Below are positions 1-44,717 of a DNA stretch of 44,717 nucleotides, piece by piece; the stretch's first letter is position 1, and every line of letters starts with the position of its first letter. The position numbers and the translations under genes are program-made. Source of the DNA: Candidatus Binatia bacterium (GTDB lineage: Bacteria; Desulfobacterota; Binatia; UBA9968); NCBI GenBank assembly GCA_050735075.1, contig JBOHVJ010000165.1, positions 1 to 44,717 of the forward strand, written 5' to 3'. The notes beneath the pieces are model-generated. The model made no database searches and was not told the DNA's origin. It saw only the letters and a list, made by a program, of their open reading frames with translations.

Positions 1-1427
1 CATCAAGGCAGCTTTCTTTTACAATGGACCATCTAGTTCCTATTTTGGGCCCTTTTTTCCAGGCGAGAGTTCTAATCAGGGAAGGTCCAGAAAGAAGTAG
101 AGACGAAAGGGTTTGGTTAGGTAAAGCAAGTGGCATTCGAATCTACGTGGAGGGATTCCGAGTTCTACCTTATGGAGAGCCGAAGGATGACTGGCTCTCC
201 ATTGATGCAGATTATGTAAAGCGCTCCAAAACCTTGCCGTTGCTATCAGACCTAGGTTTTGCCGGAAATCCAGCAGACGAAGAAGAGGGCCTTCAGTTCC
301 TAAGAAAAAATGCTTATTTTGGGGCAGTTTTTCTAACTCTCGCAGGTGCTCCAAAACTCCGCATGATTGTCAATAGAGAAGGGTTCATCCCAGACCAGTC
401 CTATGAGAATCTAGCCCAAGTGGTGAGGACTGCCATCTATCTTTCTGTACGAGTTCGAGCAGCAGCCAAACGAGACCTAAGAGATAAACGGAGCGAAGCT
501 CGGAGAGCTAAGTCTACCAGTAAAGATGATATTCCACGTGTCGAGCTTCGAAAGGCTCTTTCCGACTCGATTAAGATCGCTACTGCACACGCCGACGAGG
601 CGAAAAAGCTCGCTGCTAAGGGTGATTTCGAAGCGGCAAGGAACCGAATCGCTAAGGCAGCCGAGGAATTCTCCGAGACTGCTAGCCTATCTGATCAGCT
701 CCTCAGCGAAGGAGGAATATTACGGGTCCTCGCGTCTGTCGGGATGCAGATGACAGCGTTTGTCCATGAGATAAATAGTCTGCTCGGAGGGACTGCCGAA
801 GTAGAAAGCCACATTGCGGAGATAAGGAAAGACCCGCGCCTGCCCACATCGCTTCGTAGCGAAATGGCCAAACTGCAAGCAGCTATGGGTGACCTGAGGC
901 GCAGTGTGGAGCGACAAGCGTCATACTTGACAGATGTGGTTTCTCCCGATGCAAGGCGGAGACGATCCCGCCAAAGTCTGCACAAACGTTTCGAGTCAGG
1001 AAGAAATCTCGTCGATCACTTAGCACAACGCAGGGGCATCTCTATCTCGAACAAGATTCCAGAGGAGCTTAAATCTCCGCCCATGTTTCCCGCCGAATTG
1101 ACCGTTATCTTCTCAAATTTGTTGACGAATGCAGTTAAGGCTGCCGGTGAAAAAGGTCGCATATTGGCTCATGGTAACCGAGAGGATGATGGAGCAGTTG
1201 TATTACTAGTCGAAAATACAGGCGTTGCCGTAGAACCAGAAGAAGGAGAACATTGGTTCAAGCCCTTTGAGTCAACAACGGTAGAAGCCGATCCGGTTCT
1301 TGGACAGGGCATGGGTATGGGACTACCGATAACCCGCAATATGTTAGAAGAGTACGGAGCGACCATTCGGTTTGCCCGTCCTAGCACCGGTTTTAGTACC
1401 GCTTTGGAGATCAGGTTCGAAGATTGA
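1..1427 (+). CDS. Histidine-kinase-like GHKL ATPase, 5'-partial (reading frame open to the window edge)
   Basis: The frame of the 24..1427 ORF has no stop codon back to nt 3, so the N-terminus is probably outside the window. The C-terminal half carries HK motifs: H-box-like MTAFVHEINSLLGG, N-box IFSNLLTNAVKAAG, G1-like LVENTGVAV and G2 GQGMGMGLPITRNM. No TM segment is visible. The visible N-terminal part (GIRIYVEGFRVLPYGEPKDDWLSIDADY) recalls the middle domain of MORC/HSP90-type GHKL proteins; this is from memory and unverified. Confidence 0.7.
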   Translation, partial: SRQLSFTMDHLVPILGPFFQARVLIREGPERSRDERVWLGKASGIRIYVEGFRVLPYGEPKDDWLSIDADYVKRSKTLPLLSDLGFAGNPADEEEGLQFLRKNAYFGAVFLTLAGAPKLRMIVNREGFIPDQSYENLAQVVRTAIYLSVRVRAAAKRDLRDKRSEARRAKSTSKDDIPRVELRKALSDSIKIATAHADEAKKLAAKGDFEAARNRIAKAAEEFSETASLSDQLLSEGGILRVLASVGMQMTAFVHEINSLLGGTAEVESHIAEIRKDPRLPTSLRSEMAKLQAAMGDLRRSVERQASYLTDVVSPDARRRRSRQSLHKRFESGRNLVDHLAQRRGISISNKIPEELKSPPMFPAELTVIFSNLLTNAVKAAGEKGRILAHGNREDDGAVVLLVENTGVAVEPEEGEHWFKPFESTTVEADPVLGQGMGMGLPITRNMLEEYGATIRFARPSTGFSTALEIRFED

Positions 1428-1433
1428 ATTTAT

Positions 1434-2564
1434 ATGCCAGCAGAGAAGAAGCCTAGGATACTGATCCTTGATGATCACGAGGATGAGATTGTTCTTAAAA
1501 GGCTCAAACGTACTCATGGTCGCGCCAAAGTAAGCGTACTTCATCCTCAAGAGGTCGAGCTTCAAGATTTGCTTGAGGTGAGCCTTGTGTTGGTTGACTA
1601 CCAACTAGACAATTGGTTAGAGCGAGACGAAGCGTCTTCCGTTGCATTGCAGCCACGTGATGGGTTAGCGTTGGTGAGTGTCTTGCGCCGCCAAATCCAC
1701 AGTCAAAGTGATACTCCAGTTGCTTTTGCTATTTTTACGGGTCATATCCAGAAACTTGCAGGACCTCTACCCGATGAGTATAGGCAACATGCTCTCGCAA
1801 GACTGAACAATTTGGAATGGGTTTTTCGAAAAGAAAGAGTTAATGTTACCCAAATTGTTGACCTGGCGGCTGCCGTCATGAAATTGCCGGCCCGGTGGCC
1901 GACGCAACCAGGCAAGCCAATCCGGCAACTCGCAAACCTGCTTGGTATTCAACAAAACGATGACGATGCCGATCTGATATTGCAAGATGTCGAAGCGTGT
2001 CAACCTCCAGTTCACGAACTTTCCGAGTGGTCACACGGTCTAGTTATCTTACGATGGCTGCTTCATAGGATTCTTCCCTATCCGTGTTTTCTTTGGACTA
2101 CCCGGCAGTTAGCTGCCCGGCTGCGAATCGACTACGATGCGCTGCGTGGGCAACTCAACAATAGTAGCCCGCTTTCCGTAAAACTGAACAGTTGCAAGTA
2201 CAATGGAATTCTTTCAGATTTTCTTGGTGCACGTTGGTGGCGTGTAAAAATTGAACGTTTACTATGGCACATTACGAAAGGTAACTCGTCAGATATTGAC
2301 GCGGTACGACATTCAATCAAGAAGATCGCTCGCACCTCTTTGCCTGCAAGTTCCCCCTCAGATCACCCGATAGTGTGCCTCGGTAGTAAGTTTAGGCCTC
2401 TAAGACAATTTTTTTCCATGGATGATGCTGTCCGGATACGCCTAGATGACTGGCCTCCTTATGCGGACCAAGCCTGGACAACCATTGAGTTGGCAAGGGA
2501 ACATCCCCGCCTCCGGGCTCTGGTCGTTGGAGAAGATAGACATAAGCTTGAGACGGCTGACTGA
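1434..2564 (+). CDS. Receiver (REC)-like domain protein with an uncharacterised ~240-aa C-terminal domain
   Basis: The start lies 6 nt after the kinase stop. The N-terminus follows the CheY-fold pattern: RILILDD (beta1 acidic pair), LVLVDYQLD (phospho-acceptor Asp position), DGLALVSVLRR, FAIFTGH (beta4 Thr) and LEWVFRKE (beta5 Lys). I recognise no family in the C-terminal part. Confidence 0.55.
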   Translation: MPAEKKPRILILDDHEDEIVLKRLKRTHGRAKVSVLHPQEVELQDLLEVSLVLVDYQLDNWLERDEASSVALQPRDGLALVSVLRRQIHSQSDTPVAFAIFTGHIQKLAGPLPDEYRQHALARLNNLEWVFRKERVNVTQIVDLAAAVMKLPARWPTQPGKPIRQLANLLGIQQNDDDADLILQDVEACQPPVHELSEWSHGLVILRWLLHRILPYPCFLWTTRQLAARLRIDYDALRGQLNNSSPLSVKLNSCKYNGILSDFLGARWWRVKIERLLWHITKGNSSDIDAVRHSIKKIARTSLPASSPSDHPIVCLGSKFRPLRQFFSMDDAVRIRLDDWPPYADQAWTTIELAREHPRLRALVVGEDRHKLETAD

Positions 2565-2580
2565 TATTCGAGCGAAATAA

Positions 2581-3357
2581 ATGGCATATCAAGGCCTTCA
2601 ATTTTCGTTTGCAGAAATGCATAAGGAAATAGTGAACATGAAAAGGCTCGCTCAGCCATTCCTAGATTCTCGCTCGTTCTACAACGTGATCCCAGAATGG
2701 CAGAGACAGCTGGAGTATTTTGAGCGCGAGCGGCATCCGAGTGGTGCTCAACTTTCGTGGTCGATTTCGGAGAATGATCCTGTCAAAACCGAGTTCAGCG
2801 AGGGCGAATATGAAGCCAAACCCCGAAAAGGCAACTATAAGCTGTACGGGTGTATAAGTGGTGTATGGCAGATCAGTAAGCCTCCTTCGAAGGGCAAAAA
2901 GAAAGCATTCCGAAGTCCATATTTCACACTGCAGGGGCTTGCCTCTACAAAGATAGTGATCTGGACTCCCGGCACTAATGGTGCCGATATAGAACTTGCA
3001 CGTTGGACTCTTGAGGTTGGGGGCGCAGATTCGCCGGGGTGCCATTTTCATACCCAGATCAACCTGGATCATGAAGACCACAAGTTTCCTTCTAATCTTC
3101 CTGTACCCCGCTTACCTGCGGTTTTGGTTACGCCAATGGATGCGCTGGATTTCTTGTTGGCCGAGCTTTTTCACGACACGTGGTATGAACACACTTCCCG
3201 AGAGACTGATCCTGTCAAGCAATGGAGAGTGTGTCAGGGATCTCGTTTGGGTAGCTTGCTTAATTGGCAAGGCCAAAAGATTCGTGAGGCAACCGGCTCG
3301 CCATGGACGACTTTTAAAAGACAAAAGCCATCAGCCAACATATTTTACTCGGGTTGA
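2581..3357 (+). CDS. Hypothetical protein with a His/Asp-rich cluster (SPGCHFHTQINLDHEDHKF)
   Basis: 258-aa ORF, co-directional, 16 nt after the previous stop and 13 nt before the methyltransferase start. No family recognised. The clustered H/D residues suggest a metal-binding site. Confidence 0.45.
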   Translation: MAYQGLQFSFAEMHKEIVNMKRLAQPFLDSRSFYNVIPEWQRQLEYFERERHPSGAQLSWSISENDPVKTEFSEGEYEAKPRKGNYKLYGCISGVWQISKPPSKGKKKAFRSPYFTLQGLASTKIVIWTPGTNGADIELARWTLEVGGADSPGCHFHTQINLDHEDHKFPSNLPVPRLPAVLVTPMDALDFLLAELFHDTWYEHTSRETDPVKQWRVCQGSRLGSLLNWQGQKIREATGSPWTTFKRQKPSANIFYSG

Positions 3358-3370
3358 TACAACCGAACCT

Positions 3371-4828
3371 ATGAAAGTTCCGGCATCGTGTAAGGTCTAC
3401 ACGCCCGCGGATCTGGCCGAGGCGATTGTGCGCGCCCTTGGCGACGAGCCGCAGGTATCGTGGCTCGAGCCGTCGCATGGCACGGGTGTATTTGTTGAGG
3501 CGATTTCACGCTTAGGAGTCCCAAAGGAGAGAGTCGTCGCCGTTGATCTCGACCCGGCAACTTCAGTGGCAGACAGTTTGGCGACGACATTTCGTGGCGT
3601 TGACTTCTTACGCTGGGCCAGCGAGACGGAACAGCGCTTTGATCGTATTGTTGGAAATCCTCCGTTCATTTCGATCAAGCGGTTACCGCCGAGTCTACAG
3701 AAATCGGCTGGTTCGGTCCCGGATATCAACGGTCGGCCCATCGGCCGAGGCTCAAATGTTTGGTACAGTTTCGTGCTCGCTTCCCTTCGTTTGCTGAAGC
3801 AAGGTGGCTGTCTTGCGTTTGTGTTACCTTCGGCTGCCGAATTCGCAAATTATTCAGTCGCTATACGGCGGGCGGTGCGGGAAACCTTTAGCAGCTTAGA
3901 ACTGTACCGCTGCGAGCGCCCCCTCTTTGAGAACGTTCAAGAAGGCACACTGGTTGCGGTTGCGCGTGGCTATAACGCTCCCCCATGCAAGGTGAGTCGA
4001 AAGCATTTTGAAACACGCGAAGGTCTAATACAGGGACTATCGCAGAGCGGTAGCCGCAACGGCCATAAATGTCCATCTGGCACTGTGCGATCTGCTATCT
4101 CGATGGTCACATTGGACGCAGTCGCCGAGGTTCGGCTTGGCGGCGTGACGGGCGACGTCTCCTACTTTCTTATGACGGAGGAGAGGCGAAAGGCTCTTGA
4201 GCTTCCCACGGCCGCGCTTACGCCGGTTGTCTCAAAGGCGAGACATCTTCAGTCTGCCTATCTGGACCGGAAGGACTGGAACAAGCTTAAGTCATCAGGC
4301 GAACGCATTTGGCTCTTTAGTCCTTCTATGCAAGTGGCGAAACGTCCGAAGGTGAGGGACTACTTAGACCTCGACGCCATCGAAGGCGGCTGCACTCGCG
4401 AAGCGTACAAGGTGTCGATTCGAGAGCCTTGGTATCGTACGCCAATGCCCAAAAACGCTGATGCCTTCTTGAGCGGAATGAGTCAACACGGACCATGGCT
4501 CTGCATCAACGAAATGCGGCGTTTGAACGCGACAAACACGCTTTACGTCGTGACTTTTCGGAATCGGAACCAAAAGATATGGTACATGTGGGCTCTGGCG
4601 TTACTTTCCTCAGTAGCTCAGCGACAAATTCGCCGCCTGGGTCGTCAGTATGCCGACGGTCTAATCAAGTATGAGCCGGGACCTCTTTCGAAAATCAAGC
4701 TGCCTGAACTTAAGCGAGACGTTGACTATAGGTCGCTCTACATACGAGCAGTGGATGCTCTTCTCGATGGAGATCGCGCGATGGCGAAGGATATCGCGGA
4801 CTCTGCTCTGTTGTCATCGTCAGCGTAA
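3371..4828 (+). CDS. N6-adenine DNA methyltransferase, gamma-class (TaqI/Eco57I-like motif order)
   Basis: Motif I is LEPSHGTGVFVEA, followed by the acidic VAVDLD and catalytic motif IV IVGNPPFIS (NPPF), then a long C-terminal target-recognition region. I chose the internal ATG at 3371 (MKVPASCKVYTPADLA...). The longer 2996 start overlaps the preceding ORF and adds non-homologous sequence. Confidence 0.8.
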   Translation: MKVPASCKVYTPADLAEAIVRALGDEPQVSWLEPSHGTGVFVEAISRLGVPKERVVAVDLDPATSVADSLATTFRGVDFLRWASETEQRFDRIVGNPPFISIKRLPPSLQKSAGSVPDINGRPIGRGSNVWYSFVLASLRLLKQGGCLAFVLPSAAEFANYSVAIRRAVRETFSSLELYRCERPLFENVQEGTLVAVARGYNAPPCKVSRKHFETREGLIQGLSQSGSRNGHKCPSGTVRSAISMVTLDAVAEVRLGGVTGDVSYFLMTEERRKALELPTAALTPVVSKARHLQSAYLDRKDWNKLKSSGERIWLFSPSMQVAKRPKVRDYLDLDAIEGGCTREAYKVSIREPWYRTPMPKNADAFLSGMSQHGPWLCINEMRRLNATNTLYVVTFRNRNQKIWYMWALALLSSVAQRQIRRLGRQYADGLIKYEPGPLSKIKLPELKRDVDYRSLYIRAVDALLDGDRAMAKDIADSALLSSSA

Positions 4829-4923
4829 GCTGATCGCTAACAACGAAGGCAAAGCGAGGAGCCGGCAACTGCAGGAGCATTGCGGTTGTGTCTAGGCCTC
4901 CGCCGAATTGAAAGCCTCGAACA

Positions 4924-5787
4924 ATGAGCAAACCATATCTTTTTCACCTCAAAACTGCCGCCGACCTCGAAACGACAAACGAAGCCGTCCGCGCCGGCTT
5001 TGTCGCATTAGCTCTGGAGAAGAACCGTCGCGCGACGCCTTACGTCGAGCAGGCGCGCGCACTGAAGCACGCTGCGTCACAGGCTAAACACCCCTTCGAC
5101 CTTCTGGAAATCCCTGGACTCCAATCGGCGCTTGTACCGGTGTCAGGTGTGAACTTCGTTGAAGAACTTGTATTCCGTTTCTTACTTACTCGCGGCGATA
5201 CTCTTGGTGGATCAATGCGGAATATTGGCGGCTTTATGGCGCAGAAAAAACTTACCCGCTCGATTATCGCCCACCTGAGGTTGGCCGGAAAAACAGGCAA
5301 ATGGCTCCATTCCGAAACCAACGTCTGGGCAGACTTGCCGGAAGATGACGCAGATATTGAGCTCCATCTACGCGGCCTTTGCTGGGAGTTACGGGGAAAA
5401 CCCCGGTCGCTTGTCTACAACCTCACCGTCCCTTTTTTCCGAAACAATGTTGATTTTTCCTTGTTCAACTGTAGCGCAGAAGATCTGGGCCGTGACACAT
5501 ACAAGAAACCTAGTTCATACATTGCTCTAGGAGAATTGAAAGGGGGGATTGATCCGGCTGGCGCGGACGAGCATTGGAAGACGGCCCGGACGGCACTGGA
5601 TCGAATTCATAAGGCCTTCGCCAAACACAAGGTCAAACCCCACACCTTTTTCATCGGCGCGGCAATTGAGGCGAAAATGGCCGCTGAAATCTGGAACTTG
5701 CTGAAGCAAGGGGTCTTGGAAAACGCTGCCAATTTGACTGATGAAGACCAGATTGCTTCTATAACACGCTGGCTTTGTGGCCTGTGA
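4924..5787 (+). CDS. Putative type II restriction endonuclease (PD-(D/E)XK-like), partner of the upstream methyltransferase
   Basis: 287-aa ORF, 95 nt downstream of the MTase on the same strand. It has a candidate PD-(D/E)XK arrangement: NNVDFSLF ... ALGELKGG (D ... E-x-K). The call rests mainly on context. A possible XamI/SalI-family relationship is only a vague recollection. Confidence 0.45.
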
Positions 5788-5872
5788 GCGAACCGCGGGG
5801 TTCTTTCACCAAAAACTCGAACAGTAACCTATGTTTTCTTAGTAGATGCCAGGCCACAACAATTACTTCTGA

Positions 5873-6421
5873 CTAGTCGCCTTTGATCTTATTGTTTTTG
5901 ACATAGTAATCAAAAAGCTCCTTCAGCTTAGTGTGTCTGTTCTCTATTTGGTACTTCTCCCCCGGAGCGTTACTCAAATAAGATTGAAAAACGTAGAGGT
6001 CCTCGTTCGATCGCTTGATGCCAGCTCTAGCTTCCTCCTTTAGCCGTTGCAGGAGCTTAGTAACAAAATCAACGAACTTCTTCATAGATTTGCCTCTCTC
6101 CTGCTTTGATCCCATGTCGTAGTTCTCATCAGCGAACAGGTCCCTGTAAGGAGGTCTCCGATGCCAGGCTTGCGTTGTTGGAAGGGACAAAAGGTACCGG
6201 GAGTCCTTTCTGTCTCCTTCTAGCGCGCACCAGGTTCGGTATACATCGTAGGTGGTGGACTCCTCAGTGCTTGTCGGCAATCGTACCTTTCCAACGTCAT
6301 TGACAAGTCCTTGAAAACCAAGGAGACTCTGCACATTCGCTGGAAGTTCGGCAACAGAAATATGCTGACCAGCTTTAGTCAATAGTTTGGCAGCGCATAC
6401 AGTATTTCCATTTGTCACCAT
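5873..6421 (-). CDS. Hypothetical protein (182 aa, K/E-rich C-terminus)
   Basis: Clean ORF convergent with the endonuclease gene. No recognisable motifs. Confidence 0.4.
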   Translation of the reverse strand: MVTNGNTVCAAKLLTKAGQHISVAELPANVQSLLGFQGLVNDVGKVRLPTSTEESTTYDVYRTWCALEGDRKDSRYLLSLPTTQAWHRRPPYRDLFADENYDMGSKQERGKSMKKFVDFVTKLLQRLKEEARAGIKRSNEDLYVFQSYLSNAPGEKYQIENRHTKLKELFDYYVKNNKIKGD

Positions 6422-6653
6422 GATTCAGGCGGGAGATTATGTGATATTTGAGACTTTGCCGCCGTGGGTGTCTGAACTTCCCGAGGAGAGTCAGCAAGTC
6501 TTTCGTTTCTGTCTTGGTCGCAGCTATCGTGTGGACGAGATTGACGAGCAGGGCTTGCTGGTATTGGATGTCAGCGCCGACATCGACCGAAGATTTGGTG
6601 GCTTCATGAACGATATCCGCTTGGAGCCCCAGTATGTGAGGAAGCCTGTGTGA
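6420..6653 (+). CDS. Small hypothetical protein (77 aa from MIQAGDYV...)
   Basis: The ORF runs 6387..6653. The first ATG is at 6420 and shares the tetranucleotide CATG (6419-6422) with the start codon of the divergent ORF 5873..6421. No family recognised. Confidence 0.3.
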   Translation: MIQAGDYVIFETLPPWVSELPEESQQVFRFCLGRSYRVDEIDEQGLLVLDVSADIDRRFGGFMNDIRLEPQYVRKPV

Positions 6654-6824
6654 AAGTTCGTATCCCTAAACTCGCGCTGCCTAACACGGGCTGCAGCCGA
6701 TCGGCGCTGGCGACGGCCGAGCAGTTCTTCCCTGAAGTTGCAAACCTAGATCGGTCGCAAGCTCAGGCGCGGGGCCAGGAAGCGAACAAGCAGGTGCGCA
6801 CAGTCGGAAAGTGAGGAAAGGACG

Positions 6825-7850
6825 ATGCTGTTTCCGACAACGCTGGTTGGCAGTTATCCGCAGCCCGAGTGGCTGATCGACCGCAAGAAGCTTGCCGGAC
6901 GCTTCCCGCCGCGCGTGCGCGCAAAGGAGCTCTGGCGCATCCCAGAGCCATACCTTGCGGAGGCGCAGGATGACGCCACCATCATGGCGATCAAGGCGCA
7001 GGAAGAGGCGGGCCTCGACATCATCACCGACGGGGAGATCCGCCGCGAAAGCTACTCGAACCGCTTCGCCACAGCGCTCGAGGGCGTGGACAGTGACAAC
7101 CCGGGCACGGCGCTCGACCGCTCGGGTCACCCCAACCCGGTGCCGCGCATCGTCGGCAAGATCCGCAGGAAGCACGCCGTCGAGGTCGACGACCTGAAAT
7201 TCCTCAAGCGTCATACCAACAGGATGGTGAAGATCACCGTGCCGGGTCCGTTCACCATGACTCAGCAGGTGCAGAACGACTACTACAATATGGAAGAAGA
7301 GGCGGCGATGGACTACGCCGCAGCGGTGAACGAGGAGATCCGCGACCTCTTCGTTGCCGGCGCTGACGTGGTGCAGATCGACGAGCCCTACATGCAGGCG
7401 CGGTCGGAGAAGGCACGCCAGTACGGTCTGAAGGCGCTCAACCGGGCGCTCGACGGCATCCGGGGCACAACCGCGGTGCACATCTGCTTCGGCTACGCTG
7501 CGATCATTCACGAGCGGCCTTCGGCTTATTCGTTCCTTCCGGAGCTCGCCAGCTGCGGCTGCGGGCAGGTCTCGATAGAGACCGCGCAGTCAAGGCTCGA
7601 CTGCGCGGTGCTCGCGAAGCTCGAGGGCAAGAAGATCATGGTGGGAGCAATCGACCTTTCCGACACGAGCGTCGAGACGCCTGAGACGGTGACGGCGCGC
7701 GTCAAGCGAGCGCTGCCCTACGTGAAGCCCGAGAACGTAATCATCGCGCCCGACTGCGGCATGAAGTACCTGCCGCGCGATGTCGCTTTCGGCAAGATGC
7801 GCGCGATGGTCGAAGCGGCGAAGATCCTGCGCAGGGAGTTCGGCGACTGA
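6825..7850 (+). CDS. Cobalamin-independent methionine synthase-like methyltransferase (MetE C-terminal domain only, Meth_synt_2 type)
   Basis: The N-terminus TTLVGSYPQPEWL and GLDIITDGEIRRESY match the family. Zn-ligand pattern: VHICFGY (His-x-Cys) and IAPDCGMKY (Cys). It is much more GC-rich than its flanks, and a long antisense shadow ORF is present. Confidence 0.8.
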   Translation: MLFPTTLVGSYPQPEWLIDRKKLAGRFPPRVRAKELWRIPEPYLAEAQDDATIMAIKAQEEAGLDIITDGEIRRESYSNRFATALEGVDSDNPGTALDRSGHPNPVPRIVGKIRRKHAVEVDDLKFLKRHTNRMVKITVPGPFTMTQQVQNDYYNMEEEAAMDYAAAVNEEIRDLFVAGADVVQIDEPYMQARSEKARQYGLKALNRALDGIRGTTAVHICFGYAAIIHERPSAYSFLPELASCGCGQVSIETAQSRLDCAVLAKLEGKKIMVGAIDLSDTSVETPETVTARVKRALPYVKPENVIIAPDCGMKYLPRDVAFGKMRAMVEAAKILRREFGD

Positions 7851-7901
7851 GATGATAACCATTGAGATTGCTAATCCACGAGAGCGAGGAGAAGAGCGGA
7901 A

Positions 7902-7940
7902 GGTTCATGCCTTAAAGCTCCTCAGCACCTCGTCGTAGAG
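7902..7940. repeat. Left copy of a perfect 39-bp direct repeat (duplicate of the larC 3' end including its stop codon)
   Basis: GGTTCATGCCTTAAAGCTCCTCAGCACCTCGTCGTAGAG is identical at 7902-7940 and 8794-8832. Confidence 0.95.
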
Positions 7941-7983
7941 AAGGAATGAAAGGAGACAGGCTTGGACAGGCTACTTTTTGATC

Positions 7984-8033
7984 CTGCGCTTCAGACAGAT
8001 CGATTGTCAGCGACGGCTGAGCTTAGATTAGGC
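7984..8033. repeat. Left copy of an imperfect ~50-bp direct repeat
   Basis: CTGCGCTTCAGACAGATCGATTGTCAGCGACGGCTGAGCTTAGATTAGGC aligns with 8742-8793 (CTGCGCTTAAGACCGGTCGCTTAGCACCGACAGCTGAGCTTGGGCATCAGGC). A hand alignment gives about 33 of the first 41 positions identical. Confidence 0.7.
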
Positions 8034-8336
8034 TGCTTTTCGTCCCTGCTTCGGAGACGCTAAAGAGACTTTGACCCGAACGCCTGCGCAAGCGAGCATG
8101 CTGACCAGGGTATCAATACTGAATATATCAATTTTACCTCTGACCAAGTCGCTGATCCGGGGCTGCGTTACCTTAAAAAGATCTGCGGCCTGAGCTTGCG
8201 TCAGACCTCGGGATTCAATTAGCTTACGAAGGTGAGCCATCAGATGGGAACGGATCTTGAGGTGCTCTGCCTCTTCGGCAGAGAAGCCCAGATCCTTGAA
8301 CACGTTCCCGCTTGAGCGGGTTACTTTAATGCGCAT
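8028..8336 (-). CDS. higA: XRE-family HTH antitoxin (HigA/Gp48-like)
   Basis: GNVFKDLGF...LTQAQAADLFKVTQPRISDLVRGKIDIFSIDTLVSML is the typical antitoxin partner of Gp49/HigB toxins. AAGGAG lies upstream of the ATG, inside the toxin's 3' end. Confidence 0.8.
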   Translation of the reverse strand: MRIKVTRSSGNVFKDLGFSAEEAEHLKIRSHLMAHLRKLIESRGLTQAQAADLFKVTQPRISDLVRGKIDIFSIDTLVSMLACAGVRVKVSLASPKQGRKAA

Positions 8337-8347
8337 GGGTTGTCTCC

Positions 8348-8682
8348 TTACTTAGCCCGTCGCATCAGAATCACTTCTCGCAGGCGGCGTTTAGCCAACT
8401 CTATCTCTCGCTTTGGAGTCTTGCGGGTCTTTTTCTGGAACGCGTGCAAGACATAAATGCCTTCGCTGAACTTGGCAATGTAGAAACCCGGTGCTCAAGC
8501 CCCGTGTGGATCCGAAGCTCAGCCGCGCCGGGACCGATGCTTGGCATCGGCTTCCAGTCTGCTGGGTCTAGGCCGAGTTGCACAAGATGGAGCTGGTGTC
8601 CGGCTATGCGTCGGGCGTTCTTAGGAAACGCTCTGAGGTCGTTGAGAGACGATCCGACCCAGAAGACCGGTTTCTCAGCCAC
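8348..8682 (-). pseudogene. higB: Gp49/HigB-like RelE-superfamily toxin with a 1-nt frameshift
   Basis: The GTG-start ORF reads MAEKPVFWVGSSLNDLRAFPKNARRIAGHQLHLVQLGLDPADWKPMPSIGPGAAELRIHTGLEHRV and then leaves the family. The +1 frame continues FYIAKFSEGIYVLHAFQKKTRKTPKREIELAKRRLREVILMRRAK and stops at 8348, which is the canonical C-terminus. The shift sits at the T-run (plus-strand AAA at 8484-8486). Confidence 0.75.
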
Positions 8683-8687
8683 AGCAG

Positions 8688-8716
8688 AGTATACAAATAT
8701 TTGTATATGATCGCAA
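8688..8716 (-). promoter_or_regulatory. Putative higBA promoter (TTGCGA-N17-TATACT) overlapped by a perfect 18-bp palindromic operator
   Basis: On the minus strand, TTGCGA (8716-8711) is followed by a 17-nt spacer and TATACT (8693-8688). The GTG start is only 5 nt further, so the mRNA is possibly leaderless. The palindrome TATACAAATATTTGTATA occupies 8690-8707. Confidence 0.4.
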
Positions 8717-8741
8717 CACTAAGGACCGGGGGTGCTAAACA

Positions 8742-8793
8742 CTGCGCTTAAGACCGGTCGCTTAGCACCGACAGCTGAGCTTGGGCATCAGGC
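8742..8793. repeat. Right copy of the imperfect ~50-bp direct repeat, contiguous with the right 39-bp repeat
   Basis: See 7984-8033. Confidence 0.7.
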
Positions 8794-8832
8794 GGTTCAT
8801 GCCTTAAAGCTCCTCAGCACCTCGTCGTAGAG
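8794..8832. repeat. Right copy of the perfect 39-bp direct repeat (the functional 3' end of larC)
   Basis: Identical to 7902-7940. It encodes ...LYDEVLRSFKA* on the minus strand. Confidence 0.95.
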
Positions 8833-9960
8833 GGTTTTCAAAGGTATCTTTTTAGCCTGGGCAATTCGCCTCAGGTCTTCGTATTCGGGTGTCGCTCTTT
8901 TTGTCCCGTCTGGTTCTTCGATAACTTTGAGCTTTACCGTGCCGAATCTGGTTTTAACTGTTGAGAGCCTGCGTTTCAGGATCACCCGCTTAACCGGATA
9001 ATAACGGAGGCCGATGGTTGAGGTCTCCTGAAAGATGATCTGTGCAAGCTTCTCTCTGAGCGGTGGCTCGGCAATGATCCTGAGTAGGGTACCCGGTCGG
9101 TTCTTCTTCATCTGAATCGGTGATAGAAAAACGTCGCGTGCCCCTGCGGCAAAGAGACGATCCACGACATAATCATAAAACTCCGGGTTCATATCGTCGA
9201 TATTGGTCTCTATGATGAGCATCTCATCCTGCCCCCCAGCTGTATCGTCCTGACCCAGGAGGAGACGGAAGAGGTTGGGACGATCAGGAAACTCTCTTTC
9301 GCCGGCGCCGTAACCAATCCTTTCGATGATCATCCGCGGTGCCTCCCCGAAACGAGATCCCAGGGCAGCCATGACGGCGGCGCCTGTGGGTGTAACTGTC
9401 TCGCCATCTAGGTGGGTCCATTGGACCGGAAGACCTTTCAGAAGCTCGAGTGTGGCAGGCCCAGGAAGAGGCAAAAGGCCGTGTCTGGAGCGGGTTAGAC
9501 CTCGCCCTAGGGGTATGCGGGAAAAGCAAAAGGATTCAATGTTCAAGTAATGGGTTCCAATGGCTGTGGCCATGATGTCGACGATGGAATCGGTAGCGCC
9601 GACCTCGTGGAAGTGGACCTTATCGGGCGGGACGCCATGGATCTTTCCCTCCGCCTCTGCCAATCGACCGAAGATCTTGAGTCCCCGCTCTGTAACCTCG
9701 GGAGCTAAGGAACTCTGCTCAACCAAGCGGCGGATCTGCTTCCAGGTCCGCTCAGCTTCTTTCTTGGGCGATACTACACGGAAGCGGGTCGCGCGGATGC
9801 CGTGAAGGCTCTTTTTTGTGACCTCAATGCGGAAGCTTAACGAAGGGATTTTCCCAAGCTCTGCCTTTAGCTCCTTTATAGGGAGGCCGAGGTCGAGGAG
9901 CGCGCCCACGACCATGTCTCCGCTGATTCCCGATATCAAGTCGCCATAGGCAATCCTCAT
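8797..9960 (-). CDS. larC: Nickel-pincer cofactor biosynthesis protein LarC (DUF111 family)
   Basis: The N-terminus MRIAYGDLISGISGDMVVGALLDLG and the overall length of 387 aa match the LarC signature. Confidence 0.85.
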   Translation of the reverse strand: MRIAYGDLISGISGDMVVGALLDLGLPIKELKAELGKIPSLSFRIEVTKKSLHGIRATRFRVVSPKKEAERTWKQIRRLVEQSSLAPEVTERGLKIFGRLAEAEGKIHGVPPDKVHFHEVGATDSIVDIMATAIGTHYLNIESFCFSRIPLGRGLTRSRHGLLPLPGPATLELLKGLPVQWTHLDGETVTPTGAAVMAALGSRFGEAPRMIIERIGYGAGEREFPDRPNLFRLLLGQDDTAGGQDEMLIIETNIDDMNPEFYDYVVDRLFAAGARDVFLSPIQMKKNRPGTLLRIIAEPPLREKLAQIIFQETSTIGLRYYPVKRVILKRRLSTVKTRFGTVKLKVIEEPDGTKRATPEYEDLRRIAQAKKIPLKTLYDEVLRSFKA

Positions 9961-10028
9961 CCTGCACCTGTTTTTGACTCAGCCAAATTCGGGTTGTTAA
10001 GAAGCCATTGCGTACTTGAACAAACTTA

Positions 10029-11240
10029 TTACCAGTCCGTGTGCACCTCTCTGCCGCTCAGCTCCGCAAGGATTTTTTCTGGCTTAAAAGTTTTGCCGTC
10101 GAGTCTATCTTTGAGCCAGTTTACAATAATCGTCCGGGCCCGCGGGTTGCGAATAGAGTGTTTTTCCCCTTCGTATACCACTAAAAGTTTGGGCCCGCGG
10201 ATCTCATCCATTAATTGATGAACAAACTCAATCGGGCAAAGCTCGTCGTCTTCGCCCGCAACGATAAGGTAGGGGCAGGTTACTTTTGAGCCCAGCCCTT
10301 TCAGGGTCAAGGTCTTGGCGAATTCGTCAAAGGCCGCCTCATCGTCATATCCCGCCATATACATATAGTTGAGCTTGAAGGTAGGCGAGGCGGTATTGAA
10401 GATCGAGTATTGTCCCGGTTCGACACAGACTCCGCTCACGGCGCAGGCCTTAAAGCGGGGTTCAGCAGAAGCGACCCTCGTGCCCCAGTAAGAACCCATG
10501 CTGGAGCCGAAGATGGCCAGCCTGTTGGCGTCGATCTCGGCGCGTTTTGAGAGATACTCGCATGCTGCCTTTCCTGCATCTTCATAGTTCGACGCAGTAC
10601 ATTTAATGCCTCTAGACCTAGCCTCTCCCTGTCCTGGACCGTCAATGGAGAGAAGGGCTACCCCCCGCTCCAGAAATGGATCGCTGTGCAAAGGCGTGTC
10701 CTCTTTGACCCCGTCCATGCCCGGGATAGAAAGGACGCAAGGGAATTTTTCCCCTGGGTTTCTTCGCGGAGGCAAGTGAAGCAGCGCCGGAAGGGACTTT
10801 CCTTCGAAGGGCAGCTCCACGCGCTCAATAGGTCGGTTGGCGAACTGGATGAATTTGTCGTAGCAGGCCCTCTTCCTTTCCCCCCATGCGATCCTCTTGG
10901 GGTTTTCATCCTCGTAGATCGCCCACTGCGCATTGGTGTAAAAGGTCGCCGCGACGTAATAGTGCTCGCCGGCCTCTACCTCGTGTCCAGCCTTTTCCGA
11001 GACCGATGCCAGCTCCTCCCGGCGTTGAGCCGCCCGGGAAAACTCCCGCGGGATGTCCATAAATTTCTGCACCCTCCGGCCAATCTCCTGAAGCTCGCCG
11101 GCCACGCTTGGGCCACAGTTGCGTAAGACCTTGCCCGTCCGGCCTTGATCCCAATCAAGACCTCTTGTTTGGATCACCTGATCGAGGAGCCATCTCTGCT
11201 CCCGCCAGCGCCTCATCTTTCTCTCAGTCTCAACTCGCAT
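10029..11240 (-). CDS. Alpha/beta-fold hydrolase (DHPON-hydrolase/dienelactone-hydrolase-like)
   Basis: Nucleophile elbow GSSMGSYWG, preceded by a helical N-terminal domain. I chose the start at ATG 11240 (MRVETERK...) with GGAGGTG 5-6 nt upstream. The ORF-track start at 11300 is 20 codons longer. Confidence 0.7.
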   Translation of the reverse strand: MRVETERKMRRWREQRWLLDQVIQTRGLDWDQGRTGKVLRNCGPSVAGELQEIGRRVQKFMDIPREFSRAAQRREELASVSEKAGHEVEAGEHYYVAATFYTNAQWAIYEDENPKRIAWGERKRACYDKFIQFANRPIERVELPFEGKSLPALLHLPPRRNPGEKFPCVLSIPGMDGVKEDTPLHSDPFLERGVALLSIDGPGQGEARSRGIKCTASNYEDAGKAACEYLSKRAEIDANRLAIFGSSMGSYWGTRVASAEPRFKACAVSGVCVEPGQYSIFNTASPTFKLNYMYMAGYDDEAAFDEFAKTLTLKGLGSKVTCPYLIVAGEDDELCPIEFVHQLMDEIRGPKLLVVYEGEKHSIRNPRARTIIVNWLKDRLDGKTFKPEKILAELSGREVHTDW

Positions 11241-11618
11241 AAAGCACCTCCTTGTATCAGGCCCATTAACTTCGCCTGACCTCCTTGCGGCGTGCTGCAA
11301 TAATCAATGAAGTAAAAGTTGCCTTGGTGAGCTAGACTGTAGACAAAATGAATTAGGATGGCAATGGGGACCATGGACAGAAATAGTTGACCCCCTTTGT
11401 AGGAGGGACTCCACTAGTGGGCTTCCATCGTCAAAGATCCAAGATCCGCGTCACATTCGGGACCGATGACTAACAACACGATCTTCCACCTAGAGTTAGT
11501 TGAGGCTGCAACAAGGTCGGGAAAGACCTCCAATTTCTGCTTGACTTCCATCCTTAGAATCCAATAGCGTTGGGGCAGGCGAATTCCTATCATTTTTCAT
11601 TAGAGGAGGATTTCAACC

Positions 11619-12788
11619 ATGGTAATGCTAGGCACCGACATGAAGGTTGCCGAGACCCCGAAGGAGGGCCTCGAAGAGTACAGGACAGCCGACGCCTACG
11701 AGGCGTGGCTGAAGAAGGAAGGTGTGAAAGTCTATGAGGAGTTCTACTTCCCGAGCCTTTCGGAGCTCGAGCTGGGGCCGTGGCCCCGTAAGGGGGGCGA
11801 CGGCGCAGTCATCCACATCGCCAGCCGCCATATGCCCAACGACTGTCACGTGGTCGAGATCAGGCCTGGGGGCAAGTCCGAGCCGGAGCACCATATGTAC
11901 GAGCTCACGATCTATGTGGTCTCGGGCCGCGGTGGAACGACGATCTGGCAAGATGAGAAGGATGAGAAGCGCAAGCGGACTTTCGAGTGGCACGCCGGAA
12001 GCCTCTTTTGCATTCCGCTCAACGCCTGGTACCAGAACTTCAACGGCAGCGGCCACGAGCCTGCCCGCTACATCGCCGTGACCAACGCGCCCCCCATGAT
12101 GCGCCTGTTCCGGGACCACGATTTCATATTCAACACCGATTTCAAGTTCCGCTCCCGCTACGCGGGCGAGGAGGACTACTTCAGCGGTAAGGGCAAGCTC
12201 TTCAAGCGGCGGATATGGCAGTCCAACTTCATCGCCAACGCGCCGGACATGCTCTTGTACGGCTGGAAGGAGCGGGGCGCCGGCGGCATCAACGCGATGC
12301 TGGAGATGGGCGACAACAACATGAAGAGCCACATGTCCGAGTTCCCCCTAGGCACATACAAGAAAGCCCATCGCCATGGCCCGGGCGCGCACCTGGTGTT
12401 GCTCAGCGGCAGCGGAGGCTACTCTTTGGTCTGGACCAAGGAGGACCGCTCCGACATGATCAAGTGCGATTGGCAGCTCGGGTCCATGGTCACCGTCCCT
12501 AGCGACAACTGCTTCCACCAGCACTTCAACACCGGGACCAATCGGGCCCGCTATCTGGCGCTGCGGTCGGGCGATATGGGCGTCAACTCGCCCCGGGGCG
12601 GCGGCGGGGAGTACGCGGACCGGAGCATGAAGGAGGGCGGCTGGCAGATCGAGTACGAGGACGAAGACCGCGACATCCACGAGCTCTTCGAGAAGGAGCT
12701 CGCGGCCCACGGCGCAACGTGCAGGATGAAGACGTTCGTCCCCTGGTGCAGCGGCGAGGTGGGACCGACGAGCGAGCGAGATACCTAG
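11619..12788 (+). CDS. Bicupin protein (gentisate-dioxygenase-like fold)
   Basis: Two cupin motifs are present: PGGKSEPEHHMYELTIYVVSGRG and KAHRHGPGAHLVLLSGSGG. AGGAGG lies upstream of the ATG. The gene is GC-rich. Confidence 0.65.
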   Translation: MVMLGTDMKVAETPKEGLEEYRTADAYEAWLKKEGVKVYEEFYFPSLSELELGPWPRKGGDGAVIHIASRHMPNDCHVVEIRPGGKSEPEHHMYELTIYVVSGRGGTTIWQDEKDEKRKRTFEWHAGSLFCIPLNAWYQNFNGSGHEPARYIAVTNAPPMMRLFRDHDFIFNTDFKFRSRYAGEEDYFSGKGKLFKRRIWQSNFIANAPDMLLYGWKERGAGGINAMLEMGDNNMKSHMSEFPLGTYKKAHRHGPGAHLVLLSGSGGYSLVWTKEDRSDMIKCDWQLGSMVTVPSDNCFHQHFNTGTNRARYLALRSGDMGVNSPRGGGGEYADRSMKEGGWQIEYEDEDRDIHELFEKELAAHGATCRMKTFVPWCSGEVGPTSERDT

Positions 12789-12814
12789 GGTGCAATTCGC
12801 CGTTGGCCTCCGAA

Positions 12815-12859
12815 GCGTTTAAGTCGTTCAAATCGTTCAAATCGTTCAAGCCGTTCAAG
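12815..12859. repeat. Tandem repeat of 5 x 9 bp (consensus TCGTTCAAR)
   Basis: GCGTTTAAG TCGTTCAAA TCGTTCAAA TCGTTCAAG CCGTTCAAG, in the convergent intergenic region. Confidence 0.9.
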
Positions 12860-12943
12860 GGGTCTTCTCTCGCCCCCGTCTTTGCGAGACACGAGCTAAC
12901 CGTTGAATGCAAAGTTCCTGACCTTGCTGGCGAAACTTCCACG

Positions 12944-12961
12944 TTTTCGGAATTCCGAAAA
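12944..12961. repeat. Perfect 18-bp palindrome TTTTCGGAATTCCGAAAA
   Basis: Read directly. It lies between the convergent genes at 11619..12788 (+) and 13069..15099 (-). Confidence 0.9.
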
Positions 12962-13068
12962 TGAGAAAATGTCGCTACGGAGCTGTGGAGAGGTAAAAAG
13001 TTGAAGAGTACGAGAAGAAATTCGCAGAGTGGGAAACTCTAATGCGGCAGCTCAGGAGATGTTAGGGC

Positions 13069-15099
13069 TCAGAGGAGGTTGCGCTTTACGCGGCGCTCCC
13101 AGGTGCGCGCGAAGAGCTGTTTTTGACCTTCGTATGCTGTGAGTTCAGCCTGCAGCAGGAACTGGTCTTGGGTCGAGGAAAAGCGAGTGTGCGTCTCAAC
13201 GCGGATCTTCCATGCGCCGCGGCGAAACAGGGTCTTCTGCATGACCTCGGCACGAGCCGACAGCGGATCCTCTTCGCGGATGCGAAAGCGCTTGAGCGTC
13301 GTATGCCCGACCTCGAGATCGATCGCCTCGATGTGTGCCAGCGCCTCGCCGTCGAAGTCGCCGCGACCGCTGGAGATGGTGTAGGTCGTTTCGTTGGTGG
13401 CGCGGTCACGCTCGATGATTCGCTTCAAGGGAGCGGGTCGAAGCTCGGTTGTCTCTGTTGGCGCGCGCTCGGGCGGTTCGAATGGCCTGAGTTCGGCGTC
13501 TCTCGGGTCCGGCGGTCGTACGGGAAGATCGACAAAGCTCTCGCCGGTAAAGAGGCTTACCATCGCAGGCTGCGGCGCCGGCCAGGCGATCGGCCAGTAA
13601 CTGGTGGAAATGGCAAGTCGCAGGGTGTGGCCTGTGGGAAATGCGTGCGCGGTATCGTTCATGGCCACGCGTACCCGGTAGCGCTTGCCCGGCTCCAACG
13701 GCTCAGGATGCTCGTGGCCGTTGCGGTGCGCGAGGTTAAGTAGCCCGTAGGTCACCCGGGTGGAGGCTCCGTCAGGGGCGACGTCGTTGAGGCGGACGGC
13801 GATAAGGGCGACGAGCTGGTTGGCCGCAAGCTCCAGCGTCGCCACCGGCGCACCCAGAATTTCCATCCGTTCCCGGAGCGGCTCCGAGTCAAACGTCAAC
13901 GAACAACCGTCGTCACCCCGCTGGTCTGGTGGCGCTTCTCCCGGCGTGCCGAACCCGCACCACTCGCCGGCGCTGAGCCCTGTCGTCTCAGGCGAGCGGA
14001 AGTCAAGCCGTGTTTTGAGGCTCGCGGAGCTGCTCAGCCGATCAGGATCGAGCCAATAACGCTTCAGCGTGATGCGCGGCGAGGGCCATTCCGTTTCTGC
14101 CGCCCAGCGGCCGGGGCGCTCTTCATAAAAAGGTCTCGGCGGGACGCTTTCCTGCATCCAGACGCGTAGCATAGGCTCCTCCATAATGCCGGTGTCGACG
14201 CCCTTCAACCAGTGATCCCACCAGCGCAGCGCCTCCTGCAGGAACCCGATGGCGGGACCGGGCACGCCGTCGTGCGGATAGAGGTGGGCCCAGGGGCCGA
14301 TGAGGCCTTTGCGCGGGGCCTTGAGGCCGGCCAGCAGCCGGGGAATCGCGTTGGTGTAAGCATCGGCCCAGCCGCTCATCGCATAGACCGGGCAGGTGAT
14401 GGCGCTGTAGTCCTCGCACACTGAGCCGTGCTTCCAGTAATCGTCGCGCCGGGGATGTCTGAGCCACAGTTCGGGAAAAAAGACGGCGTGCTCGAGACGG
14501 TTGAGCCACATGGCGCGCCAGCGCTCTCCGACCAGCTCGGGATCCGGCGGATAGGCGTTGTAGCTCATCAGCACCGAGCCCCAGGTCAGGTTTTCGTTCA
14601 GCAGGCAACCGCCCATGTAGTGCACGTCGTCGGCGTAGCGGTCGTCCGTGGAGCAGACGGTGATGATCGCCTTGAGTTCGGGCGGCCCGCGCGCCGCTAC
14701 TTGCAATGAGTTAAATCCGCCCCAGGATTTGCCCATCATGCCGATAGCGCCGCTGCACCACGGTTGTCCCGCGATCCAGCGGATCACGTCCAGCGCATCG
14801 TCCTGCTCTTGTCGCAAGTATTCGTCCAGCAAAAGGCCGTACGAATCGCCAGAGCCTCTGAGGTCCACGCGCACGGCGGCATATCCATGGCCGGCGAAGT
14901 AGTGGTGCATGGGTTCGTCCCGCGCACGCGTGAAGTCACGCTTGCGGTACGGGATGTATTCCAGGATCGCCGGTACCGGGGTCGTCTCCGCGTCGGCCGG
15001 CAGCCAGATGCGCGCGGCCAGACGACAACCGTCTGGCATTGGGATCCAGCAGTTTTCAATCACGCGCACGGCGTGGGGAAACCGCTCAACGATCTTCAT
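13069..15099 (-). CDS. CocE/NonD-family hydrolase (X-Pro dipeptidyl-peptidase S15-like)
   Basis: MPDGCRLAARIWLP...PAILEYIPYRKRD...VRVDLRGSGDSYG...MMGKSWGG (GxSxGG nucleophile), 676 aa. Confidence 0.8.
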   Translation of the reverse strand: MKIVERFPHAVRVIENCWIPMPDGCRLAARIWLPADAETTPVPAILEYIPYRKRDFTRARDEPMHHYFAGHGYAAVRVDLRGSGDSYGLLLDEYLRQEQDDALDVIRWIAGQPWCSGAIGMMGKSWGGFNSLQVAARGPPELKAIITVCSTDDRYADDVHYMGGCLLNENLTWGSVLMSYNAYPPDPELVGERWRAMWLNRLEHAVFFPELWLRHPRRDDYWKHGSVCEDYSAITCPVYAMSGWADAYTNAIPRLLAGLKAPRKGLIGPWAHLYPHDGVPGPAIGFLQEALRWWDHWLKGVDTGIMEEPMLRVWMQESVPPRPFYEERPGRWAAETEWPSPRITLKRYWLDPDRLSSSASLKTRLDFRSPETTGLSAGEWCGFGTPGEAPPDQRGDDGCSLTFDSEPLRERMEILGAPVATLELAANQLVALIAVRLNDVAPDGASTRVTYGLLNLAHRNGHEHPEPLEPGKRYRVRVAMNDTAHAFPTGHTLRLAISTSYWPIAWPAPQPAMVSLFTGESFVDLPVRPPDPRDAELRPFEPPERAPTETTELRPAPLKRIIERDRATNETTYTISSGRGDFDGEALAHIEAIDLEVGHTTLKRFRIREEDPLSARAEVMQKTLFRRGAWKIRVETHTRFSSTQDQFLLQAELTAYEGQKQLFARTWERRVKRNLL

Positions 15100-15151
15100 C
15101 GACGCTCCGTCTGCTCTGCATTATACTAGATTTCGAGCCCGGTTTTTGGAT

Positions 15152-16081
15152 TTACGCGGCTGCCCTGGCAGGGGGTGGGATTGACCGGAACATCAGTGCG
15201 AGTTGTTCGCGGACCTCAAATCCGGTCTTGAGATTCCAACAATTGATAATGGCGAGCCTGAACCCGCCCGGCGGCATCGTGTGCATTTCCGGAGGCCGGT
15301 CGTCGTGGAAGGTCAACTGAATGCTGGAAACCCCCCGCCACCTGAGAAATTCGTCCACGGCGCAGCGGTCTGGCTTCTCGTAATGAGGACCATGCGCTCC
15401 AAACAGCACGACGCTGTAGCCTATTCGGCGGGCTTCATTGCCAAGGCGCCAATGGCCGCTCGTATAGAGATCGACGACGGCTTCGATCCAACCCGGACCA
15501 TACAGGTCCGGCCACTGGTCGGCAAAGCGCAGGTGAGCCTCGATGATCTTAGCGCCAATGGTCTCAAAATTCACGCAGCCCGTATAACCCTTGAGGTGGC
15601 GGCGCAGCCAGTCGCCGCAGTACCGTTCGATCTCGGGCCGCGATTCCCCGAGGGTCACCCAGTAGTCGAACATGCCCCGCTCCAGAGCTTTGCCGATGGT
15701 GTGCTGCCACCACACCGGCTCGCCGTCGATCACGGCGGCATCGGTGCTCACGTGCTCGCCGGTCAGAAGCGCCATCCACATATGCCCGGGGTGGTGCGCA
15801 CCCTTAAACTGCTCGGGCGATTCAATGAGTTTGCCACCGCTGCCCATGCCTCGGAGATTATAGATTGGCTTGCTAAAAACGGGAAATTGTCGCGGCATGA
15901 TATCATGCGGGGCATTTTCCAGCCCTTGCGTTTCACAGATGAGAAGCTTGTTGTAGATCCAGCGGTGCTTGGGATATAGCTGGTAGGCAAGCTGGTCGTC
16001 GGTGGGGATGATGACATTGTCGGGACAGGAAACGGCGGTAAAATACTGAGTGCGCCAGGGATCTGTTTCTACGATCGGCAT
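15152..16081 (-). CDS. Hypothetical protein, possibly ATP-grasp-fold
   Basis: KPIYNLRGMGSGG ... NFETIGAKIIEAHLRFADQW resembles the nucleotide-binding and C-terminal strands of small ATP-grasp proteins. This is recollection only. Confidence 0.4.
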   Translation of the reverse strand: MPIVETDPWRTQYFTAVSCPDNVIIPTDDQLAYQLYPKHRWIYNKLLICETQGLENAPHDIMPRQFPVFSKPIYNLRGMGSGGKLIESPEQFKGAHHPGHMWMALLTGEHVSTDAAVIDGEPVWWQHTIGKALERGMFDYWVTLGESRPEIERYCGDWLRRHLKGYTGCVNFETIGAKIIEAHLRFADQWPDLYGPGWIEAVVDLYTSGHWRLGNEARRIGYSVVLFGAHGPHYEKPDRCAVDEFLRWRGVSSIQLTFHDDRPPEMHTMPPGGFRLAIINCWNLKTGFEVREQLALMFRSIPPPARAAA

Positions 16082-16547
16082 CGCTACACCACTCGCCGGG
16101 GCGGCTTGGTCGCCTGCCGAGCAGTATTTTCCCCATCGGGTAGGGGTTGCGCCAGGCGAGAGCTAGCAGTACATAAATAGAGAGCAGGCATGACTTTCCG
16201 TATCATTCGCTTAGGCTTCCAGGATTACAATTTTGTCCTTCATGATGGCCCTTTTTGTTTTCTCCATTTGCCTCGTGAAGAAACGAAACCCACCCGAGTA
16301 TGAGATAAGGCCTGGAAAAACCGATTGTTTCGGTTTCGGGTGCTCCACTTCTTCAAAGCGGTTGCACCCCTTGCTCCTTGTCATGTAGCAAAGAGAGGAC
16401 CATGTTACCTTGCTGCCGTTGAGTTGTCAGTGTAACTTGACAAACTTTGTGGGCGAGATGATATAAAAAGTAGTTCTGGCCAACTAGGCCTCCGTTGCTT
16501 TGTGGTAGGCGTTCACGGGAGATTCGCTAAGAGGCGAGGAAAAGGTA

Positions 16548-17735
16548 GTGGCAAGAAATTATCATTACATTTCGGGTGATTCGCACCTGGAAATCGACTC
16601 GAAGCATTGGATAGGACGCGTTCCGGCGCAATATCGCGATCGGGCGCCACGCCTTGTGCGCCTGCCGGATGGGAGTGACGGATGGACAATCAATAACAAG
16701 CTGGCTCGACCGGCGGCCGCAGCGGATCTCTACGGTGGCAAGGGTCGGGACCAATACGTCCCCTTCGGCGCCAAGTACGAAGGAACGCCAGGGACGGGCA
16801 GTCCGGCACAGCGGCTCCGCGAGCAAGATCAAGACGGCATTGACGCCGAAGTACTATTCCCTTCACAGCAAGGGGGACCTAAGCTTTGGCGCAACATTCA
16901 GGACGATGATGCTTACAAGGCGGTGGTTCGTGCGTACAACAGTTGGTTGGCGGAGGAGTATTGCGCTGTAAACCCAGACCGTCTCATCGGCGTGGGGATC
17001 TTGCCGTTGACGCACGATGTGGCAGATACCATTGAAGAGATGGAGTACTGCGCCAAGATGGGTCTCAAGACCGTTCTTCTCCTGGGATTTCCCAGCGGAA
17101 AGGCGTACCCATCGGAAGAAGATGATCGATTCTGGGCGGCAGCCCTGGACTTGAATATGCCGGTAAGCGTTCACGTTGATCTCGACCGCTCGGGCGAACG
17201 CGCCGGTCCTCTTTTCAAGTTCCCGCAAGAACCCGAAGGGATTATGGAGAAGATCGTTACTGGGTTGGTCGATCAGGTGGCGCGCTTTGGCCCCGTACGA
17301 GGAAGCGGTTCGGTCGCCGCGGCTCAGTGGGTTTTATCAGGACTCTTTGATCGGTTTCCAAACCTGCGGCTCTTCTTCGCCGAAAACCAGATTGGCTGGA
17401 TTCCCTTCTTCCTGCAGGGTGCGGACGTGCGTTACAACCGCCATTACCGGTGGGCTCAGCGGCTCCTGGGCTTCAAACCGCTGAGTCGTCTCCCAAGTGA
17501 GTACATCCGCGAGCACTGCCTGTGGGGCTTTCAATTCGATCGGGTTGGAGTTGAGCTACGCCACAAGATCAACGTGGATCGTCTAATCTGGGGTTCTGAC
17601 TTTCCGCACCAGGAATCCGACTGGCCTGATTCCATGCGTGTCATTGAAAGAAACTTCGCTGGCGTGCCGGAGGAGGAAAAATACAAAATGGTGTGCGGCA
17701 ACGCCGTTGAGTTCTTCCACCTAGCGCAAGCCTGA
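16548..17735 (+). CDS. Amidohydrolase_2-family metal-dependent hydrolase/decarboxylase (ACMSD-like)
   Basis: N-terminal metal ligands YISGDSHLE and C-terminal WGSDFPHQE. The length and pattern are typical of PF04909-type enzymes. Confidence 0.75.
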   Translation: MARNYHYISGDSHLEIDSKHWIGRVPAQYRDRAPRLVRLPDGSDGWTINNKLARPAAAADLYGGKGRDQYVPFGAKYEGTPGTGSPAQRLREQDQDGIDAEVLFPSQQGGPKLWRNIQDDDAYKAVVRAYNSWLAEEYCAVNPDRLIGVGILPLTHDVADTIEEMEYCAKMGLKTVLLLGFPSGKAYPSEEDDRFWAAALDLNMPVSVHVDLDRSGERAGPLFKFPQEPEGIMEKIVTGLVDQVARFGPVRGSGSVAAAQWVLSGLFDRFPNLRLFFAENQIGWIPFFLQGADVRYNRHYRWAQRLLGFKPLSRLPSEYIREHCLWGFQFDRVGVELRHKINVDRLIWGSDFPHQESDWPDSMRVIERNFAGVPEEEKYKMVCGNAVEFFHLAQA

Positions 17736-17754
17736 ATCGAAAGCGGCCATCAGG

Positions 17755-17784
17755 TTGACCCCTAGATACTTTTATGTCTATTAT
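17755..17784 (+). promoter_or_regulatory. Candidate sigma70-type promoter for nuo operon 1
   Basis: TTGACC (17755-17760), an 18-nt spacer, then TATTAT (17779-17784), 27 nt upstream of the nuoA ATG. Confidence 0.35.
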
Positions 17785-17811
17785 TTCGTTAGTCTCAGAT
17801 AGGATTACGCT

Positions 17812-18198
17812 ATGCTTTTTGAGTTTGCTAACGTCTTAGTATTTATGGTCCTTGGCGCTGCCTTTGTGGGTGTGAACCTATTGATCGGCCGCTTTCTCCG
17901 CCCCTCTAACCCCCAGGCGCGCAAGCTCTCTACCTACGAGTGCGGCGAGCCAGCCAGCGGCAGTGCCTGGGTCAATTTTAACATGCGCTTTTATATTATT
18001 GCCCTGATCTTCATCATCTTTGAGGTAGAAATTGCCTTTATCTTCCCGGTAGCGAGCACTTTTCGACGTTGGATCGAGAGCGGACAAGGGATGTTCGCCT
18101 TTATGGAGATTTTCCTGTTTATTGGCATTCTCTTTATTGGCTTGGTCTATGCCTGGGCTAAGGGCGATCTGGAGTGGGTGAAGAAGGTCAGGACGTAA
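17812..18198 (+). CDS. nuoA: NADH-quinone oxidoreductase subunit A (cluster 1)
   Basis: STYECGEP and [12 protein letters not shown] motifs; three TM helices. Confidence 0.9.
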
Positions 18199-18210
18199 AG
18201 GAGATATTCC

Positions 18211-18723
18211 ATGCAGCCGTTAATCAACTCTCTGCCCGAAACCGTCTTTACCACGAAAGTGGATGATATTCTCAACTGGGGGCGGGCCTCCTCGCAGTGG
18301 TACATGCTATTTGGCTTGGCCTGCTGCGCCATCGAATTGATGCAGACGGGAGGGCCGCGGGCTGATGTGGATCGGTTTGGATGTGTACCCAGGGCAACTC
18401 CGCGCCAATCAGACCTGATGATCGTCGCCGGTACGCTAACCTATAAGATGGCCAAGCGGACCAAGCTGCTTTATGATCAAATGCCTGATCCCAAGTATGT
18501 GATTTCGATGGGGAGTTGTGCGAATTGTGGCGGGCTATTTCAGCTTGCCTATTCGGTCTGTAAAGGAGTGGACAAGATTATTCCAGTGGACGTTTATGTC
18601 CCTGGGTGTCCTCCCCGTCCCGAGGCATTGACAGAGGGCCTTTTAAGAATCCAGGAGAAGATGATGCGGGAGCGGTGGTTGGTCAAGCAGCCCAAAGTGG
18701 CTGAGGGATCTTTAGGGGCCTAA
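18211..18723 (+). CDS. nuoB: NADH-quinone oxidoreductase subunit B (cluster 1; the only nuoB in the window)
   Basis: N2-cluster ligands [16 protein letters not shown] and VPGCPPRPE. Confidence 0.92.
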
Positions 18724-18726
18724 CAC

Positions 18727-19233
18727 GTGGGGGCAAGAGAGATATACGACAAGATCGAGCGCCAGTTTCCGGGTAAGGTCAGTGGATTTAAAGAAGAGGG
18801 TGCGGATCCCTACTTTGGTGTCGACTCTCAAGCGATTGTGGAGGTAGGTAGCTTTCTCCGGGATGAGCCGGGCTCGAAGTTCGAGATCCTCTCTGATTTG
18901 ACCTGCGTGGATCTCCCTAAAGAGAACAAGATCCAGGTCGTCTACCACCTCTATTCCTATTCCCAGCGGCATCAGATTGTGCTCAAGGTCGATCTTCCCA
19001 GGGAGGAACCTCGAGTCTCGACCGTAGAAGGGGTGTGGAAGGTAGCCAATTGGTTTGAGCGGGAGGCGTTTGACCTTTTCGGGGTTATCTTTGAAGGTCA
19101 TACTGACCTTAGAAGGATCATGCTACCCGAGGACTGGGTGGGACATCCTTTGCGCAAGGATTACGTGGAGCAGGAGGAATACGATGGAATCAGCACGCAA
19201 AGGGCGCCTCTGGTAGAGAAATTACTCCGGTGA
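18727..19233 (+). CDS. nuoC: NADH-quinone oxidoreductase subunit C (cluster 1)
   Basis: [34 protein letters not shown]; GTG start. Confidence 0.9.
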
Positions 19234-19234
19234 G

Positions 19235-20383
19235 ATGGCTATGAGCAAGGCTGTTCGCGCCGAAAGCGAAGTTTTTCATACGGAAGATATGACCATCAGC
19301 ATGGGTCCGCAGCACCCGAGCACCCATGGGGTGCTGCGCTTCGTCGTTAAGACCGATGGCGAAGTCATACGTGAGGCCATTCCGGATGTCGGTTACCTGC
19401 ACCGTTCCATAGAGAAGATTGGCGAGAAGGTAACCTGGCATGGATTTGTCCCTTATACGGATCGTGCTGACTACCTGGCGGCGATGTTTGCCAATCAAGG
19501 CTTCTGCATGGCTGCGGAAAGGCTTGGAGGTATCGAAGTGACCCGGCGTGGCGAGTTTTGCCGCGTGATCGCCTGTGAGCTGAACCGGATCGCCAGCCAC
19601 CTCATCTCCGTGGGGACCTTTGGCCAGGATATCGGGGCCATCACACCCTTCCTCCACGCGCTCAGGGAAAGAGAGACTATTAATGATCTAATGGAAATGA
19701 TATGTGGCGCGAGGCTCACATACAATTATATTAGGATCGGTGGGGTGGGCTACGACCTTACTGTGGAGACGTGCGATCGTATTACCCAGTTCCTCGATCA
19801 CTTTGAGCGCATCCTCGATGAATACAACCGTCTGATCTCTTACAACAAGATCTTTGTAGAGCGGCTGGCCCATGTGGCTCCCATCACCAAGGAGGATGCC
19901 TTTCAGTATAACATCGTAGGACCAAACCTCCGCGCCTGCGGGATCAAATGGGATATCCGGAGGGACATCCCTTACTCGGTTTATCCCGAGCTCGATTTCG
20001 ATGTGCCGGTAGGAACCGGGGAAAAGGGGACTTTGGGGGATTGCTACGATCGATATATGGTCCGCATCTTGGAGATGCAGGAGAGTTGCAAGATCCTGCG
20101 CCAATGTCTCAGGATGATGCCCGAGGGTCCAGCCATCGCCAAGGTGGCGCGCAAGTTCAAGCCCCCAGCCGGCGAGGTCTATGTACGGATTGAGAGTTCC
20201 CGTGGCGACATGGGCTTCTACGTTCTCAGCGACGGGAGCGAGTATCCTTATCGCGTACGGATTCGCACAGGTTCCTTCACCGCCATGAGCCTGGTGGACA
20301 AGATCAGTCGAGGCCTCATGGTCGCCGATCTTATCGCCCTCATCGCCAGCCTGGATGTGGATGCGCCGGAGATCGACCGGTAG
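19235..20383 (+). CDS. nuoD: NADH-quinone oxidoreductase subunit D (cluster 1)
   Basis: [13 protein letters not shown] ... GYLHRSIEK ... the C-terminus ends ...DVDAPEIDR. Confidence 0.92.
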
Positions 20384-20397
20384 GTCAAGAGGAACCC

Positions 20398-21585
20398 ATG
20401 CAAGCTTTCATCGATCAACTCATCCAAGAAGGGTACTTTCAGAGGGTGCCCAGAGAGCTCGTCTATGCGGGCTCTATGGTCCTCGTGGCCTTTGTCGTCC
20501 TCTCTTTTTTTGTCGCTCCCCTGGCTGGAGTTACGAGCTGGTTGGAAAGGAGGGTTTGGGGGAGGATGCAGTCGCGGGTTGGACCCAATCGGGTAGGGCC
20601 TCAGGGGATCCTCCAGTGGCTTGCGGACGGAATCAAGAATTTGCTTAAAGAGGATATCATTCCTACGGCTGCGGATAAGCGGCTCTTTGCCCTTGCCCCC
20701 TATATCGTCTTCATCGGCTTCTTGGCCGCCTTTGTCGTGATCCCTTTCGGCAGTCAGCTCATCGTAGCTGACCTCAACATCGGGATTTTTTATCTCCTCG
20801 CTGTGACCTCTCTGGTTGTGGTCGGCATCTTGATGGCGGGTTGGTCCTCCAATAACAAGTGGTCTCTCCTGGGAGGCATGCGTTCTGCGGCGCAGATTGT
20901 CAGTTATGAAATCCCTGCAGGGCTTGCCATCTTAACCATCATTTTCGTGGCCGGGACCATGAGCATGCAGGGAATTATCAAAGCCCAAGGCTGGGCCCCT
21001 TGGGACTGGTATCTCTTCTATAATCCCTTTACCTTTATCGCCTTTTTCCTTTACTTCACTGCGGCCTTGGCCGAGGGTAACCGTACGCCGTTTGACATCC
21101 CGGAGGCGGAATCCGAGCTTGTGGCCGGCTATGTCACCGAATACAGCGGGATGCGTTTCCTCTTCTTCTTCTTTGCCGAATGGGGGAACCTCTATGTCAT
21201 TGGCGCGGTGGCGACAACCCTTTTCTTGGGTGGTTGGCAGATCCCCCCGATACCGGATTATCCGGTTCTGGAGGGCATCCTTCAGTTCATCGTTTTCTTC
21301 TTGAAGGCCTATCTCTGGGTGTTTGTGGCCATGTGGGTTAGAGGGACTCTTCCTAGGGTTAGGGTCGATCAGTTGATGTCCCTTTGCTGGAAGTACATGG
21401 TTCCTCTTTCCTTTATCTGCCTCTTGGGGACGGCGGCGTGGATGGTAATCTGGCCGCAGGGCAACCGGGTGGCAAGCATGGCCATGTTCCTCATAGGTCT
21501 AGTGATCCTGGCTCTGTTCTTCAAGCGGGTGAACTATCAGATCCGTCATGCGCGCCCGATCCTTTACCTGAAACCCTATATTTAA
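20398..21585 (+). CDS. nuoH: NADH-quinone oxidoreductase subunit H (cluster 1); directly follows nuoD
   Basis: ERRVWGRMQSRVGPNRVGPQGILQ and EAESELVAGYVTEYSGMRF. It has a longer than usual N-terminus. Confidence 0.9.
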   Translation: MQAFIDQLIQEGYFQRVPRELVYAGSMVLVAFVVLSFFVAPLAGVTSWLERRVWGRMQSRVGPNRVGPQGILQWLADGIKNLLKEDIIPTAADKRLFALAPYIVFIGFLAAFVVIPFGSQLIVADLNIGIFYLLAVTSLVVVGILMAGWSSNNKWSLLGGMRSAAQIVSYEIPAGLAILTIIFVAGTMSMQGIIKAQGWAPWDWYLFYNPFTFIAFFLYFTAALAEGNRTPFDIPEAESELVAGYVTEYSGMRFLFFFFAEWGNLYVIGAVATTLFLGGWQIPPIPDYPVLEGILQFIVFFLKAYLWVFVAMWVRGTLPRVRVDQLMSLCWKYMVPLSFICLLGTAAWMVIWPQGNRVASMAMFLIGLVILALFFKRVNYQIRHARPILYLKPYI

Positions 21586-21609
21586 TAATAACTGATCATT
21601 CGAGGGCCT

Positions 21610-22179
21610 ATGCGCGAGCTAATCGGATATATCAAGAATATTATGGAGACGGTCGCAACGATCTTTGAGGGAATGGCCATTACCTTCTCCCATCTTGTGC
21701 GGCGTCCGATGACGATCCAGTATCCGGATCGAATAGAGAAACCGGTTCAGGAGACACTGCCTCTTAGGTACCGGGGGATACTGGAAGTGGATATGGATAT
21801 CTGTACGGGCTGCCTTGCCTGTGAGAGGGTCTGCCCGATTACTTGTATCACCATCGGCATCGAAATGAACAAAGAGACTAAGCAGCGTGCGTTCACGCAC
21901 TTTGATATTGATATCTGTAAATGCATGTACTGTGGCCTCTGTGCAGAGGTTTGCCCGACAGGATCGATTCGCCATTCTCAGGAGTTCGAAGGGGCTTGTT
22001 ATAATCCGGCGGGTTTGGTTCGGCATTTTGTCACCGAACCGGTTTTGCTCTATAAGCCCAAAAAGGGCGGCGAGACTGACCCCAGATTGGTTACGAAGGT
22101 TGAGGTGGGGCTGAAATATCTGGATGAATTTGCTACCCCAGAAGGAAAGGCAGGAGGAGCTGGCGCAGAGGAGGGGTAG
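21610..22179 (+). CDS. nuoI: NADH-quinone oxidoreductase subunit I (2 x [4Fe-4S])
   Basis: CTGCLACERVCP and CMYCGLCAEVCP. Confidence 0.9.
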   Translation: MRELIGYIKNIMETVATIFEGMAITFSHLVRRPMTIQYPDRIEKPVQETLPLRYRGILEVDMDICTGCLACERVCPITCITIGIEMNKETKQRAFTHFDIDICKCMYCGLCAEVCPTGSIRHSQEFEGACYNPAGLVRHFVTEPVLLYKPKKGGETDPRLVTKVEVGLKYLDEFATPEGKAGGAGAEEG

Positions 22180-22248
22180 GGGGAATCTTCCTGTTATTGA
22201 CCCAAAGGGCCTTCGGCTTTTTGGGGTCCCAAAGAGAGATAGAACGTC

Positions 22249-22749
22249 ATGGAACTTGCCACGATCACTTTTTATGTGGTCGCGCTCATCACGGTTGGCT
22301 CCGCCGCGATGGTGGCCTTTTCTCGTAACATCATTTACTCGGCCTTCTCTCTCCTCGGAACCTTTGCCGGTGTCGCTGGGATCTACGTTTTTCTTGGGGC
22401 AGACTTTGTAGCGGGCGTGCAGGTATTGATCTATGTGGGGGGCATCCTGGTCCTCATCCTTTTTGCCGTTATGCTGACCCACAGGATCACCGATGTCCAG
22501 ATCACTAACCGTTCGGTTGGCAGGATACCGGCCCTGGTGGCCATCGGCATCATTATCCTACTTCTTGCACAGAGTATCCTTGAGACCCCTTGGGTGAAGG
22601 CTAAAGAGATCCTCTATGCCCCGACGACCGCGAGAATTGGCGATCTCTTTTTGGCAGACTATCTCCTACCCTTTGAGCTTGCCTCCTTGGTTTTGCTTGC
22701 GGCTCTGATCGGTGCCGTGGTTCTCTCCCGCAAGGAGCTCAAGGAGTGA
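22249..22749 (+). CDS. nuoJ: NADH-quinone oxidoreductase subunit J
   Basis: Hydrophobic 166-aa protein with GVQVLIYVGGILVL. Its position in the operon fits. Confidence 0.85.
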   Translation: MELATITFYVVALITVGSAAMVAFSRNIIYSAFSLLGTFAGVAGIYVFLGADFVAGVQVLIYVGGILVLILFAVMLTHRITDVQITNRSVGRIPALVAIGIIILLLAQSILETPWVKAKEILYAPTTARIGDLFLADYLLPFELASLVLLAALIGAVVLSRKELKE

Positions 22750-22751
22750 CA

Positions 22752-22921
22752 GACCGTTGAAAAAGGCCCATATGCTTCGTGACAGGGTGTTGAAAAACCT
22801 TTTCCATATGGTCATTCTGAGCGAAGCGAAGAATCTCACTCGAAGAAAAACAATGGGTTATGAGATTCTTCGTCGCCTGCGGCTCCTCAGAATGACTGGT
22901 ACTGTGAGTTTTTCAACGGTC
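22752..22921. repeat. Nested palindromic (REP/MITE-like) element in the nuoJ-nuoK spacer
   Basis: The outer inverted repeat is GACCGTTGAAAAA (22752-22764) / TTTTTCAACGGTC (22909-22921). The inner long hairpin is GTCATTCTGAGCGAAGCGAAGAATCTCA (22811-22838) / TGAGATTCTTCGTCG...CTCAGAATGAC (22861-22896). Confidence 0.8.
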
Positions 22922-22950
22922 GCATCGAAGTCTGACAGGGGGGACGCTTG

Positions 22951-23259
22951 ATGGCGATTGGACTTACTCACTATCTCTTGATTGGGGCCATCCTTTTCGC
23001 CCTCGGCCTTTACACCGTTCTCACCCGGCGAAATGCAATCAGTATCCTAATGGGGGTAGAGTTAATCCTGAACTCGGCCAATATTAATTACGTGGCCTTC
23101 TCTCACTTCGGTACTGGGAACGTGGAAGGTCAGATCTATGCGATCTTTGTGATTATGCTGGCCGCAGCCGAGGCGGCCGTTGGCCTGGCCATTGTCCTCG
23201 CCATTTTCCAAATCTTTCATACCATCGACGTGGAGGCGGCGGAGACGCTGAAAGAGTAG
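22951..23259 (+). CDS. nuoK: NADH-quinone oxidoreductase subunit K
   Basis: MAIGLTHYLLIGAILFALGLY...MGVELILNSANIN. I preferred ATG 22951 over TTG 22948. Confidence 0.88.
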   Translation: MAIGLTHYLLIGAILFALGLYTVLTRRNAISILMGVELILNSANINYVAFSHFGTGNVEGQIYAIFVIMLAAAEAAVGLAIVLAIFQIFHTIDVEAAETLKE

Positions 23260-23377
23260 TTAAAGGGATCAAGGGATAAAGGGGGCAGACAATTTTGGAT
23301 TGCCGATTTTGGATTAGTCTAAAATCAAAAATCTAGCCAAAGATATTTGAAATTTTGCTGGGCCTCTTGAAAAACCT

Positions 23378-23462
23378 CCGTTCACCCTTCGACGCGCTCA
23401 GGGCGAACGGAAAGGAGCTTGAAATCATTGACAATTATCCGTTCATGCTGAGCTTGTCGAAG
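23378..23462. repeat. Inverted pair of a CTTCGAC..GCTCAG..GAACGG repeat family in the nuoK-nuoL spacer
   Basis: The local hairpin is CCGTTCACCC-N13-GGGCGAACGG (23378-23410). CTTCGACGCGCTCAGGGCGAACGG (23387-23410) is mirrored by CCGTTCATGCTGAGCTTGTCGAAG (23439-23462), 19/24 by hand. A degenerate third copy is at 25761-25783 in the nuoL-nuoM spacer. Confidence 0.7.
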
Positions 23463-23567
23463 CACAAAATGTTAGAGATGAATTCTCACATTCGGAGCGT
23501 AAGAATCTAAAATCGCAAATCGGGGAAGGGTTGAAGGGTAAAGAGATTAAGAGTTCAGGAGATAAAG

Positions 23568-23662
23568 GCAAAATGTCGATCGCAAATTTCAAAACGCAAA
23601 ATGAATAAAGAAGCAGCCGGAAGTTTTGACTTTTGCACTTTGCAATTTGCATTTTGAAATGC
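23568..23662. repeat. TTTGCA-rich imperfect palindromic element immediately upstream of nuoL
   Basis: The arms are ...CGCAAATTTCAAAACGCAAAATGAA... and ...TTTTGACTTTTGCACTTTGCAATTTGCATTTTGAAATGC. The 23-nt core TTTTGACTTTTGCACTTTGCAAT (23624-23646) matches the reverse complement of 43321-43343 at 22/23. Confidence 0.8.
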
Positions 23663-23682
23663 GCCGCAGGCGCAAGGGTTAA

Positions 23683-25725
23683 ATGGATCATCCTATACAG
23701 ACAGATCATCTTCGCTGGATCGTTCTTCTTCCTTTGCTTGGGGCAGCCGTCAACGGGTTGCTTGGGGCAAGCCTGCAGAGGCGACTCGGAAAATGGACGA
23801 TCAGCCTCTTTGCCTGCGCCCCGGTGCTAATTTCTTTTCTCCTCTCCCTTCAGGCCTTCCTCACTCTCTTGGGATTAAAACCCGAAGAGCGGTTTTTGAT
23901 CGACCGCCTCTATTCTTGGCTCTCACTTGGCACCCTCAATGTCGATGTGGCCTTTTGGATTGATCCCCTCTCTGCGGTGATGATCCTCGTAGTTACCGGT
24001 GTGGGAGGGCTGATCCATATCTACTCCGTTGGCTACATGCATGAGGATAAATCCTACTGGCGCTACTTTGCCTTTCTCAATCTCTTTACCTTCGCAATGC
24101 TGCTTCTAGTCACTGCAGATAACCTTCTTCTCATGTTTATCGGTTGGGAAGGGGTGGGTCTATGCTCTTATGCCCTGATTGGTTTTTGGTACCAGGATCA
24201 CGTCAATACCAGGGCAGGCAATAAGGCCTTTATCGTCAATCGTGTCGGTGATTTTGGTTTTATCCTTGGGGTTTTCCTCATCTTCTGGTCTCTGGAGCAG
24301 GAGGGTCATGGGACACTAACCTTTCGCGAAATCGAGAAGTTTACTGCTCTTTTGAAGGGCCAGGAGATCTGGGGTATGGGAGTTATTACCCTCACGACCT
24401 TGTTCCTATTCATCGGCGCCACAGGGAAATCGGCCCAGATTCCGCTTTATGTCTGGCTCCCCGATGCGATGCAAGGTCCAACCCCGGTCAGTGCCCTCAT
24501 CCATGCTGCGACCATGGTGACCGCCGGGGTTTACATGGTTGCCCGTCTGCACTTTCTCTACTCCCTCGCCCCTCTCACGCTGGAGGTGATCGCAGTCATC
24601 GGCATTGCCACAGCTCTTCTCGCCGCGACTATTGCTCTAACCCAAAATGACATTAAGCGCGTCTTGGCCTATTCCACGATTAGCCAATTAGGGTATATGT
24701 TTTTGGCCACCGGCGTGGCTGCCTACGGTGCAGCTATTTTCCACCTTATGACCCACGCCTTCTTTAAGGCCTGCCTCTTTCTCGGTTCTGGAAGCGTTAT
24801 CCATGCGCTGGGAGGGGAACAGGACATGAGAAAAATGGGCGGGCTCAGGCGCTCAATGCCTTACACCTTTTGGACCTTTGCGATCGGGGTTCTGGCTATT
24901 TCCGGCACGCCGTTGACGGCGGGCTTTTTTTCCAAGGACGAAATCCTGTGGCAGGTTTTTTCTAGCCCGCACGGTTCTAGTCTGCTATGGGTGTTTGCGG
25001 TAGGTGGGGCGGGGCTTACTGCCTTTTATATGTTCCGCCAGTTCTTCCTCGTCTTTTTTGGTGAATGTCGTGCCGATAGTCACGCTCAGTCCCATCTCCA
25101 TGAGTCGCCCAAGGTGATGACCACTCCGCTGGTGCTCCTGGCCATCGGCTCCATTGTGGCAGGCTGGATCGGGCTTCCGGCAATTCTCGGCGGTAGCCTC
25201 TTTGCTGAATGGCTGGAGCCTGTCTTGGGCAAGCATCATGAGGCGCATGCCTCGGCGACTTTGGAAGAGATATTGATGGCCGTCTCAGTAGGTGTTGCCG
25301 CGTTGGGCTTTTACCTCGCCTATCTCCTCTATTATCGGCGAGCGCTAGCGCCCGAGCGTTTTTCCTCTCTGGCCGGTGGGCTGCCCTACCGCTTGTTCTA
25401 TAACAAGTATTACATCGATGAGATCTATCAGCTTGTCTTTGTAGGCGGCACGCTGTTGCTAGCCCGCGTCGGCGCCTGGATCGATCGATATATTATCGAC
25501 TTTATTGTCGATGGTTCGGCTAAGACGACCGCCTTTATCTCCTGGCTTAACGGTCTCTTTGATAACTATGTGGTCGATTGGCTTGTCAACGCGGTCGCCA
25601 ATGTGACCTTCTGGTCTGGCAATAAATTCCGAAGGGTCCAAACCGGGAACATCAACAGCTACCTTTACGTGATCTTGGGAGCGGTGGTCCTCACCATCAT
25701 CATCAGGTTGCGGTTTTCGAGCTGA
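23683..25725 (+). CDS. nuoL: NADH-quinone oxidoreductase subunit L
   Basis: 680-aa antiporter-like subunit: WEGVGLCSY, GKSAQIPLYVWLPDAM, and a long C-terminal lateral-helix region. Confidence 0.92.
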   Translation: MDHPIQTDHLRWIVLLPLLGAAVNGLLGASLQRRLGKWTISLFACAPVLISFLLSLQAFLTLLGLKPEERFLIDRLYSWLSLGTLNVDVAFWIDPLSAVMILVVTGVGGLIHIYSVGYMHEDKSYWRYFAFLNLFTFAMLLLVTADNLLLMFIGWEGVGLCSYALIGFWYQDHVNTRAGNKAFIVNRVGDFGFILGVFLIFWSLEQEGHGTLTFREIEKFTALLKGQEIWGMGVITLTTLFLFIGATGKSAQIPLYVWLPDAMQGPTPVSALIHAATMVTAGVYMVARLHFLYSLAPLTLEVIAVIGIATALLAATIALTQNDIKRVLAYSTISQLGYMFLATGVAAYGAAIFHLMTHAFFKACLFLGSGSVIHALGGEQDMRKMGGLRRSMPYTFWTFAIGVLAISGTPLTAGFFSKDEILWQVFSSPHGSSLLWVFAVGGAGLTAFYMFRQFFLVFFGECRADSHAQSHLHESPKVMTTPLVLLAIGSIVAGWIGLPAILGGSLFAEWLEPVLGKHHEAHASATLEEILMAVSVGVAALGFYLAYLLYYRRALAPERFSSLAGGLPYRLFYNKYYIDEIYQLVFVGGTLLLARVGAWIDRYIIDFIVDGSAKTTAFISWLNGLFDNYVVDWLVNAVANVTFWSGNKFRRVQTGNINSYLYVILGAVVLTIIIRLRFSS

Positions 25726-25819
25726 CTGTTCGTGGCTCGTAATCGTATGTGAGCACGAGACTTCGGCGAGCTCAGTCGAGCCGCAGCGAGCACGACAAAC
25801 GATTAGGAGACTCTAAAAG

Positions 25820-27340
25820 ATGACAGACAATGTGCTAAGCTACATGACCTTCTTTCCCCTGGCCGGGATGATCGTGGTTCTTCTCTTGCCGCGGGATCGT
25901 CACAACCTGATCCGCTGGGCCTCTGCCCTTTTCACTGCGCCGCCGCTCCTGCTCGCCGTTTGGCTCTACGTCAATTTTGATCTGACAAGTCCAGGACTCC
26001 AGTTCGTCGAAAAGTACCCCTGGATCCCTGCCTATAACATCGAGTATTTCGTGGGTGTTGATGGAATCAGCATCTCCATGGTGCTTTTGACTGCCCTTCT
26101 TTGCTTTCTTTGCATCTTCGCCTCCTGGGGCATCGACAAGGCAGTTAAGGGATACTTCGCTCTCTTTCTGCTGCTCGATACAGGGATGATGGGGGTTTTC
26201 GTCGCCCTCGATTTTTTTCTCTTTTACATCTTTTGGGAGGTGATGCTCCTCCCCATGTACTTTTTGATCGGGATTTGGGGCGGTCCGCGCAGAGAGTATG
26301 CCGCGATTAAGTTTTTCCTCTACACCCTTTTCGGCAGCGTGCTCATGTTGCTCGCGATTTTAGCCCTCTATTTCACCAGCGAGCCTCATATCTTTGACAT
26401 GACCAAACTCATCGCCCAAAGCAGCAAGTACAGCACCGCAGCGCTGCCTTTTTGGCCTTTTGACCAACTGGGATGGGGATTTCAACACGTTGTCTGGATG
26501 GCGCTCTTTATCGGTTTTGCCATCAAGATCCCGGCCTTTCCCTTCCACACCTGGCTTCCAGATGCCCACGTGGAGGCGCCCACAGCGATATCGGTCATCC
26601 TGGCTGGCATTCTTCTCAAGATGGGCACCTACGGGATCCTGCGGATCAATTTTCCCATGCTCCCCGCAGCCACGGCGGATCTTGCCTATATTTTTCTTGG
26701 AGCCTTGGGAACCTGGAACATTATTTACGGGGCGCTCTGCGCCATGGCGCAAAAAGACTTTAAAAAACTTGTTGCCTATTCCAGTGTCAGCCATATGGGG
26801 TATGTGATGTTGGGGATGGCCACCTTCACCCCGCAGGGGATTAACGGTGCGGTTCTACAGATGTTCAACCACGGCACGATCACCGGGATGCTCTTTCTCC
26901 TGGTGGGCGTGATCTACGATCGTGCCCATCACCGCGACATCGAGGGGTTCGGAGGCTTGGCGGCGATCATGCCGGTCTATACGGGTGTCACGGCCCTGGC
27001 CTTTTTTGCCTCGATGGGGTTGCCTGGTCTCTCCGGTTTTATCTCTGAGGTCCTGGTGCTCCTTGGCGCTTGGCAGAAGTATCCGGTCCTCACTATCTTC
27101 GGGGCGGGCGGAGTGGTTTTGACTGCTGGATATTTTCTTTGGACGATCCAACGGGTCTATCTGGGCCCGACCAGCGAGAAATATAAGAATCTACCAGAAA
27201 TCAACGGTCGAGAACTCTTCACGCTGATTCCTCTTGGGATCATAGTCATCATACTTGGCGTCTATCCTCGTGCGGTACTCGATCTATTAGGTTCTTCCCT
27301 GGACCATCTCAATCAGATTGTAATCCCGCATCTCTCTTAG
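25820..27340 (+). CDS. nuoM: NADH-quinone oxidoreductase subunit M
   Basis: FFLFYIFWEVMLLPMYFLI and FPFHTWLPDAHVEAPT. Confidence 0.92.
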   Translation: MTDNVLSYMTFFPLAGMIVVLLLPRDRHNLIRWASALFTAPPLLLAVWLYVNFDLTSPGLQFVEKYPWIPAYNIEYFVGVDGISISMVLLTALLCFLCIFASWGIDKAVKGYFALFLLLDTGMMGVFVALDFFLFYIFWEVMLLPMYFLIGIWGGPRREYAAIKFFLYTLFGSVLMLLAILALYFTSEPHIFDMTKLIAQSSKYSTAALPFWPFDQLGWGFQHVVWMALFIGFAIKIPAFPFHTWLPDAHVEAPTAISVILAGILLKMGTYGILRINFPMLPAATADLAYIFLGALGTWNIIYGALCAMAQKDFKKLVAYSSVSHMGYVMLGMATFTPQGINGAVLQMFNHGTITGMLFLLVGVIYDRAHHRDIEGFGGLAAIMPVYTGVTALAFFASMGLPGLSGFISEVLVLLGAWQKYPVLTIFGAGGVVLTAGYFLWTIQRVYLGPTSEKYKNLPEINGRELFTLIPLGIIVIILGVYPRAVLDLLGSSLDHLNQIVIPHLS

Positions 27341-27346
27341 GAAGCC

Positions 27347-28825
27347 ATGGACCTAGCCAATCTCGAAAGCCTGAGATTCTTCTACCCGGAGAGCATTCTT
27401 ACCGGGACTATCCTCCTTCTCGTCCTCCTTGACCTGGTCGTAGAGAATAAGAAAAGCCTCGGCCTTATCGCTCTGCTGGGTTGCCTCTTCTCCCTCTTCG
27501 CCACCTGGCTGCTTTATGGGGAGCCCGGAGGTTTGCTCTTCCACCGCATGATCATCCTGGACAACTTCAGCCTCTTTTTTAAAGTCGTCTCCCTGCTGGC
27601 TGCTCTGCTTGTCATCTGGATGTCTCTGAGCTGTCGTGAAATCCAGGAGATCCATCAGGGGGAATACTACACGGTCCTTCTCACCTCTGCCCTCGGCATG
27701 TTTTTTATGGCCTCTTCGGGCAATCTTCTGATGGCCTACCTCTCTTTGGAGCTGGTGAGTCTTACCTCATATATCCTGACCGGATTCTTGCCGCACAACC
27801 GCCGTTCGAGCGAAGCCGCGCTCAAGTATCTTATCTATGGCGGAGTGGCCTCAGGCACCATGATCTACGGGATGAGCTGGGTCTTTGGCATGACCGGCAG
27901 CCTGGACTACGTAAGGATCAACGAGGTCCTGCTACAGGGCGAAGTGAATCGCCTAAGCCTATTTATGGCGTTTGTCTTTATCCTGGCTGGGTTCGGCTAC
28001 AAGATCGTCTTTGTCCCTTTTCACATGTGGTCCCCTGATGTCTATCAAGGGGCGCCGACGCCGGTTACAGCCTTTCTCTCCGTCGGATCGAACGCAGCCG
28101 GCGTAGCCATTATGATCCGCTTTTTCTTTCCTGCGGTGTCCAGGATTGGTGTACATGGGGATTGGCTCTCTATCTCAGGTGTGGAGTGGCCCCATTTTCT
28201 TCTGGTCGTAAGCATGGTGACGATGACCCTGGGGAACCTCTGCGCCCTAAATCAGCAAAATCTCAAACGCCTTCTCGCCTATTCCGGCATCGCCCATGCG
28301 GGCTATATTCTCATGGGGCTCGTGGTCCTCAACAACGACGGGCTTAAGGCGATGCTCTTTTATGTAGTCGTCTATCTCATAATGAATTTGGGCGCATTTC
28401 TAGTCGTGGTGATTGTCGCCAATGCGACTGGCAGAGAGGATATTGAAGGCTACCGTGGCCTTGCCTGGCGCGGGGCAGCTATTCCCGCGGTGTGTATGGC
28501 GATCTTTCTCTTTTCTCTTACCGGACTTCCGCCCTTGGCAGGATTCATAGGGAAGTTCTTTCTCTTTGCCGCGGTGATTAAGGAGGAATTCTACCTATTG
28601 GCCGTCGTGGCGATCATCAACAGCGTCATCTCGCTCTACTATTATGCACACATCGTCAAGACCATGTTCCTCGATTTCCCCGAGCCGACCGATCAGGAGG
28701 TGGTGATGACTGCCGACAACTCGACCCTCCTGGGAGTCCTTTCCGCCCTGACCGTCCTCTTTGGCCTCTACTGGGGTCCCCTGGTCCAGTACACAAATCA
28801 ATCCCTCAGTTTTTTCATAAAATGA
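27347..28825 (+). CDS. nuoN: NADH-quinone oxidoreductase subunit N
   Basis: LSLELVSLTSYIL and VPFHMWSPDVYQGAPTPVTAF. Confidence 0.92.
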   Translation: MDLANLESLRFFYPESILTGTILLLVLLDLVVENKKSLGLIALLGCLFSLFATWLLYGEPGGLLFHRMIILDNFSLFFKVVSLLAALLVIWMSLSCREIQEIHQGEYYTVLLTSALGMFFMASSGNLLMAYLSLELVSLTSYILTGFLPHNRRSSEAALKYLIYGGVASGTMIYGMSWVFGMTGSLDYVRINEVLLQGEVNRLSLFMAFVFILAGFGYKIVFVPFHMWSPDVYQGAPTPVTAFLSVGSNAAGVAIMIRFFFPAVSRIGVHGDWLSISGVEWPHFLLVVSMVTMTLGNLCALNQQNLKRLLAYSGIAHAGYILMGLVVLNNDGLKAMLFYVVVYLIMNLGAFLVVVIVANATGREDIEGYRGLAWRGAAIPAVCMAIFLFSLTGLPPLAGFIGKFFLFAAVIKEEFYLLAVVAIINSVISLYYYAHIVKTMFLDFPEPTDQEVVMTADNSTLLGVLSALTVLFGLYWGPLVQYTNQSLSFFIK

Positions 28826-28989
28826 GAAAAGTAAAGAGCATGGTCGCCCGTGGCGTGGTCAAGGCACGAAAGTCTAAACCGGAAGAGGAAAAGTTCTTTC
28901 GTCTCCAGAGAAAGATGGCTTGCCGGGCACGGAAGAAGGGTGTCTTTACCGAAAAGGAGGTGGAACGGCTCGTTTTTGAAGACCGCTAA
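28822..28989 (+). CDS. Small basic ORF (55 aa), possible antitoxin remnant
   Basis: Below the ORF-track size cut-off. The ATG overlaps the nuoN stop (ATGA at 28822-28825). It reads MRKVKSMVARGVVKARKSKPEEEKFFRLQRKMACRARKKGVFTEKEVERLVFEDR. Its stop overlaps the next ATG (TAATG). Confidence 0.3.
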   Translation: MRKVKSMVARGVVKARKSKPEEEKFFRLQRKMACRARKKGVFTEKEVERLVFEDR

Positions 28990-29141
28990 TGAAAGTGGTC
29001 TTTAATAAGATCCTCCGATGTGCCCTTCAAGGGCGAGCAGACCTGTTTGTGACAGGAGATCATCACCTCCTTAAGCTAAGAAAATTTCAAAGCATGCCAA
29101 TCATCCGACTAGCGGATTGCCTAAGGACATTTCCAGATTAG
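28989..29141 (+). pseudogene. PIN-domain toxin remnant (C-terminal ~45 aa only; apparent internal deletion)
   Basis: In MKVVFNKILRCALQGRADLFVTGDHHLLKLRKFQSMPIIRLADCLRTFPD, the segment NKILRCAL..ADLFVTGDHHLL matches the last conserved block (VTGD acidic residue) of ~130-aa PIN toxins. MKVVF looks like a normal PIN N-terminus (MKVV.DTN...), so roughly 80 codons appear to be missing. Confidence 0.45.
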
Positions 29142-29171
29142 AGAATCTTAAAAAGAGGAAGGGACAAGAAT

Positions 29172-30077
29172 ATGACCCAACCGATCATCGGTTTTATTGG
29201 CTTGGGAATCATGGGGAAGCCCATGGCGAGAAATCTCATGAAGGCAGGGTTTTCCCTTGTCGTTCACAACCGCAGCCGCCCACCCGTGGATGAGTTGGCG
29301 AAAGAAGGCGCTGGAATTGCCGCGAATCCGCAAGAGGTCGCCGCGCAGACGGAGGTGGTCATCACCATGCTCCCTGACTCACCGGACGTGGAGCAGGTGA
29401 TCGCCGGCGAGCAGGGAGTGTTGGCGGGAGCGAAGCCGGGAATGGTGCTGATTGATATGTCGAGCATCTCGCCTGTGGTGGCGCGCCGGCTCGCGGCAGA
29501 GGCCGAAAAACGCGGGCTGGAAATGCTCGATGCGCCGGTCAGCGGCGGCGAGGTTGGCGCCATCAACGCGACGCTTTCAATCATGATTGGCGGCAAGGCT
29601 TCTGCGGTTGAGCGGGCGATGCCGCTCTTTCAGTCAATGGGCAAGAACATTGTGCATGTTGGCGATTCGGGCGCCGGGCAAGTGACGAAGGCAGCGAATC
29701 AAGTCGTCGTCGGTCTTACGATTGCGGCGGTGAGCGAAGCCTTGGTGCTGGCAACAAAGGCAGGCGTAGATCCTTCCAAGGTGAGACAGGCACTGCTGGG
29801 AGGATTTGCACAGTCGCGAATTTTGGACGCGCATGGGCAGAAAATGTTGGACCGCAATTTCAAACCCGGCTTCTCCATTCGTCTGCATGAAAAAGACCTG
29901 AGCATTGCCCTCGCTACAGGGAAAGAATACGGTGCGCCGCTCATGCTTACTGCCATTGTCCAGCAGATGATGAACGCCATGAAGGTAACGGGCCGGGGGG
30001 AGCTGGACCATTCAGGATTGGTCACGCTGATTGAGGATCTGGCCAAGGCTCAAGTAGGTAAACGGGGAGTTAAATAG
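29172..30077 (+). CDS. NAD(P)-dependent 2-hydroxy-3-oxopropionate (tartronate semialdehyde) reductase / 3-hydroxyisobutyrate dehydrogenase family
   Basis: IGFIGLGIMGKPMARNL Rossmann motif, MLPDSPDVEQV, DMSSISP, LDAPVSGGEVGA. Confidence 0.8.
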   Translation: MTQPIIGFIGLGIMGKPMARNLMKAGFSLVVHNRSRPPVDELAKEGAGIAANPQEVAAQTEVVITMLPDSPDVEQVIAGEQGVLAGAKPGMVLIDMSSISPVVARRLAAEAEKRGLEMLDAPVSGGEVGAINATLSIMIGGKASAVERAMPLFQSMGKNIVHVGDSGAGQVTKAANQVVVGLTIAAVSEALVLATKAGVDPSKVRQALLGGFAQSRILDAHGQKMLDRNFKPGFSIRLHEKDLSIALATGKEYGAPLMLTAIVQQMMNAMKVTGRGELDHSGLVTLIEDLAKAQVGKRGVK

Positions 30078-30252
30078 GTCTCCGAGTCTATACTTGTCTC
30101 TAGAACTCGCTGGACGTTTTTGCTCATTTTTGTTCAATCTCGCTGACTTACCGAAAAGCAACCCCATGAGTTTTATTCTTAAAAGTCCTGAAATACAAGA
30201 GTGTTAGAGCATTTCTGACCTAGCTACACTTCTGGCATTCCACTTGCGTCAC

Positions 30253-30281
30253 CTCCTCCAGAAGACTGTATTCCGGAGGAG
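30253..30281 (+). promoter_or_regulatory. Hairpin sequestering the Shine-Dalgarno sequence of the MlaC-like gene
   Basis: CTCCTCC (30253-30259) is perfectly complementary to GGAGGAG (30275-30281) across a 15-nt loop. The ATG is at 30285. Confidence 0.3.
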
Positions 30282-30284
30282 AAA

Positions 30285-30896
30285 ATGAAACGGCGAAGTA
30301 GATGCTTGAGTTCAGGTCTGTTAGCCTTCTTTCTTTCCTGGGGCGCCAACTCAGCGTCCCTTGCAGCCACTCCGACGCATCAGATTAAGGAGACGGTCGA
30401 CAGCGTCCTGGCCGTTATACAAGACCCTACGAAAGTGGGGGAGGCCAAAAAAGCAGAGAGGAGAGAGATGCTTCGAGGGCTCCTGTTACCGCGATTTGAC
30501 TTCCCAGAGATGGCCAAAAGGTCTCTAGGGAGTCATTGGAAGAATCACAATGGAAAGCAGGAAGAGTATGTCTCCGTTTTCACGGATTTTATGGAGAACT
30601 CTTACATAGGCATTGTGGAATCCTTTAAGGAGGGGAAAATCGTCTTTGTACGTGAGCGCGTAGATAAAGACTTCGCTGAGGTTGATACCAGAGTACTCCC
30701 ACTCAAAGAGCAGCCGCTATCCATCACTTATAAGCTCCACCTCGTTGGAGGAGAATGGAAGATTTACGATGTGGTTATCGAGACCGTCAGCCTGGTAAAC
30801 AACTACCGCTCTCAATTTAACCGCATCATCTCCTCCGCTTCATTTGACGAACTGCTCAGAAAGTTGCGCGAAAAGATTTCTGAAACCGGGAGCTGA
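30285..30896 (+). CDS. mlaC: MlaC/Ttg2D-family phospholipid-binding periplasmic protein
   Basis: It has a signal peptide. LLPRFDFPEMAKRSLGSHW ... WKIYDVVIETVSLVNNYRSQF is characteristic of the family. Confidence 0.75.
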   Translation: MKRRSRCLSSGLLAFFLSWGANSASLAATPTHQIKETVDSVLAVIQDPTKVGEAKKAERREMLRGLLLPRFDFPEMAKRSLGSHWKNHNGKQEEYVSVFTDFMENSYIGIVESFKEGKIVFVRERVDKDFAEVDTRVLPLKEQPLSITYKLHLVGGEWKIYDVVIETVSLVNNYRSQFNRIISSASFDELLRKLREKISETGS

Positions 30897-31149
30897 AGCT
30901 TCGAGGGGTCCCTCCTACTAGCGGATTTTCAAGGAGCGCTTGCCGTTCCAAGTCCCTTTCAAAATATCTTCATTCTTAATTTGGGCGTAATTCCCTAAGA
31001 CCCGCTGACTAAATTCCTTATCCGTTTTGTACCGATGCACCCCCGGATAGGTTTGCTTGACAGGAGGCGCGCCTTCATTTACGGTTGGTTTGCCAAGAGG
31101 CTAAATCCTCGTGCCTGCCCACGGCGGCGAAGACAAAAAGGGGGTTTTG

Positions 31150-32121
31150 ATGTTGGATACGACGAAGAGAAAAGAGATGCTGCGGACGATGATAAAAGTC
31201 CGTGCCTTTGAGGAGAAGCTGAACGAGCTCTATCAGAAAAAAGTGATGTTTGGGAATCCCCATTCCTACCGCGGTCAGGAGGCCATAGCGGTCGGCGTCT
31301 GCTCCGCTCTCGAATCAAGGGATCTGATAGCAAGTTACCACCGCGGCACAGGGCATCTGGTAGCCAAAGGGGCGGATCTCTATCACCTTCTGTGTGAATG
31401 TCTGGGCCGGCTCGACGGATACTCCAAGGGGCGCGGCGGCAAGATGCATATGGGTGACCTCTCTTTCGGCTTTATCGGCAACACCGGTACGGTTGGAGCC
31501 ACGGTTCCTATCGCTACGGGGGCTGCTCTTGCTGCGAAGATGAGGGGTAGCAGGGAAGTGGTGGTGAGTTTTCTAGGAGAGGGGGGAATGAACCAGGGCG
31601 TGGTCCATGAGGCGATGAACTTTGCCGGTCTTTGGAAGCTCCCGGTCATCTATGTGTGCGAAAACAATTTCTATGCGATGACCGTGAGCCTAGAGAAAAG
31701 CGTTGCCATCAAGCATGTTGCCGAGCGGGCAAGGGGTTATGGGTTTGAAGGCAAGGTGATCGACGGCAACGACATAGAGCTGGTTTATGAAGAGACGCGA
31801 AAGGCGGCGGAAAAGGGGCGAGCCGGCGAGGGGGCGACTTTCTTAGAGTGCTTGACCTACAGGTGGGATGGTCACTTCGGCGGAGATCCGGGAGTCGGCT
31901 ATCGGGCTAAGGAGGAAGTCGAGGAGTGGAAGCAGCGCTGCCCAATCAAGCGGCTCAGGGAAAAGCTTCTGGGGGAAGGGAAATTGACAGCAGAGGAATT
32001 TGAGAGAATGAACGCAGCCGTTTACGCTGAGATCGACGAGGTCGCGCTCAAGGCTCAGGCAGCTCCGCTACCTCCTAAGGAGGTTGAGTTAGACAGCGTA
32101 TTTGCTAGTGCAAGCATATGA
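31150..32121 (+). CDS. Thiamine-diphosphate-dependent 2-oxoacid (pyruvate/acetoin) dehydrogenase E1 alpha subunit
   Basis: YRGQEAIAVG, GKGGKMH-type GRGGKMHMGD, and the TPP-binding GEGGMNQGVVHEAMNFAGLWKLPVIYVCENN. I chose ATG 31150 (AGGGGG upstream) over the GTG at 31111. Confidence 0.85.
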   Translation: MLDTTKRKEMLRTMIKVRAFEEKLNELYQKKVMFGNPHSYRGQEAIAVGVCSALESRDLIASYHRGTGHLVAKGADLYHLLCECLGRLDGYSKGRGGKMHMGDLSFGFIGNTGTVGATVPIATGAALAAKMRGSREVVVSFLGEGGMNQGVVHEAMNFAGLWKLPVIYVCENNFYAMTVSLEKSVAIKHVAERARGYGFEGKVIDGNDIELVYEETRKAAEKGRAGEGATFLECLTYRWDGHFGGDPGVGYRAKEEVEEWKQRCPIKRLREKLLGEGKLTAEEFERMNAAVYAEIDEVALKAQAAPLPPKEVELDSVFASASI

Positions 32122-32153
32122 TTACATTAGTTTACTCTCACTCGGTGAAGAGA

Positions 32154-32276
32154 GCCTTCAGGCCGCGAGCAATGGACCACTACCTTGAGGGCCGCCACCC
32201 CGACCCCAGAGGGTGGCTACTCCAACGGTCTGGGCCTCCCGGAACCTTCACGTTCCTGTGCCCCCGGCCTTCAGGC
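32154..32276. repeat. GC-rich repeat-bearing insert in the E1alpha-E1beta spacer
   Basis: The direct 10-mer GCCTTCAGGC occurs at 32154-32163 and 32267-32276. They flank the hairpin GCCACCC-N10-GGGTGGC (32194-32217). The spacer is 222 nt, where such gene pairs are usually tightly linked. Confidence 0.35.
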
Positions 32277-32343
32277 TCCTTCCCCGCGCGGCGCCAAGTG
32301 GGAAACGTTGTTAGAGATGTTCCTATCAGATCGGAGGTGGCTC

Positions 32344-33360
32344 ATGGCTAAGGTAATGGAGTCGCAGGCGCCTAAAGCGGAGGTCAGGGAGATGCGCCTT
32401 CAGGAGGCGCTTAGGGAGACGCTTCGCTACGAAATGGCGCGGGATGAGCGGGTTTTTGTCATGGGCGAGGATGTAGCTCTGTTCGGCGGCGCTTACGGAG
32501 TGACTCGCGGTTTGCTGCAAGAGTTTAGCGAGGATCGAGTTCGGGATACTCCCATCTCTGAGGCGGCAATGATCGGACTCGCTATTGGCGCAGCGATCAA
32601 CGGGATGAGGCCGATCGTGGAGATCCAGTTCTGTGATCTCCTGCCCATCTGCATGGACCAGCTCACCACCCATGCAGCCCGCTATCACTACCAGACCGGC
32701 GGCCGTATTTCGGTACCCATGGTGGTGCGGAGCAAATTCGGCACCCGGCCAGGAGGTGGGCCAAGCCATTCGAGTTGCAACCACGGCGCCTTTATCCCAT
32801 TCCCAGGACTTAAGATCATCGTTCCTGCTACGCCTGCAGACGCGAAGGGACTTCTCCTCTCAGCCATTCGTGATCCCAACCCTGTCCTTTCCTTTGAGAG
32901 CCATCACCTCTACGGCGTGAGAGGCCCAGTACCCGAAGGTGATTACACGGTACCGATCGGCGTGGCTGCGGTGCGCCGTGAGGGAAAGGATCTGACCATT
33001 GTCACCTGTGGAGGCATGGTGCTGAAAGTAGACGAGGCAGCAGCAAGGCTTAAGGAGAAAGGCATCGATAGCGAAATCGTCGACCTCCGCTCTCTGGCTC
33101 CACTGGATCAAGAGACGATTCTCAAGTCCGTCGCTAAGACCAAGAGGGCGATGGTGGCTGATGAAGGGCCGATCGTCGGCGGAGTCACGTCGGAGATCGC
33201 AGCGATCATCCAGGAAAACCTTTTCTCTGATCTAAAGGGACCGGTGGTTAGAGTTGGCGCCTGCCCGCTGCCTGCACCTCATAGTCCGCCTCTGGTCGAG
33301 GCGATGGTTCCTGGTGTGGATAAGATCGTTTCGGCCGCGCTAAGTCTGGTTGGGTATTGA
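32344..33360 (+). CDS. 2-oxoacid dehydrogenase E1 beta subunit (transketolase-like)
   Basis: VFVMGEDVALFGGAYGVTRGL, DTPISEAAMIGLAIGAA, and a C-terminal transketolase domain. I chose ATG 32344 (GGAGG upstream). The track start at 32185 translates the spacer repeat. Confidence 0.85.
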   Translation: MAKVMESQAPKAEVREMRLQEALRETLRYEMARDERVFVMGEDVALFGGAYGVTRGLLQEFSEDRVRDTPISEAAMIGLAIGAAINGMRPIVEIQFCDLLPICMDQLTTHAARYHYQTGGRISVPMVVRSKFGTRPGGGPSHSSCNHGAFIPFPGLKIIVPATPADAKGLLLSAIRDPNPVLSFESHHLYGVRGPVPEGDYTVPIGVAAVRREGKDLTIVTCGGMVLKVDEAAARLKEKGIDSEIVDLRSLAPLDQETILKSVAKTKRAMVADEGPIVGGVTSEIAAIIQENLFSDLKGPVVRVGACPLPAPHSPPLVEAMVPGVDKIVSAALSLVGY

Positions 33361-33498
33361 GCTACCCCATCACTTGTACAACGGACGAGACGCCCGATTT
33401 TCGCTCGGCTACTTCTGTCCGGCCAAAGTGAACCGAGATAAAAACAACCGAAGCCGCGAAGAAGAGAAATATCAACGGGGGGTGCCGCACGATTCCTT

Positions 33499-34629
33499 CT
33501 ACCTCTTTTCCCGCGCCGCCATAATTTCCTTGGCAAGCTTAAAAATCGGTGTCAGGTCGGCGAATTTTGCCTGGGAGATGTCTAAATACTTTCTTCCCTC
33601 AATGAGCATGTTGTCTGGCGGGAGGCCGTCCTTTGGGATATCGATGCGCCGCGAATTAGGCGGTAGTTCGCCGTAGAGATCCTGGTGTCTCTGCAATGCC
33701 ATTTGTCCTTTACGTGAAAGGAACCAGTTGATAAAGACCTTCGCCGCATTGGGATGAGGTCCTCCTTTGACGAGGCTTAGGGAGCCACCGCCCGTAGTCA
33801 GGCCCTGTCCCTCTTTCCACGTATTGTCATCGACAAGGTCCACTGGAAGTCCTTGGCCCTTGGCCCTCTCCACCCCCCTGCATCCAATGCAGAGGGCGTA
33901 TTTCCCTTTTGCCATCCAGTCTAAGATGAGACGCCTGTCGCCGAAGGCAACATCCATGGTCTGGTAGAGCCGCCTGATCCATTCGGGGCCGATTTCAGGA
34001 TGATAATAGAAAAACTGCAGTGTGGCCCCGAGGCCGGTTTCCGTCAAAGGTTGGGAGGTAATTTTGTCTCTCCACTTTGAATCCAAAAGATCCCAGTAGG
34101 ATATGAACTCTTTCGGATGCACAAGCTGGGTATTATAAGAAATACTCCCTCCACCGGGGTTGGCTATATAGACGAAGATATACTTCCCCTCGGGATCTGT
34201 ATAGGCGTGCTTTGCTCCATACCATTTCGACTCATCCACCACTTCAGGTAAAATGAGTGCAGGCGGAACCGCGTCCAGGGCTTTACCCTTGTAAAGCAGG
34301 GTATAGGCGGAGTTGGCCCCACCACTATACATATCTGCTATGGCCTTCCCGGCCCTGACTTCCGCGAGAATCCTGGTGCCTAACTGGTTTCCGGTCCCGT
34401 TGACGCTGATGATTTTGATTTCGGGAAACTCTTTTCTAAACTCGTTGAGCAGGGGCTCCGTCCCGTACCGGCCTACATAGAGGTTCAGACGCCCCTCTTT
34501 TTTCGCTGCCGTGATGGTTTTCTCCCACTCCAGCTTCCAGTCCGCCCGGACTTTGGCGCTCGCGAGTAGCAGGAAAAGGGAAACAAGAGTCCCAGTCAGT
34601 CTCAAAAGGCGAAAGCGATTCCCAGGCAT
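33499..34629 (-). CDS. Periplasmic ABC-transporter substrate-binding protein (family 1/Fe3+-type SBP)
   Basis: It has a signal peptide. The LNLYVGRYG...ISVNGTGNQLGTRILAEVRAGKAIADMY pattern fits. No permease or ATPase gene is adjacent. Confidence 0.6.
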   Translation of the reverse strand: MPGNRFRLLRLTGTLVSLFLLLASAKVRADWKLEWEKTITAAKKEGRLNLYVGRYGTEPLLNEFRKEFPEIKIISVNGTGNQLGTRILAEVRAGKAIADMYSGGANSAYTLLYKGKALDAVPPALILPEVVDESKWYGAKHAYTDPEGKYIFVYIANPGGGSISYNTQLVHPKEFISYWDLLDSKWRDKITSQPLTETGLGATLQFFYYHPEIGPEWIRRLYQTMDVAFGDRRLILDWMAKGKYALCIGCRGVERAKGQGLPVDLVDDNTWKEGQGLTTGGGSLSLVKGGPHPNAAKVFINWFLSRKGQMALQRHQDLYGELPPNSRRIDIPKDGLPPDNMLIEGRKYLDISQAKFADLTPIFKLAKEIMAAREKR

Positions 34630-34631
34630 AA

Positions 34632-35270
34632 CTAAGTCATGGGGATCATAATATGGGTTTGGTAAGGCGGCCGCTTACAGAGGCGATCGTACCAGCCATT
34701 TAGATGGGACATCGTTGGTCTCTGGATGGGCAAGTTGAACCAGCGGTAGGCCCAAACCCCCAGAGGAATATCCCCCATGCTGAACTCATTGCCCGCCAGA
34801 TAGCTGTTTTTTGCCAGGTGGTCATCCAGGATCTGCCAGGCTTTGCTCGTTTTCTGTAGGGCATTGTCAATGGCAGCGCGGTCCCGCTTCTCTTCAGGGG
34901 TGCGGATCAATCCCCAGAAAAGAGGCGTGATGGCTGGACCCAAGGTAGTCAATTGCCAGTCCATCCAGCGGTTGGCGTTAGCTCGCCCCTCTAGGGTAGA
35001 TGGAAGTAGCCTGCCCTGGCCATACTTATCTATTAAATAGCGCATAATGCTGTTGGACTCCCATAAGACAAAGCCTCCGTCCTCAATAGTAGGGACCAAC
35101 CCGTTGGGATTAAGATCGAGATAGGGCTTTTCCTTGTTGCCCCCAAAGGACCCTCCGATATCGATCCGTTCAAAAGCCAAGCCGATCTCGCCGCAACACC
35201 AGAGAACTTTTTGCACGTTGGATGAATCTCTTCTGCCCCAGATCTTGATCATCGACTTTTGTGCTGCCAT
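34632..35270 (-). CDS. Glutathione S-transferase
   Basis: The thioredoxin-like N-domain is IKIWGRRDSSNVQKVLW...NPNGLVPTIEDGGFVLWESNSIMRYL. Its stop lies 2 nt before the SBP start. Confidence 0.8.
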   Translation of the reverse strand: MAAQKSMIKIWGRRDSSNVQKVLWCCGEIGLAFERIDIGGSFGGNKEKPYLDLNPNGLVPTIEDGGFVLWESNSIMRYLIDKYGQGRLLPSTLEGRANANRWMDWQLTTLGPAITPLFWGLIRTPEEKRDRAAIDNALQKTSKAWQILDDHLAKNSYLAGNEFSMGDIPLGVWAYRWFNLPIQRPTMSHLNGWYDRLCKRPPYQTHIMIPMT

Positions 35271-35402
35271 ATTAACCTCCTTTCACTGGCAAATGAATAT
35301 CATCCTTTCCTGTTAAAGTGTAGCGTCCTCGCTAGTTTTTGTTGAGACTCTATCTCTTTGTTCGATTCTTTGATAATAGGGGTGCGATTGTGGAGGGGAT
35401 GT

Positions 35403-35783
35403 ATGAGAAGGAAACTCATCTGGAACGTTACACTAGCATTGGTTGCTCTTTTCACAGTTCAGACCCTATGGGCCCAAGACAAAACAGAGGGAAAAAAAAT
35501 GTATGTCACCTATTGCTCGGGTTGTCATGGGGAGTCAGGAAAGGCCGACGGCCCGGCAGCCAAGTCATTATCTGTTAAACCCGCGAACCATACGGATGGC
35601 ACTGCTATGAACCAGCTCTCCGATAAATTTCTTTTTGATATTATCTCTAAGGGAGGGCCTGCTGTGGGAAAGTCACCCCTGATGCCGGCCTGGGGAAGTC
35701 AGTTAAAAGAGAAGCAGATCAAGGATATCATCGGCTTTATTCGAAGCCGGGCTGCGCCTCCCCATAAAGATTCAAAAAAATAA
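35403..35783 (+). CDS. Class I c-type cytochrome (mono-haem)
   Basis: It has a signal peptide, the haem motif CSGCH, and a distal LMPAWG methionine region. The start at ATG 35403 has GGAGGGG upstream. Confidence 0.8.
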   Translation: MRRKLIWNVTLALVALFTVQTLWAQDKTEGKKMYVTYCSGCHGESGKADGPAAKSLSVKPANHTDGTAMNQLSDKFLFDIISKGGPAVGKSPLMPAWGSQLKEKQIKDIIGFIRSRAAPPHKDSKK

Positions 35784-35808
35784 AGATGCAAATCTTGTTG
35801 ACAAACCC

Positions 35809-35836
35809 TTGACGTTTGCATAGGTGAATTTATATT
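35809..35836 (+). promoter_or_regulatory. Candidate sigma70-type promoter for groESL
   Basis: TTGACG (35809-35814), a 16-nt spacer, then TATATT (35831-35836). A second TTGACA is at 35798-35803. Confidence 0.3.
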
Positions 35837-35903
35837 TGCTTTCATATTTGTCCTTGTTTCTTATTTTAACTAATAAACACATGTTTTATTGAAGGAGGTA
35901 TTT

Positions 35904-36194
35904 ATGGCCATAAAGATTCGCCCCCTACAAGATAGGGTGATTGTTAAGAGGATCGAAGAAGAAGAAAAGACCAAAGGCGGGATCATCATCCCAGATACCG
36001 CCAAGGAAAAACCTCAGGAAGGCCGGGTTGTTGCGGTAGGCCCAGGTAAACATGAGGACGGCAAAATCATTCCTCTCGACGTCAAATCGGGAGACAAAAT
36101 TCTCTTTGGCAAATATGCTGGAACTGAGATAAAGCTTAATGGCGAGGAGCATCTGATCTTACGTGAAGATGATATCCTCGGGGTCATTGAATAG
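35904..36194 (+). CDS. groES: Co-chaperonin GroES
   Basis: [48 protein letters not shown] lies upstream. Confidence 0.95.
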
Positions 36195-37829
<1,635 letters not shown>

Positions 37830-37855
37830 TCTGACTTAAAGGGCACTTCATTAAC

Positions 37856-37892
37856 GAAGGGGGCACCTCGCCCAGGTGCCCCCTTCGTTTTT
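37856..37892 (+). terminator. Rho-independent terminator of groESL
   Basis: CGAAGGGGCACCT / AGGTGCCCCCTTCG forms a 13-bp stem with one bulged C and a 5-nt loop, followed by TTTTT (37888-37892). Confidence 0.8.
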
Positions 37893-37894
37893 AA

Positions 37895-38713
37895 AACCAC
37901 GCAAACGATGAGCCGCTAACAACAACAGATCAGTCTCTTAGAGACTTTTTCCGCAAGACCTTAAATGAAGAGAGAGCTGTTGCCGGGGTCGTGATCTCCA
38001 TCCAGACCTTCGGGGACCTCGTCAACTTCCACCCCCATCTCCATTGTCTTGTGACCGACGGCTGCTTCATGCCTAACGGGTGGTTTTTCGTCCTTCCTGA
38101 GATAGACATGAGGAAGCTAGAGAAGCTCTTTCAGCACAAAGTCCTTAAGCTCCTGCTCAAGGAGAAAAGGATTAGCCAGGAATGGGTCCAAAAGCTCCTC
38201 TCATGGCGCAACTCCGGCTTTAATATCCATAACCAGGTGAAGATCAAAAGCCACGATAGCCGTGGGCGGGAATCTCTAGCCCAGTATATCCTTCGCTCTC
38301 CCTTCTCCCAGGAAAAGATGACCTACTGGGAAGAAACCAAGAGTGTTCTTTACCGAGCCAAGATGAAACCAGGCGCTAAGAAAAACTTTGCCATTTTCCC
38401 CGTCCTGGATTGGATCGCAACACTCACAGCCCACATCCCTAATAAAGGGGAGCAACTGGTGCGCTACTATGGGTACTACAGCAATGTATCGAGGGGAAAA
38501 GAAAAAAAGGAGAAGCCGCAGCTGTGGACGAGGTTAGCTGGAACCCCGTTCTATCGTTCGGTCAAACCCCTGACCTTGGATTCTCGGCTTCACATCACTT
38601 ACAATGCCAAGCATGCAGTCACCCGATCGTACTCCACGGCAACGCGTCATGGACCTGCTCATGGTCACTCCCCTGTCGTCTCGTCGGCTGGCGGAGATTG
38701 TGGGGATATCTGA
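37895..38713 (+). mobile_element. IS91-family (Y2 transposase) gene remnant, N-terminally truncated
   Basis: The frame is open from 37895, directly after the terminator, with no plausible start for a full-length protein. ...VISIQTFGDLVNFHPHLHCLVTDGCF...LVRYYGYYSNVSRGK matches the C-terminal half of IS91/IS801-type transposases. The similarity spans roughly 37930-38520, and the ORF tail beyond that is probably read-through. Confidence 0.7.
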
Positions 38714-38930
38714 ACGAGAGGTCGAAGACCATATCAACCACATCATCAAGTCCGTCGCCTGGGACCGCTCGCTTCGCTTTATCCTAGAACCCTGCGAATG
38801 CCGGCACTGTGGTTTTGCTTTCCGAGACCGCAGGAAAATCACCCGTCCGAGCCGTTGCCCTCGCTGCCACAGTGAGGCTATCACACAGCCCCGATATAGC
38901 ATCGAGCGCCGGGGGGCGAAGCAAGAGTGA
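38604..38930 (+). CDS. Transcriptional regulator with an HTH domain fused to a Zn-ribbon (COG3357-like)
   Basis: RQRVMDLLMVTPLSSRRLAEIVGISEREVEDHINHI is the winged-HTH part. CECRHCGFAF...RCPRCHS is the CxxC...CxxC ribbon, followed by ITQPRYSI. The start could be 38604 or 38613. Confidence 0.65.
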   Translation: MPSMQSPDRTPRQRVMDLLMVTPLSSRRLAEIVGISEREVEDHINHIIKSVAWDRSLRFILEPCECRHCGFAFRDRRKITRPSRCPRCHSEAITQPRYSIERRGAKQE

Positions 38931-39009
38931 CTATGAAAACGAAATGATCGATGGCGGCTCGTTTTTGGTATCAATATCAAGACATGTCAGATAAGGGGTG
39001 TCATCATGC

Positions 39010-39038
39010 TTGACAGTCATGCTGCCCGCCAATACGAT
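39010..39038 (+). promoter_or_regulatory. Candidate sigma70-type promoter for the cupin gene
   Basis: TTGACA (39010-39015), a 17-nt spacer, then TACGAT (39033-39038). Confidence 0.3.
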
Positions 39039-39092
39039 GGGCGCGCGACTTAAAACCTTTCAAAACTCAGCTCAGTGACACAGGAGAAACCT

Positions 39093-39680
39093 ATGGGTCC
39101 TGACCTCAAGCAGCGCTCTTACACCCCCGGCCAGTGTGCGAGAGACATCTTCGCAGTTCTTGGCTCGAACGTTGGAAATCTGCCGGCAACTCAGCGGGCG
39201 ATCGTCCCGATCCTCAATCGCCTGGCGCAAGAGAAGAACCTCTTGGACATCGGCATCCCGAGAGACAGCAACCATGTCTCGGATTCCAAATGGCTGTACT
39301 ACGACGGTGAGATCGGAATCCTCACCGCCAAGTGTCCGTCCGACGTGGGTGTTCCGGTTCACAACCACGGCACCTGGGAGATCGTCGGCGTGTACAAAGG
39401 CGAGCTCGAATACAGTCTCTTCAACCGGCTAGACGACGGCTCACGGGACGGCTACGCGGACCTTCAAATCGTGGAGGATGGCGTCATGCGGGCTGGAGAG
39501 TTCAGCGTCTGCCCGCTCCCGCCGCACGACATCCACGGTTTTCAGGCCCGCAACGATGACACTTGGATGATCGCCGTCGTTCACGGAGAGTTTGCGGAAG
39601 AAAGGCTGTACTTCGACCCGGCGAACAAGTCGTACATTCGCCGTCACCAGAAAGCCTGGCGCCGAAGTCTCGCTCGGTAA
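39093..39680 (+). CDS. Cupin-fold protein (cysteine-dioxygenase-type-I-like)
   Basis: VPVHNHGTWEIVGVYKGELEY and PPHDIHGF are cupin His motifs. AGGAG lies 5 nt upstream of ATG 39093. The gene is GC-richer than its flanks. Confidence 0.5.
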   Translation: MGPDLKQRSYTPGQCARDIFAVLGSNVGNLPATQRAIVPILNRLAQEKNLLDIGIPRDSNHVSDSKWLYYDGEIGILTAKCPSDVGVPVHNHGTWEIVGVYKGELEYSLFNRLDDGSRDGYADLQIVEDGVMRAGEFSVCPLPPHDIHGFQARNDDTWMIAVVHGEFAEERLYFDPANKSYIRRHQKAWRRSLAR

Positions 39681-39780
39681 GCGCGTCTCAAGGCGCGGCC
39701 TCTGATTCTGTTGCACACCCACAACTCTTCGGTCGCCGCCCCGGGGATGAGGAAAAGGGGTCGGGAGTCTTGTGCAGCCT

Positions 39781-40074
39781 TTAACGCTGCGTGTCTAGCG
39801 GGTGAAAGTCCCGCCCTGGAAGATTGTCTGTTCGGCCAGGTAGTAATGTCTGGCTTGGGAGGAGGTGACGAATCTCATCGGCCTTGGGAACATAGACTTC
39901 AAGGATTCCGTCCCTGTAGGTGGCTTTGATGCCATCATGCTTCACAGCTTGAGGAAGATAGAAGGAGCGGGAGAATTTCCCTGCGAGTCGCTCTACCCGG
40001 TGGTATTCTACCCCATCCTTGGGCTCTTCAAACCTTCTCTCCCCGCTCAGGGTTAGAGTTTCATCCTTGACCTT
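39781..40074 (-). pseudogene. Hsp20/alpha-crystallin-domain gene fragment (premature stop, N-terminus lost)
   Basis: The minus-strand translation is KVKDETLTLSGERRFEEPKDGVEYHRVERLAGKFSRSFYLPQAVKHDGIKATYRDGILEVYVPKA.... It is preceded in frame by TAA (40075-40077) after ...SPGHVHGAKN. The region that should encode the N-terminus is occupied by the plus-strand htrA fragment. Confidence 0.6.
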
Positions 40075-40149
40075 TTAGTTTTTTGCACCGTGGACGTGTC
40101 CAGGAGATTTTGATAAAAGGGCAGTCCGTGCTGGAGGAGGTACACGACA

Positions 40150-40437
40150 ATGGTTGGTGAAGCGTCAGGGAACAGCCGTTACCTTTCACGATATTGGCTG
40201 CTCTTAGTGATTTTGGCACTCGGTGCCCTGTTGACGTGGCAGTTCTGGGCACAGGGAGCTGCACCTAGTGATCCCCGTGCAGTGGCGCGGGCGGTCACGC
40301 CTCGTGGAGACCTTGCCCCCGATGAGAAATCGACTATTGCACTGTTTCGTCAGGCGTCACCCTCGGTGGTCAATATCACCACGCTGACCGTAGGGCGGGA
40401 TTTTTTCAGCCTCAACTTGTTGGAGGCGTTAAAATGA
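40150..40437 (+). pseudogene. HtrA/DegP-family serine protease, N-terminal 95-aa fragment only
   Basis: It has a TM anchor followed by TPRGDLAPDEKSTIALFRQASPSVVNITTLTVGRDFFSLN. It stops just before the point where family members continue with the ...GTGSGF... catalytic domain. Confidence 0.6.
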
Positions 40438-40628
40438 GACCTGTATTCTTGCTATATTGATGGTCCTATGCAGTGGAATTGATCTCGAACTCCCAATGGA
40501 TCTCGCCGTTTGCCTTGACTTTCAGCCCTTTTTCCAATAAGAGATTTTTGCGCTGACTAGCGGTCAGTTGAGCAGCTCTTCCATACCTCTCGATGGGGGC
40601 ATGGTTTTTTTTGACATGGACTCTTTTT

Positions 40629-40985
40629 ATGACTCATCCCTATTTTCCTGTGCTGATGCTTTTTGTGTTTGCTGGCGTTATCGTGCTCTCCCTGCTCCTC
40701 ATTGCGCAAAAAGTAGGCCCCAAAAGATCCAATCCCGCAAAAGATCAGCCCTTTGAATCGGGAAATCCTCCTAAAGGAGATGCCCGGATTCGCTTCCCGA
40801 TCAAGTTCTACCTCGTGGCCATGCTCTTTCTGATTTTCGATATCGAAGTGGTGTTCCTCTATCCGTGGGCGATTCTCTTTCGGCGCCTGGGACTTTTTGG
40901 TCTTGTGGAAATGGGGATATTCCTCCTCGTGTTCGTTATTGGCTTCATCTACGTCTGGAAAAAAGGAGCCCTGGAGTGGGAGTGA
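40629..40985 (+). CDS. nuoA: NADH-quinone oxidoreductase subunit A (cluster 2)
   Basis: PFESGNPP and LIFDIEVVFLYPWA. I preferred ATG 40629 (MTHPYFP...) over the start at 40593. Confidence 0.85.
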   Translation: MTHPYFPVLMLFVFAGVIVLSLLLIAQKVGPKRSNPAKDQPFESGNPPKGDARIRFPIKFYLVAMLFLIFDIEVVFLYPWAILFRRLGLFGLVEMGIFLLVFVIGFIYVWKKGALEWE

Positions 40986-40991
40986 AGTTTC

Positions 40992-41555
40992 ATGGGGGAA
41001 GATAGTCCAAATATTCAATACCTACGGCAGAGCTTTCCCGGGAGGATTCTTGAGTCACACGCCTTTCGCGGTGACGAGACGATCGTCATCTCCCGAGAGG
41101 CGCTTCTGGAAGTCTTCCGTTTCCTCAAAGAGGATCCCAAATGGGACTTAAACTTTCTCACGGATATCACTGCTGTGGATTATATGGGGAAGAAGGAGCC
41201 GCGCTTTGAGGTTATTTATCACCTGTACTCCTTAAGGGCCAGGCATCGCCTGCGAGTCAAGGTTCCTGTCCAGGAAGAGGATCCGGTAGTAGATTCGCTG
41301 ATCCCATTATGGAAGGGAGCGAACTGGCTGGAGCGGGAGGTCTGGGATATGTTTGGCATCCGCTTCCACGGCCATTCCGACCTCAGGAGGGTCTTGCTCT
41401 ACGAAGAGTTCCAGGGCCATCCCCTGCGCAAGGACTATCCCGTGAATCAATGTCAACCTTTAGTTCCTGAACGAGAGGTAAACGGCACTTTTGTCGACCA
41501 GAGATCACATAACAAGCTCCTGCAACTAAGACATAAATTCGCACCCAAGACATGA
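40992..41555 (+). CDS. nuoC: NADH-quinone oxidoreductase subunit C (cluster 2); follows nuoA after 6 nt, with no nuoB
   Basis: WKGANWLEREVWDMFGIRFHGHSDLRRVLLYEEF. Confidence 0.88.
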   Translation: MGEDSPNIQYLRQSFPGRILESHAFRGDETIVISREALLEVFRFLKEDPKWDLNFLTDITAVDYMGKKEPRFEVIYHLYSLRARHRLRVKVPVQEEDPVVDSLIPLWKGANWLEREVWDMFGIRFHGHSDLRRVLLYEEFQGHPLRKDYPVNQCQPLVPEREVNGTFVDQRSHNKLLQLRHKFAPKT

Positions 41556-41584
41556 GCCTCCGCTAGGACTCTATTGTTGAAACG

Positions 41585-42775
41585 ATGAAGGCCGAACCAC
41601 AAGAACTTCTGTTGGAAACCATGGAGCTGCAGATGGGGCCCTCTCATCCCGCTACCCATGGAACCATCAAGTTCAATCTCAAACTAGAAGGAGAGAAGGT
41701 CCTCGACTGCGATGTAGAGGTCGGCTATCTGCATCGTGGCTTTGCCAAGAGTTGCGAGCAGGCGACATGGACCCAGGTGATTCCCTATACGGACCGTCTC
41801 AACTACATATCCCCGCTGATCAACAATGTAGGCTATGCCTTGACCGTAGAGAAACTATTGGGCGTGGAGGTTCCTCCGAGATGTCAATTTATCCGAGTGA
41901 TCATGAGTGAGCTTTCCCGCATTACCGATCATCTGACCTGCCTAGGCATGTCCGCGTCTGAGCTGGGAGCGATCACGGTTGGTTTCTACATGATCGAGGC
42001 GCGAGAGTTCCTTATGAGGATCATTGAAGCGGTGAGTGGGGCTCGGTTGACCATTTCATACACCCGTATCGGCGGCGTCAAGCACGATCTCCCGCTGGAT
42101 TTCTCCGAGCGAGTCCATCAGTCCTTTCTGAAAGTCAGGAGGATCCTGGCAGATTGCGATCGCCTCCTCTCCCGCAACCGGATCTTTATCGATCGGATGT
42201 CCGGTGTCGGGGTGATATCCCAAGAAACAGCCATTACCTACGGACTCACCGGACCTATCCTGCGCTCTACAGGGGTCAGTTATGATGTCCGGAAGGCACA
42301 GCCCTACTTGGTCTACGACCAGCTCGATTTCGAAGTTCCCCTGGGCACCAAGGGAGACAATTACGATCGCTTTGTTTGCCGCATGTTAGAGATCGAGCAG
42401 AGCATGCGGATTGTGGAACAGGGGTTAAAAAAAATGCCTTTGGGTCCGGTCTTGCTAGAAGACCCGCGCATCGTCATCCCCGAGAAAGAAGGAGTCTATA
42501 ACAGCATTGAAGGCTTGATGCACCACTTCAAGATTATCATGGAAGGGATTCAGGTTCCTCCGGGGGAGGTTTACCTTGCGGTCGAAGGCGGCAATGGGGA
42601 GTTGGGCTTTTACATTGTCAGTGACGGAGGAGGAAGGCCCTATCGATTAAGAGTGCGACCCCCCTGCTTCATTGCCATGTCGGCCTTTCATGAGATGATC
42701 AAAGGATATATGGTGGCGGACATCGTCCCGACCTTCGGCATGATCAACATGATTGGAGGGGAGTGCGACAGGTAG
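41585..42775 (+). CDS. nuoD: NADH-quinone oxidoreductase subunit D (cluster 2)
   Basis: MGPSHPATHGTIKF ... GYLHRGFAK ... the C-terminus ends ...INMIGGECDR. Confidence 0.92.
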   Translation: MKAEPQELLLETMELQMGPSHPATHGTIKFNLKLEGEKVLDCDVEVGYLHRGFAKSCEQATWTQVIPYTDRLNYISPLINNVGYALTVEKLLGVEVPPRCQFIRVIMSELSRITDHLTCLGMSASELGAITVGFYMIEAREFLMRIIEAVSGARLTISYTRIGGVKHDLPLDFSERVHQSFLKVRRILADCDRLLSRNRIFIDRMSGVGVISQETAITYGLTGPILRSTGVSYDVRKAQPYLVYDQLDFEVPLGTKGDNYDRFVCRMLEIEQSMRIVEQGLKKMPLGPVLLEDPRIVIPEKEGVYNSIEGLMHHFKIIMEGIQVPPGEVYLAVEGGNGELGFYIVSDGGGRPYRLRVRPPCFIAMSAFHEMIKGYMVADIVPTFGMINMIGGECDR

Positions 42776-42802
42776 TTTCGGGTTTCGAGTTTGGAGTTAT
42801 TG

Positions 42803-43276
42803 ATGGGCCTTCAGTTTTCAGCAGCAACCTTGAAGAGATTCGACGAGCTAGTGAGCCGCTATCCTAAAAAAGAGGCTGCGATGCTCCCGGTCCTCTATCT
42901 GGCGCAGGAAGAGTTCGGCTATCTGAGCGCCGAGGCGATCGACTACGTAGCCAAGATGATGGAGCTTTCCCCGGCACGGGTTTACGGTGTGGTTACTTTC
43001 TACACGATGCTGAATATGAAACCGATAGGAAGGCATCACCTACAGGTCTGTCGTACACTTTCCTGTATGCTTTCGGGCTCGGAAAAGATCACCTCCTTTC
43101 TTAAAGCAAAGCTGGGTATCGGTCTAGGCGACACCACCCTAGACGGAAAGTTCACCTTTTCGGAAGTGGAATGTCTTGCCTCTTGCGGCACCGGACCGAT
43201 GATGCAAATTAACGATGATTACTACGAGAACCTGACGGAAGAAAGGGTAGAGGAGATATTAAAGACTCTGAAATAA
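42803..43276 (+). CDS. nuoE: NADH-quinone oxidoreductase subunit E ([2Fe-2S])
   Basis: VCRTLSC (Cx4C) and ECLASCGTGP (Cx3C). I preferred ATG 42803. Confidence 0.9.
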   Translation: MGLQFSAATLKRFDELVSRYPKKEAAMLPVLYLAQEEFGYLSAEAIDYVAKMMELSPARVYGVVTFYTMLNMKPIGRHHLQVCRTLSCMLSGSEKITSFLKAKLGIGLGDTTLDGKFTFSEVECLASCGTGPMMQINDDYYENLTEERVEEILKTLK

Positions 43277-43302
43277 ATAACAAGGCCCTTGCCTTTCAAG
43301 CA

Positions 43303-43410
43303 CCACATTGCAAAGAGAAGATTGCAAATTGCAAAAGTCAAAATGAAGCTGCCAAATTCCTCTTGGTTCTCTATTTTGCATTTTTCATTTTGCACTTTGC
43401 ATTTTGAATT
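43303..43410. repeat. TTTGCA-rich imperfect palindromic element immediately upstream of nuoF (same family as 23568-23662)
   Basis: ATTGCAAAGAGAAGATTGCAAATTGCAAAAGTCAAAATGAA ... TTTTGCATTTTTCATTTTGCACTTTGCATTTTGAA. The core at 43321-43343 is the reverse complement, at 22/23, of 23624-23646. Confidence 0.8.
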
Positions 43411-43424
43411 GGGACGGAGTTCGG

Positions 43425-44690
43425 ATGGAGAAGGTCCTGTTACGGAATATTGAGATTCCTAACTCGCACACTCTAAGCGTCTACAGGTCGCGTCGGGGCT
43501 ACCGAGCCTGGGAAAAGGTGGTGCGGGAGATGTCCCCTGAGCGACTGATAGAGGAGATCAAAGCCTCCGGTCTTAGGGGTCGCGGCGGTGCAGGTTTTCC
43601 GACTGGGATGAAGTGGGGATTTGTGCCTAAAGACAGTCCTAAACCCAAGTATGTCGTTTGTAATGCCGATGAGAGCGAACCGGGAACTTTTAAAGATCGA
43701 CTCCTGATCGAAAAGGACCCCCACACTATCATCGAAGGCACTATACTTGCCGCCTATGCTATCAGCTCCCAGATGGCCTTCATCTATATCCGTGGAGAGT
43801 TTAGATTTGGATACAAAGTGCTGCAAAGAGCCATCGAGGAAGCAACGCAAGCAGGCTACCTAGGAAAGAATATTATGGGCTCTGGCTATGATCTAGACCT
43901 CATCCTTCACCGCGGCGCCGGCGCTTACATCTGCGGCGAAGAGACAGGCTTGCTCTCTTCTTTGGAAGGCGGCAGGGGCTGGCCTAAGGTCAAGCCTCCC
44001 TTCCCGGCAACCCATGGTCTTTTTGGTTGCCCGACCGTGGTCAACAACGTAGAGACTCTGGCAGCGCTCCCTTGGATCATCGACCAGGGCCCTGCCAAAT
44101 ATGCAGCTATGGGAACGGAAAAGAGCAAGGGGACTAAGCTCTTCAGCGTCAGCGGCCATATCCGTAAGCCCGGCGTCTATGAAATAGAGATGGGCTATCC
44201 CTTCAAGCGGTTTCTGGAGGAGGATTGTGGAGGAATCCCTAACGGAAGAAAGTTAAAAGGGGTCATCCCCGGCGGGGCCTCCATGCCGGTGCTGCGGGAG
44301 GATGAGATAGAGAATGTCCGGATGGACTATGAGTCGATGCAAGCAGCCGGGACTTTGCTTGGCTCCGGTGGAGTGATCGTTATGGATGATTCGACCTGCA
44401 TGGTAAAGGCGGCTTTGAATATTGCCCGTTTCTTTGCCCATGAGTCGTGCGGCCAGTGCAGCCCATGCCGTGAAGGCTGCCACTGGATGGAAAAAATCTT
44501 CCGGCGCATCGAGGGCGGGCAGGGGAGAAAAGAGGATTTGGATCTGATTCTTAACGTTAGTAGCAACATCATGGGAAACACGATTTGTCCCTTCGGTGAT
44601 GCCGCCGCCATGCCTGCCGCCGCCTTCATTAAAAAGTTTCGTGACGAGTTTGAGGAGCACATCAAGTATCAAAAGTGTACGGTCATCTAG
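43425..44690 (+). CDS. nuoF: NADH-quinone oxidoreductase subunit F (FMN/NADH-binding, N3 cluster)
   Basis: GRGGAGFPTGMKW, GAGAYICGEETGLL, ESCGQCSPCREG and ICPFGD. I preferred ATG 43425 (MEKVLL...). Confidence 0.93.
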   Translation: MEKVLLRNIEIPNSHTLSVYRSRRGYRAWEKVVREMSPERLIEEIKASGLRGRGGAGFPTGMKWGFVPKDSPKPKYVVCNADESEPGTFKDRLLIEKDPHTIIEGTILAAYAISSQMAFIYIRGEFRFGYKVLQRAIEEATQAGYLGKNIMGSGYDLDLILHRGAGAYICGEETGLLSSLEGGRGWPKVKPPFPATHGLFGCPTVVNNVETLAALPWIIDQGPAKYAAMGTEKSKGTKLFSVSGHIRKPGVYEIEMGYPFKRFLEEDCGGIPNGRKLKGVIPGGASMPVLREDEIENVRMDYESMQAAGTLLGSGGVIVMDDSTCMVKAALNIARFFAHESCGQCSPCREGCHWMEKIFRRIEGGQGRKEDLDLILNVSSNIMGNTICPFGDAAAMPAAAFIKKFRDEFEEHIKYQKCTVI

Positions 44691-44717
44691 GGAGCAGGGA
44701 TCTGTTTGCTTTTATGG

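Follow-up and report, generated by a model that had tools for sequence, protein, structure and literature searches.

A horizontally mobile kinase-receiver-methylase cassette with a likely role in defence, joined to a BsoBI-type endonuclease in a Candidatus Binatia bacterium

The closest described counterpart of the locus reported here is Ambrosia (AbrR-AbrA-AbrB-AbrC-AbrD) of Pseudomonas aeruginosa, the anti-phage activity of which has been validated (van den Berg et al., bioRxiv 10.1101/2025.09.30.679545). In that study, N40A in AbrB, D60A in AbrC, and mutants of the methyltransferase (MTase) and HNH each lost phage defence, and reporters inserted in place of abrA and abrD were barely expressed before infection. 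AbrA methylation gave phage no protection, which argues against simple self-marking in Ambrosia, and the system was reported from Gammaproteobacteria only (bioRxiv 10.1101/2025.09.30.679545). Cassettes that combine two-component and R-M-like genes, with kinases carrying HATPase_c_3 and HATPase_c domains, were predicted in 2021 (Bellieny-Rabelo et al., PMC8011034). In paraMORC systems the partner to which the ATPase is directly coupled is a helicase or nuclease (Iyer, Abhiman & Aravind 2008, PMC2292703). The initial annotation of our locus suggested an undescribed defence architecture; given the 2021 predictions (PMC8011034) and the cassette validated in 2025 (bioRxiv 10.1101/2025.09.30.679545), that description does not hold.

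The window analysed is a stretch of 44,717 nucleotides (contig JBOHVJ010000165.1), which begins with four co-directional ORFs (g1 to g4) separated by spacers of exactly 6, 16 and 13 nt and followed by a BsoBI-family endonuclease gene (g5). Its features are as follows:

1-1427, + strand: g1, 3' part (474 codons) of a ~760-aa MORC-like-ATPase/histidine-kinase fusion
132-197, + strand: g1 S5/transducer-like motif GIRIYVEGFRVLPYGEPKDDWL
759-785, + strand: g1 H-box FVHEINSLL (His255 codon, 765-767)
1110-1142, + strand: g1 N box
1209-1232, + strand: g1 G1 box
1302-1325, + strand: g1 G2 box
1434-2564, + strand: g2, 376 aa, atypical response regulator
1470-1475, + strand: g2 D13/D14, receiver acidic pair
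1596-1598, + strand: g2 D55 codon, phospho-acceptor
about 1884-2561, + strand: g2 C-terminal domain, conserved, 226 aa, basic, family unnamed
1998-2039, + strand: g2 C-terminal motif CQPPVHELSEWSHG
2049-2096, + strand: g2 C-terminal motif LRWLLHRILPYPCFLW
2232-2243, + strand: g2 C-terminal motif RWWR
2445-2483, + strand: g2 C-terminal motif DDWPPYADQAWTT
2581-3357, + strand: g3, 258 aa, fold family without a name
3031-3051, + strand: g3 SPGCHFH motif, invariant
3103-3117, + strand: g3 VPRLP motif (PRxP invariant)
3371 (ATG)-4828, + strand: g4, 485 aa, gamma-class (TaqI/Eco57I-like) DNA methyltransferase, predicted N6-adenine
3467-3493, + strand: g4 motif I, EPSHGTGVF
3656-3667, + strand: g4 motif IV, NPPF
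4924-5787, + strand: g5, 287 aa, short-form AvaI/BsoBI-family type II restriction endonuclease
5781-5799, + strand: terminator-like stem-loop at the end of g5, a consensus match only

The contig end truncates g1, whose N-terminus is absent from the contig; the ORF spans 3-1427 and, with the frame open to base 3, shows 474 codons rather than the 467 obtained by counting from the ATG at 24. The ATG at 3371 is supported as the start of g4 by homologues that align from residues 1-10. We saw no promoter-like or terminator-like site at the g1/g2, g2/g3 or g3/g4 junctions, and where the gene string ends, at its 3' side, the stem at 5781-5799 is the sole terminator-like site. The G+C content of g1-g3 (0.49) is below that of the remainder of the contig (0.54), and that of g4 is 0.55.

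Full-length homologues of g1 are ~760 aa long and consist of an N-terminal MORC/MutL-type GHKL ATPase (PF13589), a DHp H-box and a kinase ATPase (PF02518), the closest (P0001) being 96% identical to g1. The input region is not a PAS, GAF or HAMP domain and has no transmembrane segment, as had been noted from the fragment. The C-terminus of g1 matches HATPase_c (9.5e-14), and its DHp and catalytic domains align with ZraS (9jfj). The H-box histidine (His255 of the fragment, equivalent to H540 of the full-length protein) is conserved in at least 97% of 30 g1 homologues, as are the Bergerat motifs of both ATPase modules.

The CheY-like receiver proposed for g2 was borne out by fold: the AF2 model of g2 (pLDDT 89.9) matched only receivers in Foldseek (TMt about 0.65), and the receiver domain covers approximately residues 1-150. 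The homologue alignment shows no substitution at D13, D14 or D55 and hardly any at K133, T102 and K133 being the further receiver residues. Both ATPase modules, the H-box histidine and these receiver residues support a prediction of catalytic competence. The C-terminal domain of g2 (pI 9.0) carries many invariant Trp, Cys, His and Asp residues; its model has a helix-helix-helix-hairpin stretch at about residues 223-268, and a core at about residues 205-280 is common to the receiver proteins of distant cassette variants. Because of its modelled secondary structure and pI, this domain is probably DNA-binding; g2 may be a regulator of that sort or, as first suggested, a receiver-effector. Searches of Pfam, NCBIfam, PADLOC, PHROGs and PDB gave no family or sequence match for g2, and those for g3 gave none either.

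The AF2 model of g3 is confident (pLDDT 86, pTM 0.86), yet Foldseek matched it to nothing in PDB (best E 0.2) or BFVD (best E 0.06). Its secondary-structure order, beta-alpha-alpha-beta7-alpha, differs from that of PD-(D/E)xK and HNH enzymes. There are 548 representative homologues of g3, and all 150 of those listed are stand-alone proteins.

The reading of g4 as an NPPF adenine methyltransferase was upheld by matches to Eco57I/N6_Mtase/TaqI-like families, and the putative endonuclease downstream belongs to the BsoBI family (PF09194, 6.6e-125; 4.7e-93 against the BsoBI structure 1DC1). This protein, g5, keeps the residues aligned to BsoBI D212/E240/K242 and lacks about 25 residues equivalent to BsoBI 81-103. 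It is a clear member of the AvaI/BsoBI type II R-M family (CYCGRG), but its pairing is different: an SPPY-type methylase precedes canonical members (58-71% identity to g5) in about 70 of 73 loci and is absent from the window, whereas relatives of the g5 short form at 85-90% identity sit in M-X-R loci, where their partner is a gamma-class NPPF methylase that belongs to the g4 family and is homologous over its full length to the cassette methylases.

The unity of the kinase, receiver, g3 and methyltransferase, first suggested by their spacing, was confirmed by their neighbourhoods. The grouping of g1-g2-g3 with a gamma-class NPP[YF] methylase is found again at 37 independent genomic loci, spread over about eight phyla, including Acidobacteriota, Planctomycetota, Verrucomicrobiota, Chloroflexota, Actinomycetota, Armatimonadota and Proteobacteria. 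The order g1-g2-g3 is invariant, with g3-type genes directly after g2 in every case. By clustering, the methylase is present in 33/37 loci, with 2 further degraded copies; it occupies three different positions and orientations (convergent in six loci) and keeps NPP[YF] in 33/33. Beyond these genes, the +/-10 kb around the 37 loci has no conserved gene, which places the arrangement beyond chance. A g5 homologue occurs in 0/37. Thus g4 is an integral component of the cassette and g5 a window-specific add-on, and the suggested coupling of the kinase module to an R-M pair did not survive this comparison.

The cassette is horizontally mobile, with copies on plasmids of Rhizobium, Clavibacter and Hymenobacter. 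The Hymenobacter plasmid copy adjoins a Piwi-domain gene, a GIY-YIG nuclease adjoins the cassette in Rhizobium, and some flanks carry integrases, BrxL/PglZ, DrmB or type IV REase genes. The fourth-gene slot is swappable: g3-type proteins fill it in 32 loci, 5 actinobacterial loci and Clavibacter carry a different ~210-aa protein there, Ambrosia has HNH in this place, and the Paraburkholderia, Mycolicibacterium and Hymenobacter variants have further dark proteins. Such variation between lineages is what one would expect of an effector module.

Ambrosia and the cassette both cluster an N6-type methylase, a ~750-aa soluble HATPase_c_3 + HATPase_c kinase, a receiver with a phospho-acceptor Asp and a small fourth protein, and the Ambrosia order methylase-kinase-receiver-fourth gene recurs in the actinobacterial and Paraburkholderia variants of the cassette. 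Residues 1-400 of AbrB can be aligned to g1-family kinases across about 430 columns with about 26% identity (E as low as 3e-25), an alignment that takes in the S5-like RVxPYG..DW and NREG motifs. The remaining components differ. AbrC has 209 aa, whereas g2 has 376 aa with the extra conserved 226-aa domain, and the two showed no similarity by BLAST and an hhalign probability of 0.4%. AbrD is an HNH nuclease and g3 is not, with no detectable homology between them, and between the methylases there is only remote similarity (best E 5.5e-5). A further difference is that no XRE regulator is conserved beside the cassette across loci. Ambrosia is validated and reported from Gammaproteobacteria; the cassette occurs in at least seven other phyla. 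The kinase homology to AbrB of a validated system makes the defence role put forward in the initial annotation likely. AbrC and AbrD have no detectable homology to g2 and g3, so that the Ambrosia data carry over by analogy only.

HEF_HK (PF19191)/Response_reg_2 (PF19192) modules, two-component-like and associated with R-M systems and paraMORC ATPases (PMC8011034), likewise pair a soluble kinase of HATPase_c_3, DHp (His then an acidic residue) and HATPase_c domains with an adjoining atypical receiver without a known output domain, and like the cassette they are over-represented beside DNA methylase and restriction genes. They are tied mainly to C5-cytosine methylases, Vsr and HNH_2, however, whereas the cassette is tied to gamma-class NPP[YF] methylases and g3; neither profile matched g1, its full-length homologue or g2, and neither was among the precomputed domains of the homologues listed. 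Prokaryotic paraMORC/MORC ATPases of R-M systems (PMC2292703) share the setting in a methylase-linked mobile gene cluster and, at the N-terminus, a PF13589 GHKL module ahead of an S5/transducer-like motif. The cassette differs in that its MORC-like module is fused to a full DHp and kinase ATPase core with a receiver partner, so that its output would be His-Asp phosphotransfer. Detocs (DtcA kinase, DtcB buffer receiver, DtcC receiver-PNP effector) shares a cytoplasmic histidine kinase that signals to a receiver in a proposed antiviral logic. As anticipated, our locus is distinct from it, with one receiver gene instead of two, no PNP or other nucleoside-degrading effector, an integral methylase, a MORC-like kinase input and no significant PADLOC match on g1-g3 (the best being PDC-M43B on g1, E 0.047).

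Among the alternatives, the strongest, which we nonetheless consider unlikely, follows the transcriptional model proposed by the Ambrosia authors: g1 and g2 would be an ordinary two-component switch with transcription as its sole output, infection would lead phosphorylated g2 to bind the promoter of the cassette and thereby to induce the methylase and g3, and the methylase would mark DNA for attack (type IV-like logic), not as self. The near-silent abrA and abrD reporters and the unprotective AbrA methylation fit this model, and so would the basic g2 C-terminal domain, if its 223-268 stretch is a winged helix as the structural model allows, and its core shared with distant variants. The g2 domain, however, exceeds a simple wHTH by far in size and conservation, and g1-g3 and usually g4 form a tightly coupled operon (6-16 nt spacers, no internal promoter) from which sensor and output could not be expressed separately, except via autoinduction of the whole operon. 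The methylase has its own promoter in the six loci where it is convergent, no XRE co-regulator is conserved, and no conserved motif was found upstream of the cassettes, although sequence divergence weakens that test.

It is improbable, in our judgement, that the cassette is instead a non-defence mobile module of epigenetic regulation, in which an orphan adenine methylase, under the control of a cytoplasmic two-component system, shifts host gene expression under stress. Its patchy distribution across phyla, variable insertion sites and plasmid carriage, the defence-like swapping of its fourth gene and methylase between lineages, a kinase homologous to a component needed for phage defence, and the recruitment of restriction nucleases beside it (BsoBI here, GIY-YIG in Rhizobium) all argue otherwise. 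Two observations do favour such a module and count against the explanation we prefer, namely that the four-gene core has no recognisable nuclease, with no effector fold of any kind recognisable in g2 or g3, and that many loci, this window included, lie amid housekeeping genes; related Pectobacterium HK-like/RR-like genes, moreover, were first noticed through induction during plant infection. That a standard two-component system and an unconnected hypothetical gene happen by chance to border a separate type II R-M pair can be set aside with near certainty, for although g4+g5 alone could form a working R-M pair and g4 has the higher G+C, g4 homologues (36-63% identity) directly follow g3 in most of the 37 loci, none of which carries g5, and at locus L006, where the g4 homologue is 63% identical, the cassette has no endonuclease.

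We favour, with moderate confidence, the explanation that 1-4828 is a horizontally mobile four-gene methylation-linked defence cassette of Ambrosia's broad kind with a classical BsoBI-type g5 bolted on. We hypothesize that g4 modifies host DNA by methylation at a specific adenine-containing site and would be the sole sequence-specific reader of the cassette, while g1 would serve as a soluble sensor whose N-terminal MORC/MutL-type GHKL and S5 module acts as an ATP-driven clamp, as in R-M-associated paraMORCs. Upon an encounter with invading or unmodified DNA, or an infection cue, the clamp would drive autophosphorylation of the H-box His by the C-terminal kinase ATPase, and the phosphoryl group would pass to Asp55 of g2. 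The basic and highly conserved C-terminal domain of g2 would then act on DNA, either to auto-induce the operon or to recruit and activate g3, the swappable fourth component and likely executor of interference. Conventional restriction would be supplied by g5, with g4 probably its protecting methylase. Judged by its sequences, the cassette is a distant, undescribed relative of Ambrosia to which an extra BsoBI-type enzyme has been attached.

The window opens with five consecutive co-directional genes, all recovered where the initial annotation had placed them:

3-1427, +, g1, kinase; 474 codons visible, reading frame open to the contig edge
1434-2564, +, g2, receiver protein of 376 aa
2581-3357, +, g3, protein of 258 aa occupying the slot after g2
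3371-4828, +, g4, adenine methylase of 485 aa
4924-5787, +, g5, BsoBI-family endonuclease of 287 aa

The g1/g2, g2/g3, and g3/g4 spacers are 6, 16, and 13 nt, no promoter-like or terminator-like site was found at the junctions of this four-gene cassette, and g5 ends in a single terminator-like hairpin. The G+C content of g1-g3 is 0.49, versus 0.54 in the remaining contig, and the rest of the window carries housekeeping genes.

The C-terminus of g1 is a class I histidine kinase core (HATPase_c, 9.5e-14) whose DHp and catalytic domains align to ZraS, with an FVHEINSLL H-box and N, G1, and G2 boxes. More than 1,400 homologs of ~760 aa carry an N-terminal PF13589 domain (HATPase_c_3, MORC/MutL/paraMORC type), and in the full-length homolog P0001, which is 96% identical to g1, a Pfam scan places PF13589 at 24-140 and PF02518 at 650-750. 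Judged from these homologs, the segment of g1 left unnamed in the initial annotation is the latter half of an additional ATPase at the N-terminus; the N-terminus itself is read from homologs because the window is the whole 44,717-bp contig and an exact look-up of g2 returned only one 2.4-kb Logan contig. Among 30 full-length members, conservation is 97% or higher at the Bergerat Asn/Asp motif, an S5-like RVLPYG..DW motif, the H-box His, and the G boxes of the kinase. Between them, g1 (H-box His in DHp; N, G1, and G2) and g2 (Asp-Asp, Asp, Thr/Ser, and Lys) hold the residues of a classical two-component pair, and phosphotransfer is predicted.

In g2, D13, D14, and D55 are invariant and K133 almost invariant. 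Its structural model (pLDDT 89.9) matched only receiver domains in a Foldseek search of the PDB (CpxR, ArcA, and CheY; TM ~0.65 on target); the output domain, which the initial annotation could not name, drew no match. Residues ~150-376 form a very conserved basic domain (pI 9.0) with no family in Pfam, NCBIfam, PADLOC, or PHROGs and no PDB match by profile search, and homologs of g2 occur in 0 of 50,697 phage records. The description of g3 as unrecognizable likewise outlasted searches of Pfam, NCBIfam, PADLOC, and PHROGs, profile searches of the PDB for sequence relatives, and Foldseek searches of the PDB and BFVD for structural neighbors, none of which returned a match. The protein carries an invariant SPGCHFH motif, is confidently modeled (pLDDT 86, pTM 0.86), and is stand-alone, with no domain fusions, in all of the 150 matches listed from a full-library profile search. 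The order of its secondary structure elements, read from the model, is beta-alpha-alpha, seven strands, and then helices, a layout that by our own reading would differ from those of PD-(D/E)xK and HNH nucleases.

Using an alignment of g2 relatives, we retrieved 37 genomic loci from Acidobacteriota, Planctomycetota, Verrucomicrobiota, Chloroflexota, Actinomycetota, Armatimonadota, and Proteobacteria, whose neighborhoods were compared by tblastn and all-against-all ORF clustering. The g1-g2 pair is present in every locus whose contig extends that far. g4 is a gamma-class TaqI/Eco57I-like methylase with an NPPF motif (matching Eco57I, N6_Mtase, and TaqI), and a methylase of its family occurs in 33 of the 37 loci, all 33 retaining NPP[YF], with two further degraded copies. 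It usually lies directly downstream on the same strand with 36-63% identity to g4 (63% in the Blastocatellia locus L006), is downstream but convergent in six loci, and is upstream in five. Three Acidobacteriota/Cellvibrionales loci have 48-62% identity across g1-g3 and only 26-28% in the methylase, which means that the modification module was swapped. No other conserved gene was found within 10 kb on either side of the cassette, and a g5 homolog is present in none of the 37 loci. Since the methylase recurs and g5 does not, the methylase belongs to the system whereas the BsoBI endonuclease stands outside it, which undoes half of the restriction-modification (R-M) pair that the initial annotation had coupled to the kinase and receiver.

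The nearest flanks are mixed, with integrases, ResIII helicases, BrxL/PglZ, DrmB, a type IV restriction enzyme, or a relaxase in some loci and housekeeping genes in many. Plasmid-borne copies are found in Rhizobium (locus L039, where the g3 homolog is followed by an additional GIY-YIG nuclease at 11118-12047), Clavibacter, and Hymenobacter (L041, 213-5850, where the cassette has a large methyltransferase and a protein with a Piwi domain beside it). A Solirubrobacteraceae locus (L019, 6090-9359) has a 1,089-aa methylase fusion. Two cassettes (L036 and L037) are degraded, the kinase being in fragments and the methylase broken up over several ORFs, a state that may reflect either decay in some lineages or faulty assembly. 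No shared 8-mer that could serve as an operator was found upstream of the cassettes, a search weakened by sequence divergence.

The slot directly 3' of g2 is also exchangeable. It holds a g3 homolog in 32 loci and another protein of ~210 aa in five actinobacterial loci and on the Clavibacter plasmid, the copies of the latter protein being placed as follows:

L029, L031, L033, L034, and L035, about 11150-11900: ~210-aa fourth protein replacing g3
L040, 10526-11107: ~210-aa fourth protein replacing g3, on the Clavibacter plasmid

No homology was detected between g3 and this protein, which has conserved acidic motifs (DTGPL, GEAE, and HDxD) and a C-terminal D, a set reminiscent of PIN nucleases. 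We do not claim it as a PIN nuclease, the support consisting of motifs read by eye and a nonsignificant PDB match to a PIN domain (1o4w, E 0.93). Locus L024 (11902-14094) is the sole complete locus with no recognizable cassette methylase and has two co-directional genes after g3 instead. The first of these has an N-terminal WNPxxGC...GCxxCYAE pattern, which we take to be that associated with DUF5131 (Gp37/Gp68-like), and among the flanking ORFs surveyed, one matched DUF5131 at 2e-97; the two-gene pair may be an alternative DNA modification module.

Ambrosia, validated in Pseudomonas, consists of an XRE regulator (AbrR), an N6 methylase (AbrA), an Hsp90-like/histidine kinase ATPase (AbrB), a receiver protein (AbrC), and an HNH endonuclease (AbrD); every component is needed for phage defense, infection induces expression, and methylation gives the phage no protection (bioRxiv 10.1101/2025.09.30.679545). 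The HMM cutoffs used for the system are 100 (AbrA), 500 (AbrB), 150 (AbrC), and 200 (AbrD) bits (bioRxiv 10.1101/2025.09.30.679545). With sequences taken from Table S1 of van den Berg et al. 2025, AbrB residues 1-400 match 29 family kinases at E 3e-25 to 3e-11 over ~430 columns and the g1 fragment of the window at 1.7e-5 on the overlapping part, and AbrB is clearly homologous to the g1 family. Full-length g1 homologs resemble AbrB in being soluble proteins of ~750 aa that combine HATPase_c_3 with HATPase_c. g4 with its NPPF motif parallels AbrA as an N6-adenine methylase, AbrA being only remotely similar to family members (best E 5.5e-5). The phospho-acceptor Asp of AbrC is needed for defense, and g2 has a receiver fold, invariant D13, D14, and D55, and an extra 226-aa domain; no BLAST match links AbrC and g2, and hhalign gave a probability of 0.4%. 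g3 shows no HNH Pfam match, no similarity to AbrD, and no Foldseek match in the PDB, and neither AbrC nor AbrD is related to the ~210-aa actinobacterial protein. The position of an AbrR-like XRE regulator, upstream of g1, lies beyond the window; in related loci, HTH_3 and HTH_31 matched 0 of 45 small ORFs beside the cassette; an HTH gene heads the cassette only in a distant Paraburkholderia variant.

Distant plasmid variants in Paraburkholderia, Mycolicibacterium, Hymenobacter, and a haloarchaeon keep the theme of kinase, receiver, small protein, and methylase, with receiver proteins that share only ~residues 205-280 with g2 and fourth proteins that are mutually unrelated. These comparisons point to a large superfamily with a MORC-kinase and receiver chassis and exchangeable modification and fourth-gene modules, of which the window cassette is a member of an undescribed branch. 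The architecture had been put forward as undescribed; as a two-component, R-M-like kind it is not, Ambrosia being a validated relative, and as a variant with two domains of no recognized fold it is.

Other known systems fit less well. Detocs has three genes, for a kinase and two receiver proteins, one a stand-alone buffer and the other carrying a PNP-type effector, whereas positions 1-6500 of the window have one receiver gene, and the g2 C-terminus shows no PNP or other known domain; the differences from Detocs noted at the outset (a single receiver gene, no PNP, and a methylase belonging to the cassette) thus hold. PADLOC, which had been suggested as a check, gave no significant match on g1-g3 (PADLOC-DB 2.0.0, which may not contain Detocs models), including none to signatures of MADS (mad1 and mad3-8), BREX (PglZ and BrxC), or DISARM (DrmA and DrmB). 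Its only matches in the cassette were on g4 (mad2, 3.4e-13; DrmMI, 5e-3), both weaker than the generic MTase_II (1.3e-60). Detocs, MADS, BREX, DISARM, and Tiamat were rejected, no signature proteins having been found. A two-component-like pair tied to paraMORC ATPases has been predicted beside R-M genes, consisting of a kinase with HATPase_c_3, "HEF_HK," and HATPase_c and a "Response_reg_2" receiver (Bellieny-Rabelo et al. 2021, PMC8011034). PF19191 and PF19192 matched neither g1, P0001, nor g2 in Pfam scans (g2 at E up to 10) and appear in the precomputed Pfam lists of 0 of 240 homologs.

The endonuclease g5 aligns to BsoBI (1DC1) at 4.7e-93 with 55-60% identity, as estimated by eye, and retains the residues that correspond to D212, E240, and K242, with ~25 residues missing. 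It thus has the fold and catalytic Asp/Glu/Lys of an AvaI/BsoBI R-M system, while the adjacent g4 is not of the canonical SPPY type. Among 80 metagenomic relatives of g5, we compared the 287-aa short form (L047-L053) with the canonical form of ~317 aa (L054-L126). Full-length forms (58-71% identity) have an SPPY-type methylase upstream in ~70 loci, whereas the seven closest relatives (85-90% identity, 287 aa) are not preceded by one and, where sequence is available, show the order methylase, 292-aa protein, endonuclease. The methylase of these short-form loci has an NPPF motif and is homologous over its full length to the methylases of the cassette, at 24-32% identity and E values as low as 3e-60. 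In L049, L052, and L053, the intervening 292-aa protein is unannotated and has a DIVV...ISVKG motif. The short form looks like a methylase partner switch within a classical restriction enzyme family and is possibly also a specificity switch. An assignment of g4 as an M.AvaI/M.BsoBI-type enzyme (m4C, SPPY) was rejected, as the BsoBI-adjacent methylases on plasmids and in the ~70 metagenome loci are unrelated to g4. Because short-form relatives pair with an NPPF methylase of the g4 family and no SPPY-type methylase is encoded in the window, g4 is the probable protector against g5. CYCGRG, the AvaI/BsoBI site, is frequent yet mildly depleted, with 51 occurrences in the window versus 71 +/- 8 expected from dinucleotide shuffles (51 or more in 100 of 100 shuffles). 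The cassette has probably acquired a conventional restriction arm in this genome.

Elsewhere in the window, we note the following features:

5873-6421, -, 182-aa ORF convergent with g5; no family match beyond a subthreshold Tox-REase-9 (E 0.046), and homologs absent from the related loci
8028-8336, -, HTH_37/XRE antitoxin-like protein (1e-22)
8401-8682, -, Gp49/HigB-like protein (PF05973, 3e-5), forming with the preceding gene a toxin-antitoxin-like pair (8028-8682) 2.2 kb from the cassette
19235-28825 and 40992-44690, two separate complex I (nuo) gene sets, with NuoD (49-kDa subunit) paralogs at 19235-20383 and 41585-42775
37991-38713, +, 240-aa ORF of the Y2 transposase family (PF04986, 4e-23) adjoining the GroEL gene, which may be an IS91-type remnant

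The cassette combines identifiable domains, intact catalytic and phospho-acceptor residues, linkage to a methylase, exchange of the fourth gene, and a kinase homologous to a protein required for defense. Past the domain level, we infer a mechanism in which g4 would mark host DNA and provide sequence specificity, the MORC-like clamp of g1 would answer unmodified or invading DNA or an infection cue by autophosphorylation, and the phosphoryl group would pass to Asp55 of g2, whose C-terminal domain would then act on DNA while g3 carried out interference. The main rival is a relay with a purely transcriptional output, as proposed for Ambrosia. An output of that pure on/off kind sits poorly with the single tight operon, with the convergent, separately transcribed methylases of six loci, and with the large, conserved C-terminal domain of g2; autoinduction of the whole operon is possible. 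With Ambrosia as a validated relative, a defense role is plausible, and a non-defense epigenetic role of the cassette is less likely. Chance adjacency of the kinase and receiver genes and the methylase is excluded; g1-g2-g3 and a methylase co-occur in most of the 37 loci, in keeping with the unit first proposed from the window.

A more specific version of the defense scheme strikes us as unlikely: g1 would be a histidine kinase with a MORC-type DNA clamp as input, its relay fired according to whether DNA is methylated or foreign, as read via g4, with the g2 C-terminus and g3 as outputs of previously unseen fold that restrict independently of a nuclease or through a new one. If true, at least seven or eight phyla would share a two-component immune pathway that senses DNA.

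Two-component phosphorelays coupled to DNA methylation have been recognized only very recently as a class of immunity in bacteria, and the single validated example is restricted to Gammaproteobacteria. The cassette shows the same MORC-kinase chassis across many soil and aquatic phyla, in a family that numbers >1,400 kinase, ~870 receiver, and ~550 g3 cluster representatives, and contributes two conserved domains (the g2 C-terminus and g3) with confident models and no structural relatives. The short-form BsoBI enzyme, for its part, documents what looks like a change of methylase partner in a classical restriction enzyme family. The cassette thereby provides an independent second lineage for asking what the MORC-like ATPase senses, why a His-Asp relay sits between sensing and restriction, and what the swappable fourth component does.
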